A stretch of DNA of 64,000 bases from Candidatus Aldehydirespiratoraceae bacterium (lineage in GTDB: Bacteria > Actinomycetota > Acidimicrobiia > Acidimicrobiales > Aldehydirespiratoraceae): positions 1,029,988 to 1,093,987 of the forward strand of contig OZ240617.1 in assembly GCA_965198365.1 (NCBI GenBank), written 5' to 3'. The notes under the pieces were generated by a model, which worked only from the letters and a program-made list of their open reading frames with translations, had not been told where the DNA came from and ran no database searches. The translations under genes and the position numbers were made by a program. Positions 1 to 64,000 of the stretch are shown here, one piece after another; position 1 is the stretch's first letter, and every line of letters starts with the position of its first letter.

Positions 1-699
1 CAGCTCGGGCATTGGAGCGGTTGGATTACCTTCGGCGGACAAAGGCTGGATCTCGAGCGCTCCCAGACCTGGGGAACAAAAGACCGTTCATGGGGCATCC
101 GACCCCTGATCGGCGGCGACACCCGCGGGGCGCCGCAACCTCCGCGAGAAGGTGGGATCTTCTTCCTCTGGGCACCGATCAATTTCGAGGACATGTGCAT
201 CCACTATCAACTCTTCGAAGACTTCAAGGGGCGCCCGCTCTTCAACGTCGGAGCGATTCTGCCGGTCTACGAATCGCCCGCCGACATCGGTGGCGTTGAG
301 GATGAAGCCGCAAACGACATGCGCAACCTTGAGCACAAGCTCACGTTCAAATCAGGCATCCGCATGGTGAGCGATGCCACCATCGCCATGACCTCGATTG
401 ATGATGGAACCCGCCACGAAGTTCACCTTGAGCCGATTTTCGCCTTTCGCATGAAGGGCATTGGTTACATGCATCCCAAATGGGTGCACGGCCAATGGCA
501 CGGCGAGTTGGAGATGGAGAGCGAGTCGTGGTCGCTCGATGAAGTCGATGAGATGGCATATGAGAATCAGCATGTCCAGCACCTCGTCTGGGCGGACTAC
601 GGCGACCGGCGCGGAATCGGCGTGCTTGAGCAGGTAATGCTCGGCCCATACCGCCCCTACGGACTCGAAGGCGGCTGGCAGGCCCCTTCCTACGACTGA
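1..699 (+). CDS. hypothetical protein, 5'-partial (frame open to window edge)
   Basis: Frame 1 has no stop from nt 1 to the stop at 697-699. The listed ORF 193..699 is only the Met-to-stop part. No family recognised. Confidence 0.5.
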   Translation, partial: QLGHWSGWITFGGQRLDLERSQTWGTKDRSWGIRPLIGGDTRGAPQPPREGGIFFLWAPINFEDMCIHYQLFEDFKGRPLFNVGAILPVYESPADIGGVEDEAANDMRNLEHKLTFKSGIRMVSDATIAMTSIDDGTRHEVHLEPIFAFRMKGIGYMHPKWVHGQWHGELEMESESWSLDEVDEMAYENQHVQHLVWADYGDRRGIGVLEQVMLGPYRPYGLEGGWQAPSYD

Positions 700-794
700 T
701 CGCCCGTTTACGACTCGCGCCCCCGAAATCTGCGCGCTCAGCTACATCTAGTGTGGTTAATCGCGCAGATTTGGCGGGATTCAGAGGGGTTGGG

Positions 795-1568
795 TCAGCT
801 TGCGGGGTCGATGAGACGGAACGCTTCGGCATACCGCACGCCTCCGCGGCGGCCATGATCTCGTGCTTCGCGCAGTATCCGTTGGCGAAACTCCTGTGCT
901 TGAGTGCCGTCGTCGTCGGCGTCGATCTCCATGGTGGTTTCGAATTGAGACTCGTGAGCGAGTAGTGCTGAGACCTTGGCCTCCAGGTGTGATTGCTCAA
1001 CGGCCTCAAGGTGGTCGGGTTCCTCGCACTCGAACAGCAGCAGAGCGTCGGGTCGATGATGGTCCATTCCGTGCTCGCGGTGGTAGTGAGGGTCGCGGGC
1101 GGCGACCACAGAGTCGACTGTCAGCCAACCGGCGGCCCGATGGTCTGGGTGAATCCGCCAGCGCTGCCACGGGTCGTGACCCAGAACGACTTCCGGTTTC
1201 AGTTCCCGGATGGCGCGGCTGAGCAGGCTGCGCCGCTCGACGCCGTGGTCGAGTTCGCCGTCCTCGGCACCCAGGAAGCGCACCTCGCCGGTGGCCCCGA
1301 GTCGGCGGGCCGCTTCTTGCTGTTCGGCTTGTCGCCGCGCTGTCAGTGCAGTGGTGTCGGCGTCGACATCCCAGGTGCCCTTGCTCCCGTCGGTACAGAT
1401 CAGCAGATGAACTGTCGCCCCGGCCTCAGCCCACTTGGCCAGCGTGGCACCGCACCCGAACTCCACATCATCGGGATGCGCGGCGACCGCCAGTGCGGAT
1501 GCGGGTGTCGGAAGGTCGATACGCACAGCTCGGCACCTAACAGGAACTGCGGGCGTGGTCGCGTGCAA
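795..1568 (-). CDS. PIG-L/LmbE-family deacetylase
   Basis: N-terminal AHPDDVEFG motif and later HPDHRAAG motif, about 250 aa; typical zinc-dependent PIG-L signature. Confidence 0.8.
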   Translation of the reverse strand: MHATTPAVPVRCRAVRIDLPTPASALAVAAHPDDVEFGCGATLAKWAEAGATVHLLICTDGSKGTWDVDADTTALTARRQAEQQEAARRLGATGEVRFLGAEDGELDHGVERRSLLSRAIRELKPEVVLGHDPWQRWRIHPDHRAAGWLTVDSVVAARDPHYHREHGMDHHRPDALLLFECEEPDHLEAVEQSHLEAKVSALLAHESQFETTMEIDADDDGTQAQEFRQRILREARDHGRRGGVRYAEAFRLIDPAS

Positions 1569-2148
1569 GGTTGATCAGGTGTGACGGCAGATCAGCGGGG
1601 CTGTCCACGTCCCAAGCCAAAGACGCATCGTCGATCTCGGTGAAGTCGAGACCCAACCGGGCCGATTCGGCACGGTGCTTTGCGAACGACCCCGGACCAT
1701 ACGAAAAGGTGAAACCGGTGTTGGTGGGGAGGCTTATGACGTTGGAGCCGTCCCGGTGCCGATCAGGCGCCAACGCCACTCCGGTGCCGGTCACCACCCG
1801 CAGGTCCGACGCGAAAGGCAGATCGGCGTGGGCGATGATGATCCGTGACGCCCCTGCGGCGGCCGCGGCGGCCGCCGCCACCGTCACGGCGGGGTTGAGC
1901 CCGCTCTCGCCGACGGCGCAAGTCAAGGTTCCGAGCGCTTGTGCCCAGTCCGCTACCTCGTCGTCGTCGGTGACCACCCAGACCGGCAGGTCGTGCGCGG
2001 CGGCTACCACTGTCTCTGCCATTCGACGGATCAGCGCCCTGCGCGCGTGTGGGTCGAGCGAGGAGGCGAGGCGGCTCTTGGCGTCGTCGAACGACCGGAT
2101 CGGCACCAACACGATCGTGCTGTTCGTCGCTGGTTCGTTCAAGGCCAC
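1537..2148 (-). CDS. cofC: 2-phospho-L-lactate/PEP guanylyltransferase (CofC/FbiD family, F420 biosynthesis)
   Basis: VLVPIRSFDDAKSRL N-terminal motif, IIAHADLP motif, about 200 aa. Confidence 0.7.
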   Translation of the reverse strand: MALNEPATNSTIVLVPIRSFDDAKSRLASSLDPHARRALIRRMAETVVAAAHDLPVWVVTDDDEVADWAQALGTLTCAVGESGLNPAVTVAAAAAAAAGASRIIIAHADLPFASDLRVVTGTGVALAPDRHRDGSNVISLPTNTGFTFSYGPGSFAKHRAESARLGLDFTEIDDASLAWDVDSPADLPSHLINLARDHARSSC

Positions 2149-2159
2149 GTCCCTACTCT

Positions 2160-2420
2160 AAGGCTCGTCGGTTGACTCCAGGGCTTGTCGGTTGGCTCGC
2201 GGGTTCGTTGGCTTGCCGGGTGACTCCAGGGCTCGTCGGTTGGTTTGCGGGTCCGGGGCTTGTCGGTTGGTTCCGGGGCTTGCCGGTTGGTTCCGGGGTT
2301 TGTCGGTTGGCTCGCGGGTTCGTTGGCTTGCCGGTTGGTTCCAGGGCTTGTCGGTCGGCTCCAAGGTTCGCCGGGCCCGGGTCTTGTTGACGAGTCGGTC
2401 GGGGTTGGGGCTTTGGGCCT
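2160..2420. repeat. degenerate ~20-bp G/T-rich tandem repeat array (CCRGGGCTYGTCGGTTGGYT-like units)
   Basis: Direct reading: at least 10 consecutive related units between the cofC start and the gpsA start. The Pro/Thr-rich ORFs over it on both strands are repeat artefacts. Confidence 0.8.
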
Positions 2421-2431
2421 AGGGTGAACCC

Positions 2432-3421
2432 ATGGAGATGCAAGTTGCCGTTGTGGGAGCAGGATCCTGGGGGACCACAGTCGCCCATCTGAGCGCCCAC
2501 AATGTTGCGACAACCCTGTACAGCCGCCGTGAAGATGTAGCGGAGGCCATCAATACTCGCCATGAGAACCCGCGGTACTTGCCCGGATACCAACTCCACC
2601 CGGCGCTGCGGGCGTCAAGCGATCTGGCCGCGGTGGTGTCTGCAGCTGATGTGTTGGTGATGGGAGTGCCGTCAAAAGGATTCCGTGACACGCTCAAAGC
2701 GCTGCGCCCGAGCCTTCGACCCTGGGTGCCGGTCGTGTCACTGGCGAAGGGTCTGGAACTCTCAACCCGCCAGCGGATGACCCAGGTAGCCGAAGACGAA
2801 TTGCCCGGCCACCCCGTCGGCGTGCTTACCGGCCCCAACCTCGCCAAAGAAATCCTGGCAGGCGACGCTGCGGCCGCGGTCATCGCCTTTGACGACGAAA
2901 CCATCGCCCAACGCCTCCAAGACGTGTTCTCCACGGACCTGTTCAGGGTGTACACCAACACGGATGTGCTCGGCTGTGAGATCGGCGGTGCATTGAAGAA
3001 CGTGATCGCGCTCGCCGCGGGGATGGCCGATGGACTCGGCACCGGAGACAACACCCGGGCCGCGGTGATCACCCGTGGTCTTGCTGAGTTGACTCGGCTA
3101 GGCGTGGCGATGGGTGGCGAACCTGCCACCTTCGCGGGTCTTGCCGGAATGGGAGACCTGCTTGCTACTTGCATGAGTCCGCAGAGCCGGAATCGCCATG
3201 TGGGAGAACAACTCGGACGAGGTCGTACTCTTGACGAAATCAACGCGGAGATGGACCAGGTGGCCGAAGGCGTCAAATCAGCGAGAGTAGTGCTTGAACT
3301 CGCCGCCGAATACGACGTGTACATGCCGATCTCCCAAGAGGTGCACTCGTGTGTCCAGGGCCTCCAGGGTGCAGATGACGCATACCGAGGCCTCATCGAA
3401 CGAGAGATAACCCGCGAGTAG
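2432..3421 (+). CDS. gpsA: NAD(P)H-dependent glycerol-3-phosphate dehydrogenase
   Basis: VAVVGAGSWGTTVA Rossmann motif, GALKNVIALAAG motif, about 330 aa. Confidence 0.9.
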   Translation: MEMQVAVVGAGSWGTTVAHLSAHNVATTLYSRREDVAEAINTRHENPRYLPGYQLHPALRASSDLAAVVSAADVLVMGVPSKGFRDTLKALRPSLRPWVPVVSLAKGLELSTRQRMTQVAEDELPGHPVGVLTGPNLAKEILAGDAAAAVIAFDDETIAQRLQDVFSTDLFRVYTNTDVLGCEIGGALKNVIALAAGMADGLGTGDNTRAAVITRGLAELTRLGVAMGGEPATFAGLAGMGDLLATCMSPQSRNRHVGEQLGRGRTLDEINAEMDQVAEGVKSARVVLELAAEYDVYMPISQEVHSCVQGLQGADDAYRGLIEREITRE

Positions 3422-3434
3422 CGGTGAGGCTCAG

Positions 3435-4937
3435 GTGGAAAGGTCGTCTCGGCTGGGTCGGTCGGTTAGGCGGGTTCGGTCGGCTGGGCGGGGTCAGTCG
3501 GGTCGGTCGGGTCGGTCGGTTGGGCGTACCCAGGATGCCGATTCTTGGGTGGGTTCTGTTGAGGGTTCGGTGATCGGCGACCTTGAGGGTCCGCTGGCTG
3601 TTGTTGACGAGCATGGCCGGTTGCAGACGATCGACCGCAGATGGTCGTTCGAATGGGGTGTCGGTGTCGGGGATCGCTGGCGCATCGCCCATGAGACTGC
3701 CGGTACTCGTCGGCATCGGATCAACGACGCCCCGGTCTACGAAACCCGCTTACGGGTAGCCGGAGGTGACGTTGTTCAGCGCGTGGCCGTGGCCAACGAC
3801 GGGGTCAGCAGAGTCCTCGTCGTCGAGTTCGAGAACGCTTCTAGTGACGCCGTGGCGGTCGCGCTGGTGGGTCGCGCCATCGGCGGTCAGGTCTCGGTCT
3901 CTTGTGACTCTGCCAGCCTCGATGGGCGGACGTGGATCCGGCCCGAACGTCAAGCAGGAGGCGTGATCGCGGTCTGTGGTGCACAGGATCCTTGGCCGGA
4001 AATCCAAAAAGGTCCAAACACAGCGCCCGTTTCGGTCCGTGGCACCGAAGTCGCGGCCGGTCTGGTGACGGCGTTGCCACATCGACAGAGCGTCAAGTTT
4101 CAGGTGGTGATCGAAGGCAAGGTGCCGACACGGTCAGCCTCTCCAGCCGAGGTCGCCTCGGGGTGGCTAGCCGTCACCGCCGATGCGTCGAGCATTGAAG
4201 TCGCAGACGTTGATCTCGGCACGGCGTGGAGACGGATCCTCGGCGACCTTGTAGTCCAGGCGGGATCCGACGATCCCCGCAGCGCCGCTGAAGCCGCCCC
4301 GATTCTCGACATTGGGGGACTTGATCGCGAGGCTGACCGGGCACGAACCGCAGTGGTCGCGTTGACCGAGGCGGGACACCTTGGAGATACGGCGGCTGTG
4401 GCGGCGCTGAGAGCTCTGATATCGCGGGATCTGCGGCTGGGAAAAAACTCGGGTCTCGATGAACTTGCAGACGTGTTAGTGGCCGCCGCGGCAGATTCGC
4501 TCGATTCCAACACTGCGAACCTGTTGGCTTGGGCTTTGGAAGCTACCGCACCGCGAGCCGCAACCGACGCCCGCCGGTTAGCTGCCAAGGTAGACCCCGG
4601 TGTCGTCTATCAGCCGACGACCTTGGCCGCGAGAGCAGCAGGGCGGGTGCTTGGCCCTTTGATCGACGACTCGCGTCCCAAGCGCATTGACCTACTTGCA
4701 GAGGTGCCGTCTGAGTGGTTCGGCAGACCAGTCGACGTGCGCGGCTTCGGCACGCTCTGGGGCCGGATCTCGTTCAGCGTGCGTTGGCATGGTCGTCGCC
4801 CAGCGCTTCTCTGGGAACGAATCGGAAGCCGCGACCCAGTCGAACTTCGCTGCTCAGGCCTCGACTCTTCGTGGTCCAGCGTCGAACGCCGAGGCGAAAC
4901 CCTACTCGCTGAGCCGCTGTGGGTCCCGAGCGAATAG
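3435..4937 (+). CDS. hypothetical protein (start uncertain, probably downstream of the repeat)
   Basis: Long ORF with protein-like composition after about aa 40. The N-terminal approx 35 aa are translated from the tandem repeat. No motif recognised. Confidence 0.5.
   Translation: MERSSRLGRSVRRVRSAGRGQSGRSGRSVGRTQDADSWVGSVEGSVIGDLEGPLAVVDEHGRLQTIDRRWSFEWGVGVGDRWRIAHETAGTRRHRINDAPVYETRLRVAGGDVVQRVAVANDGVSRVLVVEFENASSDAVAVALVGRAIGGQVSVSCDSASLDGRTWIRPERQAGGVIAVCGAQDPWPEIQKGPNTAPVSVRGTEVAAGLVTALPHRQSVKFQVVIEGKVPTRSASPAEVASGWLAVTADASSIEVADVDLGTAWRRILGDLVVQAGSDDPRSAAEAAPILDIGGLDREADRARTAVVALTEAGHLGDTAAVAALRALISRDLRLGKNSGLDELADVLVAAAADSLDSNTANLLAWALEATAPRAATDARRLAAKVDPGVVYQPTTLAARAAGRVLGPLIDDSRPKRIDLLAEVPSEWFGRPVDVRGFGTLWGRISFSVRWHGRRPALLWERIGSRDPVELRCSGLDSSWSSVERRGETLLAEPLWVPSE
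3450..3525. repeat. short GGTCGG/GGTTGG-rich tandem repeats
   Basis: ggtcggtcggttaggcgggttcggtcggctgggcggggtcagtcgggtcggtcgggtcggtcggttggg read directly. Same flavour as the 2160-2420 array. Confidence 0.6.
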
Positions 4938-5030
4938 CCCGAGCGAATAACCCGAGCGAACGGTCTGCGCGAACGGTCTGCGCGAGCAGCCCGAGCGAAC
5001 GGCCCGCGCGAGCGGCCGAGCGAACAGCAC
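4921..5030. repeat. degenerate 13-15-bp tandem repeats (CCCGAGCGAA / GCGAACGGTCTGCGC units)
   Basis: Read directly between the hypothetical gene's stop and the rnhB start. Confidence 0.7.
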
Positions 5031-5089
5031 GCACAAGCCACACCGCGGTTGGTTCACCGCACCGCGGCGGGTCGGTTAGGGTGCAATTG

Positions 5090-5788
5090 ATGGTTGCCAC
5101 CACTCGGCCGCTTCGCCCGTCGATCAAAAACAGAGCTCCGGGATTACGGCTCGAGAAAGACTTGTGGGCGGCCGGCAATCAGGTAGTTGCGGGTATCGAT
5201 GAGGTGGGGCGCGGATCATGGGCCGGTCCGCTCACTCTTGCCGCGGTTGTAGTACCGCAGGGCAGGAGGCTCTACAAGGTGCGCGACTCCAAGATGCTCA
5301 CCGAACCCGAGCGTGAGGTTATGCACGATCGAATTCTGGACTGGGCCAGCCGGGTTTCTGTGGCGCACGCCAGCCAACAAGAATGCGATGAACTTGGCAT
5401 GTCGGCTGCGCAGAAGCTCGCCGCGCAACGTGCTATCGATGGCCTCGGCGAGCCGGTCGACCATGTCCTAGTTGACGGAAATTGGGACTTTGTGGAGTCT
5501 GTCCCGGCCACCAAGATCGTCAAGGGCGACGCGGTGAGCCTGTCTATCGCGGCCGCCTCGATCGTGGCGAAGGTCACCCGTGATCGCATCATGGGTGACT
5601 GGGACCGGCACTATCCGGCGTTCGGCTTTGCCAGCAACAAGGGTTATCCGTGCCCGCGTCACAAGGCTGCGCTTGCGGCGTTCGGACCGACATCGGTGCA
5701 TCGGCGTAGCTGGGTGTTCATGGATGACCTGCGTTGGACTGCCGTGCCCCGCACCGTCGAAGACGACCCCCAGTTGGACCTCTTCTGA
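5090..5788 (+). CDS. rnhB: ribonuclease HII
   Basis: AGIDEVGRGSWAGPL and DSKMLTEPERE motifs. Start moved to the ATG at 5090, because upstream ORF residues derive from the repeat. Confidence 0.85.
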   Translation: MVATTRPLRPSIKNRAPGLRLEKDLWAAGNQVVAGIDEVGRGSWAGPLTLAAVVVPQGRRLYKVRDSKMLTEPEREVMHDRILDWASRVSVAHASQQECDELGMSAAQKLAAQRAIDGLGEPVDHVLVDGNWDFVESVPATKIVKGDAVSLSIAAASIVAKVTRDRIMGDWDRHYPAFGFASNKGYPCPRHKAALAAFGPTSVHRRSWVFMDDLRWTAVPRTVEDDPQLDLF

Positions 5789-5845
5789 TCCGTCTTCTGA
5801 TCCGTCTTCCGCTCAGCCGCCCAACCCCGGTAACCTGCTGACGCA

Positions 5846-6178
5846 ATGGGACAAACGGTCACCTTCATCCGCTCCAGTTCGCCTCGGCCCGGAGTCGTAC
5901 GTTTTGAACTCAACCGCAGCCTCACCGGTATGGGCCACGAGAGCTATACCGCTGACGACGAGATTCTCGGCGACCGCCCCCCTGACGTGTTGGCTCGACG
6001 CATCTTCGAGTTGGGCGACGTGTCGTCGATCCACATGTACAGCTCGATGGTGACCATCACCTTTGCCACGACCGAGCAGAGTGACCTGGAGTCGGTGGTG
6101 AGTGATCTGTTCACCTATTACGTGCCTGGTGTCGAGATCCCCGATGACGAAGTACTCATTGCCATGGTCCCAGGCTGA
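5846..6178 (+). CDS. small protein resembling the Nfu/NifU N-terminal scaffold domain
   Basis: About 110 aa. The pattern ARRIFELGDVSSIHMYSSMVTITFA resembles the Nfu_N core (LF.I.GV.SVF...FITV). Weak, unsearched. Confidence 0.45.
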   Translation: MGQTVTFIRSSSPRPGVVRFELNRSLTGMGHESYTADDEILGDRPPDVLARRIFELGDVSSIHMYSSMVTITFATTEQSDLESVVSDLFTYYVPGVEIPDDEVLIAMVPG

Positions 6179-6220
6179 TCGACGTCCGATTCGGTTCGGT
6201 AACTATGTGGCCTTCGGTAA

Positions 6221-6850
6221 CTATCCGGGTTGTGCCCAGCGTCGGATCCAGGCGTGCATGGCTATGCCCGCGGCGACCCCTGCGTTGATCGACCGGGTGG
6301 ATCCGTACTGAGCTATTGAACAAACTTGCTCGGCGGCTTGGTGAGCAGCGGAGGAGAGGCCGGGGCCTTCCTGGCCGAACAGCAGCACACATTCTTGTGG
6401 TAGTTCGGTGTTCTCGATGGGGATAGAGCCGGGCAGGTTGTCGATACCGATGATGGGCAGGGCTTCTGCTGCGGCCCAAGCGACCAGATCGTCGATTGTT
6501 TCGTGGTGCGTGATGTGTTGGTAGACGTCGGTCATCATCGCCCCTCGGCGGTTCCATTTGCGCTTGCCGACAATGTGGACTTCCGCGGCAAGGAAGGCGT
6601 TGGCGGTACGCACGACCGTTCCGATATTGCGGTCGTGCTCCCAGTTCTCTACGGCGACATGAAAACCGTGTCGACGCTGGTCGAGATCTTTTACGATCGC
6701 CTCGACCGACCAGTAGCGGTATTGGTCGATGACATTGCGCCTGTCTCCGTCGGCTAACAGTTCTGGGTCGAGCCGCTCATCATCGGGCCAAGGCCCGTTG
6801 TAGGGTCCCACCCCCGCCTCTTCTTGACCCCCAGTTTCATGCACAATCAA
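6221..6850 (-). CDS. TrmH/SpoU-family RNA 2'-O-methyltransferase
   Basis: C-terminal FGQEGPGLS...IAQYGSTRSINAGVAAGIAMHAW, the SpoU knot motifs. Confidence 0.8.
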   Translation of the reverse strand: MIVHETGGQEEAGVGPYNGPWPDDERLDPELLADGDRRNVIDQYRYWSVEAIVKDLDQRRHGFHVAVENWEHDRNIGTVVRTANAFLAAEVHIVGKRKWNRRGAMMTDVYQHITHHETIDDLVAWAAAEALPIIGIDNLPGSIPIENTELPQECVLLFGQEGPGLSSAAHQAAEQVCSIAQYGSTRSINAGVAAGIAMHAWIRRWAQPG

Positions 6851-7215
6851 CGCGCCCCTTCCTTGCTCCGAGCAACGAGTTCGAAGATGAGGTCCTTGCG
6901 GTTGGTGGTGAGGTCCACCCAGATCGATCCCGGTTGCATAGCCGCGAGTGCCCCGTCTGCGCCAGCCATGACAGCTTCGACATGGCTGGGATGAGGGAGC
7001 GAAGTCAACAACAGGTCAACTTCAGCCGCGCATGCCGACGCTGAAGTCGCTGCCACAGCACCAGCGGTGACCGCCTCGTCCAATGCCGAGTCGTCGATAT
7101 CGAAGGCGACCACATCGTAACCCGCCGCGATCAGTCGGCGGCACATCGGACCGCCCATGTTGCCGAGCCCGACGAAACCGACCCTCGGCAATTTGGTTTT
7201 TCGTGTACGTGTCAA
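6847..7215 (-). pseudogene. truncated 3-hydroxyisobutyrate/6-phosphogluconate dehydrogenase-like NAD-binding domain (122 aa only)
   Basis: VGFVGLGNMGGPM Rossmann motif. The ORF ends after the segment WVDLTTNRKDLIFELVARSKEGAR, where full-length family members (about 290 aa) continue. 4-bp overlap with the trmH-like start. Confidence 0.55.
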
Positions 7216-7248
7216 GCCTTCACCCTTCTGAACGCAACGGGCGGTCTG

Positions 7249-7647
7249 TCATGCTGTCGACAATGGAATCCAGACGATTCCGTCGATGTGCTTGAAGTGG
7301 CCGTCGCCCGATATGAGGTCGGCGCCGGTTTCCATGGCATGGGCGGCGATCCAGACATCGTTTGTCGGTATGGGGCAGCCCTTGGCTCGAAGGGTCGCCG
7401 CTATTCGGGAGTAGCGGTCGGCGGTGACCGAGCCCACGTCGACAAGGGTCGAATACGGGCTGTTGAGTATGGAACGCAGATCGGCGGCGTTCTGCTCGAA
7501 GCGCGTCCCGTGGCGGAATCCGTAGAGAAGCTCGCCGACGACGACGGCAGAAAACAACAACTCCTCGGCCTCCCTCACAATCTCTGCGACCTGCTCATGT
7601 CCTCGCATGAGCATGGAGTATGCGTTGGTGTCCAATAGGACCCTCAC
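7249..7647 (-). CDS. vapC: PIN-domain toxin VapC
   Basis: MRVLLDTNAY N-terminus, about 130 aa, acidic residues spaced as in PIN domains, 4-bp overlap with the upstream antitoxin. Confidence 0.8.
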   Translation of the reverse strand: MRVLLDTNAYSMLMRGHEQVAEIVREAEELLFSAVVVGELLYGFRHGTRFEQNAADLRSILNSPYSTLVDVGSVTADRYSRIAATLRAKGCPIPTNDVWIAAHAMETGADLISGDGHFKHIDGIVWIPLSTA

Positions 7648-7907
7648 CCCCAGGCGTCCTCGTCAACGGTTTCGAGATCCTTGATGGCGGCTTCAAACTC
7701 GTCGGCCTCCTGCGCAGTCCAACTGCCGATCAGGTCGTCGAGGGACGACCCCACCGTCCAAGGCCGCTCAACATCCTCACTCAGCCCAGCGCCGTGCCGG
7801 AGCAGCTTCAGCGCAGCTTGATTGAGCGAGATCTTCTCACGAGCAGCGAGTCGGCGCATTGCCGCACCCAACTCATCGCCGAACCCCCGAACTGTGAGCT
7901 GGTCCAT
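7644..7907 (-). CDS. vapB: VapB-type antitoxin
   Basis: Start taken at MDQLTVRGF (cat at 7905-7907) with AGGGAGG upstream. Acidic C-terminus, coupled to vapC. Confidence 0.6.
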   Translation of the reverse strand: MDQLTVRGFGDELGAAMRRLAAREKISLNQAALKLLRHGAGLSEDVERPWTVGSSLDDLIGSWTAQEADEFEAAIKDLETVDEDAWG

Positions 7908-7929
7908 TCCGGCCTCCCTGTATCCTGTA

Positions 7930-7969
7930 TGACTCACTAGTGACTCACTATACCTCAGAAAATGAGTCA
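7930..7969 (-). promoter_or_regulatory. putative vapBC operator/promoter: three TGACTCA motifs (two direct, one inverted)
   Basis: tgactcac at 7930-7937 and 7941-7948, and inverted atgagtca at 7962-7969, directly upstream of vapB. TATAGT on the minus strand lies between them. Confidence 0.35.
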
Positions 7970-8061
7970 TCAACCGGCACCGTCACAGAAGGCCGGTCGG
8001 GGCGGAGCGGGCAAGTCGAGCAGGGGGTCTGAGCGGTGGTGATGTTGCCGGGCTTGGTCGG

Positions 8062-8808
8062 CTACCGCTTCAGGCCTGCCCTTGCCACAGCAGTTGCGTG
8101 GGCGGATCGTTCCAACGTGTCGTCGAGGGGTTCGAGTTCAAGGTTTGCGCCGGAGTGGTCCAGCGCCCATCGCAACAGGGTGTCGGCCAGCCAGGGGTTC
8201 TTGGGTAATAGCGGCCCGTGGAGGTAAGTACCGATACGGCGGCCCGATACGGCGCCCTCAAAGCCGTCTTCGCCGTTGTTCCCGTGGCCTTTCTCGACTC
8301 GTCCCAACGGAGAGCTCTGTGACCCCAGACGAGTACGACCGGCATGGTTCTCATAGCCCACCACCGTGCCGGTTTGGCCGTCCAAGTTCACACTGAGAAC
8401 CACATCGCCGATCAGTCTGTCGGTTCCGGCGGTGGTCTCCAGATCCAGCAGACCCGTGCCGGCCATCTCTTCTCCGTTGGCGGCCACGTAGGTGTGACCC
8501 ATGAGTTGATAGCCGCCGCACACTGCGAGCACCGCGGCTCCGTCGTTGGCCGCTCGCCTTAGAGAGTCGGCCTTGGCGACCAAGTCTTGGGCCACCAATA
8601 GCTGATCGCGGTCTTGGCCACCTCCCAGGTAATAGAGGTTGCAGTCGTCGGGTATTTCGTCACCGAGACCGACCTCGACCACCTCCAGCGTCAACCCCCG
8701 CCACTCCAATCGGCGCTGGAACACTGCAACGTTGCCCCGGTCTGCGTAGATGTTCAGATGGTCGGGGTACAGATGCCCAAGCCGCACGACCGGACGGTTC
8801 GTGCTCAT
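8062..8808 (-). CDS. gatD: lipid II isoglutaminyl synthase glutaminase subunit GatD (CobQ-like GATase)
   Basis: AVCGGYQLMG nucleophile motif. ATGA overlap with the murT stop. Start at MSTNRPVV with GGGAGG upstream. Confidence 0.8.
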   Translation of the reverse strand: MSTNRPVVRLGHLYPDHLNIYADRGNVAVFQRRLEWRGLTLEVVEVGLGDEIPDDCNLYYLGGGQDRDQLLVAQDLVAKADSLRRAANDGAAVLAVCGGYQLMGHTYVAANGEEMAGTGLLDLETTAGTDRLIGDVVLSVNLDGQTGTVVGYENHAGRTRLGSQSSPLGRVEKGHGNNGEDGFEGAVSGRRIGTYLHGPLLPKNPWLADTLLRWALDHSGANLELEPLDDTLERSAHATAVARAGLKR

Positions 8809-10190
8809 TGGTCCTCCCAGAATTTCCCCACCAGCCCGCGGTTCGCGAGCACATGGCGAAAGTCCAACATCGCCGTGTAAGTGGGTAGGACGTACAAGCG
8901 CCCGTTGGGGCCGCAAGCTTGCAAGGCCATGTCGAAGGCGGCGGCGGGTTCAGGCACCACCGACATCTTGGTTGAGTCTGCACCGGCGTAGCGGAACCGC
9001 AGGGCAAGGTCATGGGCTCGAGTTCCGCCCAGAGTGAGCGATGTGAGTCGGTCTTGATCCAACAGGAGTTCGTAGTCCACATCCCAGATCCAAGATACGT
9101 CCTGACCATCGGCGGTGCGGTCGTTGAGGAGGATCAGCAAATGCAGCGGATGGCTTTCGTTCAACACCATGCGGATGTTTTCGTTGGCTCCGGCGGGGTT
9201 CTTGGCCAACAGCGTAGTTACACGGCGGGTCCCCACATGGATGTGTTCGGCTCGCCCGAAAGCCGCGCCGCGCTTCCCCAGCGCCTCGGCGATGGTTTCC
9301 GGGGCCAGTCCGACAGCGAGAGCGGTTGCTGTTGCCGCAACAGCGTTGTAGGTGTTGGGCAGCCCAGGTAGACGCAGTGACACATCTATCGATCCGCCGG
9401 CGCTGGAGATGGCGACCTGCTGTCCGTCCATTCCCTGAAGCGCCACTGTGGTCGCGCGCACCTCCGGTTGTGGTCGGCTGAGCCCGCACGACGGGCAACT
9501 CCACTGTCCCAGGTGGCCGATAGTGACCATCCGATAATGGAGCGGGGTGTCGCAGCGACGGCAGTTGGTGTTGTCCGCAGCATGTGAGAGGTGTTCTCTG
9601 CCGGCAGCTGGATCGTCGATCCCGTAGCAGACGGAGTTTGCGTGCTCGGCACCGATCTCGGCCACAGCGGGATCATCCGCGTTGTAAACCAAGGTCGTGT
9701 CGGGGTCCAACTCAGCAACCACAGCGCGCCAACTCTGCGCCAAGTGCTCAAGTTCGCCGTAACGGTCGAGCTGATCGCGGAACAGGTTCATCAGGGTGAC
9801 CACTCTTGGACAGGTTTGTTTCACCAACGCGCCTAGGGCGGCCTCGTCCACTTCGAACAAGGCGATGTCGGGGTCTTCGGCATGCAGCAGAGCTGTGGCC
9901 ACTCCGCGTTCGAGGTTGGAACCAGCCGTGTTGGCCACAACTTGGGCACCGGAAGCGTCGAGGGCAGCACGGATCAGCCGAGCCGTAGTGGTCTTACCGT
10001 TCGTACCCGACAGTAGGATCACACCATCGGGAATGGCCCTCGCCATCTCCGCGGTGGCTTGGGGGCGCAGGCGGTTGAGTAGCAGGCCCGGCAAGGTGGT
10101 CCCCCCGCCCCGACCAAGGCGACGTGACAGGCGACCGGTTGCGCGAGCGACTGTCGCAGCCAACCAGAGGGGTAGCGTCGGATACTTCAT
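8805..10190 (-). CDS. murT: lipid II isoglutaminyl synthase MurT (Mur ligase family)
   Basis: LLSGTNGKTTT P-loop, CRRCDTPL...CPSCG zinc ribbon, C-terminal DUF1727-like region. Start at MKYPTLPLW. Confidence 0.8.
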   Translation of the reverse strand: MKYPTLPLWLAATVARATGRLSRRLGRGGGTTLPGLLLNRLRPQATAEMARAIPDGVILLSGTNGKTTTARLIRAALDASGAQVVANTAGSNLERGVATALLHAEDPDIALFEVDEAALGALVKQTCPRVVTLMNLFRDQLDRYGELEHLAQSWRAVVAELDPDTTLVYNADDPAVAEIGAEHANSVCYGIDDPAAGREHLSHAADNTNCRRCDTPLHYRMVTIGHLGQWSCPSCGLSRPQPEVRATTVALQGMDGQQVAISSAGGSIDVSLRLPGLPNTYNAVAATATALAVGLAPETIAEALGKRGAAFGRAEHIHVGTRRVTTLLAKNPAGANENIRMVLNESHPLHLLILLNDRTADGQDVSWIWDVDYELLLDQDRLTSLTLGGTRAHDLALRFRYAGADSTKMSVVPEPAAAFDMALQACGPNGRLYVLPTYTAMLDFRHVLANRGLVGKFWEDQ

Positions 10191-10399
10191 CAGGCAGCCA
10201 TCAATGCGTTTGGCCCAGCGGAAATGGGCGGTCAACGGTTATATCGGCCACTGGGGTCCTTCGCGGGAGGCGGTTCGCAGCCGAATCTACCCGCATATAA
10301 GAGGGGCATTGCGGATCATCCGAGTCTGTGGGTGAACCGTGTAAAGTTGTTTCTCGGGGAATTTTCCTAGAAGCGGAGAATCCGCGTGAGGAGCCGAAC

Positions 10400-11491
10400 A
10401 TGGGTGACGGACGTACCGAGATGGTTGACGGCGCGCTACCTTCGCCGTTTCCTGAAGGCTGGTACTTCGTTGCGAGCCGTCAATCCCTGGAGAAGACCAA
10501 GCTCATCCAAAAGACCTGGATGGGCGAGGACATCGTCATCTGGTGTGATGAGAGTGGAAACGTCTGTGTCGCCGAGGCCTTTTGCGCGCACCTGGGTTCC
10601 AATCTGGGCCCCGCCGCAGGGGGATGTGTACGCGACGGCCGACTCGTGTGTCCCTTCCACGGTTTTCAGTACGACGCCGATGGCCATTGCGTTGCCACTC
10701 CCTATGCCCCGGCACCGCCCGACATGCGGTTGCGAGTGTTTGAGACAACGGAGATGGTCGGTCTGATCTTCGCTTGGTGGGGGATCGGGGGAAGGGCACC
10801 GCAATGGAGCCTCCCCGCGGAACCACCGGACCAAGCTGTTTGGAGCAATACCCGCATCTGGACCCACCGCTTTCCGGGTCATCCCCAGGAAACAACGGAG
10901 AATGCAGTGGATCTGGCCCACCTTCGTTACGTCCATGGCTACGACAGCGTCGGCCGCGTTGAAACGATAGCGGTGGACGGACCCCGTTTCGAGAGCAACT
11001 TCGACTTCGCCACGACCCGGAGAGTTGCCGGAGTCCCGTTTGTCAGTCTTGACTTCACCGCCCACACCGAGATCTTTGGACTCGGCTATTCGTTCGTGGG
11101 TGTACGCGAGCACTCGATTGGATTGGATTTACGCCTCTGGGTACTGGCGACGCCAGTGGACGGCACGCTCATTGATTTGTCGATCGTCTCACAGGTACGA
11201 GAGATCCGGAATCCGAGCCGCTGGATTCCAGGTCTGGGATTTCTCCCGCGGAAGCTGCGAGCGCCCCTGATGAACAGAATCGTGTTGTATTTTCAACGGC
11301 ACGACGTAATGCAGGATGTAGTTATATGGAGCCGCAAACGGTCACGAATGCAGCCGCTTCTGTCACGTTCTGACGGTGAGATCATGGCGTACCGCGCATA
11401 CTGCGCGCAGTTCTATCCCAACGGTCTGCTTGTGGCGAGCGATGGGGAGAAAATCGACGACCAACCGGTAACCAAAGACGAACTGGAATAG
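10400..11491 (+). CDS. Rieske [2Fe-2S] non-heme iron oxygenase (KshA-like single-component alpha type)
   Basis: CAHLGSNLG-x17-CPFHGFQYD Rieske motif and ENAVDLAHLRYVH (E-x3-D-x2-H-x4-H mononuclear iron motif). GAGGAG RBS before the ATG at 10400. Confidence 0.8.
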   Translation: MGDGRTEMVDGALPSPFPEGWYFVASRQSLEKTKLIQKTWMGEDIVIWCDESGNVCVAEAFCAHLGSNLGPAAGGCVRDGRLVCPFHGFQYDADGHCVATPYAPAPPDMRLRVFETTEMVGLIFAWWGIGGRAPQWSLPAEPPDQAVWSNTRIWTHRFPGHPQETTENAVDLAHLRYVHGYDSVGRVETIAVDGPRFESNFDFATTRRVAGVPFVSLDFTAHTEIFGLGYSFVGVREHSIGLDLRLWVLATPVDGTLIDLSIVSQVREIRNPSRWIPGLGFLPRKLRAPLMNRIVLYFQRHDVMQDVVIWSRKRSRMQPLLSRSDGEIMAYRAYCAQFYPNGLLVASDGEKIDDQPVTKDELE

Positions 11492-11497
11492 CGGGCA

Positions 11498-12886
11498 ATG
11501 ACAACCAGAGAGACGCGGGCAACACCGCGGCGAATTGCAATAATCGGTGGGGGCGTTTCGGGGCTAGGTGCTGCGTGGGCGCTGAACCATCATCCGGATC
11601 GTTTTGATTTTCGGCTGTTCGAGGCGACCGAACGAATCGGTGGCAATGCAATCACCGCGGATATGCCGCAAGAGGATGGCACTTCGATTCCGTTCGATAT
11701 TTCGGTTACCGCTTGTATCCCGTCGGTGTATCAACACATTTTGTTGCTGTTGGACCGGTTCGACATCGACTTGGTCGAGACCAGATTCAGCTACAGCGTC
11801 AAGTATGGGGGGCGGATCTACGCCCACGATTTCGATTCTGAAATACGCGAGCAACTGCAGACCGAGATCGCACGATTCCAACGGCTCTTACGGCGTCTAC
11901 ACAAGTTCGGCTGGTTGAGCCGATCCCCGTCCAAGTTTATGAACGCCCTCAACCCGTTCAACTACATCAGCATGGGAACGGTTCTGAACTGGGGAGGGTT
12001 CTCCGGTGATTTCAGGTACAAGGTCCTCAAACCCATGTTCGTCAATTTCTTGATGGCAACGAACGTGTTCGACATGCCTGCGGCGCTGTTCGCGCGTTAC
12101 CTGGAGTTCTTCGACATCGAGTCTGCGACACCGATGCAGACCTGGGACCAGGGAACAAGGCGCATCTACGAGCACCTGTCGTCTGACTATCGAGACAAGA
12201 TCTACCTGAACCGGCCTGTCGAGAAGGTGTATCGCTCGGCGTCATCGGTCGTGGTTGAGGACTCTGACGGGGCACGCGAGACGTTTGACGAGGTGATCTT
12301 CGCCTGCAACGCGAATCAGACGCTGATGATGCTCGACAAACCCACCCGCCTAGAGCGCTATCTGCTCGCGTCGGTCCGTTACGAGAGCGAACTCCACAAC
12401 CACACGATCGTCCACTCCGACGCCTCAGTCCTTCCAGACAATGAGGTCAAACCCCTTACAACGCGAAGCAACCACATCGAACAATATGGGACGAGACCAG
12501 ACAATTACGAGATCACCTACATCATGCACAACCAGCAACCGTGGGCTAATCGGTCAGACAAGCCTTGTCTGGTGACCTATAACCCGACCACCCCCATCGA
12601 TGACGCCAAGATCGTCAAGAAGTGGTGGTTCCAACACATCGTCCACGATGTGCGCCACGTCACACTGATCGTCAACTCTTTCCGTTTTGTCCAAGGCAAG
12701 AGGCGAACCTGGCACTGTGGCGCCCACACGCTGATCAACAGCCAGGAGACCTGCCTCGTTACCGGACTGGCCGCGGCAAGACAGATCGGAGCGGACTACC
12801 ACTTCGATGATCCCGAAGCGAAGCGGTTGTTCAACTACTACGGCAGCATCCTGCACGGTGGGCGATTCCGGAAGGTGAAACGCTGA
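11498..12886 (+). CDS. FAD/NAD(P)-binding amine-oxidase-like oxidoreductase
   Basis: RIAIIGGGVSGLGAAWAL dinucleotide-binding motif at the N-terminus. 6-nt gap after the Rieske gene. Confidence 0.7.
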   Translation: MTTRETRATPRRIAIIGGGVSGLGAAWALNHHPDRFDFRLFEATERIGGNAITADMPQEDGTSIPFDISVTACIPSVYQHILLLLDRFDIDLVETRFSYSVKYGGRIYAHDFDSEIREQLQTEIARFQRLLRRLHKFGWLSRSPSKFMNALNPFNYISMGTVLNWGGFSGDFRYKVLKPMFVNFLMATNVFDMPAALFARYLEFFDIESATPMQTWDQGTRRIYEHLSSDYRDKIYLNRPVEKVYRSASSVVVEDSDGARETFDEVIFACNANQTLMMLDKPTRLERYLLASVRYESELHNHTIVHSDASVLPDNEVKPLTTRSNHIEQYGTRPDNYEITYIMHNQQPWANRSDKPCLVTYNPTTPIDDAKIVKKWWFQHIVHDVRHVTLIVNSFRFVQGKRRTWHCGAHTLINSQETCLVTGLAAARQIGADYHFDDPEAKRLFNYYGSILHGGRFRKVKR

Positions 12887-12956
12887 ACGCGGGGTCTCTC
12901 ACCCGGCCGGTGGGCAATTCCCCAGCCCCGCAACCGGGAAGATACAGTGACACGCC

Positions 12957-15443
12957 ATGACACGAGTGCTCGATAGGTTCAGTTGGCTGGTCACGGCTCG
13001 CCCGTATATCACGATCCTTGTTCTGCTGGTGATCACCGTTGGTCTCGGCGCGGGGGCGTCTCTTCGGGCGGAGCCGACAGAGGGGGCTTCGCTGGAGTTC
13101 CTTCCTCCCGAGAGTCCTTACACCGCTGCGGTGGAAGAGCTCGATGAGTTCTTCGGGGAAGCCAGCGATGTCAGCGTCGTGACGCTGGTGTTCCGCGGTG
13201 AGGCGTTCACACCGGACGGGCTGTCCCAGATGGATGCCCTGGTGGATAACATCATCGCAACCCCGGGTGTAGCGGAGCTGTTGGCACCACCAGATCCGAT
13301 CATTGCACCGTCATTGTTGTTCGAGGACTTCGGAGGAGTGAGCGATTTCGGATCGGTCACCCAGGCAGAAATCGACGCTATCAGCGCCGTGCCGGAGCTC
13401 GCTGGAGCATTCGCGGCGATGTCGGGGGACGATTCCGACGGCACATTGGTGACGGTCTCGACCCTCCGCTTGCGGGACACGGGCGACGAAAGAGTCGCCG
13501 AAGCGGAACGAGCCATAAACGATCTGGCGCTCAACTCAGAGGGTCCGTTGCGCATCAGCAGCGTGTCGCTGATCGTGATCGAGGACGAGTACAAGGAGGC
13601 GATCGAGTCGGGGATGGCACCGTTGATCGGGTTGGCATTGCTGCTGATTGCCGCGCTGATCCTGCTCTTCCTGCGCACGTTCTCGGATCTGTTGATCACG
13701 CTCACCGGCCTTGTGTTATCGCTGATCTGGATCGTCGGCGCAGAGGGTTGGCTGGGGCCGAATGGACTCGGTTTGATCGGTCCGCCGAGTTCGCTTTCGG
13801 TGATGGTCCCTATCATCGTGATCAGCCTCACGGTGGATTACGCAATCCAGGCCGTCTCGCATTATCGCGAACAACGAGGTGAAGGCGAGTCTGTGCTTCA
13901 AGCGGTCCGAATAGGGCTGCGGAACGTCGCCATCCCATTGCTTTTAGCCGCGGTGACAACGATCGCCAGCTTCTTGTCAACCCTGTTCTCGCCGATCGGT
14001 GTGATCGGCGACTTCGGCATCGTTGCGGGGATGGGCGTGGGGCTGAGCCTGATTGTGATGCTGACGCTGGTGCCTGCTGGGCGAACGATCGTCGACCGGC
14101 GGCGTGAGGCCCGCGGCACGTTGGCACCACCCCGTTCGGTGTCGAGCGCGTTGCCCGGGATCGAACGGGCAGCAGAAATGCTTGGTAAGGCTCTGGCGCG
14201 CCGGCCGGCGCCTTATCTGATTGTCGTGCTCGGCGTGACGATCTGGCTCGGGTTTTCGGCCACGGGACTCAAATCAGAGTTCAGTGTCCGCGACGTCCTT
14301 CCCCGAGACGGCAACGTGCTCGACGACATGGAGAGCCTTGAAGAGGCAGTCGGCGGATCAACGGAGTTGGCCAGTGTGCTGGTGAGGGCCGAGGCCGCCG
14401 AGACCCGAACGCTGTTGAATGTCCGGGACCTCGCGGACGCGTTTGCGGACGAACAAAGCCGCCCGCGCGCCGCCGCGGGACCGATGGCACCAACCTATGA
14501 GTCGCTCGTGCGCGATTGGACCCACGACAGCGGGGAGCCCGGTGACAAATACGATCCAGAACTCGCGGCCCTTTTCCGTGAAGCCTCCGCAGGGGTGCAA
14601 CTCGATCGTGTACTGATGGCGGAGTTCCTTACACAACTCGGGGAGAAAGAACCTGCTCTTGCCACCGTCCTAGTCGACAATCCCGATGGCACCGACGCGA
14701 TTCTGCTCCAGTTCCCCATCTACTCCGATGATTCCGAAGCCGCGACGCTGATCCAAGAGGAGATTGAGGCGCTCTGGTCTGGAGACGACGGTTCAATCAC
14801 CGCGACGTCGGCAGGCATTTCGTCGGTCACGGTGACCGACCAGATCACTGCACGCCAAACCGAGGCGATCACCACGACTGTTGCTGCTGCTCTCGGTATC
14901 CTCACTCTCTTCTTCTGGGTCACGGTGCGTCGACCGGTGTTGGGGTTCGTTGCGGTCGGGCCGATCGTGTTAGTTCTCATTTGGGTGTTGGGCACGATGG
15001 CACTTCTTGGCATTCCCTATACCGTGATCACCTCGATCATCACTGCGCTCTCGATAGGTATCGGCGTGGACTACACAATCCACATGATTCACCGTTACCA
15101 AGAGGAGTTCTCCCGGGTACGCAACCCGGAGAAGGCAGCGGTCCGGACGCTGGCGACCACGGGATCGGCCCTGTTGGGCTCCGCGCTCACCACGGCGCTG
15201 GGGTTCGGTGTTTTGGTGTTCTCGCCGGTGCAAGGGTTCTCGCAGTTCGGCATCACATCTGCGATCACGATTGGGTATTCGCTGCTCGTGTCGATCTTGG
15301 TCGTACCGCCGGCGATGACCGTCTGGGGCGCCTATGAGAACATGCGTCTGCGCTCAACGGTGCAGAGCTTGTGGGATGACCTCGACGTGGCGATCGACGA
15401 TGTGCACCAGCGTCACGAAGAACAGAGCGCGTCAGGCGGGTAG
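12957..15443 (+). CDS. MMPL/RND-superfamily membrane transporter
   Basis: 828 aa with two blocks of multiple hydrophobic helices separated by soluble loops. SSD-like segment GVDYTIHMIHRY. Confidence 0.8.
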   Translation: MTRVLDRFSWLVTARPYITILVLLVITVGLGAGASLRAEPTEGASLEFLPPESPYTAAVEELDEFFGEASDVSVVTLVFRGEAFTPDGLSQMDALVDNIIATPGVAELLAPPDPIIAPSLLFEDFGGVSDFGSVTQAEIDAISAVPELAGAFAAMSGDDSDGTLVTVSTLRLRDTGDERVAEAERAINDLALNSEGPLRISSVSLIVIEDEYKEAIESGMAPLIGLALLLIAALILLFLRTFSDLLITLTGLVLSLIWIVGAEGWLGPNGLGLIGPPSSLSVMVPIIVISLTVDYAIQAVSHYREQRGEGESVLQAVRIGLRNVAIPLLLAAVTTIASFLSTLFSPIGVIGDFGIVAGMGVGLSLIVMLTLVPAGRTIVDRRREARGTLAPPRSVSSALPGIERAAEMLGKALARRPAPYLIVVLGVTIWLGFSATGLKSEFSVRDVLPRDGNVLDDMESLEEAVGGSTELASVLVRAEAAETRTLLNVRDLADAFADEQSRPRAAAGPMAPTYESLVRDWTHDSGEPGDKYDPELAALFREASAGVQLDRVLMAEFLTQLGEKEPALATVLVDNPDGTDAILLQFPIYSDDSEAATLIQEEIEALWSGDDGSITATSAGISSVTVTDQITARQTEAITTTVAAALGILTLFFWVTVRRPVLGFVAVGPIVLVLIWVLGTMALLGIPYTVITSIITALSIGIGVDYTIHMIHRYQEEFSRVRNPEKAAVRTLATTGSALLGSALTTALGFGVLVFSPVQGFSQFGITSAITIGYSLLVSILVVPPAMTVWGAYENMRLRSTVQSLWDDLDVAIDDVHQRHEEQSASGG

Positions 15444-17459
15444 TTCGTGCCGTTTCCCGGCGACAACGAACTTCAATTTCTTGTTCGGTCGCTGTGACGG
15501 GAACGGGCTGATCTTGAGTTCGTAGTTCTGGGGGGCTATCTCAAGGGTGAAATAGTGGACCATCATCAACAAGTTGATCGCCAGCTGTAGCTCTGTCCAG
15601 CGTACACCGAGGCAGGTGTGTGTTCCCAAGCCGTAGGGTGCGTACCCGGTGCCGAGGTGTTCCTTGCGCGGGGCGATGTAGCGGTCGATATCGAACGTGA
15701 GAGGATCTGGGAAGAGATCACTCATATAGTGCGTCGATGTCTGGGCAATGAAGACCCGTGCCCCCTCCGGTAGTTCGTAACCCTCTACCACAACCGCATT
15801 CATCACGTTTCGAACCGACATCGGCACGATCGGGTAGAGACGCATGCACTCCATGATGAAACGGCGAGTGACATCGATCGCCGGTCCGGTGATTGTGTCG
15901 GCATCTGGATCGCCGTCGGCGAATAGGGCGTCCGCCTCGGCGCGAATCTTCTCGTGGAACTCTGGCTGTGACAGCATGGCGTAAGCGATGAAGCTGAGTT
16001 CATCCCCGACGTACATGCTGGCGATCAACGGAGCCGAGAGCACGAAACGTAGATTCGACTCTGGAAGGAACTGCCTGTCTGCTGCGTGCATGTTCAGCAG
16101 GTCATCAGCGAGATCGCGGGGGCAACCCTCCCGCTGGGCGGGTGTATGGACACTCAGGACCCGATCTACTACCTCGTCGATCAGTTTCGCCCGGCGCTTC
16201 ATGGATGGGGTCTTCAGCATGAACTTGGGGAGGACCCCGGCGATGTGAGTCTTGAGCGCTCGCTCCTTGAACTTGTGCAAATCGTCGACGATGTCTTGCG
16301 AATCGACGCTGACAGACAGCGGCGACAACTCCGAGTTGACCAGCTTCCGGCAAATGTCCACCGCGGAGCGCTTGTCGCCAACCTCCCAAGTCGCCAAGTG
16401 GTTTCGTGCATGGGAATAAAACTCATCCAACTGGCCGACGAGCCTCGTGCGAGAATATCCAGGCTGAATGGACTTTCGATACCGAAAGTGATCGGCGCCG
16501 TCGAGGGAGGGCAGAATCCCTGATCCCCCATAGACCTTTTCGAAATCCTCCAGATAATCCCTGGCTCGCAGGTAGGTGCGGCCGTGGCGGTGCACCCAGT
16601 GATTCGTTTCGGGTCCGACAAGAAAGATCATGCGATCTTGGAACGGCGGCCGGAGTTCGAACACGGGGCCGTACTCTTCGCCGAGCTGCGCGAAGAGTGC
16701 GGGGAGGTTGCCGTTGCGAGCATGTTTGTTGCGCACCAACTTCCGCAACGGGACGACGGGAATCGCCTTCGTCAAAGCTGTGCGACGGAACAACGGCCGA
16801 GCAATGTTCTCGTGGACGGCATCGGCGATGGAGCGGCCGATCAAGTCCATCTTTACGACTTGCTCGATGCGCGCCTCAGACTCCTCGTCCAGTTCGAAGA
16901 TGTAGCGCAAGACATCGCAGGTGTCGATGAGGCAGATGATGATGATGTCTCTTGGGTCTGGGATCTCATCGCTGAAGATGGCTCTGCTGACACGGGTCTT
17001 GACGAATTCAACAGCGGTCCCTACTTCGGAGCCTGCGTGGAATCCCGTCCGCCAGGCGGTTTGGGCCAAAGACCAGAAGTCACCGTCGTGATGTTGCAGG
17101 ATGTCCAACTGGACCAGGCGATCCAGGGTCGTGTCGATGATCGCCTCGGCGCGCGGCGCGAGGCGCTCCACCCAGTACTGGGAATTGCGTTGGACCGGTT
17201 CCGCTGCGATTGCCTTGAGGATGGGATCGAGGCAGGGATCGCCTGTTGGTGTTTGATCTAGGAGGATCAGGGACTCCATGTCAGTGTCGATACGGCCGAC
17301 GAGTGACAGTTCCGCGAGTGCGGAACCGACCACGGCGCAGTTCAGACTCCACCCGGGTACCTGTCGAAAGTAGCCGCTCTCTTCGTTCAACAGTGTTAGG
17401 ACCAGTTCATCGGGCAGAGTCAACTGCTCGGTCATCACACCTTCGCCGGAGCGCGTCAT
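15432..17459 (-). CDS. fusion protein: N-terminal GPP34/GOLPH3-like domain + C-terminal cytochrome P450
   Basis: N-terminus: LTLPDELVLTLLNEESGYF...GSALAELSLVGRI (GPP34 pattern). C-terminus: ECMRLYP (ExxR) and YGLGTHTCLG (heme Cys ligand). Start at 17459 or 17435. Confidence 0.8.
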   Translation of the reverse strand: MTRSGEGVMTEQLTLPDELVLTLLNEESGYFRQVPGWSLNCAVVGSALAELSLVGRIDTDMESLILLDQTPTGDPCLDPILKAIAAEPVQRNSQYWVERLAPRAEAIIDTTLDRLVQLDILQHHDGDFWSLAQTAWRTGFHAGSEVGTAVEFVKTRVSRAIFSDEIPDPRDIIIICLIDTCDVLRYIFELDEESEARIEQVVKMDLIGRSIADAVHENIARPLFRRTALTKAIPVVPLRKLVRNKHARNGNLPALFAQLGEEYGPVFELRPPFQDRMIFLVGPETNHWVHRHGRTYLRARDYLEDFEKVYGGSGILPSLDGADHFRYRKSIQPGYSRTRLVGQLDEFYSHARNHLATWEVGDKRSAVDICRKLVNSELSPLSVSVDSQDIVDDLHKFKERALKTHIAGVLPKFMLKTPSMKRRAKLIDEVVDRVLSVHTPAQREGCPRDLADDLLNMHAADRQFLPESNLRFVLSAPLIASMYVGDELSFIAYAMLSQPEFHEKIRAEADALFADGDPDADTITGPAIDVTRRFIMECMRLYPIVPMSVRNVMNAVVVEGYELPEGARVFIAQTSTHYMSDLFPDPLTFDIDRYIAPRKEHLGTGYAPYGLGTHTCLGVRWTELQLAINLLMMVHYFTLEIAPQNYELKISPFPSQRPNKKLKFVVAGKRHELPA

Positions 17460-17551
17460 CAATTCTGCCTTCCGTGTCCTCTGACGCGAACTATATCCGT
17501 TTCGGCCACTTTGCAGCAACGTACGACCTGCTTGAGTAGGTCGGAAGACGG

Positions 17552-18136
17552 CTAGTAGCGGTGTCTGCGACGGCGCTTGATCTTGGGTCGTTTGCGCCAA
17601 CGCGCTCGTTGCTTGGCGACGCTGCGCTTGGCAAGTTCATCGGTCGGATTCACGTCCAGCCCGTACATCTCTTCGGTGCTCTGTCGTGACCGACGTTCGA
17701 GCAACAAGATCGACAGAAGAGGCAGGCCGAAGATGCAGAGGGCGGCGGCGCTGAGAATCGTGATCCAGGTCTCGTTGCGTTCAGCTATCAGGTACCACCC
17801 CGAAAACACCAGCAAACCCAGCATCGCTAGCCAAAAGGCCACGCCTATCAACAGCATCACCGCCATCGCTACGTACTCGTATGTGCGGTCGCCTTCTCTC
17901 GGGCTGCGGATGTAGCGGGTCAGGAACAGGGCAAGAAGAACCATGGCCCCTGCGGCCACTAGCCGAACTGTGCCGATTGTCGATCCTGCATTGCTGGCCG
18001 TGAGGACGGGGACCGCAGCGCCGAACGCCCCGACCAGCAGGAGCCCGATCGCCATCATCGCGAACACAGTCGGGTCGACGCCGGTGTCTCTGCGAGCCAT
18101 GTCCCCAGCGTAGAACGATGCTCTTGTCTCTTTCAC
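17552..18136 (-). CDS. integral membrane protein, unknown function, basic C-terminal tail
   Basis: About four hydrophobic helices. The C-terminus KQRARWRKRPKIKRRRRHRY is strongly basic. Confidence 0.5.
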   Translation of the reverse strand: MKETRASFYAGDMARRDTGVDPTVFAMMAIGLLLVGAFGAAVPVLTASNAGSTIGTVRLVAAGAMVLLALFLTRYIRSPREGDRTYEYVAMAVMLLIGVAFWLAMLGLLVFSGWYLIAERNETWITILSAAALCIFGLPLLSILLLERRSRQSTEEMYGLDVNPTDELAKRSVAKQRARWRKRPKIKRRRRHRY

Positions 18137-18176
18137 CGTCTCTTCGACGAATCTGCCACAAGTATGCGGGCTTGTA

Positions 18177-18206
18177 TGTCATACAGACTATAATAACTGT
18201 ATGACA
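18177..18206 (+). promoter_or_regulatory. mazEF promoter/operator: perfect 10-bp inverted repeat flanking a TATAAT box; likely leaderless mRNA
   Basis: TGTCATACAG (18177-18186) / CTGTATGACA (18197-18206) flank actTATAATaa (TATAAT 18189-18194). The right arm covers the ATG at 18201. Confidence 0.5.
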
Positions 18207-18452
18207 ATGGTGAGTTTTCGAGTGGATGATGATGAAGTTGCTGAGATGCAGCGATGGGCGCAGCAACTTGGTATTGGACGGTCGGAGTTGCTGCGAGACG
18301 CCCTGCATCGGTACCTCGTCGGGTTGGCGTCGGTATTGGATGCGGACCTTTGGGAGGCGGAACCGTTGGCTGAGGCTGAGTCGGCGTTTACTGAGGTTGC
18401 AGATTGGGGGCCGGCCGAGGACTGGTCGGATTGGGCTGATGAAACGCGGTGA
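18201..18452 (+). CDS. RHH/MazE-like antitoxin
   Basis: MVSFRVDDDEVAEMQRWAQQLGIGRSELLRDAL (ribbon-helix-helix pattern), acidic tail, overlaps the mazF start by 14 nt. Confidence 0.65.
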   Translation: MTMVSFRVDDDEVAEMQRWAQQLGIGRSELLRDALHRYLVGLASVLDADLWEAEPLAEAESAFTEVADWGPAEDWSDWADETR

Positions 18453-18747
18453 GATTTGGTTTGCGGCCACACCAGGCGGTGATCGGCCCGTATTGGTGCT
18501 CACTCGCGATCCAGTCGCGGGGCGAGTCGGGTCAGTAGTAGTTGCTGTGCTCACCCGCACGCATCGCGGTCTTGTGTCCGAGTTGGAACTCAATGTCTCC
18601 GGAGACGGTGTGCCCACGGACTGTGTGGTGAACTTCGACAACATTCACACGATCCCGCGGACTGTGTTCCGTCGCCGAATAACCGCGCTCAGTCCCGCAC
18701 GCCTGGCCCAAGCCTGCCAAACCCTCCGCGACGCCACCACCTGCTGA
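18439..18747 (+). CDS. mazF: MazF/PemK-family endoribonuclease toxin
   Basis: MKRGEIWFAATPGGDRPVLVLTRD... typical PemK N-terminus; about 100 aa. Confidence 0.8.
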   Translation: MKRGEIWFAATPGGDRPVLVLTRDPVAGRVGSVVVAVLTRTHRGLVSELELNVSGDGVPTDCVVNFDNIHTIPRTVFRRRITALSPARLAQACQTLRDATTC

Positions 18748-18879
18748 ACCCGACCGCGCAGCCGGCCAAGTGGTTTGGCCCGATCAGGAGGTGTCCAGGT
18801 CGTTGCTTGCGCGGCCCCCGGCGAGAGGCCCGGCACGGCGTCGGTGCTGTGGTTCGGAATTGGTCGGGTTTTTCTGTTT

Positions 18880-19150
18880 CGGCAGGCTGGCGTCACCGGT
18901 GTCGGCGGGATTCCCCGGTGTCAATCGCCCGGTTTGGGTTCCCCGTCTTGACGCCTGCTTCGTCGGTCGGGTTGCCCGTTTCGGGTTGTTCGGGTTGACG
19001 GTGCCCGCTGAGTCGGTTGGGGTGCACGGTCTCGGTTGGGGTATCCGGGTTGGCTGCGACCGCTGTGTTGGTTGGATTGCCCGGTATCGGTTGGGGTTCC
19101 CGGCTCGACTGGGTCGGCCGCGTTGGTTGGGTTGGGGGGTTTGAGGTGGA
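18880..19150. repeat. degenerate GGTTGG-rich repeat tract (related to 2160-2420)
   Basis: Read directly. Overlaps the 3' end of the HNH ORF, where it encodes a Pro/Thr/Arg-rich tail on the minus strand. Confidence 0.6.
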
Positions 19151-20285
19151 ACTTGCCGGTGTCGGGGTCTCGGTTGACCTGCCAGCCGTCGTCGTGGATT
19201 TTGTGGTGGCAGTCATCACATACCAGCGCGAGGTTTTCAAGGTCCGTCGGTCCGTTCTTTGACCACCAAATGATGTGATGCGCGCGGCACCACAGTGGGT
19301 TGGCTCCGCAGCCGATGCAGTGTTGGTCGCGAGCGATCAACGCGACTCGTTGAGCTTCAGAAGCGGTGCGTTGTCTAAGCCCCAGCCACATGTCTTGTGC
19401 TTTGGTGTCGAAGATCGAAGGCAACAAGTTGGCTTCGAGCGCCAGGCGATGCAACTCAACGATCGGTATCGGTGAACCGTCAGCCAACCGGGGATTGTCC
19501 AGTTGTTGTTTGAGCACATCGAAATCAGCGATCACCAACAGATCAGTGCCGGCAGACCTGCCGCTTGCTGGTTCGCAGATCAACTCAGCCAACGCGTCAG
19601 CCATCCGCTGCTGGGGTGTGGCACGCGTTTTGGGATCCTCGCGGTGCCACAACTGTCGTTCTTTGGCTGTCAACGCGGTCGCGATACGTGCACCCGTGAT
19701 CTGATCAAACTCACCTGTCAACACGAACATGCCCGACTCTGATGACTCGAAGATTCTGGCTTTGCGGTTGGAGCGTTGACGATCCAACAAGGCCTGCCCG
19801 TCATCGTCGGCTCTGTCTTGTTGATGACGTTTCACAGTCCGGGCGAACTCATCGTAAGACTCAGTGCCGGCGGCTTCGACAAGCAACTCCTCATCGATTG
19901 GGCTCTCAGAAGAAACACGAGCGATCAACCGGGCGTGACCTTGGGGGATCTCACCAGACTCCAACGCCTCACTAGTGGCAGGCAACTCCGCCAACCGGGC
20001 CGCGGTTTCAACATCGCGTTTGGCCTCACGCTTCGAGGCCTGCAACTCGTCACGAACCAGACGTTGCGCATCCGCGGTGCTGTGACGGCGGCTCAGCTCA
20101 GCCAACGCCCGGGATCTCATCGCTGTCAACCGAGACTCGGCGCGGCCCAACACCTTCAGGTGTGACCGCAACGCGTCATCAGACAACCCCTTCTCATCGA
20201 CGCGCCCGACACAGACCGACCCGGCGGTGCCGCAACCGACACCGACAGAGGGGTCCAACAGACCGGAGGCAGGAGCTGATTCCAT
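18921..20285 (-). CDS. DUF222/HNH endonuclease-domain protein ('13E12-repeat'-type)
   Basis: CIGCGANPLWCRAHHIIWWSKNGPTDLENLALVCDDCHHKIHDDGW HNH motif with a long helical N-terminal region. Start at MESAPASG (20285). Confidence 0.8.
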   Translation of the reverse strand: MESAPASGLLDPSVGVGCGTAGSVCVGRVDEKGLSDDALRSHLKVLGRAESRLTAMRSRALAELSRRHSTADAQRLVRDELQASKREAKRDVETAARLAELPATSEALESGEIPQGHARLIARVSSESPIDEELLVEAAGTESYDEFARTVKRHQQDRADDDGQALLDRQRSNRKARIFESSESGMFVLTGEFDQITGARIATALTAKERQLWHREDPKTRATPQQRMADALAELICEPASGRSAGTDLLVIADFDVLKQQLDNPRLADGSPIPIVELHRLALEANLLPSIFDTKAQDMWLGLRQRTASEAQRVALIARDQHCIGCGANPLWCRAHHIIWWSKNGPTDLENLALVCDDCHHKIHDDGWQVNRDPDTGKFHLKPPNPTNAADPVEPGTPTDTGQSNQHSGRSQPGYPNRDRAPQPTQRAPSTRTTRNGQPDRRSRRQDGEPKPGD

Positions 20286-20672
20286 GCACACAACCTTAGA
20301 CACAGGGTGTGACAACGACCCCTGTAAACCCTTCAAATATCATAGAAATGTTGAAAACAGTACAGGTCTGATCCCTCGACATGGTGAAACCAGCAAGCGG
20401 CCCAACCAAAGAGCCACAGCAAACAAGGCGAAACCCATTCAGACTCATCAGCGCAATGCGCGTGGGGCAGGAAACGTGCCGCTTCCAGCTTCACAAACGA
20501 CCGGAGTGTTTTGGCGTGCGAGGTGTGGGAGTTGGGGGTGCTGGATCCTGCTACGCCCGGGTTCACGCAGGGACGGGCGTTCCGGCGTGCGAGGTGTGGG
20601 AGTTGGGGGTGCTGGATCCTGCTACGTCCGTCTCCACACCCAACCCAGGAGCATCAGCGCAATGCGTGCGGG

Positions 20673-21008
20673 TTAGCTGGGGCCCCAGCGGCTGGCGATG
20701 ATCTTGTCCCGTTCAGCGGGGTCGGTGATGGAGACAGTGGAGGTGGGCGTACGGTGCCAGAAGATCTCCTGGTCGCCCTTGCGTTCCTGGATGGGATGGC
20801 CGGACGGTTCGATACTGATACGGGCCAGTTGGTTGCCGTCTACGGTGTGGAACTCCCAATCGATGAGGGCGAGAGCAGCGTCGCCAAGGCGGGAGCGGAC
20901 GAGGTTCTGCAGGTGTTGGCCCCATAGGTCGTGGTCGCCCCGCTCACCGCGTTTGGTGAAGGTGGCATAGTCGTCTTCCAAACCGTGGATGGAGCCGTCG
21001 TCGGCCAC
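20673..21008 (-). pseudogene. remnant of an hsdR C-terminal AlbA_2-like domain
   Basis: The 111-aa translation is nearly identical to the last approx 110 aa of the 1162-aa HsdR ORF (ADDGSIHGLEDDYATFTKRGERGDHDLWGQHL...). No upstream helicase part. Confidence 0.8.
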
Positions 21009-21018
21009 GCCGATCGGC

Positions 21019-21207
21019 TCAGTCGGTGGTGCGGTCGTCGCAACGCAACCGAATCGCTGCCAGAAACTCTTCGTCGCTGTAGTAGCGCGCGGCTATCTCA
21101 TCCTCTGGCAGATCGGGAACACTGCCGACACTGGCATCCATCTCGGCGAGCGTGACAGTCCGTTCGTTTGTGTCGGAGACGGGGTCGGCTCCGGGGATGG
21201 CGCACAC
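21019..21207 (-). CDS. small acidic protein (paralog of 27129..27317)
   Basis: 62 aa. Shares RTVTLAEMDASV.SVPD.PEDEIAARYYSDEEFL.AIRLR with the copy upstream of hsdR. May be non-functional here. Confidence 0.45.
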   Translation of the reverse strand: MCAIPGADPVSDTNERTVTLAEMDASVGSVPDLPEDEIAARYYSDEEFLAAIRLRCDDRTTD

Positions 21208-21388
21208 GGTTTCGTCCCTTTCGATCCCGAACGGTCACTACGATGTTAGTCCCCAAGGGGTTTGCGACGCACGACACGAATCCACGGCTGTGGGCCTTTC
21301 GCCGCGACGAAGACTTGGCCGGCAACTCGGCTCACCGCTAATTCCTATGCAGTGTCTGTAGATTGCGGGGATTTGGCAGACTGTCGGG

Positions 21389-22780
21389 GTGACGGGGCTG
21401 ATCCGCAACTCTGTTGATCCCGCGGGGTTGTCGCAAGCCCATGTGGTTGAGGCTCTCTCTCGCCTTGCAGCCCGGGATGGGGAACTGGCACGCTCGGCAG
21501 ATCAGGCCTATGAGATGTTGACGTGGGGGGAGGGGCCGGGTGTGCTGCGGCAGGCCGGATTGCACTACTGGCTCTGGTATGTGGTGCCCACCAAGTACAT
21601 TACCGACGAGGCAGGGTACATGGGCCGCTTGGCCAATGGGGCCGCTGCGCTGTTCGACGAACTGGGTCTGCACGCGTATGCAGCCATTTGCCGTTCGCCC
21701 ACCACCGCGGAGGTGCATGCCGCGTTCGACCGCGGCGATGCCGACGGACGCCGGGCTCTGCGCCGGGCAATGGATAAATCCGGCATCGAACCCCCCGATT
21801 TGGCCGACTTCGCTTGGAGCGACGTGATGGGTGGCGAGGAGGCGTCAGCACGCTCCGCGGTCGAGGATGCGCTTGAGCAGGCGATCGCGGCCGGCGATGT
21901 GGTGGTGGGCGCTCGTGGCTGGCGTGGAGCGCAGGCAGCGGCGGCGGAGGCCGTGTTGAACGGCGATCACCCAGAGCTGCCGGGCCAGTCGTGGCGCACC
22001 GTGGTGGTCACCGAGAGGCTTGAGCAGTGGGTCGGCGCGGCCCAGCGTCGCAGTCGCCTGCTGGGACCGGCCCGAGCTGCGGTCGCGAACCGGCTGCTGC
22101 ACCCCGTCGAGCCCCCAAGCGGCGTCTCTGTTGCGGTTGGTCCATTGGTGTGGTTCCTGGATCGCCACGGCGACGAACAGCCGTTGACCCAGGCCGGGTA
22201 TCTAGCGCCGTCGTTCGTGAGGTCGCTGCAATCGCGTCCATGGGATCTCGAGCCCCCAATGTATGGCCAGCCGCGTACCGAAGGCGACGACATCGTTCTG
22301 TTGGCCCTGCGGGAATGGTTGCAAAACGCCGGGGCGCTCCGCAAGCGCAAGTCGAAGCTCATGCGAACCGCCGCGGGGGCGGCAATGGCAGCGGACCCGG
22401 CCCGAGCGTGGAGTGTTCTGACTCGACACTTGGTGCCGCGGGGGTGGGACGGCTTCGTAGCGGAGACGGCGCTGCTGCACCTGCTCGACTCCAAGGGCCG
22501 CGATGTGGAAGTGTCCGACGACGATGTGCTCGCGTTCGTGGCGGAAGCTGCCCAAGACATGGGATGGACAACCTCAGACGGCGGAGCGAGGCGATCGCCC
22601 TCGGACCGCGACGTGGCATGGGCGTTGTTCGAAATTCGCCCAGTGTGGGAGGCGTGCGGGCTAGTCAACTCCCAGGAAAGCTGGAAGGACCGGCGCTTCG
22701 GGTTGAGCGAGTTGGGCGAAGCAGCGGCACTCAGCTGCCTGCGCCACGGCGCCGTCGGGCCACGGACCTCGCTGGAGTAA
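21389..22780 (+). CDS. hypothetical protein (463 aa), no recognised domain
   Basis: Longest ORF of the region. Overlapping alternative-frame ORFs are Arg/Pro-rich shadows. No motif recognised. Confidence 0.55.
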   Translation: MTGLIRNSVDPAGLSQAHVVEALSRLAARDGELARSADQAYEMLTWGEGPGVLRQAGLHYWLWYVVPTKYITDEAGYMGRLANGAAALFDELGLHAYAAICRSPTTAEVHAAFDRGDADGRRALRRAMDKSGIEPPDLADFAWSDVMGGEEASARSAVEDALEQAIAAGDVVVGARGWRGAQAAAAEAVLNGDHPELPGQSWRTVVVTERLEQWVGAAQRRSRLLGPARAAVANRLLHPVEPPSGVSVAVGPLVWFLDRHGDEQPLTQAGYLAPSFVRSLQSRPWDLEPPMYGQPRTEGDDIVLLALREWLQNAGALRKRKSKLMRTAAGAAMAADPARAWSVLTRHLVPRGWDGFVAETALLHLLDSKGRDVEVSDDDVLAFVAEAAQDMGWTTSDGGARRSPSDRDVAWALFEIRPVWEACGLVNSQESWKDRRFGLSELGEAAALSCLRHGAVGPRTSLE

Positions 22781-22846
22781 GCCGGCAGGCCGAGGACTTC
22801 CATGGCTGAGGGCGCGACTATTCTGAGAGTTGACGCAAAGCCGCGT

Positions 22847-22981
22847 GGTTTACGTTTTTTAGGGATTGAGCCCGTAAACGTAAACCTCTGGCACGATTTT
22901 GGGTCATAGGTTTACGTTTCTGGAGATCTGAGCCTGTAAACGTAAACCTCTGGCACGATTTGAGGTATGTGGTTTACGTTT
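22847..22981. repeat. 62-bp tandem repeat x2.2, each unit with a palindrome GGTTTACGTTT-N18-AAACGTAAACC
   Basis: GGTTTACGTTT at 22847, 22909 and 22971. Partner AAACGTAAACC at 22876 and 22938. Shared tail TCTGGCACGATTT. AT-rich relative to its surroundings. Confidence 0.85.
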
Positions 22982-23219
22982 CTCGTTTCACCGCACCCAG
23001 TACCTCCGGGACGCCCTGCCACTCGTCGAGCGGGACGGGTTCGGCTCGGTCGCTCAGGGCTGCATCCGGGCTGACAACAAATGCTGCCGAGTCATCGGAG
23101 TCGAGTCCTACGATGCTCTGTGCGTGCTTGGCGGCTGTGGTTGTTTTGCCACAAGCGCGCGGTCCGATCAGCATTACCGTCGGCAGTTCGTCGACCAGCC
23201 TGGGTATATAGCGCTCCAC
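22974..23219 (-). pseudogene. truncated AAA ATPase (AAA_14/DUF4143-type N-terminus, 81 aa only)
   Basis: VMLIGPRACGKTTTA Walker A. The ORF stops (TAA) inside the third GGTTTACGTTT repeat. Family members as I recall them are roughly 400 aa. Confidence 0.65.
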
Positions 23220-23566
23220 GTCAACAGTGGATGCGAATTTCGGTAGTGATTACCGGTTTTGCACGGTATTGACTACCGAAATCGCACAGATTGCGAATCT
23301 GGTCGGGGAGTCGGTGCTAGCGGGGTTGGCAGGGGCACCGGGAACCAGCAGGCCACCCAGCCAAGGAGCCAGAACAAACAACGCGAAACCCCAGCCCCGA
23401 CCCATCAGCGCGATGCGCGTGGGGTGGGAAACTCGCCACTCCTAACTTCACGCGGGGACGCGGGGGCGGGGTGTGTCGGCGTCCCAGGTGAGGGGTTGGG
23501 GGTTCTGGATCCCGCTACGTCCAACTTCACGCCCAGCCCAAGTGCGTCAGCGCGATGCGTGTGGGG

Positions 23567-26500
23567 TTAGCTGGGGGGCCAGCGGCGGGCGATGATCTTG
23601 TCGCGTTCGGCGGGGTCGGTGATGGAGAGAGTGGAGGTGGGGGTGCGGTGCCAGAAGATTTCCTGGTCGGCCTTGCGTTCTTGGATGGGATGGCCGGATG
23701 GTTCGATACTGATGCGGGCAAGTTGGTTGCCGTCTACGGTGTGGAACTCCCAATCGATGAGGGCGAGAGCAGCGTCGCCGAGGCGGGAGCGGACGAGGTT
23801 CTCCAAGTGTTGGCCCCATAGGTCGTGGTCGCCCCGTTCGCCGCGTTTAGTAAAGGTCGCGTAGTCGTCTTCCAGACCGTGGATGGAGCCGTCGTCGGCC
23901 ACGCCGATCAGCAGGGTGCCACCGAATTTGGAGTTGGCGAACCCGGCGATGGTCTTGATGGCGGTGTCCTCGGTAACGCCTCCTTTGCGCTGCGCTTTGA
24001 TGTCCCAGCGCAGCGTGGATTTGTATTCCAGGTGCAGCGACTCGCGGTCAGGTCCGATCAGGTCGCCGATGGGGCAGGTTCGTTGTCGGGCGACGGTCGC
24101 ACGCTTCTGCACGTCGGGAGCAAACAACGCGATGAGAGCACTTTGCAATTCGCTGTTGTCCAGATAGCTGAACACCAGTTTGTCGTTGCGGTCGAGGCGT
24201 GACAGCAGTGCGTCTTGGAACCGCGCGGGGAACACATGGTCGCGGAACGTGGCCTCATCATTGTTGGTTGCCTGGTTCTGTATCTCGATATCGGAGACCA
24301 GGTCTCCTGCGGCGGCTTGGAACACGAGTTTGTCTTCCTCGGTCCAGTCCGTACCGAAGCGTTCGTTGAAGCGGGCGATGATCTCCGAAAGGTGTTCGGC
24401 TTCGAGATCGGCGAGTGGGCCCGCGCCGGAGTAGATCGTGGTCACCTCGGCTTCGCCGCTCGGCAGTTCAATCGAGCCCTCGAAGGTCAGGTCGTGCCGC
24501 AGGTGTGTGAGTTCTACTTCGGCACCCAGGTTGATGCGGTCGGTGCCTGTGCGGTCACGGATCAGTGCGGCCAAGGCTCGACAGAAGCGGTAGTCGCGCT
24601 CGAGCTCGGCGTTGCGGAACCGCACCACGAGCGACAGGAAGCTGTACACACGCACAAACCGGCCCAGAGCGTCGCGAAAAGAGTCCTGGTCATCTTCGGA
24701 GAGTGCATTGAACCGGTCAACGGCCGGTTGCATGGCTGCGTCGATCTGGGCGTGGGTGCCTTCGCTCAACAGCAGGGTGGAGGCACGCTCCATCTCTCCC
24801 TGGTCGAGCACATCGAACCGGTCGAGTTCGTGACGGGTGTCGAACAGCAGGTTGGGGTCGGTGGGCGGGGCGACGGTCTTGCCGTGGTAAACGGCGAATG
24901 CTTCTTGAATCTCATCGGCTTCGTTCACGAAATCAACGACGAACGTTCCTGTCTTGGCGGGGTGGATCCGGTTGAGCCTTGAGAGGGTCTGAACAGAGGC
25001 CAGTCCGGTGAGTGTCTTGTCGACGTACATGGCGGCGAGCTTGGGCTGATCGAAACCGGTCTGGAACTTCTCGGCGACCACCATGATCTGCCATTCGTCG
25101 GTGTCGAAGCGTTGAGCGGTCTGCGACTCTCCGAAGCCGTTGGCCCTGGTCTCGGTGAGTCCGTCAACCTCGCCGGAGAACGCCACGAGCACGCCGAGGT
25201 CGTAGCCGAGGTTGTTGGCATGGCTCCGCAGCGCTTTCCACATCCGCACGGCATGGGGCCGTGACGAGCACACCACCATCGCTTTGGCTTTCCCTCCGAC
25301 TTGGCCGGCAATTTTGCGACGGAAGTGCTCGACGATGATCTCGGCTTTCTGCGCCAGATTGTCTGGGTGAAGTGTCACAAATCTGGCGAGCGCGCTGCGG
25401 GCCTTGCTGGTGTCGTATGCGGGATCGTCGAGGATTGATTTTTCGAGATGGAAGTACTGGTTGTAGGTGAGATAACCGGCCAGCACATCCATGATGAAGC
25501 GTTCTTCGATGGCTTGACGCATGGGGTACAGGTGGAAAGGCTCGTGTTTGCCGTCTCTGACCTCGCCGAACATCTCGAGGGTGCGGCCTTTGGGTGTGGC
25601 GGTGAACGCGAAGAAGGACAGGTTGGGCTGAGGACCCCGCGCTGTCACCGCTTCTGCGAGCAGTGTTTCGGCGTCGGTCGGTTCGTCTTCGCTGTTCGCC
25701 TCAACCTCCGGCTCGGCAGAACCCAGAGCACGACGCAGCTCAGCGGCGGCCTGACCGGTCTGCGAGGAGTGGGCTTCGTCGACTATGACCGCATAGTTGC
25801 GTTCAGGTACCTGTTCGATCTTGTCGAGGATGTAGGGGAACTTCTGCAGGGTTGTGACGATGATCCGGGCCTGCTCACCGACCAGGGCTTCGGCCAACTG
25901 TGCCGATGACTCGTCGATGCGCTGCACGACCCCGATTGCGTGCTCGAACTGGCTGATGGTGTCTTGAAGTTGCCGGTCAAGAACGATCCGGTCGGTGATG
26001 ACCACCACCTTGTCGAACACATTGGTATCGGTTTGGTTGTGCAACGATGAGAGCCGGTGGGCCAGCCAGGCGATCGAGTTGGACTTTCCGGACCCTGCTG
26101 AGTGTTGAACCAGGTAGTTGCGGCCCGCTCCGTTCTCTCTGGCGTCGGCTTCGAGTCGACACACGGCATCCCATTGATGGAACCGGGGGAAGATCACTTC
26201 TGGTCTGGCCCGCGAGCCCTTCGATGGTTTGATCACATGGATGAACCGCTTGAGGATGTCCATCAAGGCGTCGCGGCTCCATAGCTGTTGCCACAGGTAC
26301 GAGGTCCGGTGACCGTCGGGGTTCGGCGGGTTGCCCGCGCCGAGTTTGTGCCCCTGGTTGAACGGCAGGAACCGAGTTCGGGTGCCGGCGAGGTGGGTGG
26401 TCATCGCCACAGAGGATGGATCGACAGCGAAGTGCACCATGCCGGTCCGGCTCAGGGTCCGGTTGCGGTGCGGCCGGTGTCGGTATTGGGCGATGGCATT

Positions 26501-27019
26501 CTCGACGGTTTGGCCTGTGTAGGGGTTCTTGAGTTCGGCGGTGGCCACCGGTATGCCGTTGACGAACAGGGCAAGGTCGATCGTCTGGTTGCTGGAGGGA
26601 TCGAACGGCAGCTGCCGGGTCACCGTCAACACGTTTGCTTCGTAGCGTTCGGCCAACTCCGGCGTCAGCCCATGTGCCGGTTTGAAGTAGGCGAGCTTGA
26701 TTGTGACGTTGCGGTCCACGACACCGTTGCGCAGCACATCCACGGTGCCGCGCTTGTCGAGTTCGGATGCGAGTCTCCGCACGAACCCGGACTGCGCTCT
26801 GTTGGCATCGCCTCCGTAGGCGGAGTCCAGTAGCCGCTCCCACTCTTTTGGCTGGGTAGCCCCGATGAACACGAACAGATCAGCGGTGTCTACGCCCGCC
26901 ACGGCGTCGAAGTCCCTCGGGCCGTCTCCAACGTTTCCGATCTTCACCTGCCGGTAACCGCCGTGTTCAAGTAGCCAGGAGGCGATCTCGTCCTCAAACA
27001 CCGCTTCCGTCAAAGACAT
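23567..27019 (-). CDS. hsdR: Type I restriction enzyme R subunit with a C-terminal AlbA_2-like (Schlafen/divergent-AAA DNA-binding) domain
   Basis: N-terminal nuclease motif IDLALFVNGIPVATAELK, QHSAGSGKSNS Walker A, VIVDEAHSSQ DEAH box. C-terminal ESLHLEYKS...IAGFANSKFGGTLLIGVADDGSIHGL. Start MSLTEAVFEDE with GGAGG upstream. Confidence 0.9.
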   Translation of the reverse strand: MSLTEAVFEDEIASWLLEHGGYRQVKIGNVGDGPRDFDAVAGVDTADLFVFIGATQPKEWERLLDSAYGGDANRAQSGFVRRLASELDKRGTVDVLRNGVVDRNVTIKLAYFKPAHGLTPELAERYEANVLTVTRQLPFDPSSNQTIDLALFVNGIPVATAELKNPYTGQTVENAIAQYRHRPHRNRTLSRTGMVHFAVDPSSVAMTTHLAGTRTRFLPFNQGHKLGAGNPPNPDGHRTSYLWQQLWSRDALMDILKRFIHVIKPSKGSRARPEVIFPRFHQWDAVCRLEADARENGAGRNYLVQHSAGSGKSNSIAWLAHRLSSLHNQTDTNVFDKVVVITDRIVLDRQLQDTISQFEHAIGVVQRIDESSAQLAEALVGEQARIIVTTLQKFPYILDKIEQVPERNYAVIVDEAHSSQTGQAAAELRRALGSAEPEVEANSEDEPTDAETLLAEAVTARGPQPNLSFFAFTATPKGRTLEMFGEVRDGKHEPFHLYPMRQAIEERFIMDVLAGYLTYNQYFHLEKSILDDPAYDTSKARSALARFVTLHPDNLAQKAEIIVEHFRRKIAGQVGGKAKAMVVCSSRPHAVRMWKALRSHANNLGYDLGVLVAFSGEVDGLTETRANGFGESQTAQRFDTDEWQIMVVAEKFQTGFDQPKLAAMYVDKTLTGLASVQTLSRLNRIHPAKTGTFVVDFVNEADEIQEAFAVYHGKTVAPPTDPNLLFDTRHELDRFDVLDQGEMERASTLLLSEGTHAQIDAAMQPAVDRFNALSEDDQDSFRDALGRFVRVYSFLSLVVRFRNAELERDYRFCRALAALIRDRTGTDRINLGAEVELTHLRHDLTFEGSIELPSGEAEVTTIYSGAGPLADLEAEHLSEIIARFNERFGTDWTEEDKLVFQAAAGDLVSDIEIQNQATNNDEATFRDHVFPARFQDALLSRLDRNDKLVFSYLDNSELQSALIALFAPDVQKRATVARQRTCPIGDLIGPDRESLHLEYKSTLRWDIKAQRKGGVTEDTAIKTIAGFANSKFGGTLLIGVADDGSIHGLEDDYATFTKRGERGDHDLWGQHLENLVRSRLGDAALALIDWEFHTVDGNQLARISIEPSGHPIQERKADQEIFWHRTPTSTLSITDPAERDKIIARRWPPS

Positions 27020-27128
27020 CACCGTCACCTCCCCCTCGGCCTGAACGCCCCACACACCCTAGAAGCAAGCGAACTGAACCGTGAAGCCGACCCCCAGGTG
27101 ACTAGATTTCGGCACCTTGAGGTCCGGC

Positions 27129-27317
27129 TCAGTCGGCGGTGCGGTTGTCGCGACGCAACCGAATCGCTTCTAGGAACTCTTCGTCGCTGTAGTAGCGCGC
27201 GGCTATCTCGTCCTCTGGTACGTCGGGAACACTGCAGACACTGGCATCCATCTCGGCGAGCGTGACAGTCCGTCCGTTTGTGTCAGAGTCGGTGTCGGCT
27301 TCAGGGATGGTGCTCAT
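27129..27317 (-). CDS. small acidic protein encoded directly upstream of hsdR
   Basis: 62 aa with 16 Asp/Glu against 6 Arg. Conserved in the decayed copy at 21019..21207. 110-nt gap to the hsdR start. Confidence 0.55.
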   Translation of the reverse strand: MSTIPEADTDSDTNGRTVTLAEMDASVCSVPDVPEDEIAARYYSDEEFLEAIRLRRDNRTAD

Positions 27318-27427
27318 GGTTTCGTCCCTCTCGATCCCGAACGGTCACTACGATGTTAGTCCCCAAGGGTGCCCCGAAGAACTCCAAGGCGTTGATGCGA
27401 GAGTGTGGAAGGAGTGTGATCCCCGGT

Positions 27428-27876
27428 GTGACCGCTACCTCAGACAGTCCCACGATCATTTCGATCGGCTACGAGCGAGAGACCTCAGCGAATTGATCAG
27501 CCTTTTGAAGGCCAACGGGGTCGTGACGCTCGTTGATGTGCGCCTCAACCCGATCTCAAGAAAGAAGGGGTTCTCGAAGAAAGCTCTGGCTGCTGCGCTG
27601 AGCGATGCAGGGATTGAGTATCGCCACGAGCGCGATTTGGGGAATCCCAAAGAGAATCGTGATCCGTTCCGGCGAGGTCTGGCGTCGGCGCGGCAGAGGT
27701 ACCGGCATCATCTTCAAAACGATGCACACTCTGTTTTCGAACGGCTCGTAGACCTAGCGAGAACCTCACGGATCGCACTCCTCTGCTACGAGCGGGACCA
27801 TGACCAGTGTCACCGATCCTGCATCCTTGATGCCGCCCAGACCGACCACCCAACACTCAGCGTCCTTCGGCTCTGA
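27428..27876 (+). pseudogene. DUF488-family protein with an apparent 1-nt frameshift near codon 17
   Basis: The GTG 27428 frame gives VTATSDSPTIISIGYERETSAN*. The conserved remainder (DLSELISLLKANGVVTLVDVRLNP...ALLCYERDHDQCHRSCI) is in the next frame. The paralog remnant at 34225 has one extra nt here (ggctacgagcaacgagatgtcagc vs ggctacgagcgagagacctcagc). Confidence 0.7.
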
Positions 27877-28006
27877 GGTGGTAATCATGCCATGCAACCG
27901 GCTACCGGCAGAGTGACTGCTTGGGGGCTTTGGTATTGAGCTTTTCGGCCGTGGTGGCGGGGGAACATTACGTGGAGCGGATCCGCGTTTCGAGAGCATT
28001 GTGTTG

Positions 28007-28648
28007 TCACTTTCTTTGAACAGTTGGGATTGGCAGCCATCCAAACGGTGCGCGGAGTTCCGCTCCATCCTGGGTAACCACTGGGTCTGGAAGGCGGTTC
28101 GAACGGATAGCGGCACGAGAGATTTGGAACGTCGCGTGGGCTGACTCGGCAAGGTCGTTCGACCGGCGTTTCGGCGGAAAGGCCACGATCACGCTCTTCT
28201 CAGCGAAACGTTCGCGGACGGCCTCAACTATAGGTACGAGGTCGCTATCGCCGGACATGATTATCGCCACATCGAAGCAGTCATCGTAAGCATCGTTGAG
28301 GAGCCGCACCGCAATGTTCACATCAGTCCGCTTCTCTTCGCGTTTAGACCATTGCGTTTTGCACTGCTTGCAGGTCATCCGCTTGGAGAGGAAGCGGCCA
28401 AAGTCAATCTCAATCTGTCCGGTGGCTCGCAAAGCGTCGATGAATGTCGCCTGGCGCTTGGCTTTGTCGGGGTCGCCGCGAACACTGGTCGTGAAGTAAC
28501 GAACCAGTTCGAGTCGCTGGCCGGGTTTGAGCAGCGATTGGCAAACGCCGTGTAGGTCTAGCCAGCGTGAGTTACGAAGACCCGCGTCAAGAAGGCCAAA
28601 GTAGAGGTTGTAGCCATCAACGTAAGCGATCACCCGTTCGGTTCTCAT
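28007..28648 (-). CDS. NYN-domain (LabA/MARF1-like, PIN-related) protein
   Basis: IAYVDGYNLYFGL N-terminus, IIMSGDSDLVPIVEAV motif, internal CKQCKTQW insert. Confidence 0.8.
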   Translation of the reverse strand: MRTERVIAYVDGYNLYFGLLDAGLRNSRWLDLHGVCQSLLKPGQRLELVRYFTTSVRGDPDKAKRQATFIDALRATGQIEIDFGRFLSKRMTCKQCKTQWSKREEKRTDVNIAVRLLNDAYDDCFDVAIIMSGDSDLVPIVEAVRERFAEKSVIVAFPPKRRSNDLAESAHATFQISRAAIRSNRLPDPVVTQDGAELRAPFGWLPIPTVQRK

Positions 28649-28665
28649 CGATCAATAGAACTTTC

Positions 28666-28695
28666 TTGACGCATTGTCATACGGGTTGGTATTGT
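28666..28695 (+). promoter_or_regulatory. candidate sigma70-type promoter (TTGACG-N18-TATTGT)
   Basis: TTGACG 28666-28671 and TATTGT 28690-28695. Sits in the NYN-gene upstream region but faces the opposite way, into a stretch without a convincing ORF. Confidence 0.3.
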
Positions 28696-28702
28696 GGTCT
28701 GT

Positions 28703-28768
28703 AACCCCCCCAGGGTGAGTAACCCTGGGTCGACGGCTCCGGCTTGCAGCCGGGGCTGTCTAGTTTTT
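28703..28768 (+). ncRNA. hypothetical small structured RNA (two GC hairpins followed by a T5 run)
   Basis: CCCAGGG-tgagtaa-CCCTGGG (28709-28729). GCTCCGGCT-tgc-AGCCGGGGC (28736-28756). TTTTT at 28764-28768. No family recognised. Confidence 0.2.
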
Positions 28769-29325
28769 CGGCCTTGCGCGACCATGCTTAGCCAAGCCGA
28801 AGCCCTTTTGTTCGTTGATCGCACAGCTATCACAGCCATCCACATAACTCCTCCGCCGGATTCGCTACCTACCGCTCGCCGAGCACTGTTCACTCCGTCC
28901 TTGTCGGTAGGTTGCTCACGCTATCGGTTGCCTGGTGAATGTGAGCTTGACCCTCGGGAAGCCGATGTGACTGCTCGGCGGCTTCGGTGCCGAGCTTGGC
29001 GCGGTGGCGGCTCAGGGAGGAAGAACACTGCTGACGGTCTCTTCAAGGCCTCGACAAGCTTGTTGAACCTCCCTTTCGTGTGGCGGGCCTCGCTGAGGCC
29101 GGCCAACTCGACGGCATGCCGCCGGTTTGTCCTCGTGGTCGGCGTCTACCGCAAGCACAAAATCCTCAGTCCTCGTCCTCTCCAGACGCGGCGATGCAAC
29201 CGATCGATCCTGAGCGGCCCGTCCCCTGTCGGCCGCGGACCCAGACCCGCTTGGATCCGAAGAGCCGCATTGTCACGCGCGACCGGTGTCGGGCTGGGCC
29301 TCGACGACTCGGCAGCCGTATCGCT

Positions 29326-29592
29326 TCATCGATTGCGGTAGACGTCGCGGCGATGGGCGACCCTCACGACTTGTACGACCAGGCGCCTGTCGATCACCTC
29401 ATAGATGATCCGGTAGTCTCCGACGCGCACCCGGTAAACGGAGTCCTCTCCGACCAGAGCGACGCATCGAGGTGGCCGCGGCTCGGTGGCCAAGAGGTCT
29501 ATCGCAGTTCGAACCCTGATCTGATCGTTACGCGGCAGCCGAGCGATCGACCGGACCGCGCGCCTGGCGATCTCAACTTGGTACCGCTTCAC
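29326..29592 (-). CDS. RelE/ParE-family toxin
   Basis: 88 aa. RVRVGDYRIIYEVIDRRLVVQVVRVAHRRDVY, typical RelE/StbE C-terminus. 1-nt overlap with the antitoxin. Confidence 0.8.
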   Translation of the reverse strand: MKRYQVEIARRAVRSIARLPRNDQIRVRTAIDLLATEPRPPRCVALVGEDSVYRVRVGDYRIIYEVIDRRLVVQVVRVAHRRDVYRNR

Positions 29593-29840
29593 TACAGGCC
29601 CAGCGCGGCCTTGACATCATCCCAAGGAACGTAGTCGTCGTCGATTCGCGCGGCGGCGAGTTCACGGCGGTCTTCGACATCGTCAGCGTGATCGACGAGC
29701 CGGTCGAATGAATCGATGTCGAGGATCACCGCCACCCGTCGGCCGCGCCGAGTCACCATGACCGGCTCGGCTGACCTGCGTGCCTCCTCGAGCACTTCGG
29801 CCAGTCGGCTCCGTGCTTCGCTCACCGCTACCTCGTTCAT
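29592..29840 (-). CDS. Phd/YefM-family antitoxin (alternative start 29855)
   Basis: MNEVAVSEARSRLAEVLEEA...PVMVTRRGRRVAVIL, typical Phd/YefM N-terminus. Confidence 0.75.
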   Translation of the reverse strand: MNEVAVSEARSRLAEVLEEARRSAEPVMVTRRGRRVAVILDIDSFDRLVDHADDVEDRRELAAARIDDDYVPWDDVKAALGL

Positions 29841-29855
29841 GTACGAATCGTACAT
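29839..29855. promoter_or_regulatory. 17-bp perfect palindrome ATGTACGA-A-TCGTACAT at the antitoxin start (putative TA operator)
   Basis: Read directly. Spans the two candidate ATG codons of the antitoxin. Confidence 0.45.
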
Positions 29856-30183
29856 ATCAACGGCCGACGAATCAACTCTGGGGTTCCATCGGCGAACTGT
29901 CTGGTGTCATCGAACCGGTTCAGCACACGACGCGTGCCACGCCGCCGTTTCCATGTCATTCGGTGGTGCCACCAGCCTCGGCTACGCCCCCGCTGCTACC
30001 GACCATTGAGGGGCCGTGAGCGGCGACAAAGTGCCCGTTTGAGAGCTTGGCACCACGAGTCTCCCGGTTGGCCAAGCGTGGGAGACTATCGGGTAGATGG
30101 TTATGCCGTCGAAGCCCCGAATCAATCGAGGGTTGACGCGTTCAACGACCGGGGATTGCAACGCTTGACTAGGGTTCGAGGCC

Positions 30184-31395
30184 ATGGATCAACCATTGGC
30201 CGATCGACTTCCACTCAACCGCAAGGAGCGGTACTACACGGGCACGGTGCTGCCTATGATCGTTTGCTGCGACGAGTTCGCCCATTTCGGTCGGTTCCTC
30301 AGGCTGTGCGGGGCACCGGATGGCGCTTTCGTGGCCGGTCCCGCGGCCACCAATCTGCAATTCTTCACCGAATACGGATTCAAGGAGGCTCTCGTCGACG
30401 GATCCGAGTCGTTCTTTGGAGATCCGGGCGGGAAAGACACCCCCGATGTGGTTGTCTACATTGAGAGTAACCCCTCGGTCCTGTTGGGAATTGAGGCCAA
30501 GGTCTTCTCCAGACCTTCGACTAGTGCTCTCAAGAACCAGATCCAGAGTCAAGCCGAGTTGTTCTCTCTCATGCGAGACGGTCTCCGGACCCGACCTCAG
30601 GTCTATCAGGTTGCCCTTCTCCCAGCCGGGCTCAAAGTCTGCGAACGGATAGCGGACGCACAGGTGTTGACCTGGGAACTCGTTGCCGATACTTTCCGGG
30701 ATGTCGCCCCCGCCTACTGGATCCGTGTCCTTGACGAAGCGCTCGAACGTTACGACGGACTCGTGTCAAAGGCAAGCGCCGGCGGACAGAACAACGACGG
30801 CAGCCGCAGCGGTGAATTGATCAAGAAACATTGGGAAACCGGGGATCGTGAGTTTACTTGGATGGGTCGCCAAGGTGGGTTGACCGGCAAAGCGCTCAGA
30901 CGTGATCTCGACACCGGGCGATGGAGAGACGTGGACTACCAGGTCCGTCGAGACCCTCTGCCCAGCAACTCAAACTGGTTCTCGATCGAGTCTTTCCTGC
31001 TAAGAGTGTCGAATTCGTCTCGACCTGAAGTGGCTTCATCCCGGCCTGTTCCTCCGGCCGCAGAACGTGGTAGAGAACCCACCCGAGAGATACCTGGGCG
31101 GCCAGCGGCGTCCACCAAGTCGGTCCCTTGGAAAGGCACCGGCAAGAACGCCGATGACAAGATATCGGGCCAAGAAATCTATGATCGTTACACCAGAGGC
31201 GACACGACCTTCACCTGGATGGGAAGAGCGGGTGGTCGGCGTGGGCCTAAGTTGTTGGAGGATCTGAAGACTGGCCATTGGAAGAGGCAGAAATACGAAG
31301 TGCGCCACAAACCCATCAGCGGCAACAACAACTGGTTCGAGATCAAGTCGTTTGTTGAAGGGATCAATTTGCGACAACCAATCCGCAAAGTCTGA
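30184..31395 (+). CDS. PD-(D/E)xK-like nuclease domain protein with two tandem copies of an unknown ~67-aa C-terminal domain
   Basis: TPDVVVYIESNPSVLLGIEAKV (D88...E104-x-K106). aa 208-274 and 328-394 align (SG..I.....GD..FTWMGR.GG..G..L..DL.TG.W....Y.VR..P....NNWF.I.SF). Confidence 0.7.
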   Translation: MDQPLADRLPLNRKERYYTGTVLPMIVCCDEFAHFGRFLRLCGAPDGAFVAGPAATNLQFFTEYGFKEALVDGSESFFGDPGGKDTPDVVVYIESNPSVLLGIEAKVFSRPSTSALKNQIQSQAELFSLMRDGLRTRPQVYQVALLPAGLKVCERIADAQVLTWELVADTFRDVAPAYWIRVLDEALERYDGLVSKASAGGQNNDGSRSGELIKKHWETGDREFTWMGRQGGLTGKALRRDLDTGRWRDVDYQVRRDPLPSNSNWFSIESFLLRVSNSSRPEVASSRPVPPAAERGREPTREIPGRPAASTKSVPWKGTGKNADDKISGQEIYDRYTRGDTTFTWMGRAGGRRGPKLLEDLKTGHWKRQKYEVRHKPISGNNNWFEIKSFVEGINLRQPIRKV

Positions 31396-31437
31396 TTCGA
31401 AGATGCAGCAGGGGGAGGCCTCGTCTCGCCTCGGACC

Positions 31438-32466
31438 CTAGCCCTGGGAGTGGTGGATTATCTGACGTCTCGCCTCCCCGCGCTTGATCGCGTTTGCGAT
31501 GTGCTCAGAGGTGACGCACTTGTCAAGACCGCTCACCATTAATCGGATGGCGTCAAGGGCCACTGCCTCTACTTCAGCCGCGCTGAAGGATTCCATTTCC
31601 TTGGCGGATTCAAGCAAATCGAAGTCGTACCGTACCGCTCTCAGCTTCAACGCCAATATCTCGGATCGAGCGGACTGGTCGGGAGACTCGAACTCCACTA
31701 TCTCGTCGAACCGTCGCCAGACTGCGGAGTCCAGCAACGTAGGGTGATTCGATGTGGCAATGAAGAGCGAGTCGCTTCGATGATCGTCGACCACCTGCAG
31801 CATCGCGGCGACCACCCGACGCAACTCGCCGTGATCGGCCCGATCTCCTCGTTCCCGCCCGAGCATGTCGAATTCATCAAAAACCAAAACCCAGGATCCC
31901 ACATCGAGAAAACTGAAGATTTGTTCAAGGTGTCGTGCTGTTTCGCCTAGGTATGACGAGACGATCGTGGCCAACCGAACGCGGGCTATGGGAAGCCCGA
32001 GCTGTGCGGCCGTGGCCTCGGCGCTTGCTGATTTACCGCTTCCTGGAGGCCCTACCAAGAGTACGCTCGACCGTGGCGAGACTCCGTGTGCTCTCAGTGC
32101 CGACCGTTGACGGAACTCTTCGACCAGCGAATCGAACACATTGACAGCAGACTCGGGTAGAACCAAGTCATGGAACGACAGGCGTGGTTCCTCCAGCGAT
32201 ATCAGTGGGAGGTCGTCGCGAGTCTTGGGTAGAGGCCGTAGCGAAGATACCTGGGGAGGCCTTCGTCGGTGTCCTGGTTCTTCAAGGATCGCCTCAAGCT
32301 GCTCGGCGACGAGATCGTGGCGTTTGCGCCTCTCATCATCGATCAGTTCTTTTGCGGCGCGCTGAAACCCAGCATCGTCGCCCCGCTGATGACTGCGGAG
32401 CAGCGCTTTCACCAAGTCACTGCGTGCCACGCCATGAACATACTTGCGCACTGTGCCACCGACCAC
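31438..32466 (-). CDS. classical AAA+ ATPase (single AAA module, helical N-terminal region)
   Basis: VLLVGPPGSGKSASAEA Walker A, WVLVFDEFD Walker B, SNHPTLLDSAVWRRFD second region of homology. Confidence 0.85.
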   Translation of the reverse strand: MVGGTVRKYVHGVARSDLVKALLRSHQRGDDAGFQRAAKELIDDERRKRHDLVAEQLEAILEEPGHRRRPPQVSSLRPLPKTRDDLPLISLEEPRLSFHDLVLPESAVNVFDSLVEEFRQRSALRAHGVSPRSSVLLVGPPGSGKSASAEATAAQLGLPIARVRLATIVSSYLGETARHLEQIFSFLDVGSWVLVFDEFDMLGRERGDRADHGELRRVVAAMLQVVDDHRSDSLFIATSNHPTLLDSAVWRRFDEIVEFESPDQSARSEILALKLRAVRYDFDLLESAKEMESFSAAEVEAVALDAIRLMVSGLDKCVTSEHIANAIKRGEARRQIIHHSQG

Positions 32467-32661
32467 TCGGAGGGTTGACTACTCACCACCAGAGGAAGTT
32501 GCTGCGGGGATTGATCACCTGATCGACTGCTCGGGCGCTGTCGGTACTCTGGATCTTATTGGGGGAATGCGCCGCTAAGGCTCATCGACACGATTGCGAG
32601 AGTCAAGGGATACGATGACCGGGGTTGTTGCATCTTGTCATCCTTCCAACGAGGATCACCA

Positions 32662-33770
32662 ATGGGCCAGAGTCTTCGGCTGTTCGATCAGTTCGTGCGC
32701 ACTGATCATCGCCCTGCACACAGATCAGAGCGAGACTATGATTTTATGAACCAATCCGCGTGGCCAGCCTACGAGAACATCCGTAGGGTGCTTGAGCAAT
32801 GGTTCGCAAGCTACCCGGCCAGTCACAAGCGTGACCTTCGCGCCCGATTTCGCAAGGGTGACCACAATCACGCGTCCGCTTACTTCGAGTTGTATCTGTA
32901 TCAGGTATTGAGCCGCTTAGGGCTGTCGCCCGAGGTGCACCCCGATCCCGATAGAGGCAAGGGCTGTCCAGACTTCGCCATTGCTGGCGCGAAGGGGAAC
33001 AGGTGCTACCTCGAAGCGAATGTCGTGACCAAACCTCGATGGGATTCAGACGTTCCGCTGGAGAGTGAGCTTCTCGATGCGATTGACGCCGTGGCTGAGA
33101 CTCAGCCGACGCAGATCGGAGTAGCCGTAAGTACCAAGGGATCCTGCGGCGCTCCCATCAGAAGGATCCAATTCGGCGGCAGGTTCGAGAGTGGCTAGAC
33201 ACCATCGATCCCATAGGCCTTTCAGCTAGTGACCTCAGCCACAACCCCCGTCTGTGTGTTGGGCGGGATGACTGGGTGGCTGAGCTTGTAGCTATTCCTT
33301 TGTCGCACACAGGTAGACGCTTGATCCATATGGGGATGAGGAAGTCAGCGTTCCTGGACGAAGGACCGATGCTAGCAAAGAATCTCAAGAGCAAGGCGAA
33401 GCGGTATGGCTCGCTTGATCGTCCGCTGATACTGGCCATCAACACGAACGATGTGTTCACCTCTGGTCAGGATGAGCACGAGGCGCTCTTGGGGACGCGA
33501 GACGGAATCTGGCGCATAGACTCCTCAGCCCGCCATCAACGGCTTCACGGAGCGATGTTCTTTCGGGGCCTGTTCCCGAGCAACATGCACAGTGTTGTTT
33601 CTCGTCTATATGTGAATCCAAACACGCAAGCCGACATCCCTGAAGAACTCTTGGAGCTAAGCAGCGTGTGGCAGCGCAATGGGAAGTGGCAATTCAAGAA
33701 AGGGATGAGCCTTGGCAAGATCCTTGAACTACCAGAGGACTGGCCGGGCGAAGTCACTGCTTCCAATTGA
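32662..33770 (+). pseudogene. frameshifted gene for a ~369-aa protein with a restriction-endonuclease-like PDF...LEA motif
   Basis: ORF 32635..33198 (frame 1) and ORF ..33770 (frame 3, open from 33099) overlap at 33099-33195, so one indel there joins them. GKGCPDFAIAGAKGNRCYLEANV motif. ATG 32662 preceded by GAGGA. Confidence 0.6.
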
Positions 33771-33822
33771 CACCCCCGAGCCAAGGCGTTGATGCGAAAG
33801 TGTGAAAGGAGTGTGATCTGAA

Positions 33823-34215
33823 ATGGAAACCACACAGACCGAAGCGACTTGTCGTCTTACTGTGAGGGAACATAAGGAAAACCGCGACCGGCCCCTGCCC
33901 AGCGACGAGATGACCGAATTCGTCGGCGATCTCGCGGATCATCTCGGAGACGACGAGCGGGTGATTGCCCCTGTCGTCTTCGGTGACGCCGATCTTGGCA
34001 CGGTCGAGATTGTGTTCAGCATGCCGTGTTCGGCGTCCGAGCGCGACACTCATGTCGCAGTGTTCGACATTATTCACGGCGCGGGTAAGTCACTGGGCTA
34101 CGAGTGGCGAAACAACCTGGAGAGCAGCGGTAGTTTCGGGCGTTCATCGACGACGAGAACGTTGAAGCGTCAGAGCCAGCTGTTGGAGGCCACGGGCGAC
34201 CTCGTTGATGCCTGA
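33823..34215 (+). CDS. hypothetical 130-aa protein sitting between a DUF488-type leader and a DUF488 remnant
   Basis: ATG 4 nt after a 39-bp copy of the DUF488 leader with AAGGAG. Acidic, no motif recognised. Confidence 0.45.
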   Translation: METTQTEATCRLTVREHKENRDRPLPSDEMTEFVGDLADHLGDDERVIAPVVFGDADLGTVEIVFSMPCSASERDTHVAVFDIIHGAGKSLGYEWRNNLESSGSFGRSSTTRTLKRQSQLLEATGDLVDA

Positions 34216-34224
34216 GTTCCGGGC

Positions 34225-34335
34225 ATGACCGCTACCTCGGACAGGCCCACGATTGTTTCGATCGGCTACGAGCAACGAGATGTCAGCGAATTGATCGGTC
34301 TCCTCACGCGCCGACAGGATCGCGAGAGTGTCTGA
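34225..34335 (+). pseudogene. N-terminal remnant of a second DUF488 gene (36 codons)
   Basis: MTATSDRPTIVSIGYEQRDVSELIGLL then diverges and stops. Nucleotide similarity to 27428-27500. Confidence 0.6.
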
Positions 34336-34839
34336 GCGCCCCGATGGCTCGCCGCTTGGTCCAGCGGTTTTTATCGGATCTCTGAGCACAAGTTCACGGT
34401 TTGGGTGGTCTTGGAGATCTGTGTTGTAGCAGACGGAGTGTGCCCGAGGTGTGGCTACCGTCGGTCTCTTCGGGTTTCAGCGGGGAGTGGGACCGTCGGG
34501 GTGAGGGTGGGGGCCTCCAGAATCGGGTGTGACATACACCGATCTGAGGAGGCCTTTGGTGGAAGGCTGCGCTGGCCCGTTGACGCAAGGCCATCAGTTC
34601 GGTCCATACGACGGTGACATTGCTGATCCTGTCGATAGTTGTCTCCATTCCGAAGTCCTGCATCCAGGAGACAACCAGATCCCGGTCCTTTCTTGTTTTC
34701 GTCGGTCAACGCCAAGCATGCGCAGAGGTGACGGGTGCGTGATCCACATGTCGTCGGGCGAGAGAGCTGAAAGGGAGGGTGGCGAATGCCTCAACACTCG
34801 GTGCTGATCTCTTGACCACGACGGCCTAGGCTTCCAGCG

Positions 34840-36093
34840 ATGGGACCGACAGAACTCCACCGAGGACTGAACCTCGGGGACGCCCAGAACCTTCGCGGTC
34901 TATGGCAGCATGCACCGTCTCCCCGGTCGATCATTACCTCACCGCCCTATCTCGACATGCACGATTATGGAAACGCTTCTCAGATCGGCTTCCGTGGGCA
35001 GAGCGTCCGAAATTACCTTGAACAGATGGCCAGACTCTTTAATGATTGCTACGAGATCACAACTGATGACGCGACCTTCTGGCTCGTAGCGGGCTCACTG
35101 AGAAGAAAGGGGCGGCTCATACCTCTGCCCGACAAGCTCACCGCCTGCGCAGAAGACGCGGGTTGGTTGTTGCGGGAGTCGATCACATGGGATAAGCAGA
35201 AGGCTCTGCCGTGGACCCACCATGGTGAGCTAAGGGACATCACTGAACAGGTGCTACTATTCTCCAAGTCTGGAGACTTCGCGTTCGATCCGAGCGAACT
35301 TCGCTCTCCCATCCCGAACTCAGTTTGGTGGCGTAGGTACCCAGAACGATATTCCCCGAGCGGACGCATGCCGACGAACTTGTGGAGCATTCCTATTCCT
35401 ACGCAAGGTTCGTGGACCGGAGTCCGGACTCACCTCTGTCCTTTCCCACAGGAGCTCACCTACAGGATGCTGTCGTTGACCACCATTGAGGGCGATACCG
35501 TTCTAGATCCTCTGGCCGGTATCGGATCGGTCCCAGCGATGGCAGAGGCGATGGGCCGAGTTGGCTACGGACTCGAGCTCACTGCTGAATACGCGGATAT
35601 GTACGAGTGCACCGCGCAATCCGCTAAGGACTTCTTGTCTCAGATCGACGACGACCGTTGCGTTCGGGAAGCGTTCGAGCGAACGATCATTGAACTCAGG
35701 CTACTCAAGTTCGCCAAGCTGTTAGGTCAACAGGTTACGGATGCTGGGCTCGCCGTGTCGTGGGTGCGCGCCAAAAAGAGTTCTCGACAGCCAAGACAGG
35801 ATTTCCAGGTTGCGGCAGGAGAATTTGATCTCGTGTTGAGCGATGGCTTATCACCCGAGTCCGCTCTCACCGTCGCTCATTCCGCCATTCAGCGGAAGCC
35901 GTTGTCAAAGTTCGGGATCGACGCGGAGATTATCCCGGTGGATCGGACGGAAGCCACTACGCACGGGTACTGGTACTCGGCCGGGTGGTTCTGGAAACCA
36001 CCCGTGGCCGCAAAACCGACGGACGGTGGCCCGCACGTAGTAGCTGAATTCTACCCAAATCCTGATCAGATTGATGATACACCATACATTTAA
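34840..36093 (+). CDS. beta-class N4/N6 DNA methyltransferase with an unassigned ~150-aa C-terminal extension
   Basis: IITSPPY (motif IV) precedes VLDPLAGIGSVP (motif I), the circular permutation of beta-class amino-MTases. Confidence 0.85.
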   Translation: MGPTELHRGLNLGDAQNLRGLWQHAPSPRSIITSPPYLDMHDYGNASQIGFRGQSVRNYLEQMARLFNDCYEITTDDATFWLVAGSLRRKGRLIPLPDKLTACAEDAGWLLRESITWDKQKALPWTHHGELRDITEQVLLFSKSGDFAFDPSELRSPIPNSVWWRRYPERYSPSGRMPTNLWSIPIPTQGSWTGVRTHLCPFPQELTYRMLSLTTIEGDTVLDPLAGIGSVPAMAEAMGRVGYGLELTAEYADMYECTAQSAKDFLSQIDDDRCVREAFERTIIELRLLKFAKLLGQQVTDAGLAVSWVRAKKSSRQPRQDFQVAAGEFDLVLSDGLSPESALTVAHSAIQRKPLSKFGIDAEIIPVDRTEATTHGYWYSAGWFWKPPVAAKPTDGGPHVVAEFYPNPDQIDDTPYI

Positions 36094-36223
36094 TCAACAT
36101 CCAAAGAACACGAAACATATCTGGTTGATGATGGTCCTTGCCGGACCTGATACTCGAGAATCTGTTACACGGCGATGCCGTCTCATCCAATCAAACTTGG
36201 TCCCAATTCGTTAGGACGACTTT

Positions 36224-37777
36224 ATGACTGAAGACAATCATATGACTGAAGACAATCAACAACGTGTCCCAGCGATAAGGGTGAAACAGTGGCTAAAACT
36301 GTGGGATGCTTACACCTTCAATGAGGCAGCACGTCAGAGAAAGCCAGAGCCACACTTCTACATATGCTCTATGTCAGCACCCCTGTTGAGAAGGTTGTCT
36401 GGAGTACGACGTCGCGAAGCTTCGGGGCCACGAAGCGCCGATATCGGGATTCAACGAGGCCACGACGAAGAACGATCCCGAGAGATACGACGTTTCGTCA
36501 TCGCGGGATATCCATGGGCAAGCCTCAACACTAAGGATCAGTCTCGATTTCCAAACCTAAAGAAACCGGGATGGCTACCTACCGCGGTTGTTGCGAATTT
36601 GGTCCGTGAAACGACCGACAGAGACGGAATTAAGGCCTCTCCTCAGGATCTGATCACCATTGAAACAGAAGTGGACGGTCGCGTATATCTCAAGCTGCCA
36701 AAAGGCTCCGAAGATCCCTCGTGGGAACTATCCGAACACGGGTTAGAACCCCTGGAGATTATCGATGGCCAGCACAGGCTATACGCGTTCTCAGAAGATG
36801 ATGAGTTGGAAGGAGATTTTGAGCTTCCTGTCGTGGTGTTCGAAGACCTCGATATTGGTTGGCAAGCGTATCTCTTCTGGTCAATCAATGTATCACCAAA
36901 GCGGATCAACCCATCAATGGCATACGACCTTTATCCACTGTTACGAACGGATGATTGGCTGGAACGCGTCGAGGGACCAATGGCATACCGCGAAACGCGG
37001 GCGCAAGAGCTCACCGAGGCGCTGTGGAGCCACCCAGACAGCCCTTGGCGCGACAGAATCGGAATGCTTGGTCGCGAGCGTGGGAAGGTAACGCAGGCGG
37101 CCTTCGTGAGGTCGCTAACTCTGAGCTTCGTTCGCGGATGGTCAGGCGGTAGACGAACCGGGATCGGAGGATTCTTTGGAACTGAGCAGACCGAAAAACA
37201 AACTGACGTGCTAGGCTGGAATCGATCACAACAAGCTGCTTACCTGATAGCGCTTTGGTCAAGTCTGAGAGATGCTATAGAAGGTTCTGACTCTGAGTGG
37301 GTCAAGAATCTTCGTGAGCGAACCAAAGAAGACGATGCGCCCGAGAAGCTAGACCCGGCATTCGCTGGCCGATTCTCAATCCTGGCTACAGATCAAGGAG
37401 TCCGCGGGTTCCTCCAGGTTTGCAATGACATTTCTTACGAGCGCCGCCATGAAATCCCTTTCGGGGAGTGGCGGCGACCAACAGCGGCGGGAGCAACAGA
37501 TCTAGAAGAAGTCAGCGAAGCTCTAGACGAACTTCCGGGACCAATCAAGGAGTTTATTCGAGCCCTGACTGGGAACATCTCAACCTTTGACTGGCGCTCA
37601 GCCGTCACGCCAGGGTTACCGGATAACATTGAAATCTTTCAGAGCCGCTATCGTGCCGGCAGCGGGTACAAACAGGTACGGCTCCAGTTGTTGCTCCATC
37701 TATGTGAATCCGGTAACACCGACATAGCCGATAGTGCGCGGTTCGTAGCCCGAGCACTGGGCTACTCCGAGGACTAA
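36224..37777 (+). CDS. DGQHR-domain protein (DndB/DpdB-like, ParB-fold)
   Basis: IGIQRGHDEERSREIRRFV and EIIDGQHRLYAF signature, then LFWSINVSPKRI. Confidence 0.85.
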   Translation: MTEDNHMTEDNQQRVPAIRVKQWLKLWDAYTFNEAARQRKPEPHFYICSMSAPLLRRLSGVRRREASGPRSADIGIQRGHDEERSREIRRFVIAGYPWASLNTKDQSRFPNLKKPGWLPTAVVANLVRETTDRDGIKASPQDLITIETEVDGRVYLKLPKGSEDPSWELSEHGLEPLEIIDGQHRLYAFSEDDELEGDFELPVVVFEDLDIGWQAYLFWSINVSPKRINPSMAYDLYPLLRTDDWLERVEGPMAYRETRAQELTEALWSHPDSPWRDRIGMLGRERGKVTQAAFVRSLTLSFVRGWSGGRRTGIGGFFGTEQTEKQTDVLGWNRSQQAAYLIALWSSLRDAIEGSDSEWVKNLRERTKEDDAPEKLDPAFAGRFSILATDQGVRGFLQVCNDISYERRHEIPFGEWRRPTAAGATDLEEVSEALDELPGPIKEFIRALTGNISTFDWRSAVTPGLPDNIEIFQSRYRAGSGYKQVRLQLLLHLCESGNTDIADSARFVARALGYSED

Positions 37778-37781
37778 TACG

Positions 37782-39125
37782 ATGATTCGGCAAATCGCCG
37801 ACAAAGCGGAGGACTTAGTTGGAGTCGCCTCGTCAACGGTGGCCGAGAATTCGCTGCGATCAGCCGCGGAAAGGATGCGGACCAACAACCGCTGGTTGAG
37901 TCAGCGGAACCCTTATAGGAAGGACACGATTTCAGCCCTTCGGAAACGCGACATCCAAGCATCCGAACTCGGCGAGTACATCGCTTGCTCCGCGCCGCTA
38001 CATCTCACTGATGGTTGGAACTACCTAGCTCGCGCATTCGATTCTACATTACGCGGAGACCACAGTTCTGCTCACCACTTAGCGTATTACGCAGAACTTC
38101 GTGCGGCTATGTCGTTGCTTGCTACCGAGGGTATCGGTGTTTTTGACAGGAAACACATCGCTTTCGACGCCGAGATGCAGCCCACAGAACTCGAAAGAAC
38201 ACCGACTCATCAGGCAACATGGGAGTTGTTGAATGCTTGGTCGCACAAAACCGGCAGCGCCTCGAAGTTGCTTGACACGATCTCCCTAGACACGATCTCC
38301 CTAGATCCACAAAGTCTATCACAATGGCTCAAGCAGGTTGGTGTTCACGCTCCCGCCCAAGACTTGGTAGCTCGAGAATGGCTTCAAGCATGGAGTATAG
38401 ACTTAGAGAAATTCTCTGACGATCGGTCGCAGCGAAACGAAATGAGCTACCGTCCGACCCGAATCCACGAAACGAAGACTCAATCCGTATACCCACTCCG
38501 CGAACGGAGTGACTCTGTATTCAATTCATGGGATGCACTGCAGCCGACAATCGTGGGGGTAATGGTAGCTTTAGACATCTCGCTTCTTCGAAAGGCAATT
38601 GAACTAGCAATACAAAAGAAGCTGTGTAACTATTCGACGTTTCACAAAGCGTGGGCGTCACTACAGAGTGTCATGCCTCCACATTTGCACGAAGCACTAA
38701 AATCGCCTCGCCCTAGTGCGACAGCAATTTTCCGCGAAGCGAAGAAAGCTAACCCCCGAGCGGCTTCAAAGAAAAACAATCCCGGAGCGAGTTCTGCGCC
38801 CATTCTGGCCCGTGCACTGTTGATGCTGCGTCTCGCGTCTGCCAGCACAGGTGCACTGCTCAAGGCGGCAGAAATATCGCGATCCGATGTCGAGTTCTGG
38901 TGGTCGCCGTTGGGAACGGACTTGGGTCTTTGGGATAATCCATCTAACATCACACACTTCACCGATCTCTGGGCAGACGTACAAGCTGCGATAGAGACCG
39001 CAGAAGTGAACATATCGAGTCTTGGTGGAGCGAGTTCAATTCGGGATGTCGCCAGTATCCTGACGCGAGATATGTCGCTGACGCAGTTCTCACGCGCGCC
39101 AATGTGGCTGTTGGGTCTGAAATAG
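37782..39125 (+). CDS. hypothetical 447-aa protein, coupled to the DGQHR gene (4-nt gap)
   Basis: Protein-like, apparently helical composition. The N-terminal segment WNYLARAFDSTL..AHHLAYYAELRAAMSLLATEGIGV..PTHQATWELL is faintly HEPN-like. No catalytic motif identified. Confidence 0.65.
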   Translation: MIRQIADKAEDLVGVASSTVAENSLRSAAERMRTNNRWLSQRNPYRKDTISALRKRDIQASELGEYIACSAPLHLTDGWNYLARAFDSTLRGDHSSAHHLAYYAELRAAMSLLATEGIGVFDRKHIAFDAEMQPTELERTPTHQATWELLNAWSHKTGSASKLLDTISLDTISLDPQSLSQWLKQVGVHAPAQDLVAREWLQAWSIDLEKFSDDRSQRNEMSYRPTRIHETKTQSVYPLRERSDSVFNSWDALQPTIVGVMVALDISLLRKAIELAIQKKLCNYSTFHKAWASLQSVMPPHLHEALKSPRPSATAIFREAKKANPRAASKKNNPGASSAPILARALLMLRLASASTGALLKAAEISRSDVEFWWSPLGTDLGLWDNPSNITHFTDLWADVQAAIETAEVNISSLGGASSIRDVASILTRDMSLTQFSRAPMWLLGLK

Positions 39126-39524
39126 GTTGATGCGCTGGCCTGAATGGGTCCGTGGCTGCGTTGATTTTCGATTGATAATTGACGTGTCGTGAGTTGGTCG
39201 GACAACGAGATCGCGCCGGTCCGGCTGGCCTCGACGACACGGGCGAGATTTGTGGCAACCACAGCGGCGGGTCGTGACGCGCGCCCGGTGTCTGCGTCGC
39301 TGTCGAGTTGGGGTGTGTCTGGAATTCAGTCAACAGGGCGGTGCTGACTGGCGTGAGGTGCCTGAAACGGGTGGACACTCACCGAGAGCTATGGCCTGGA
39401 GCGACGAGCCATTGCTTGAGTACCGGACGGGTAGTCAACGGAACCGATACGAAAACGATCCTCAGGCATTGGTGGCACCGCTTCTCTTATGTGTTCTCGG
39501 ATATGCGTCGAATCTACGCCAGAT

Positions 39525-40841
39525 TTAAGGAGAGATGAGTCCGACCGTTAGCGTTTCGGTTGTCAGTCCTGGTACTGCCAGATCACGGGTCACGGCTGCG
39601 GTGATCAGTGCGGTCCGGTACTCCTCCAAGAGCTTGATCATGGCCTCCGCCTGCGAGGACAGACCGTCGATGCGATTCGTCTGACGGTCGAGAAACGCTG
39701 CGATGTCGCGCTGTTCGTCGAGGGGCGGAAAGGGGACGAGTGCTTCGCCGACGGCGGGCTTTGGAAGCCCGAAACGCGTGATACCTGTGGCCGCCACTCG
39801 GAGTTGGCAATTCACCGCATCCGACTGCATTGCTCGGAACACGAAACCGGGATTCGCTAACGGAGTCGGTCGGATGATGCCGAGGTGATATCCACAAACG
39901 AAGTCATCGGCCGTTTCTTCGATGAGCGCGGGCACAGCAATATCCTGCCAGTCCTCGGAGTCCTTTGTGATTACAACGTCGCCTTCGTTCAGTCTGAATC
40001 GAACGAACTCTTGTGGTGACGCTGTTGCTTCCATGAAACTGCTGTCGCCAGCCCGAATGCGGTTCCCGTAGTAGACGTCGGTGTAGTTGCACAGCCTGAC
40101 AGGCAGTTCTCCTTCCTTAGTCTTCTTGTCAACGTTGCTCGTCCGATATGACACCCGATACTTGAGGCGCAGAACCTCCCAGTGGGCGGGGATGTGGCCT
40201 AGCCAGTCCATGCCGGAGGGGCGGAGGCGGGGTGAGGGATCGAAGCCGCGGGTTACGGTCTGGGTGATTAACGCTGTGCGGTGCTCTGCGAGGAGTTCGA
40301 TGAGGCGGCGTTTCTTGGAGATGAGGGTGTCGATGCGGGCGGTTTCGGTGTCGAGGTAGTCAGCGATCGCCTGTTGCTCCACAAGGGGCGGAAGAGAGAC
40401 AGGGATGTCGCGGAACTGCTCCCAGCTAATGTCGAACTGCGACGGCGGAAGGCACTTCCCACGACGTTCGTACTCACTGATGTATAACCGCGTTCGAAGC
40501 AGATGATGTACGAATCTTGGGTTGGCTTCGTCGGAGATCTCCGCGACAAAGTAGGCGGGGCTGATAATGCCGTGGTGGTGGGAAACACCTAGAGCGCCGT
40601 GGGGTTTACCCAACTGATTCATTACTAAATCGTTTGGTCTCACTTCTTGGTACCCGCTGAGATCGAGAGATGGAGCGGTACGGCCGTCGCCCTCCTGTCT
40701 AGGTACCACTCCCTTGGGTAGGTTCACCGACAGGAGTTGCAGGTCAGAACGGTTGGTTTGTTTTCGACGCGTGAGAAATGAACGGAGCTTCGTTGGTCGC
40801 CACTCGGGAGGAGCGATTACTGAATCAAGTACCGAAGTCAC
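39525..40841 (-). CDS. hsdS: Type I R-M specificity subunit
   Basis: Two TRD halves, each followed by the conserved LPPL.EQ..IA..LD....RID.L...........LLEE.R.ALI helix (VSLPPLVEQQAIADYLD... and VPFPPLDEQRDIAAFLD...). Confidence 0.85.
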   Translation of the reverse strand: MTSVLDSVIAPPEWRPTKLRSFLTRRKQTNRSDLQLLSVNLPKGVVPRQEGDGRTAPSLDLSGYQEVRPNDLVMNQLGKPHGALGVSHHHGIISPAYFVAEISDEANPRFVHHLLRTRLYISEYERRGKCLPPSQFDISWEQFRDIPVSLPPLVEQQAIADYLDTETARIDTLISKKRRLIELLAEHRTALITQTVTRGFDPSPRLRPSGMDWLGHIPAHWEVLRLKYRVSYRTSNVDKKTKEGELPVRLCNYTDVYYGNRIRAGDSSFMEATASPQEFVRFRLNEGDVVITKDSEDWQDIAVPALIEETADDFVCGYHLGIIRPTPLANPGFVFRAMQSDAVNCQLRVAATGITRFGLPKPAVGEALVPFPPLDEQRDIAAFLDRQTNRIDGLSSQAEAMIKLLEEYRTALITAAVTRDLAVPGLTTETLTVGLISP

Positions 40842-42889
40842 TCGGCTACCTCGGTGAGGAGAGTTTGGATTTCTGCTTCTAGAGTTTTGATTTCGGCGTT
40901 GATCTCGGTGAGGGGGCGGGGTGGGGTGTAGGTGTAGAAATGGCGAGTTAGGGGGATCTCGTAGCCGATCTTCGTCTTGTCAGGGTCGTGCCAGGCGTCG
41001 GAGACATAGGGGAGCACCTCGGTTCCCATGTAGTCGTCGATGGCTGTCCGGTACTCGATGGTCCCGAGCCGCGCTGTGGGGTCGTCCTCGAAAGTGACAC
41101 TCACCGCGGGGAGCGGGATGTTCTCGTAGTCGCGAAGGTCAGGGTCGGGTTTGGGGTGACCTGAGCGGTCGGTGATGATCGGTGCCTCGGGGTCACGCAC
41201 CGCAATAGCTCCGGTAATGGCATTGGCAAGCGCGGTGGTCTTGCCCAGACCGGCCGAATCGAGTGCTTCTGATATCACAGCTTTGGCCAGCTTCTCGGTG
41301 GCGAACGAACTGCCCAGTCGCTCCCTCAACGCATCGAGCAGAGCGTCGCGCAACGAATGATCCAGCTTGCCGACAGCCTTGAGCGACTCGACGGCCAACA
41401 AGGTGTCGTCGGTGATCTCCCAACGCAACTGCAAAGGCCGCTCCACGGTGATGCGTAGGAACCCGAATGCCTCGTTGGGGAAGATCTTGACAAGCGGACC
41501 CTCTTCGAAAGAGCCGTAGAGACGGGCGATCTCGTCAATTTGCGCTACCGAGAGCTCCTTACGTTTCTGGCCGAGGGACTTGCGGGTCTTGGTGAAAATG
41601 TCGCGGGCGTCAACAAGCTGGATCTTTCCCCGACGGCGGGGTGACTTACGATTCGTGACCACCCAGAAGTAGGTGGAGATCCCGGTGTTGTAGAAGAGTT
41701 GGTCGGGCAAGGCAACAACCGCTTCGAGCATGTCGTTCTCGATGATCCAGCGGCGGATCTCCGACTCGCCCGAACCCGCACCTCCGGTGAACAGTGGCGA
41801 CCCGTTGAACACAATCGCCAAGCGGGCGCCGCCCTCGCGTGAAGTCTTCATCTTCGAGATCATGTGCTGCAAGAACAAGAAGCTGCCGTCGTTGATGCGA
41901 GGCAACCCAGCCCCGAAACGGCCGGCGAAACCCAGAGCCGAATGCTCGCCCTTCACCGTCTCGGCCACCATTTTCCACTCCACCCCGAAAGGAGGATTGG
42001 CGAGCAGATAATCGAAACGCTCGCCCTGGTGTTGGTCGTTGTCGAAACTGTTGCCGAAACGGATATTGGAAGCTTCCTGACCCTTGATCAGCATGTCGGC
42101 ACGGCAAGTGGCATACGTCTCGGCGTTCAACTTCTGGCCGAACACTCTCAAACGAGCCTGAGGGTTGAGCTTGCGCAGGTGATCCTCGGCGACCGACAGC
42201 ATCCCGCCGGTTCCACACGCCGGATCAAGCAGCGTCTTGACCACACCCGGGCGCGTCAACAACTCGTCGTCGTCGATGAACAACAGATTCACCATCAGCC
42301 GGATCACCTCACGAGGCGTGAAATGCTCACCCGCCGTCTCGTTCGACAACTCAGAGAACTTGCGGATCAGCTCCTCGTAGAGATAACCCATCTCCAGATC
42401 CGACACCGTCTCGGGACTCAAGTCGATATCGGCGAACATCGACACCACCAGATACAACAGGTTGTGCTCGTCAAGCCGATCGATCTGCACGTCGAAGTTG
42501 AACTTGTCGACAATGTCACGCGCCGACTCGGAGAACCCGGCGATGTAGTTGCGCAAGTTTCCGGCCACGTTGTTGGAATCACTCAGCAGCGAGCGAAACG
42601 TATGCCTCGACGTGTTGACGAACGGTTGCCCAGCCACCCTCTGCAAGACCGGCTCACGGTTCTCCAGCGTCGGCGGCAACTTCGCCATCGTTTCAAGAAC
42701 CGCATCCTTGGTCGGCTCCAACACGCAATCCAACCGCCGCAGCACTGTCAACGGAAGGATCACGCGTCCATACTCCGACGGCTTGTACACACCCCGCAGC
42801 TTGTCCGCGACCGACCAGATGAACCCCGCATGATTGTTGATGGCCGTTTCGCTCATTGATTCCATTCCCGACATGCGTGCGGTCGTCAC
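40838..42889 (-). CDS. hsdM: Type I R-M N6-adenine methyltransferase subunit
   Basis: LLDPACGTGGML (motif I), LLANPPFGVEW (NPPF motif IV). 4-bp overlap with hsdS. N-terminal HsdM_N-like IWSVADKLRG. True start may be the internal Met at about 42856. Confidence 0.9.
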   Translation of the reverse strand: MTTARMSGMESMSETAINNHAGFIWSVADKLRGVYKPSEYGRVILPLTVLRRLDCVLEPTKDAVLETMAKLPPTLENREPVLQRVAGQPFVNTSRHTFRSLLSDSNNVAGNLRNYIAGFSESARDIVDKFNFDVQIDRLDEHNLLYLVVSMFADIDLSPETVSDLEMGYLYEELIRKFSELSNETAGEHFTPREVIRLMVNLLFIDDDELLTRPGVVKTLLDPACGTGGMLSVAEDHLRKLNPQARLRVFGQKLNAETYATCRADMLIKGQEASNIRFGNSFDNDQHQGERFDYLLANPPFGVEWKMVAETVKGEHSALGFAGRFGAGLPRINDGSFLFLQHMISKMKTSREGGARLAIVFNGSPLFTGGAGSGESEIRRWIIENDMLEAVVALPDQLFYNTGISTYFWVVTNRKSPRRRGKIQLVDARDIFTKTRKSLGQKRKELSVAQIDEIARLYGSFEEGPLVKIFPNEAFGFLRITVERPLQLRWEITDDTLLAVESLKAVGKLDHSLRDALLDALRERLGSSFATEKLAKAVISEALDSAGLGKTTALANAITGAIAVRDPEAPIITDRSGHPKPDPDLRDYENIPLPAVSVTFEDDPTARLGTIEYRTAIDDYMGTEVLPYVSDAWHDPDKTKIGYEIPLTRHFYTYTPPRPLTEINAEIKTLEAEIQTLLTEVAE

Positions 42890-42960
42890 GCTAGGGGATC
42901 AGCGAGGTTACGTCCCATCCCGCGTTTCGCCTGCGACGTTCGCCACTCGGATCAGCGGGG

Positions 42961-43770
42961 TCAGCGGGGTTGGCAGGTGGGGCACCAGGTGGTGCTGCGG
43001 GCGTCGATGACTCGGCGGCGCATGACGGTGCCGCAACGGTCGCAGGGCTCTCCGGCTCGTCCGTAGCAGTGCAACTCGTGTTGGTTGGCGCCGGCTTGGC
43101 CGTCTGAATCCACGTAGTCGCGCAGGGTCGTGCCGCCGTACTTGATGCCGGAATCGAGGGCTGTGCGGATGCCTTCCACCAAGCGCTCTGCTCGCTGCGG
43201 GCTCAGCCTGCGGGTCGCTGGGTTGATCTTGGCGAGCCAAAAGGCCTCGTCAGCGTATATGTTGCCGATCCCCGCCACCGGCCGTTGCGACAACAGCAGT
43301 GTCTTGACATACCGGTCGGAGCGTTTAACGAAAGCGGCCAGCGAGCGGCCGGTGAATGCCGGGTCCCAAGGCTCAGGCCCCAAAGCAGCCAGCGTGGGGA
43401 TGGCGCCGTGATCGCCGCGCTCCACATGGTGGATGCGCCCGAAACGGCGAATGTCGTGGAAGGTGAGCCGTCCACCGGTATCGAGTTCCCACCAAGCCCG
43501 AAGATGAGGATGTTCCAGCGCCTCCGGAGTCGGCTCCCGCACCGCGAGACGTCCCGTCATCCCCAGATGGACGATCAACTCCTCGTCCCCGGAAAGGTCG
43601 AAGAGCAGGTATTTTCCGCGGCGGCGAACTGCGATGATCTGCGCCCCGATGACACCCGTGGCAGGCGTGAACTTCTCAGACCAATGCGACTCTGCGTCGA
43701 CTATCTCCGCCCCCACCACACGCGGTTCAAGCTGACGGCGGATCGTCTCCACCTCAGGAAGTTCAGGCAC
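42961..43770 (-). CDS. mutM: formamidopyrimidine-DNA glycosylase (Fpg/Nei family)
   Basis: MPELPEVETIRRQL N-terminus and C-terminal zinc finger CDRCG...CPTCQ. Confidence 0.9.
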   Translation of the reverse strand: MPELPEVETIRRQLEPRVVGAEIVDAESHWSEKFTPATGVIGAQIIAVRRRGKYLLFDLSGDEELIVHLGMTGRLAVREPTPEALEHPHLRAWWELDTGGRLTFHDIRRFGRIHHVERGDHGAIPTLAALGPEPWDPAFTGRSLAAFVKRSDRYVKTLLLSQRPVAGIGNIYADEAFWLAKINPATRRLSPQRAERLVEGIRTALDSGIKYGGTTLRDYVDSDGQAGANQHELHCYGRAGEPCDRCGTVMRRRVIDARSTTWCPTCQPR

Positions 43771-43871
43771 GTCGGCACTCTATTGCCCCAAGGCCCGGGG
43801 GCCTCCGCGGGCGTGTCAGTAGCGGCAGCTAGGCTGACGAACGTTCGTTCGTAAACCCCGAGAGTCTTACC

Positions 43872-46292
43872 ATGCCCCGACAACTCGAATTCGACCCCAG
43901 CTACGCCCGCGAAGTTGTCGATGTACCCGTTGCCGACGAGCTGAGCGAGTCGTTCCTCGCCTACTCACTCAGCGTCATCACTTCACGGGCCATCCCCGAC
44001 GTACGAGACGGCCTCAAACCGGTGCAACGCCGGATCCTCTGGTCGATGCTGCAAATGGGGGTCCGTCCAGGCACACCGTTCCGTAAATCCGCTCGCATAG
44101 TCGGCGACACCATGGGCCGTTACCACCCCCACGGCGACTCGGCCATCTACGACACCTTGGTACGTATGGGACAGGACTTCTCGCGGATGCTCCCGTTCAT
44201 CGACCCCCAAGGCAACTTCGGTTCGCTAGACGATCCACCCGCAGCCTCGCGCTACACCGAATGCCGCCTCGCTGAAGCAGCCATGGACATGGTCCGCGAA
44301 CTCGACGAAGACACCGTCGACTTCCGCTCCACCTACGACGGTGAAGGCGAAGAACCAGCTGTGTTGCCCGCCGCGGTGCCCAACATCATCGTCAACGGCA
44401 CCAGCGGGATCGCTGTCGGTATGGCCACCAACATGGCCCCGCACAACCTGCGTGAGGTGGCCGAGTTGATCAGGCTGGTGATGACCAGACGGCGGCCCAA
44501 GCCGACCATCGACGAGATGATGAGAGTGCTCCCGGGTCCCGACTTCCCGTCGGGCGGCACGGTGGTTAACGACGGCTTGCGTGATGCATACGAGTCCGGG
44601 CGTGGATCGTTCCGTATCCGAGCAAAGGCCGAACCCGAGCAGATCACGCGCTCCCGTCAAGCTCTGGTCGTCACCGAGTTGCCATATCTGGTGGGGCCCG
44701 AGCGGGTGATCAGCAAAGTCCAGGAATTGGTCAACAACGGCAGACTCGCCGGCATCGCGGGCATCTCCGATCTGAGCGACATGAAAGGGCTGCGTATTCA
44801 GATCGACCTGAAACCCGGAGTCAAGCCGCGGTTCGCACTCCAGGACCTGTACCGGCTGACGCCGCTGGAGGAGACGTTCGGTATCAACAATGTGGTGTTG
44901 GTCGGCGGCGTGCCGACCACGCTCGGCATCTACGACTTGTGTCACCACTACATAGAGCATCGCCTTGACGTGATCGTTCGCCGCACCGAATATCGCCTCG
45001 CCAAAGCGCAGGATCGCCTGCATATTCTCGAAGGCCTGCTGGTTGCCATTGACGCGATAGATGAGGTCGTTGCCATCATCCGCGACTCTCAGGATGCGGC
45101 CGAAGCCCGGGTGAGGCTGATCGAACGGTTCCTGCTGACCGACATCCAGGCGGCCCACATCCTCGACATGCCACTGCGCCGACTCACGGCCCTGGCCAAG
45201 CTCGAACTTGAAGAAGAAGCCACCGGGCTTCGCATCAACATTGCGGAGTACCACAAGCTTCTCAACTCTGAGACCAGGCGCCGTACTTTGGTGCTCAAGG
45301 AGCTTGACGAACTCGTTGACCAACACGGCGTGCCCCGACGATCTGAGATCGTTGCCGCTACCGAGATTGTGGTGCATGAACAACCCACCCGCGACGACAC
45401 GCAAACTGTTGGTGTCGATGAGCCATGCGTGGTAACCCTGTCCACCTCCGGCAACATTGGACGCGCCCCGACCAACGGTGCGAGAAGGGCAACGGTGGGT
45501 CGCCACGATCTGATTGCCGCACGCGCCATGACCACCACGGGCGCTGAGATTATGGCGGTCACGTCGGAGGGTCGGGTCATAGCGGTGCGGGTGCAGGAAG
45601 TTCCCGATGCTGCCGGCCGTGCCCGCGGAGTAGCGGCCGCTGTGCTGCTCGGGCTCAACAAAGGCGAGACGGTATTGACGCTGCTCACAGACGGCGAGGA
45701 ACGGCTAGTGCTGGTGACCGCCAATGGTGTCGCCAAGCGCCTGACGCTTGAGGAGTTGATGAATACCAGGTCGTCGGCGACCGTCATCTCGTTGAAAGGT
45801 GATGATCGTGTGGTGGCCGCGTTTCGTGCGCCGCTGGGTGTCGACATTGCCTTGGTTGCTTCTGACGGCCAGGTATTGCGCACTCCCGTTGATCCGATCA
45901 ACGACCAGGGCCGGGGTGCTGGAGGTGTGGCCGGTATGAGATTGCTCGGTGATGCCGAGGTCGTGGGGGCCGATGTGTTACTGGGCGATGGCGTAGTGCT
46001 GACGGTCACCAGCGCCGGGGGTGTCAAGGCAACGCCGTATGGTGACCTGCTTGCGAAGGGCCGCGGCGGTCAGGGTGTACGCATCGCCAGGTTGGCCGTC
46101 GGTGAGACAGTTACGGGCACTTGGTTCGGGCCAGCGGCTATGACAGATGTCTATGCGCTAATGGCTGACTACGACGACCCCCGCAAGCTCGACCCCAACC
46201 CCGTCGCGTTCAACATCGAAGCAAGTGCCCGTGATCTGGTGCCGAGCCGCACTGAGCGCCAAATTATGGTCGTCGCAGACGCTCGCTGGTAA
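43872..46292 (+). CDS. parC: type IIA topoisomerase subunit A (topo IV ParC-like / GyrA paralog)
   Basis: AIPDVRDGLKPVQRRILW, HPHGDSAIYDTLVRM, AASRYTECRL (active-site Tyr). About 800 aa, without a recognisable GyrA box. Confidence 0.8.
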   Translation: MPRQLEFDPSYAREVVDVPVADELSESFLAYSLSVITSRAIPDVRDGLKPVQRRILWSMLQMGVRPGTPFRKSARIVGDTMGRYHPHGDSAIYDTLVRMGQDFSRMLPFIDPQGNFGSLDDPPAASRYTECRLAEAAMDMVRELDEDTVDFRSTYDGEGEEPAVLPAAVPNIIVNGTSGIAVGMATNMAPHNLREVAELIRLVMTRRRPKPTIDEMMRVLPGPDFPSGGTVVNDGLRDAYESGRGSFRIRAKAEPEQITRSRQALVVTELPYLVGPERVISKVQELVNNGRLAGIAGISDLSDMKGLRIQIDLKPGVKPRFALQDLYRLTPLEETFGINNVVLVGGVPTTLGIYDLCHHYIEHRLDVIVRRTEYRLAKAQDRLHILEGLLVAIDAIDEVVAIIRDSQDAAEARVRLIERFLLTDIQAAHILDMPLRRLTALAKLELEEEATGLRINIAEYHKLLNSETRRRTLVLKELDELVDQHGVPRRSEIVAATEIVVHEQPTRDDTQTVGVDEPCVVTLSTSGNIGRAPTNGARRATVGRHDLIAARAMTTTGAEIMAVTSEGRVIAVRVQEVPDAAGRARGVAAAVLLGLNKGETVLTLLTDGEERLVLVTANGVAKRLTLEELMNTRSSATVISLKGDDRVVAAFRAPLGVDIALVASDGQVLRTPVDPINDQGRGAGGVAGMRLLGDAEVVGADVLLGDGVVLTVTSAGGVKATPYGDLLAKGRGGQGVRIARLAVGETVTGTWFGPAAMTDVYALMADYDDPRKLDPNPVAFNIEASARDLVPSRTERQIMVVADARW

Positions 46293-46311
46293 ACCCCGAT
46301 AGATGCGTTGG

Positions 46312-47406
46312 TCAGGTGAACTGATCGAGTGCGTCGATGATTCTTTGTTGCTGGTCGGAGTTGAAGCCGTTGAAAGGTCGGGAGCCTTCGGTCAGGTCGG
46401 CGTTGAGCAGAATCATTGAGCTGTTGACGTTGATCCCGTATTGCCGCCAAGTTGTGAACGATGGATCCCACACCATGGTCGGTGTCGTGACTCCGAAGTC
46501 GGTGACGAAGCTGAGGGCCAAATTGAAGTCGTCTTGGGCGCCCATGCCGATGACTTGGATCTCGTTGATGTGCTCTCGAGCGAACTGCTCGACATGCGGC
46601 GCCTCGCGCCGACAAGTCGGTCAATGAGGCGCCCAGAACCACAACAGCACCGGTCGGTCACCGTCGACGGCGTCGGCCAGAGAGGTTATAGACCCGTCGG
46701 CGACGCTCAGGACTTGAATGCGCCGCCTGTCGCTGTTGGGTTGCAACAACGGGTCGTTGGCTGCCGCTGCTTCGAGGATCTCTTCTCGGGTGAGGGTTTT
46801 GGCGGTCGTGGTTGTTGGTGCCGCTGTGGTTGTTGGTCCGGCTGTGGTTGTTGATTCTTCGGTGATTGTCGATTCTTCGGTGGTGGCCGGTTCTTCGGTG
46901 GTAGTGGAAGCTTCGGTGGTTGTTGGTCCGGCTGTGGTTGTTGATTCTTCGGTGGTTGTTGGTCCGGCTGTGGTTGTTGATTCTTCGGTGGTTGTTGGTT
47001 CCTCGACGGTTGTGGGTTCTTTGGTGGTTGTCGTGATTGTTGTGGTTGCAGGACCTTCGGTTGTGTCGGATTCTCCCTCCGGTGTCGTGGTTTCGGTGGG
47101 CGCGGGATCAGGTACAGGTGTCCCTACCGTGGCGTCGCCATCGTCGGTCGCCGGTGTTGTCGGGGTTTCGGCAGGTGCGGGTTCAACTGTGCCTTTTTCT
47201 GTGCTCGAAGGCGCGTCCGAAGGATTTGTGGGCTCCGGCTCGAGAGGTGCGAGTGTGGTTGTCGCGAAAACAGCATCCTCCGACTCGTCTGGTGTCGAAG
47301 AATCACCCTCGCTGCTGCAAGCCGCGGCCAAACTGGCGAAGGCGATAGTGATCGCTAGTGTCAACGTAGGTAGTCGCTTGGGATTCAAGGCCTCAATCTT
47401 ACCCAA
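46312..47406 (-). CDS. TlpA/ResA-like thiol:disulfide oxidoreductase lipoprotein with an in-frame TGA at the first Cys of CxxC (candidate selenoprotein, or a pseudogene)
   Basis: ORFs 46621..47406 and 46312..46545 are in the same frame, separated only by TGA 46621-46623. Read-through gives LLWFWAPH-[TGA]-PTCRREAPHVEQF. Lipobox SLAAAC. Thr/Glu-rich linker. Confidence 0.65.
46590..46619 (-). promoter_or_regulatory. SECIS-like stem-loop 1 nt downstream of the in-frame TGA
   Basis: Minus strand: UGA-C-[CGAC]UUGU[CGGCGC]GAG[GCGCCG]CAU[GUCG]. A 4-bp lower and 6-bp upper stem, with a G-containing triloop 16-18 nt from the UGA. Confidence 0.4.
46826..46990. repeat. 36-nt in-frame repeats encoding the TTEESTTTAGPT linker
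   Basis: ggttgttggtccggctgtggttgttgattcttcggtg occurs three times (two in tandem) inside the lipoprotein linker. Confidence 0.75.
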
Positions 47407-47457
47407 ATCCGCTTCAATGTCACCCGTGCCTAGTACGGTATTGCGAACACTCGTTCG

Positions 47458-49545
47458 TTGACCGTGATCACCCTCGATTCGTTGGATTCCGCCTTGGCCG
47501 CAACCACCTCAACCGCTTACGACGCTGATGCGATCGAGACCCTTGAGGGCATGGAAGCCGTGCGCAAACGGCCGGGCATGTACATCGGCGGTACCGGCAG
47601 CGCAGGACTCATGCACCTCGTATGGGAGTTGATCGACAATGCTGTTGATGAGGCCGCAGCCGACTTTGCAACCAAGGTGGATGTCACTCTGCACCGCGAC
47701 AGATCGGTGGAGGTCAGCGACAACGGCCGAGGCATCCCCATCGACCGACACGCCAAACGCAAGGTTTCAGCGGTGGAAGTGGTGTTCACCGAGTTGCATG
47801 CGGGGGGCAAGTTCGGTGGAGGCGCCTACTCGTCATCGGGTGGTTTGCACGGAGTCGGGGCGTCGGTTGTCAACGCCCTGGCCAAAAAATTGACCGTCGA
47901 GGTTGACCGTGACGGTGGCACGCATGTGCTGGGTTTCAAGAACCGTGTGGCGGGTCAGTTCAACGGACGGGACGACTTCGACGCTGGTCATCAACTCCGG
48001 AAACTCAAGCGCATCCCAAGAAACCGGACTGGCACGCGAGTGCGCTTCTGGCCCGATTTCGAGATTTTCAAACCCGATGCCAGCGTCGACTTCGACGAGG
48101 TCTGTGAACGGGTGATTCAGGCGTGTTTCCTAGTGCCGACTATGCAGGTATCAGTTACCGACAAACGAGCGGGTGGCGCTGCCGAACCGTTCGTGTTCGC
48201 TAGTAAGGGAGGTCTCGCTGACCTTGTCGATCACCTCTCGGACTCTCCGCCGGTCTGTGGCGTCATCACCGGCAACGGCATCGACACATTCGTCGAAAAG
48301 GTGCCGGTCAACAAGAAGATGACAGACGTTGAGCGGGAATGCACCGTTGATATCGCGCTGCGTTGGGTTGACGGCTACGACACGAAGGTGGTGTCGTTCG
48401 TCAACACCATCCCCACCCCACAGGGTGGAACCCATTTGGCGGGATTCGACAAAGCCCTGACACGGGTAATCAACAACGTGGTGCTCAAGGACCACCACAA
48501 ACTCGCAAGACTCGCAAAACAAAACAAGCACAAAGCTGTCAAGGACGATGTACAGGAGGGCCTGGTAGCAGCGTTGAAAGTGACCTTCGCAGAACCACAA
48601 TTCCGCGGGCAGACGAAACAGGAATTGGGCACTCCCGCAATCGACGGAATTGTCAGCCGGGTGGTGTACGAACAACTCAAGGAGTGGTTCGAGCCCGGTG
48701 GAGGGCCCCGCACCCATGTCAAAGCGATTGCCGACAAGCTGTCGAACGCAGTTCAAAGTCGGGTCGCTTCCAAGACCCTGCTGGAGAACCAGCGCAAGGC
48801 GGCGAGTCTCGGTTCAACCGGGATGCCTCAAAAGCTCGCCGACTGCCGGATTCACGGAATGGATGCGGAACTGATTCTGGTGGAAGGGGACTCTGCGGCC
48901 GGCCCCGCCAAAAGGGGTCGCAACTCTGAAACGATGGCGATCCTGCCGCTACGGGGCAAGGTGGTCAATGCCCACAAGGCCAGCCAGAAGCAGGTGCTCG
49001 ACAACGCCGAGGCGCGGGCGTTGTTCACTGCCATGGGTGCTGGAGCGGGCGAAAAGTTCGACATCGAAGACACCCGTTATGGCCGCATAGTGATCTTGTG
49101 CGACGCCGATGTTGACGGTAGTCATATTCGTTGCCTGCTGTTGACCCTGATCTACAAGTACATGCGGCCGATGCTGGAAGCGGGCCGGGTATTTGCGGCC
49201 CAACCCCCCTTGTTCACCACCAAAATCGGAGATGAGACATATCGGGTCTACTCCGAAGAAGAAAAAGAGGCGGTGACTGATGAGCTGTGCAAAGGCAACC
49301 GTCGGCGAGAGAATGTCAAGTGGCAGCGCTTCAAGGGACTCGGCGAAATGAACGTCGAGGAATTGCGTCACTGCGCACTTGATCCGAATACTCGCACTCT
49401 GCGTCGGCTCACCATGGACGATGGCGCCCAGACAAAGGAAGCCCTTGAGATGTTCGAGGTTCTGATGGGTACAGACGTGTCGAGCCGACGCGAATTCCTA
49501 GTGCGAAACAGCGCCATAGTAGACAGCACAACCCTCGATATCTAG
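47458..49545 (+). CDS. parE: type IIA topoisomerase subunit B (topo IV ParE-like / GyrB paralog)
   Basis: EGMEAVRKRPGMYIGGTG, LVEGDSAAG, PLRGKVVN, LCDADVDGSHI (Toprim). TTG/GTG start. Confidence 0.85.
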   Translation: MTVITLDSLDSALAATTSTAYDADAIETLEGMEAVRKRPGMYIGGTGSAGLMHLVWELIDNAVDEAAADFATKVDVTLHRDRSVEVSDNGRGIPIDRHAKRKVSAVEVVFTELHAGGKFGGGAYSSSGGLHGVGASVVNALAKKLTVEVDRDGGTHVLGFKNRVAGQFNGRDDFDAGHQLRKLKRIPRNRTGTRVRFWPDFEIFKPDASVDFDEVCERVIQACFLVPTMQVSVTDKRAGGAAEPFVFASKGGLADLVDHLSDSPPVCGVITGNGIDTFVEKVPVNKKMTDVERECTVDIALRWVDGYDTKVVSFVNTIPTPQGGTHLAGFDKALTRVINNVVLKDHHKLARLAKQNKHKAVKDDVQEGLVAALKVTFAEPQFRGQTKQELGTPAIDGIVSRVVYEQLKEWFEPGGGPRTHVKAIADKLSNAVQSRVASKTLLENQRKAASLGSTGMPQKLADCRIHGMDAELILVEGDSAAGPAKRGRNSETMAILPLRGKVVNAHKASQKQVLDNAEARALFTAMGAGAGEKFDIEDTRYGRIVILCDADVDGSHIRCLLLTLIYKYMRPMLEAGRVFAAQPPLFTTKIGDETYRVYSEEEKEAVTDELCKGNRRRENVKWQRFKGLGEMNVEELRHCALDPNTRTLRRLTMDDGAQTKEALEMFEVLMGTDVSSRREFLVRNSAIVDSTTLDI

Positions 49546-49633
49546 ATGTATCGCTGGTCCTTGAGTGGTTCAGTCGCAGATCTTCGACGGGTTTCACCTT
49601 GCAGTGTCACACCCATGGTGTAGAACTACATAA

Positions 49634-50539
49634 GTGAAACTCGACTCCGACTCAGCCGGCTCTACCGAAGTGGGAGTTTCGGCATCTCCGGTCAGCGACG
49701 GGTCGACGCCTCCACTAATCCCCGTGCCTCCGCCTCGCCTCTCACCGTCCGGGGCCGGCACCTTCACGCAATGCCCCCGCCGCTGGAAATTCCGGTACAT
49801 CGATCGTCTGGCCGACCCTCCAAGCGCAGATGCACTGGCCGGGAGCTTCGCTCACCGGGTTCTCGAATTGTTGTTGCAGCGCGAACCGTCTGAGCGAACA
49901 ATCGAAGAGGCCCGGGTAATCGCTCGAACCGAGTGGCCTGAGACCGAGGCCATGGGCGACTATCAGGCGCTGGGGCACGACGAGGAGCAGTCTCGCCACT
50001 TTCGCTGGAAAGCATGGACAGCAATCGAGGGCCTGTGGCATCTAGAAGACCCCGCAACAGTGGAAGTACGAGCCACCGAACAAGACGTGGAAGCCGAACT
50101 GGCCGGAGTGCCCTTTCGTGGAATCGTCGACCGGATCGAAGAAGAAGGTGACGGGATCATCGTCACCGACTACAAGTCGGGGAAAGCTCCTTCTCATCGT
50201 TTCCGTCGGTCACGGCTCGACCAGGTGCTGCTGTATGCCGCGGCGGTGGAGGCATCCACAGGTGAGATGCCGGTGCGAGCACGCCTGCTGTATCTTGGCC
50301 AGCGCACTATCGGCATGGACGTGAACCGCAAAGAGATCGAGACCGTCACCCAAAAACTTGCTGGTACCTGGGCAGAGATCCACACGGCTTGTGCCGACGA
50401 TGAGTTCGAGCCACGCACCGGCCCGCTGTGCGGATGGTGCCCATACGTGTCGATGTGTCCGCAAGGCACCGCCGAAGTCGCCAAAAGAGCCAAAAACAAG
50501 GCCGATCGAGAAGCTGAGTTGCTAGCCATCGCTAGCTGA
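49634..50539 (+). CDS. PD-(D/E)XK nuclease with Cas4/AddB-like Cys cluster (RecB-family exonuclease)
   Basis: FTQCPRRWKFRYI, GIVDRIEEEGDGIIVTDYKSGK (D..D-x-K), C-terminal CGWCPYVSMC. Confidence 0.7.
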   Translation: MKLDSDSAGSTEVGVSASPVSDGSTPPLIPVPPPRLSPSGAGTFTQCPRRWKFRYIDRLADPPSADALAGSFAHRVLELLLQREPSERTIEEARVIARTEWPETEAMGDYQALGHDEEQSRHFRWKAWTAIEGLWHLEDPATVEVRATEQDVEAELAGVPFRGIVDRIEEEGDGIIVTDYKSGKAPSHRFRRSRLDQVLLYAAAVEASTGEMPVRARLLYLGQRTIGMDVNRKEIETVTQKLAGTWAEIHTACADDEFEPRTGPLCGWCPYVSMCPQGTAEVAKRAKNKADREAELLAIAS

Positions 50540-50590
50540 GTCACAACCACAGGTGTTGAGACGGTTCGTTTCCCAGCGGCTGTTGAGCGT

Positions 50591-50929
50591 CTATTCGGGG
50601 CTGTCGCTTCGAAACCAGCGCTTCCATAAATAACGCAGCACCAACGCGCCGATCAGCGTGCCAACCGCACTCACCAGAGCGCTGTTGATCAACAACTTGT
50701 CTGGGGGCGGGTTGGCGGGCTCCGGAGTAACCGTGGGAGCTGGTGGCGGATCCTCCCCGACGAGCGGGACCTCTTCGTTGTCCCCATAGGGAACCGACGT
50801 CGAGATGTCAGCACTAGCACCTTGACCACTGGTTGCGGTGGTGTCCGTGAGCAGCAGAGCGTCGACCGGGGCGGGACCCTCTGGCGCTGGTTTTGGACGC
50901 TGACGTTTAGCTTGTGGGTCATACACCAT
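50591..50929 (-). CDS. small Pro-rich protein with a C-terminal transmembrane anchor
   Basis: Start trimmed to MVYDPQAK (50929), because the longer ORF overlaps parA-like. C-terminal LINSALVSAVGTLIGALVLRYLW helix. Confidence 0.4.
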   Translation of the reverse strand: MVYDPQAKRQRPKPAPEGPAPVDALLLTDTTATSGQGASADISTSVPYGDNEEVPLVGEDPPPAPTVTPEPANPPPDKLLINSALVSAVGTLIGALVLRYLWKRWFRSDSPE

Positions 50930-51743
50930 TGGACACCTCGGTGTTGACGATGAGATCAAAAAGAGTGTCGAACTCGGCGGCTGCTTCTCTGGCACCGGGC
51001 CGGGCCCCGAGTGCGTGGATCGGTAGAGAATTGGCAGCCGCTTCGGTGACCGCGGCACGAAGCCGTACAGCTGGGAGCACCATGCTGCCATGGTCGGTTC
51101 GGAGCTGCTCGTCCCAATATCGGGCATCTCGAGTACGGCCCATGCGGTTGACAGCAACTCCCGCCACGGTGAGCGGCGCGGTGCGGCGGGCAGAGATTCG
51201 TTCCACCGTTCTCAGGATCTGGTTGACACCGTCTGAAGCCCAAGCGCCTGGTTCGGTGACGATCAAGGCTTGATCAGCGGCGAACAACCCATTGATAGTG
51301 AGCAGGCCCAGCGATGGGGGACAATCGATGATAACGATGTCGTGATCGACTCCTTCGAGCGCAACCGCAAGACGATTGTTGGCCCCGATGGGGTCGGTCA
51401 TCAATTGTGGTTCACGGGCTGCGAGAGCTGGCGTAGCGGGGACCACTGACGGGGGACGCCCACCGTCGGTCGGCCAAGAAGAGGTCGCCCGTAAACTCGC
51501 GATTGAACCGGGACGCTCTTCAGCCAGAGCGTGGTCGATGCTGAAAGGCGGATTCCAAACCCCCAGCCCGGTAGTGGCGTTTCCTTGGGGGTCGATATCG
51601 ATGACGAGGCAGTCGACTTGGCGAGCCCAAGCAGAGGCCGCCAAACCCAAGGCCACCGTTGTCTTGCCGACTCCACCCTTTTGGTTGACCAGCGTGAGGA
51701 CTTGCACACAGACAAGGTAGTCAACAGAAGCCCCCGCGGCCAC
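50919..51743 (-). CDS. ParA/MinD-family ATPase
   Basis: VNQKGGVGKTTVALGLA deviant Walker A, IIDCPPSLG. Confidence 0.8.
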   Translation of the reverse strand: MAAGASVDYLVCVQVLTLVNQKGGVGKTTVALGLAASAWARQVDCLVIDIDPQGNATTGLGVWNPPFSIDHALAEERPGSIASLRATSSWPTDGGRPPSVVPATPALAAREPQLMTDPIGANNRLAVALEGVDHDIVIIDCPPSLGLLTINGLFAADQALIVTEPGAWASDGVNQILRTVERISARRTAPLTVAGVAVNRMGRTRDARYWDEQLRTDHGSMVLPAVRLRAAVTEAAANSLPIHALGARPGAREAAAEFDTLFDLIVNTEVSNGV

Positions 51744-51783
51744 GGCGGAGCGGAGTTAGCGCGAGCGAGGGTGTTCGAATTGA

Positions 51784-52095
51784 TCAGGCTGCGCGTCTGG
51801 CTTTGTTCGCGCCCCTGAGTATGTCGTCGAGAGCGTCAACCAGATCGGGACGGTTCTCGAACAGTTCGTCCACCATAGGTCCGCTCCAAGGCACACATAG
51901 TTCCGCCGGTACTAGACCGGCTTTGGTCCACGATTCGGCAATACGGCGAATGGCGCCGTCTACTTGAGGATCGGCCGCGGTGACCGATGCGATTGCAAGT
52001 TCCTCAACGTTCCACTTGTCGTCTTGCACAAGTGGTGCCTTAACCAGTTTCAAGCGATAGCGCAGCGCTTCGGCAGCGATCATTGCGTGATTCAC
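51784..52095 (-). CDS. hypothetical protein (103 aa)
   Basis: ORF with protein-like composition upstream of the parA-like gene. No motif recognised. Confidence 0.4.
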   Translation of the reverse strand: MNHAMIAAEALRYRLKLVKAPLVQDDKWNVEELAIASVTAADPQVDGAIRRIAESWTKAGLVPAELCVPWSGPMVDELFENRPDLVDALDDILRGANKARRAA

Positions 52096-52221
52096 CGGTG
52101 GTGCCCTCCAACGGATCGAGCCTGTGGATCACCCACAGAGCGTATGGACAGATACGCCACAAACAATAAATCACGTTTCGTAAAATTTGGTGGATACGTG
52201 ATCCCCTTGGTTATCTTTTCT

Positions 52222-53226
52222 TTACATCTTGAACATGCAACAACCGGGGGCACAGTCGCGAGGTCGCGCAGGCAGAGCGCTCAGGGCTCGAGGATTCAGA
52301 TGGCCCAGTCGCTCCTCGATCAACTCGCGGGCCATTGCGATGAATTCGGGATCTGGAGCTGTCGCCGGCGTAGCCGCACGCTCGATATGGAGACCCAATT
52401 CGTCGGCTGTTGATGCTGCTTGGTGGTCTAGGTCCCACAGCACCTCAATATGGTCGGAGATAAAACCGACCGGGATCACGACCGCTCGTTGGTAACCCTG
52501 AGCAGCGAGCCAGCGGAGGTGATCGTTGATGTCGGGCTCAAGCCATGGCACTGAGGGAGACCCCGAGCGGCTCTGCCAAACGAGATGACAGGTGCTCTCG
52601 GGCGACACCGCGGTAGCCACTAGGTCCATGGTCGCCCGCAACTGGGCTTCATAGTCGCATGAGTTTGCCATCGCCACCGGTATGGAATGGGCAGCAAAAA
52701 CCAGCGGGGAAGGATCATTTGATGCAAGGCGCCCAAGAGCATCCTGGGTTGACCGAATGAACGGCTCGACAAACCCCGGATGGTCGAAGTAGGGCCGTAT
52801 CTTGTCGATTTGCAAAGCCTCAACACCCGCCGCTGACTTAGCGCGGTCTAGATCTTCGATGTACTGGCGACAGCTCGAATATGAACTGTAGGCAGATGTG
52901 ACCAGAGCTACGGCATGGCGGACTCCGTCGTCGGCCATCTGCGCGATCGTGTCGTCAAGCAGAGGATGCCAGTTGCGGTTTCCCCAATAGACAGGAAGCG
53001 AATAGCCAGCCGAATCGAGTTCTGACTGCAGTGCTTCATGAATAGCTCGGCACTGTTCGTTGATGGGACTGACACCGCCAAAATGTGCATAGTGAGCAGC
53101 TACCTCGGCAAGGCGCTCTGGCGGGATACCACGACCAGCTGTGACTCGCTCAAGAAAGGGCACGACATCTTCAGGCCCCTCTGGACCACCAAAGCTGACC
53201 AGCAGCACCGCGTCGATATCAGACAC
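52222..53226 (-). CDS. cpfC: ferrochelatase (coproporphyrin ferrochelatase type)
   Basis: AVLLVSFGGPEGPEDVVPFL N-terminus, ISDHIEVLWDLD motif, about 330 aa. Confidence 0.85.
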   Translation of the reverse strand: MSDIDAVLLVSFGGPEGPEDVVPFLERVTAGRGIPPERLAEVAAHYAHFGGVSPINEQCRAIHEALQSELDSAGYSLPVYWGNRNWHPLLDDTIAQMADDGVRHAVALVTSAYSSYSSCRQYIEDLDRAKSAAGVEALQIDKIRPYFDHPGFVEPFIRSTQDALGRLASNDPSPLVFAAHSIPVAMANSCDYEAQLRATMDLVATAVSPESTCHLVWQSRSGSPSVPWLEPDINDHLRWLAAQGYQRAVVIPVGFISDHIEVLWDLDHQAASTADELGLHIERAATPATAPDPEFIAMARELIEERLGHLNPRALSALPARPRDCAPGCCMFKM

Positions 53227-53268
53227 AACGCGAGGCTACCTCTGGCGAAGCGCCGCTAGCGTCGGCGG

Positions 53269-54210
53269 ATGGCCGCAATTCAGGTGGAAGGACTCGTTCG
53301 TTGCTTTGGTGATCTCCGGGCAGTGGACGGTATCGATCTTGAAGTCCCCAAAGGAGAGATCTACGGATTTCTTGGACCCAACGGTGCTGGAAAATCAACT
53401 TTGGTGCGGATGCTGTGCACTCTGCTTCTCCCCACCAGCGGTCGCGCCCGGGTAGCTGGCTTTGATGTGGTCTCCCAAGCCGCTCAGTTGCGGTTTTCGA
53501 TCGGTGTGGCCCTGCAGGAAGCGGCCCTCGACGACCGCATGACCGGTCTTGAGATCCTCCAAACTCAGGGTCGCCTATTCGGGTTGCGCTCCAGCGAAAT
53601 CACCCAGCGAATTGAAGAACTCGCGCCGATCCTCGACATCGGAGCCCTGCCTGCGCTTGTTTCGACATACTCCGGAGGAATGAAACGGCGCCTTGACCTG
53701 GCGGCATCATTGATGCACAGCCCGTCGGTGCTTTTTCTCGACGAGCCGACAACAGGCCTAGACCCGCAAGGGCGGCTGCGTGTCTGGGAAGAGGTTCGGC
53801 GACTCAATCGTGAACATGGCATGACCGTGTTTTTGACCACGCAATACCTTGAAGAGGCTGATGAGTTGTCGAACCGCATCGGGATAATCGACCACGGCAA
53901 GCTCGTCGCACAGGGATCGCCCACAGAACTGAAGCGCACCGTCGGAACCGATGTTGTCATTGCCCGCCTTGAAGAGGGTCACGGAGCAGCGGCAGCAGCG
54001 CTTGTAGGCATCGACGGCCTTGATTCCGTTGAACACCACGGCGACGAACTGATCATCAACACCATCGACGGCAACCGAGCACTCAGCCCCGTCGCCTTGG
54101 CCTTTGACCGAGCCGGCGTGTCGGTAACCGAACTAGCGCTTCGAACACCAACCCTCGACGACGTTTTCTTGGAAGTCACAGGTCATCGCATGGAAGGAGT
54201 CGATTCATGA
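53269..54210 (+). CDS. ABC transporter ATP-binding protein (DrrA-like)
   Basis: GPNGAGKST Walker A, YSGGMKRRL signature, LFLDEPTTGLD Walker B. Confidence 0.9.
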   Translation: MAAIQVEGLVRCFGDLRAVDGIDLEVPKGEIYGFLGPNGAGKSTLVRMLCTLLLPTSGRARVAGFDVVSQAAQLRFSIGVALQEAALDDRMTGLEILQTQGRLFGLRSSEITQRIEELAPILDIGALPALVSTYSGGMKRRLDLAASLMHSPSVLFLDEPTTGLDPQGRLRVWEEVRRLNREHGMTVFLTTQYLEEADELSNRIGIIDHGKLVAQGSPTELKRTVGTDVVIARLEEGHGAAAAALVGIDGLDSVEHHGDELIINTIDGNRALSPVALAFDRAGVSVTELALRTPTLDDVFLEVTGHRMEGVDS

Positions 54211-55010
54211 CCACGACAATCACACCGCATCATCACATACAGGCGCGACCAACCGGGTTCTTCCGAGATGTCGGCAGCATCGCCATTCGGTCGGTGCGAC
54301 AGTTGCCCCGTGATCTTGAAGCGGTAGTCCCAGCGCTTCTCATCCCGCTGTTCTTCCTGGTCATAAACGTTGGTTCCTTGCAAGATGTTGCCAACTTCAC
54401 CTCGATCGAGATCGACTACAAAGCCTTCCAGTTGCCCGTCGCCATCATCTTTGCGGTCACAGGAGTGTCGCGTGCGCCGGCACTGGTGCTCGACATCCAG
54501 AACGGGTACTTCGACCGTCTGATGCTCACCCCAGTGTCACGCAGGGCGCTGTTGATCGGTCATATAGTCGCCGACTTCGTGTTGGTCGTGATGCTCATAA
54601 TCCCGGTGCTGGTCTTCGGATTCATTATTGGCGTGCGGTTCCCGACAGGGCCGTTGGGAGTGGCCACGTTCATCGTTATGGGTGCCCTCTGGGGGGTTGC
54701 CTACACCGGCTTGCCTTACGCCATCGCCTTGCGTACGGGTAACCCTGGAGCTGTCAACTCCTCATTCCTGTTGTTCTTTCCTTTTGCCTTCATAACTTCT
54801 TCATTCGTCCCGATTGACGCGATGACCGGCTGGCTCGGTCAGGCAGCCAGGTACAACCCGGTGACATATTTGCTGGAGGGACTGCGATCTCTCTTTCTCA
54901 ACTGGGATGGAGGATCGCTGCTCAAGGCATTGTTGGCAATAGCCGGAGTTGCGCTCATAAGCCAGACATTGGCATTCGGCGCACTGAAGCATCGAGTCGC
55001 CCGCGGCTGA
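54207..55010 (+). CDS. ABC-2 type transporter permease
   Basis: 4-bp overlap with the ATPase gene; six hydrophobic segments. Confidence 0.8.
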   Translation: MTTTITPHHHIQARPTGFFRDVGSIAIRSVRQLPRDLEAVVPALLIPLFFLVINVGSLQDVANFTSIEIDYKAFQLPVAIIFAVTGVSRAPALVLDIQNGYFDRLMLTPVSRRALLIGHIVADFVLVVMLIIPVLVFGFIIGVRFPTGPLGVATFIVMGALWGVAYTGLPYAIALRTGNPGAVNSSFLLFFPFAFITSSFVPIDAMTGWLGQAARYNPVTYLLEGLRSLFLNWDGGSLLKALLAIAGVALISQTLAFGALKHRVARG

Positions 55011-55037
55011 CCCATAACCAGCGCGTAGCCTTCGCTT

Positions 55038-56804
55038 GTGATCCTTGTTGACGTTGACCGTGTCAGCATGAGCCGACCTGATCGGCTTCTGTTCGGCGAT
55101 GTCTCCGTCACGGTTTCGAACCGAGACCGACTCGGTGTGGTCGGAATCAACGGAACCGGCAAGACAACTCTGCTCTCTGTAATTGCAGGTCAGCGGATCC
55201 CCGAAAGTGGAGAAGTTCGTCGCAAGAAAGGCGTATCGGTAGCGACCCTGGAACAGATAACCGAACTTCAGTCGGGGTCGGTTCGCCAAGCAGTAGGCGG
55301 GGGCTGGCGGGGAGAGGCGGCTCTGCAACGGCTCGGTATGGGCGACAAGATCGACCGCGGTATTGAAACGCTGTCCGGCGGGGAACAAAAGCGGGTGGCA
55401 CTGGCGCAAACGGTCGTCGCCGAAGCAGACCTGCTGGTGCTCGACGAACCGACCAACCACTTAGACGTGGACGCCATCGAATGGCTGGAGTCTGAGCTTG
55501 CCGCCTTCAAGGGCGGTCTGGTGATAGTCACCCACGATCGCAAGGTTCTCGACGCCGTCACAACCAGAATCCTCGAACTTGATCGGGGTTCGGCGTACCT
55601 TCACGACGGCGGTTACGCAGGTTACTTGGAGAGAAAGGCGACCCGCGAAGCGCTGGCCAAGGCACACGAATCGACGAGACGCAACTTGGCGCGGCGCGAA
55701 CTCGCATGGCTGCGCCGAGGGGCCAAGGCTCGAACACGTAAGAGCAGATCACGTGTCAACAAGGCCAATGAACTGATCGACGGTGGGACTGCGGTGGCTA
55801 GTGCTCGTGAAGTCGACCTCGACTTGGCGTCGTTGCATAACAGCACGCCGCGGCTCGGAGATCAGGTTGTAGAACTCCACGATGTGACTGTCGGCTTCGA
55901 CGGCGAACCCCCACTGATCAGCGGCCTCGACCTGTTGTTGGATCGCACCGAACGGCTCGGGATTGTGGGAGCAAACGGATCAGGCAAATCGACGCTCCTT
56001 GATGTGATAGCGGGTCGCCGCGAGCCGCTGGCCGGTCGAGTCGTCCAGGGCCCGACCGCAGTCGTTGGTCTGCACGACCAGCAAGGGCGAAGTCTCGACC
56101 CGAACGTGACGGTACGCCAGTTCATTGCTGGTGACGGAGCCCAACCCGACTGGTGGGACCTCGCCCTGCTGGAACGATTTTGGTTCGATAGCGACACCCA
56201 GAGGTCTCCTATCAACATGCTGTCGGGCGGGGAGCGCCGTCGGCTCCAGCTAGTGGTCACCCTGGCTGACAAACCCAACGTTCTGCTACTCGACGAGCCC
56301 ACCAACGACCTTGACCTCGACACGCTGAGAGCTCTTGAAGACTTTCTTGAACATTGGCCTGGAGCGCTCATCGTGGTCAGTCATGATCGGGCCCTGCTGA
56401 ACCGAACGGTGGACGACGTGCTGGTGATCGACGACCGTCGAGCCCGGCGCTGGCCGGGAGGCTACGAAGCCTGGCTCATCGACCGCCAACGACCAGCCAA
56501 CAAAACCCAGCAAGGCGAAGCATCATCGGCCGGACGCTCGCTGTCTCAGAAGCGCCGAACCGCAGCCTCTCAGAGCGCAACCACTAGATCGAGCGCAACC
56601 ATTCGTCATGAACTGAAGAAGGCCGAAAAGGAACTGGACCGCCTTGAAGCTCGAAGGCTCCAACTCGAAACGGTCTTGGCGGAGTCGGGAACTGATCACC
56701 ACAAGCTCGCCGAGGCGGGATCTGCGCTGGCCGATTGCGCGCAAGAGCACGCGCTAGCCGAAGATCTTTGGTTGAGGTTGTGCGACGAACTGGAACAGCG
56801 CTGA
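55038..56804 (+). CDS. ABC-F family ATPase (two ABC domains, no TMD)
   Basis: GINGTGKTT and GANGSGKST Walker A motifs, LSGGEQKRV / LSGGERRRL signatures, C-terminal coiled-coil tail. Confidence 0.85.
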   Translation: MILVDVDRVSMSRPDRLLFGDVSVTVSNRDRLGVVGINGTGKTTLLSVIAGQRIPESGEVRRKKGVSVATLEQITELQSGSVRQAVGGGWRGEAALQRLGMGDKIDRGIETLSGGEQKRVALAQTVVAEADLLVLDEPTNHLDVDAIEWLESELAAFKGGLVIVTHDRKVLDAVTTRILELDRGSAYLHDGGYAGYLERKATREALAKAHESTRRNLARRELAWLRRGAKARTRKSRSRVNKANELIDGGTAVASAREVDLDLASLHNSTPRLGDQVVELHDVTVGFDGEPPLISGLDLLLDRTERLGIVGANGSGKSTLLDVIAGRREPLAGRVVQGPTAVVGLHDQQGRSLDPNVTVRQFIAGDGAQPDWWDLALLERFWFDSDTQRSPINMLSGGERRRLQLVVTLADKPNVLLLDEPTNDLDLDTLRALEDFLEHWPGALIVVSHDRALLNRTVDDVLVIDDRRARRWPGGYEAWLIDRQRPANKTQQGEASSAGRSLSQKRRTAASQSATTRSSATIRHELKKAEKELDRLEARRLQLETVLAESGTDHHKLAEAGSALADCAQEHALAEDLWLRLCDELEQR

Positions 56805-56834
56805 GGTGCTCAAGAGTCCGGTAGCCTGAGCGTT

Positions 56835-57476
56835 ATGACGAACGCGGAACTTGCTGTCGCTGAGACCAACCAAGGCGAAGTCTTGATCGTGAGCGACGCC
56901 GCCCGCGCCACTGTGCTCGATATTCGATCCAACGAAGATGATGGGGAAACACTGGGGCTTCGCGTAGAAGTGACCGGTGCCAGCGGGGTGGACTACACCT
57001 ACGATCTCTCCCTTGAACCGATTGCGGAAAAGGCCGACGACGACCACATCCACAAAAAAGAGGGGCTCACGGTCATTGTTCCAGCGCTCAGCGTCTCGGC
57101 TCTGACGGGTGCCACGCTTGACCTTCCCACCAATGCGGGCCAAGGGGGATTGGTGATCCGCAACCCGAACCGACCGAACCCGCTTGGTGAGCTGGGTCAA
57201 CTCGAACTGACCGGCGACTCAGCCAACAAGGTCCGCACCCTCTTGGCAGAGCGCATCAATCCCGCGCTCGCCTCGCACGGTGGCTACGCCGAACTCGTCG
57301 GTGTTGAGGACGATCGGGCGTTTGTGACCATGGGAGGGGGCTGTCAGGGTTGCGCCTTGAGTGCTGCCACCCTGCGCGAGGGAATCTCCAAGGCAATCCT
57401 CGAAGCCATCCCCGAAATCACCGAAGTAGTCGACACCACCGACCACGACCAAGGCGAAAACCCCTACTACACGTAG
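56835..57476 (+). CDS. Fe-S cluster assembly protein (HesB/IscA-like N-terminal + NifU-like C-terminal domain)
   Basis: INPALASHGGYAELVGVEDDRAFVTMGGGCQGCALS, the NifU C-terminal CxxC motif. Confidence 0.75.
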   Translation: MTNAELAVAETNQGEVLIVSDAARATVLDIRSNEDDGETLGLRVEVTGASGVDYTYDLSLEPIAEKADDDHIHKKEGLTVIVPALSVSALTGATLDLPTNAGQGGLVIRNPNRPNPLGELGQLELTGDSANKVRTLLAERINPALASHGGYAELVGVEDDRAFVTMGGGCQGCALSAATLREGISKAILEAIPEITEVVDTTDHDQGENPYYT

Positions 57477-57645
57477 CTTTCGCCGGGCGTAGCCGGAGCC
57501 GTGCGAGAGGGTGCGTGGTGCGGGTGTGGGGCGCGTTGCTTTCGCCGGGCGTAGCCGGAGCCGTGCGAGCGGGTGCGTGGTGCGGGTGTGGGGCGCGTTG
57601 CTTTCGCGGGGCGTAGCCGGAGCCGTATTGCCGGAAATCTGCGCG
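57476..57645. repeat. 62-bp tandem repeat x2.7
   Basis: Units start at 57476, 57538 and 57600 (gctttcgccgggcgtagccggagccgtgcgag.gggtgcgtggtgcgggtgtggggcgcgtt). The third unit is truncated. Confidence 0.85.
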
Positions 57646-57696
57646 TTTAACCACAAGGGATGTAGTTTTTCGCGCTAATTTCGGCGCGGAGTGGGT

Positions 57697-59526
57697 TCAG
57701 GGGTGCAGGAGGGACTGGACTTCGGTGGCGATGCTCTTGGCATCGAGACCGAAGCGGGCGTGGATGTCGTCGGGGTTGGCGTGGGGGACGTACTCCACGG
57801 GGATCCCCAACACCCGGATACGGCAGTCAGTGTCGCGGTCGCCCAGAGTGTCACGAACCGCGGCGCCCGCACCTCCGATACGCAACCCGTCCTCGACGGT
57901 GACAATCACATCGTGTTCAGCGATGTCGTCGATCATCTTCGAGTCGAGCGGGACCACCACTCGAGGGTCGTAAACGGTGGCTTCAATGCCGTTGGCGGCA
58001 AGTAAGTCGGCCGCGCCTATAACCGCGCTCAGCATCTGACCGAAGCCGAGCAACGCAACCTGCCCGTCGCCGGTACGGGTCTTTCGAGCGTTGAGGCCCA
58101 CGCCGACCTCATGATCTGCCACATGAGCAGCCGGACTGCGCGACCAGCGGATCGCCACAGGACCATCAGTGAGATCCATTGCGTCTTCCATCATCTGCTG
58201 GAGTTCCTGGTAGCTCGACGGAGCCAGCACAGTCATTCCAGGTACTTTCGTAAACAACACCATGTCCAACAGACCATGATGCGAGGCGCCGTCAGGGCCG
58301 GTAACGCCTGCTCGGTCCACACAGAAAATCACGGGTTGGCCATGCAACCCGACATCCAGGTTGACCTGATCAAAAGCCCTGCTCAGGAAGGTCGAATAAA
58401 CGGCGACAACTGGGCGAAGACCACCCATTGCCATGCCAGTCGCAGCAGTGACAGCATGCTGCTCGGCAATGCCGACATCGAAACAACGCTCCGGGAAACG
58501 ATCCCGGAAAGGCAACAAGCCGGTGGAATCGGGCATTGCGGCCGTAATCGCCACGAGTTCAGGATGCTGATCACCCAGCTTCACCAACGTTTCAGAAAAT
58601 GCCGCAGTGTAAGACCCGTCCTTCACCGACCCGATGTCGTGCATGTTCTTGATGTTGTCGTTCTCGGCCGGAGCGTAACCACGACCCTTGTGGGTCAATA
58701 CATGCACTAGAACCGGACCGTCGAACTCGGCAGCGTTGTGCAGTGCCTCCTCAAGCGACTCGATGTCGTGGCCGTCGAACGGCCCGATGTAACGAATCCC
58801 AAGATTCTCGAAGAAAGCTGGTGGTTCCCACATCTCACGGATCGCTGCCTTCGACATCTTCACGCCACGTTTGATCTGCTCACCAACCCAAGGGATGCGC
58901 TCAGCTATCTCCTCAACTTTCGCCTGTCGACGCATGTAGATCGGGTTGCTGCGAATCTTGACCAGGCTTTCGCTCAAACGAGAGACCGTAGGGGCATAGG
59001 AGCGGCCGTTGTCGTTCAACACGATCACCACATCGCGCCCGCTGTGACCCAGGTTGTTGAGTCCCTCAAAAGCCATGCCGCCAGTAAGGGCACCATCGCC
59101 GACAACAGCCACTACCCGCCGACGCTTGTCGTTGGCGTGAAACGCGGTAGCAAGGCCATGGGCATAGGACAACACCGTTGAGGCATGACTGTTCTCAATC
59201 CAATCATGTTCAGATTCCGCCCTGGACGGATAACCCGAAAGCCCGCCCTCTTGACGCAGATTACCGAACCCAGCGAGTCTTCCTGTCAGCATCTTGTGGA
59301 CGTACGCCTGATGCCCGGTGTCCCACAGAATCGCGTCGTGAGGGGAACGGAACACGCGATGCAAAGCAACAGTCAGTTCCACTGCGCCGAGGTTGGAACC
59401 CAGGTGACCGCTGTGTTCGTTTACCGCCGAGACAATCTCCTCGCGGATTTGCTCGCAAAGATCGTTGAGTTCAGCGAAGCTGCGGCCCTGCAGATCAATT
59501 GGGCCGTGGATGGCATCGAGGCGCAT
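57697..59526 (-). CDS. dxs: 1-deoxy-D-xylulose-5-phosphate synthase
   Basis: GHLGSNLGAVELTVALH, GDGALTGGMAFEGLN (ThDP motif); about 610 aa. Confidence 0.9.
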   Translation of the reverse strand: MRLDAIHGPIDLQGRSFAELNDLCEQIREEIVSAVNEHSGHLGSNLGAVELTVALHRVFRSPHDAILWDTGHQAYVHKMLTGRLAGFGNLRQEGGLSGYPSRAESEHDWIENSHASTVLSYAHGLATAFHANDKRRRVVAVVGDGALTGGMAFEGLNNLGHSGRDVVIVLNDNGRSYAPTVSRLSESLVKIRSNPIYMRRQAKVEEIAERIPWVGEQIKRGVKMSKAAIREMWEPPAFFENLGIRYIGPFDGHDIESLEEALHNAAEFDGPVLVHVLTHKGRGYAPAENDNIKNMHDIGSVKDGSYTAAFSETLVKLGDQHPELVAITAAMPDSTGLLPFRDRFPERCFDVGIAEQHAVTAATGMAMGGLRPVVAVYSTFLSRAFDQVNLDVGLHGQPVIFCVDRAGVTGPDGASHHGLLDMVLFTKVPGMTVLAPSSYQELQQMMEDAMDLTDGPVAIRWSRSPAAHVADHEVGVGLNARKTRTGDGQVALLGFGQMLSAVIGAADLLAANGIEATVYDPRVVVPLDSKMIDDIAEHDVIVTVEDGLRIGGAGAAVRDTLGDRDTDCRIRVLGIPVEYVPHANPDDIHARFGLDAKSIATEVQSLLHP

Positions 59527-59568
59527 GAGTGTCCTGTCGCGGCGGTGGGGTAAGGAATCTTAGCCATT

Positions 59569-60411
59569 TCAGATGGTACTTGTGGAACGACCTCGGCGAC
59601 CTCCACCGGGCAAGAACTGTGAGAGTTTCGGGGCCAGGAGCAAGCCCAGAGCGACAGACACAAGCCCGCCGATGGCGTCGATCCAATAATGGTTGGCGGT
59701 GACCACGATAGAAAAAAGCGTCAACAGCGGGTAGCTGGCGATGACAGCTCGTGTTGTTCGCCGCTTCAGTACGGGATACAAGCCAATCGTGCACCACACC
59801 GCCCAAGCGACGTGCAAGCTCGGCATTGCCGCGTACTGGTTTGAGATTGCCTCCATTGTCACTGACTCAAATGACCAAAGGCCACCAGGATCAACCAGTG
59901 TGTCGACGTAGTTGTGGCCCGGCACACAAGCCCCGTACTGCGAAGCGCAGTTCGACAACAGGCGAGGTGGCATCAGCGGATACAACGCGAAGCCAATGAG
60001 CGCGGACGCGGTGGTGACGGCCAACATCGAACGCATCAAGATGTAACGGGTCGGAAAACGAAGAAACAGATACACCATCACGAAGATGGTGACGATGAAA
60101 TGGAACGACCCGTAAAAAACATTCCAAAACACAATGAACCAATCCCAATCAAGGAATTGCTGTTGCGTCCACTCCTCGTGATAAAGCCCCATCGCCTTCT
60201 CGATGCCGATGATGTCAAGGGCGTTTTCGTAGGAGCGGAGGCGGACACTGTCTCCGAGCGCGGAGCCGAACTGGTTCCTGATCTCGGAATAGACGATGTA
60301 GAACCCCAGCGTCATGCCTGCCTCAAGCCACCACTTCAACAGCGGACCCGAAGAGGGGTCGGTTTCGACACTGGTGGCGTGTCCTGCTTCGACGCGCATT
60401 GGCGGTACCAT
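59569..60411 (-). CDS. PAP2-superfamily membrane protein (PAP2_C / IPC-synthase-like)
   Basis: Multi-pass membrane protein with the MPSLHVAWAVW motif. Confidence 0.65.
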   Translation of the reverse strand: MVPPMRVEAGHATSVETDPSSGPLLKWWLEAGMTLGFYIVYSEIRNQFGSALGDSVRLRSYENALDIIGIEKAMGLYHEEWTQQQFLDWDWFIVFWNVFYGSFHFIVTIFVMVYLFLRFPTRYILMRSMLAVTTASALIGFALYPLMPPRLLSNCASQYGACVPGHNYVDTLVDPGGLWSFESVTMEAISNQYAAMPSLHVAWAVWCTIGLYPVLKRRTTRAVIASYPLLTLFSIVVTANHYWIDAIGGLVSVALGLLLAPKLSQFLPGGGRRGRSTSTI

Positions 60412-60439
60412 AGCGACCTCTGGACCTTGGAGTTGCTAA

Positions 60440-61831
60440 GTGCTTGACCATGAGTTGATCAACCGCACCCTCAGCACCGCGCTGAGCACTGGCGCGGAGT
60501 TTGCAGAAGTGTTCGTAGAAGACAAGAAGTCATCGTCGGCAATGCTCGACGACGGGCGGGTCGAGGAACTGACAAGCGGTCGGGATAGAGGTGCCGGCAT
60601 TCGTGTGGTGGCGGGAGATACAACCGGCTTCGCGCACACTGCGGACCTCTCTGAACGCGGACTCGCCGGTGCTGCCGAGGTAGCAGCGGCCGCGGCTCGG
60701 GGCGGGGGAGGCGGCACGCGCACTGTCTCGGTCGGCAGCCACGGCATCGTGGCTAGCGCCTCCGCTCAGGTCCCACCCGAAGATGTGGCCAAGACCGTCA
60801 AAGTCGAACTGTTGGCGCGCGCTGACGCCGAGGCACGAGCGGTCGGGTCACAAATTTCGCAAGTCTCGGCTCGCTACGGAGACAGCCGTCGCCGGATTCT
60901 GGTAGCCAACAGCGACGGACTGCTCGCCGAAGACGACCAGATCCGCACCCTGTTCTCTGTTTCCTGCGTGGCAACCGGAGACACTGGCCTGCAGACCGGA
61001 CGCGAGTCTGTAGGTCGAACTATCGGCTTCGAACTCTTTGATGAGACTGATGTCACCGATTTGGCCCGGCGGGCAGCCAACCGTGCGATCACCAAACTGA
61101 GTGCGCGCCCAGCACCCTCGGGGACGATGCCTGTGGTGGTCGGACCTGGCGGCGGCGGAGTGTTGTTTCACGAGGCGTGCGGTCATGGACTGGAAGCCGA
61201 CCTGATAGCCAAATCGGCGAGCGTCTTCGCTGGTCGTGTCGGTGAAGAAGTGGCCACGCCTCTTGTCACCCTCATCGACGACGGCACCATGGCCGGCGAG
61301 TGGGGGCACTTTGCAATCGACGACGAAGGCCACCAAGCTGCACACAACGTATTGATTGATCGTGGCGTGCTCACCGACTACATGTGGGACCACTTGCGTG
61401 CCCGCAAGCAAGGGCGACCGAGTTCGGGCAACGGTAGACGCCAGAGCTACCAGCACCTGCCGATGGTGCGAATGACCAACACTTACATCAGCAACGGCGA
61501 AGACGACCCCGACGACATCATCTCCGGAACCGAATCAGGTGTGTACGTCGCACAACTCGGTGGGGGGCAGGTCAATACAGCCACCGGTGACTTCGTGTTC
61601 GGCATGACCGAGGCCTACCTGATCGAAAACGGTGAGATCACCGATCCGATACGGCAAGGAAACCTCATTGGCAACGGACCCGAAACCCTCCAGCTGATTG
61701 AGGCCGTTGGCAATGACTTCGCGATGGGCTCACCTGGCACCTGCGGCAAAGACGGCCAAGGTGTGCCGGTCGGTGACGGCACCCCGACACTGCGGGTAAA
61801 GGCTCTCACCATCGGCGGCACCGCGGCCTGA
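60440..61831 (+). CDS. tldD: TldD-family metalloprotease
   Basis: GVLFHEACGHGLEAD (HExxxH-type motif), about 460 aa, followed by the pmbA-like partner. Confidence 0.85.
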   Translation: MLDHELINRTLSTALSTGAEFAEVFVEDKKSSSAMLDDGRVEELTSGRDRGAGIRVVAGDTTGFAHTADLSERGLAGAAEVAAAAARGGGGGTRTVSVGSHGIVASASAQVPPEDVAKTVKVELLARADAEARAVGSQISQVSARYGDSRRRILVANSDGLLAEDDQIRTLFSVSCVATGDTGLQTGRESVGRTIGFELFDETDVTDLARRAANRAITKLSARPAPSGTMPVVVGPGGGGVLFHEACGHGLEADLIAKSASVFAGRVGEEVATPLVTLIDDGTMAGEWGHFAIDDEGHQAAHNVLIDRGVLTDYMWDHLRARKQGRPSSGNGRRQSYQHLPMVRMTNTYISNGEDDPDDIISGTESGVYVAQLGGGQVNTATGDFVFGMTEAYLIENGEITDPIRQGNLIGNGPETLQLIEAVGNDFAMGSPGTCGKDGQGVPVGDGTPTLRVKALTIGGTAA

Positions 61832-61840
61832 GGCGCAGTA

Positions 61841-63208
61841 ATGGCTGAGACGAACGGGTCAACCAACACTGAGTTGTTGGATATTGCCACTCGGGTTGCG
61901 GGTTGGGCAGACAACGGTGAACAAGTAGAAGTCTTCGTCGCCGATGAACTCGAAACCGAGGTTCGGGCATACCAAGGCGCAGTCGAATCGTTCACATCGG
62001 CTCGAAGCCAGGGGATAGGTGTACGAGTCGTAGCTGACGGTCGGCAGGGATATGCCTACGCGGGCACACTGGACCGATCGGTGTTGTCAGAGACGCTGCA
62101 AGAAGCGCGTGACAACGCAGCCTTCGCCGAACCCGACGAATTCAATGGCGTGGCTCAGCCCGATGGTGTCGTTCCCGTGGAATTCGATCTGTTCGATTCG
62201 TCGCTGGACAACTTCTCAACAGACGACAAAGTCGCGCTCGCTGTTGAGCTCGAACGTGCCACCCTCGGAGCGGACCAGCGGATCTCAGGGATCGAGTCTG
62301 CCGAATACGCCGACACTCGCTGCGAATCGGCAATCGCCACTTCTACCGGGATCACCAGTACGAGCCGTGAAACAGGTTGCTGTCTGGCGACCTACGCAAT
62401 GGCCGAAGCCGACGGCGAAACACAGACAGGTTTTGGGTACTCGATCGGTAGGGGGCCGGCAGTCCTCAACGTGGAACACGCAGCTCGCGAAGCCGCGGAG
62501 AGAGCCACTCGGCTCTTGGGCGCGACCAAACCGCAGACAAGCAAACTCACTGTGGTGCTCGACCCGTGGGTATGTGCCCAACTACTCGGAATCATCGGTG
62601 GAACCCTGAGTGGCGATGCCGCGCAGCGAGGCCGCTCATTTTTTGCTGATCGAGTTGGTGAGAAAGTTGCGGTAAGCGACCTCTGTCTACTCGACGACGC
62701 CACCAACGTTGATGCTTTCACAGCTTCCGCGGTTGACGGCGAGGGTCTGGCCACGCGTCCGAATTCACTGATTGACTCTGGGGTGTTGCAAGGCTTCCTT
62801 CACAACTCCTACACGGCCCGGCGGGGCGCAACTTCATCTACCGGTTCAGCGGTACGCGCGGGTTTCAAAGGCGCGCCGGGCGTTGGTTCTCAGGCGTTGG
62901 CCCTGCGACCTGGAACGCGCAACCAGAACGAACTCATCGCCAGCATCGACGACGGTCTTCTAGTGCAGGGCGTGGCAGGACTGCACTCCGGTGTCAATCC
63001 CGTTTCTGGAGATTTCTCCACTGGCGCGGAAGGGCTTCGAATCCGCAATGGCGCCCTGGCCGAACCAGTGCGAGAGATCACCATCGCCTCAACTCTTCAG
63101 CGGATACTGCTCGACATCACCGAAATAGGCAATGACCTACAGTGGCTGCCCATGAGCGCGGCCGGTGTTTCCCTTGTGGTCGCCGATGTGATGATGTCGG
63201 GTGCCTGA
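61841..63208 (+). CDS. pmbA: PmbA/TldE-family protein
   Basis: Paralogous fold partner directly downstream of tldD. GLHSGVNPVSGDFS motif. Confidence 0.8.
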   Translation: MAETNGSTNTELLDIATRVAGWADNGEQVEVFVADELETEVRAYQGAVESFTSARSQGIGVRVVADGRQGYAYAGTLDRSVLSETLQEARDNAAFAEPDEFNGVAQPDGVVPVEFDLFDSSLDNFSTDDKVALAVELERATLGADQRISGIESAEYADTRCESAIATSTGITSTSRETGCCLATYAMAEADGETQTGFGYSIGRGPAVLNVEHAAREAAERATRLLGATKPQTSKLTVVLDPWVCAQLLGIIGGTLSGDAAQRGRSFFADRVGEKVAVSDLCLLDDATNVDAFTASAVDGEGLATRPNSLIDSGVLQGFLHNSYTARRGATSSTGSAVRAGFKGAPGVGSQALALRPGTRNQNELIASIDDGLLVQGVAGLHSGVNPVSGDFSTGAEGLRIRNGALAEPVREITIASTLQRILLDITEIGNDLQWLPMSAAGVSLVVADVMMSGA

Positions 63209-63219
63209 GCTGGTGACTG

Positions 63220-64000
63220 ATGTCAATTCTGCACGCCATTGTTCTCGGCATTGTGCAGGGGCTGTCTGAATTTTTGCCGATCTCATCGAGTGCACATTTG
63301 GAGCTGACTCGCTGGCTGTTCGGCTGGGAGGAACTCAGTGGTGAACTCGAGACATCGTTTGACGTTGCCGTGCATCTGGGAACGCTCGTCGGTGCGGTCG
63401 CTTATCTCCGCGCTGACATCGCCAAGTACATCGTCGCCGGACTAGCCCCCCTGTGGCGTCAACCGCTCACCAACGATGGACGTGTTGGCTGGTTCCTGGT
63501 CGTTTCTGCGGTGCCGGCGGGGTTGGTTGGGGTTCTGCTCGCCGATCAGATCAACAACCTTGACGGGATAGCCACGATTGCCGTCATGTTGATTGTGTTC
63601 GGGTTGTTTTTGCTGCTGGCCGATCGGCTGCCGGAACGGCGAGGCCAAGACGAGTTCACCCTCCGTGACGCCCTGCTGATGGGCGTGGGCCAAGCTCTGG
63701 CCCTACAGCCTGGGGTTTCGCGTTCAGGGGCTTCCCTGACGGTTTCACGCTTGCTGGGGTTCCAAAGAGAAGCTGCGGCCAGGTTGGTGTTCTTGATGAG
63801 CCTTCCGATCATTGCTGGTGCCGGGTTGTTCGCCTTGGCAGACGCTGACATTCCGTCGTCATTCTGGCCACCGTTTCTGTGGGGCGCAGCAACCTCTGCG
63901 CTGACAGGTTGGGTGGCGGTGTGGGGAATGCTTCGCCTGGTCCGGAGCCACAGCTTCACTCCTTTCGTCTGGTACAGGGTGATCGTCGGTCTCGGTGTGC
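63220..64000 (+). CDS. uppP: undecaprenyl-diphosphate phosphatase, 3'-partial
   Basis: ATG 63220: MSILHAIVLGIVQGLSEFLPISSSAHL (BacA/UppP signature). The frame is open to the window end, so it is absent from the ORF track. Confidence 0.85.
   Translation, partial: MSILHAIVLGIVQGLSEFLPISSSAHLELTRWLFGWEELSGELETSFDVAVHLGTLVGAVAYLRADIAKYIVAGLAPLWRQPLTNDGRVGWFLVVSAVPAGLVGVLLADQINNLDGIATIAVMLIVFGLFLLLADRLPERRGQDEFTLRDALLMGVGQALALQPGVSRSGASLTVSRLLGFQREAAARLVFLMSLPIIAGAGLFALADADIPSSFWPPFLWGAATSALTGWVAVWGMLRLVRSHSFTPFVWYRVIVGLGV

Follow-up and report, generated by a model that had tools for sequence, protein, structure and literature searches.

A conserved in-frame UGA points to a selenocysteine-containing DsbE/DsbF-like thiol-disulfide oxidoreductase, a predicted lipoprotein, in Acidimicrobiales

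Among proteins of solved structure, DsbF (Rv1677, PDB 3IOS) and DsbE/Mpt53 (Rv2878c, PDB 1LU4) of Mycobacterium tuberculosis are the closest relatives by sequence of the gene product described here. Both are actinobacterial extracytoplasmic proteins with a thioredoxin fold, and M. tuberculosis DsbF is a predicted lipoprotein too. Selenoproteins with a UxxC motif in a TlpA/AhpC-TSA-type thioredoxin fold, for which Cys homologs are widespread, are known from the Sargasso Sea (4 sequences; PMC1088965), from PMC13188914 and from three organisms with five proteins in total (PMC5029168, Table S3); it is our conjecture that these three organisms are the three Acidimicrobiales of that data set. Selenocysteine (Sec) in the active-site turn also features in two NCBIfam families, NF041054 (ResA-like WAxxUGC motif protein) and NF053656 (TUGYCR-motif thioredoxin-fold selenoprotein). 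On the RNA side, both the E. coli fdhF SECIS and the consensus bacterial SECIS (bSECIS) are stem-loops inside the coding sequence just 3' of the UGA. The published bSECIS criteria comprise a loop of 3-9 nt with a G in its first two positions followed by G or U, a stem of 4-16 bp, a spacing of 16-37 nt and an energy of -7.5 kcal/mol or lower (PMC13188914).

In this study, we describe a minus-strand locus within a 64-kb window (the whole stretch of DNA that was analysed) that is with high confidence one gene, encoding a predicted extracytoplasmic redox lipoprotein of about 358 residues (~35 kDa) with an internal UGA that would be decoded as Sec (Table 1). Its product is a member of the known class of UxxC thiol-disulfide oxidoreductase selenoproteins; its family may coincide with one already published (e.g., that of MGB1650493.1) or may be a sister to it. 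A single frame extends from 47406 to 46312 with one TGA as the sole internal stop, i.e., the two same-frame ORFs (47406..46621 and 46620..46312) already recognized in an earlier, sequence-only reading of this DNA. Read-through across this TGA gives ...DGDRPVLLWFWAPH-TGA-PTCRREAPHVEQFAREH..., and the frame closes at a second TGA. The start given in that reading has to be corrected, as the TTG at 47406 marks only the longest possible ORF. The likely start is the TTG at 47388, which is kept in close relatives; in L004 a stop codon shortly precedes it. Of the 29 long ORFs in the window, 16 use TGA as their normal stop, this gene among them, so the code has not been reassigned. All database entries seen show the gene broken by gene callers into two "hypothetical" fragments: 24 proteins share the C-terminus ...LLWF[WFY][AS]PH, and three begin just after that point. 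One database fragment of the gene is named phosphate-binding protein.

Table 1. Features of the selenoprotein candidate locus (positions within the window)
Feature	Coordinates	Strand	Remarks
Selenoprotein read-through CDS	46312..47388	-	358 codons + stop; Sec = residue 256
Signal peptide + lipobox (MNPKRLPTLTLAITIAFASLAAA followed by C)	47317..47388	-	Lipidated-Cys codon 47319..47317; lipidation predicted from motif
Low-complexity Thr/Pro/Glu-rich linker	46801..47316	-	Contains ~12 copies of an 18-nt tandem repeat
Thioredoxin-fold domain (TlpA/DsbE/DsbF-like)	46315..46800	-	Pfam profiles + PDB relatives
In-frame TGA, predicted Sec (U256), first residue of U-P-T-C redox motif	46621..46623	-	Conservation + Cys homologs
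Resolving-Cys codon (C259) of UxxC	46612..46614	-	Invariant: 66/66 Sec forms, 20/20 Cys forms
First-described full hairpin incl. lower stem CGAC/GUCG	46590..46619	-	MFE fold of the window's own RNA
Hairpin 1, upper stem-loop of first-described hairpin, CGGCGC-GAG-GCGCCG	46596..46612	-	Loop = Glu codon, 15 nt after UGA
Hairpin 2, UCGAGC-AGUUC-GCUCGA, 6-bp stem	46576..46592	-	Loop 34 nt after UGA; best SECIS candidate
Ser codon at aligned cis-proline site (GINVN-S-SMILL)	46420..46422	-	Alignment to DsbF (..QQP), DsbE (..WQPAF)
True gene stop, TGA	46312..46314	-	Orthologs end with TGA, TAG or TAA at equivalent place

The N-terminal part has the layout of a bacterial lipoprotein, i.e., a signal peptide ending in a lipobox with its invariant Cys. 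The lipobox reads ..FASLAAAC (noted before as SLAAAC), and comparable motifs occur in homologs (e.g., LLAACG, LTACG, ASACS); an [AST][AG]C motif is visible in most N-terminal fragments. The protein is thus predicted from its lipobox to be a lipoprotein. The repetitive Thr/Glu-rich linker of the sequence-only reading is likewise present, is also rich in Pro and carries its 18-nt (6-aa) repeat at 46808..47048. The stretch upstream of the domain varies strongly in length among relatives, from 85 to 440 codons.

The C-terminal domain was scored with Cys in place of Sec, and three Pfam profiles then match across the TGA site: Redoxin (PF08534) at 46701..46423 with 40.0 bits (cut-off 26.6, E 4e-10), AhpC-TSA (PF00578) with 36.9 bits (cut-off 26, E 4e-9) and Thioredoxin (2e-6). 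The best PDB relatives are 3IOS (DsbF, E = 3e-13) and 1LU4 (DsbE, E = 4e-10), with aligned active sites: WFWAPHCPTCRREAP of the window protein corresponds to WFWAPWCPTCQGEAP of M. tuberculosis DsbF, and WFWAPH-U-PTC, in which UxxC follows a WxWAxW-type beta1 strand, aligns with WFWAPWCPTC. The proposed thioredoxin-fold motif across the TGA is borne out by the profiles and by the sequences of the solved relatives. The likeness to DsbF and DsbE extends over the active-site context (WFWAPH-U-PTCRREAP in the window protein), yet identity is modest and several differences stand out. The window protein carries Sec for the first Cys, His for the Trp before the active site and a linker of about 200 residues, and judged from the alignment to DsbF and DsbE, Ser takes the place of the conserved cis-proline facing the active site. 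At this aligned site the Sec forms have N-S in 57/66 and Q-P in 8/66, whereas 14 of 20 Cys homologs have Q-P and three N-S.

None of the NCBIfam models scores the family above its threshold. The scores for DsbE (TIGR00385, NF011941; 35 vs. a cut-off of 123 bits for dsbE), ResA (NF002854; 28.8 vs. 170 bits), TlpA (NF047696) and StoA (NF041202) are all far below threshold, and the protein should consequently not be given any of these four names. The motif WAPH-U-P-T-C (UxxC) also differs from the UGC and TUGYCR motifs of NF041054 and NF053656, neither of which is matched by the window domain at E <= 0.01; only the Cys homologs P0033 and P0041 touch these families (21.8 bits vs. a cut-off of 300 bits, and 16.4 vs. 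100 bits).

Relatives were fetched with the peptide pattern GDRPVLLWF, keeping one locus per GTDB species (38-96% identical). This pattern lies upstream of the stop and therefore imposes no bias on the TGA codon. All 65 species fetched, nearly all of them represented by Acidimicrobiales MAGs, have TGA at the first CxxC position. They include Ca. Microthrix sp. (L040, L042, L051) and Ilumatobacter sp. (L065). The gene also lies on the complete chromosomes OZ240616.1 (ortholog 96% identical), OZ242187.1, OZ220692.1, OZ242337.1, OZ244898.1 and OZ243951.1. Each of the 20 full-length homologs inspected is predicted to have Cys aligned with the TGA (motif WAPHCPxC, e.g., WAPHCPTCRGEAP), DsbF and DsbE have Cys there as well, and most of these 20 have a lipobox-like N-terminus. 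A Cys/Sec pair is thus recovered. The sequence after the TGA is conserved rather than degenerate: with two exceptions, 98-105 in-frame codons follow it in the 65 relatives, which differ in whether they end with TGA, TAG or TAA. Downstream of the TGA, dN/dS is 0.10-0.18 between the window and its close relatives L005-L010, the same as upstream, and over 169 pairs the median is 0.28 downstream and 0.25 upstream. Purifying selection acts equally strongly on the parts before and after the TGA. Constraint is also seen in the immediate context U-UGA-C, with U before the TGA in 66/66 sequences and C after it in 65/66; the preceding His codon is CAT in 65/65, compared to 30% CAT elsewhere in the domain.

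The encoded protein alone does not account for the stability of the RNA that follows the UGA, and this RNA shows compensatory substitutions. A single SECIS-like hairpin (46619-46590) had been proposed here from the sequence alone, and it does exist as the MFE structure of the RNA encoded by the window itself (-23.9 kcal/mol; z of -1.9 relative to shuffled sequences). Its upper stem, hairpin 1 (-11.3 kcal/mol), is supported by comparison, with pairing in 72.6% of cells for a fixed register, double-sided changes in six of seven pairs and a mean z of -1.8 against synonymous-codon resampling (p <= 0.05 in 53% of sequences); in the C-R-x-E-R-x subgroup its register is shifted. The lower stem CGAC/GUCG, on the other hand, is not supported: its variation over 63 distinct sequences is almost only one-sided, it clashes with hairpin 2, and the covariation partner of alignment column 42 is not column 15 but column 56, which belongs to hairpin 2. 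The apical GAG loop, placed 16-18 nt from the UGA in the earlier description, lies by bSECIS counting at 15 nt, which is 1 nt under the bSECIS range.

Hairpin 2 (-8.8 kcal/mol) adjoins the first-described hairpin on its 3' side and is much better conserved (96.3% paired). Against synonymous-codon resampling its mean z is -3.1, with p <= 0.05 in 90% of sequences. Pair 44:54 is AU in 47, GC in 8 and CG in 7 sequences, and pair 42:56 is CG in 40 and UA in 18; three pair types at one position are thus reached via the third base of an Ala codon, i.e., synonymously. Where the partner is A, the Ala codon is the rare GCU (11% elsewhere) in 47/47 cases. Hairpin 2 is absent from the DNA of five Cys homologs that encode the same EQFA peptide, and it is missing in the most divergent locus (L065). 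In its AGUUC loop the second base is G and the third U, and the hairpin falls within all bSECIS limits of PMC13188914, the spacing being near the upper one. Hairpin 2 is the most likely candidate for the SelB site. For the window's own sequence, thermodynamics favours the extended first-described hairpin, which excludes hairpin 2. Compared to the fdhF SECIS, the window RNA shows no sequence similarity and no bulged U, and it differs from the consensus bSECIS in having two adjacent hairpins that are both under selection, the nearer of which (loop GAR) is just outside the spacing. Bacterial SECIS elements are poorly covered in Rfam, and at its gathering thresholds no family matched in the window.

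The Sec machinery was searched for in the genomic surroundings. ARAGORN found no tRNA-Sec in the window and 60 relative loci (all except L061-L065), and selA, selB and selD gave no tblastn match in the window and the flanks of the 65 relatives (~1.2 Mb). The probes were E. coli SelA, SelB and SelD sequences, of which the SelA probe was confirmed as 99-100% identical to E. coli entries, and the best 120 matches of a SelA protein search are all from Enterobacterales. The right flank beyond the window (L066) carries bacA, plsY and Mo-cofactor genes and no sel genes. A screen for in-frame TGAs with open flanks across the window returned 196 candidates, none recognisable as a selenoprotein gene, but such a screen is too noisy in a genome of 60% GC. 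The neighbours of the gene are not conserved, except for topoisomerase genes in 22/65 loci, and CcdA, ResB and Sco genes were not found near it in three divergent contexts. For cultured organisms, SelD, SelA and SelB are listed for Ilumatobacter coccineus, I. nonamiensis and Ca. Microthrix parvicella, together with 15, 10 and 7 selenoproteins, respectively (PMC5029168, Tables S1 and S2). Within the class Acidimicrobiia, selA, selC and selD are present in 84/84 Actinomarina genomes (bioRxiv 10.64898/2026.04.03.716425).

The alternative considered in the sequence-only reading was a nonsense pseudogene, in which an ordinary gene for a CxxC lipoprotein was inactivated when its TGC or TGT mutated to TGA. 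The gene callers' two fragments would suit this explanation, as would the Sec machinery not being seen in the window, but the comparative data refute it. The same TGA recurs in every species down to 38% identity, the downstream frame is intact with a dN/dS equal to that of the upstream part, and synonymous sites after the TGA are constrained to keep the RNA hairpins. The divergence of the orthologs moreover excludes copies of a single contaminating sequence, and a pseudogene is exceedingly improbable. A sequencing or assembly artefact in the window is a practically negligible explanation, given that the identical feature recurs in 65 assemblies produced independently by many projects and on many platforms. 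Real termination at the UGA would leave an N-terminal lipoprotein cut short at roughly 255 residues, perhaps accompanied by a C-terminal peptide with its own initiation, and would assign the hairpins to translational coupling or mRNA stability. UGA is indeed the normal stop in this genome and an internal ATG/GTG used by gene callers lies downstream; yet the C-terminal fragments begin at different residues, so that the internal start positions are not conserved. The break falls exactly at the catalytic Cys, within the beta1-alpha1 active-site turn of the thioredoxin fold, neither half would fold or hold a complete redox motif, and no relative has TAA or TAG in place of TGA at the site aligned with Cys, which makes termination extremely unlikely.

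A tRNA-Sec-like tRNA(Cys) with a UCA anticodon has been described for a few anaerobes, and the UGA could be recoded to a residue other than Sec, either to Cys by such a tRNA or to Trp by near-cognate read-through. The conserved TGA, the Cys homologs and the hairpin do not tell the inserted amino acid, and the Sec machinery was found neither in the window nor in the relatives' flanks. Nonetheless, a UGA at the attacking Cys of CxxC combined with a bSECIS-fitting hairpin is the canonical signature of Sec, Trp would destroy the active site, and cultured members of the same order possess SelA, SelB, SelD and multi-member selenoproteomes (PMC5029168). Recoding to another residue is thus very unlikely. 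The earlier proposal of a Sec-containing thiol-disulfide oxidoreductase is supported by the conserved TGA, the Cys/Sec pair, the downstream selection and the RNA structure.

For this predicted Sec-containing protein, decoding would follow the canonical bacterial mechanism, with Sec delivered to the UGA by SelB-GTP-Sec-tRNA(Sec). SelB would be recruited by a stem-loop of the mRNA just 3' of the UGA, most likely hairpin 2, while hairpin 1 may be an accessory or spacer element. The predicted protein would begin with a signal peptide and lipobox, continue through a long tether rich in Thr, Pro and Glu, and end in a DsbE/DsbF/TlpA-like domain with U-P-T-C. After export and lipidation, it would engage envelope proteins in thiol-disulfide exchange, as an oxidase or a reductant, with the selenolate of U256 making the nucleophilic attack and forming a selenenylsulfide with C259.

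A more far-reaching reading, which we put forward only tentatively and consider rather doubtful, is that the family constitutes an obligately Se-dependent branch within the DsbE/DsbF-like envelope oxidoreductases of actinobacteria, with a two-hairpin recoding element and a remodelled active site. In such a branch, Sec may have become fixed throughout the Acidimicrobiales clade as sampled (65/65, no reversion to Cys). The distal, near-invariant AGUUY-loop hairpin may bind SelB, with the proximal hairpin as a folded spacer that brings it to the ribosome entrance, and the active site may be remodelled in that most members, according to the alignment, are without the otherwise near-universal cis-proline. 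If true, this branch would form a new subclass, in structure and in mechanism, among exported selenoproteins, beyond another UxxC thioredoxin-fold protein.

In summary, recognition of this gene leaves the knowledge of Sec decoding itself unchanged. The 66 natural SECIS variants with their clear compensatory changes are good material to refine bacterial SECIS models for high-GC Gram-positives. With this gene, the envelope redox machinery of a widespread actinobacterial order, most of it uncultured, gains one more selenoprotein that is exported and tethered to the membrane, and a selenium requirement is implied for the organisms that carry it.

The selenocysteine reading of this locus starts from its frame. 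Positions 47406..46312 of the minus strand form a single reading frame in which the TGA at 46623..46621 is the sole internal stop; this agrees with the sequence-only reading. Translation across it yields ...DGDRPVLLWFWAPH-*-PTCRREAPHVEQFAREH... and ends at a second TGA (46314..46312). With Cys substituted for the internal stop, the C-terminal 162 residues score 40 bits against Pfam Redoxin (cut-off 26.6) in a match that spans the interruption, and AhpC-TSA and Thioredoxin also match across it. The best solved relatives are DsbF (3IOS, E = 3e-13) and DsbE/Mpt53 (1LU4, E = 4e-10) of Mycobacterium tuberculosis, whose active sites align with that of the window protein, so that the thioredoxin-fold motif suspected earlier is borne out. 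The lipobox and repetitive linker noted before are present as well: a signal peptide with lipobox is followed by a Thr/Pro/Glu-rich linker in which an 18-nt unit is repeated about 12 times. An ENA fragment (P0003) from a close relative, which matches the window's N-terminal domain part at 93% identity, carries instead of this signal peptide a twin-arginine-like motif (SRRRFLGRTAAGAG...LTAC), which hints that the export route may vary among relatives.

None of the NCBIfam models reaches its cut-off on the window domain, and the domain is not among the matches of the curated ResA-like selenoprotein models (WAxxUGC, TUGYCR). Given the DsbF and DsbE matches, we therefore predict an envelope thiol-disulfide oxidoreductase of the DsbE/DsbF/TlpA-like class and assign no specific equivalog name. 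By alignment only, a Ser (46420-46422, minus strand) occupies the cis-proline position of the thioredoxin fold; the same alignments give N-S here in 57 of the 66 TGA-containing sequences (window plus 65 loci) and Q-P in eight, Q-P being kept in 14/20 Cys homologs. Such a loss of the cis-proline would be unusual for this fold.

A protein search returned 27 relatives, 24 of them N-terminal fragments that all end in ...LLWF[WFY][AS]PH and three C-terminal fragments that start just past it. Scanning one genome per GTDB species for the peptide pattern GDRPVLLWF, which lies upstream of the stop and thus cannot bias the TGA codon, gave 65 loci, nearly all in Acidimicrobiales MAGs, the nearest on a Ca. 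Aldehydirespiratoraceae chromosome (OZ240616.1, 96% identity). Each of the 65 carries TGA at this site, and a Cys codon occurs in none. Past the TGA the frame runs on for 98-105 codons except in L061, where the tail is longer, and in L034, where a second in-frame TGA stands four codons past the Sec codon (U-P-T-C-TGA-R-E; L034:10124-10140), within hairpin 1; the extra TGA may stem from a sequencing error, from decay of this copy or from recoding at a second codon. Gene ends are TGA, TAG or TAA. Among close relatives dN/dS lies at 0.10-0.18 after the TGA and does not differ from that before it; taken across all pairs, the median is 0.28 downstream versus 0.25 upstream. Two of the loci (L026, L039) come from MAGs labelled Verrucomicrobiales and Chthoniobacterales with genes typical of the Acidimicrobiales family, which points to contamination during binning or to horizontal transfer.

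A TGA conserved in this way, together with the dN/dS after it, cannot be accounted for by a pseudogene, an artefact or a pair of separate genes; in the ortholog comparison proposed in the sequence-only reading, the part downstream is conserved. Neither is the genetic code reassigned, since TGA terminates 16 of the 29 long ORFs in the window, this gene included; recoding is thus site-specific. The Cys/Sec alternation that had been anticipated is equally apparent. An exhaustive search of 1.84 billion representatives with the post-TGA part as query gave 133 relatives; many are short C-terminal fragments, interpreted as additional Sec forms that gene calling has truncated, and Cys aligns with the TGA in 20/20 inspected full-length relatives (WAPHCPTCRGEAP, WAPHCPVCRREAP and similar), most of which start with a signal peptide and lipobox-like motif. 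The conserved TGA, the Cys/Sec pair and the downstream dN/dS make it very probable that this is a selenoprotein gene, as first called, with a SECIS assignment to be revised.

The codon context is likewise constrained. The UGA is preceded by U in 66/66 sequences and followed by C in 65/66. Where a His codon precedes it (46624-46626 and orthologous positions) this is CAT in 65/65 sequences, which fixes the U-UGA-C context, as compared to 30% CAT elsewhere in the domain (CAC 51, CAT 22). UGA-C is a weak termination context.

In the ungapped alignment of the 66 sequences (A3, TGA in columns 10-12), two adjacent hairpins are visible after the UGA. The single hairpin proposed earlier (46619..46590) does exist as the MFE fold, thermodynamically the best in the window's own sequence, and its upper stem persists as hairpin 1. 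Its lower stem CGAC/GUCG is not supported: variation there is almost exclusively one-sided, the stem overlaps the 5' arm of hairpin 2, and column 42 covaries with column 56 of hairpin 2, not with column 15. In hairpin 1, 72.6% of cells are paired in a fixed register, with double-sided changes in six of seven pairs; the C-R-x-E-R-x subgroup has a shifted register and retains the hairpin. In hairpin 2, pair 44:54 is A-U in 47, G-C in eight and C-G in seven sequences, its 3' partner falling on the third position of an Ala codon, and pair 42:56 is C-G in 40 and U-A in 18. This Ala codon is GCU in 47/47 sequences where the partner is A, yet GCU accounts for 11% of Ala codons elsewhere in the family. 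Against synonymous codons resampled with the family's own usage, hairpin 2 is far stabler than the protein sequence demands (mean z = -3.1; p <= 0.05 in 90% of sequences), hairpin 1 moderately so (mean z = -1.8; 53%). Hairpin 2 occurs in 0/5 Cys homologs inspected at the DNA level, two of which encode the same EQFA peptide with GCC.

Features located in the window
Feature	Position	Description
Hairpin 1	46612..46596	upper stem of the hairpin first proposed; conserved Glu codon GAR forms the loop, 15 nt after UGA
Hairpin 2	46592..46576	UCGAGC-AGUUC-GCUCGA; 96.3% of cells paired
HNH endonuclease	18921-20336	
HsdR	23567-27055	C-terminal Schlafen/AlbA_2 domain
AAA ATPase	31438-32466	
N6/N4 DNA methylase	34840-36093	
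DndB-like protein	36224-37777	
HsdS	39525-40841	
HsdM	40838-42889	

The bacterial SECIS consensus comprises a loop of 3-9 nt with G in its first two positions, then G/U, a stem of 4-16 bp, a spacing of 16-37 nt and an energy <= -7.5 kcal/mol (PMC13188914). Hairpin 2 agrees with it in every respect, whereas hairpin 1 is off by one nucleotide in spacing and its loop G precedes A. SelB would therefore more likely bind at hairpin 2, and hairpin 1 would play an accessory part. The most divergent Sec form, from an Ilumatobacter sp. MAG (L065:3024-3083), is without hairpin 2; judged by eye, its RNA can pair as CCUC-GGUC-GAGG about 26 nt past the UGA, the GGUC loop resembling that of fdhF. The SECIS is accordingly not uniform across the family.

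No selA, selB or selD was found with E. coli probes in the window or the 65 flanks (~1.2 Mb), nor any tRNA-Sec there (ARAGORN on 60/65 loci); the best 120 matches listed in a SelA protein search are all Enterobacterales, and walking along the flanks beyond the window gave nothing relevant to Sec machinery. Support for such machinery is indirect and comes from the literature: Ilumatobacter coccineus, I. nonamiensis and Ca. Microthrix parvicella are listed as SelD+, SelA+ and SelB+, with 15, 10 and 7 known selenoproteins, respectively (Peng et al., 2016; PMC5029168 Tables S1, S2), and selA, selC and selD are reported in 84/84 complete Actinomarina genomes (bioRxiv 10.64898/2026.04.03.716425). 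Carriers of the present gene include Ca. Microthrix sp. (L040, L042, L051) and Ilumatobacter sp. (L065).

GyrA/ParC-like and GyrB/ParE-like genes (43872-46292; 47458-49545) flank the gene, which runs antiparallel to both, an arrangement retained in 22/65 loci; in L071 it sits within the origin cluster dnaA-dnaN-recF-[gene]-dciA-gyrB. This recurrent association may come from nothing more than a conserved place in the core genome. Directly past the window's right edge (L066:13910-16692) are the molybdenum-cofactor genes moeA, moaA and moaC; next to these comes the gene of a giant Calx-beta/fn3 protein (>2500 residues). Elsewhere, 18900-42900, with the genes from HNH endonuclease to HsdM in the table, has the look of an island for defence or restriction. 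The GC content drops to 0.53-0.58 at 30-40 kb, and HsdM was found in just six of the syntenic relatives. In a stretch of ~750 nt (20508-21259), the two ends of the hsdR gene region (23472-27369) recur at 91-92% identity (20670-20969 matches 23564-23863; 21015-21259 matches 27125-27369), as if a second copy had lost its interior and left this remnant. Positions 22847-22970 hold a tandem duplication of 62 nt.

By analogy with the canonical bacterial pathway, SelB-GTP-Sec-tRNA(Sec), tethered by the downstream hairpin, would bring Sec to UGA256. The preprotein would then be exported and lipidated at C24, and in the tethered domain the U256 selenolate would act as nucleophile with C259 as resolving residue, following thioredoxin-fold chemistry. 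The protein might be either an oxidase or a reductant; DsbE and DsbF of M. tuberculosis are reported as oxidases, and no redox partner genes are encoded near the gene in the neighbourhoods inspected.

Predictions of UxxC thioredoxin-fold selenoproteins go back to 2004-2005 and cover families such as "Thiol-disulfide isomerase-like protein" (TlpA-like cd02966), "Thiol:disulfide interchange protein" and "Prx-like thiol:disulfide oxidoreductase" (PMC1088965, PMC5029168 Table S3, PMC13188914). The present gene belongs to this known kind and might even represent the "Thiol-disulfide isomerase-like" family itself, for which three organisms are listed. To specialists it is no surprise; it marks an annotation gap. 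As far as could be checked, four features are apparently undescribed: Sec fixed in 65/65 species sampled, a lipoprotein layout that includes a long tether, an RNA element of two hairpins, and Ser at the aligned cis-proline position in 57/66 Sec forms (alignment only).
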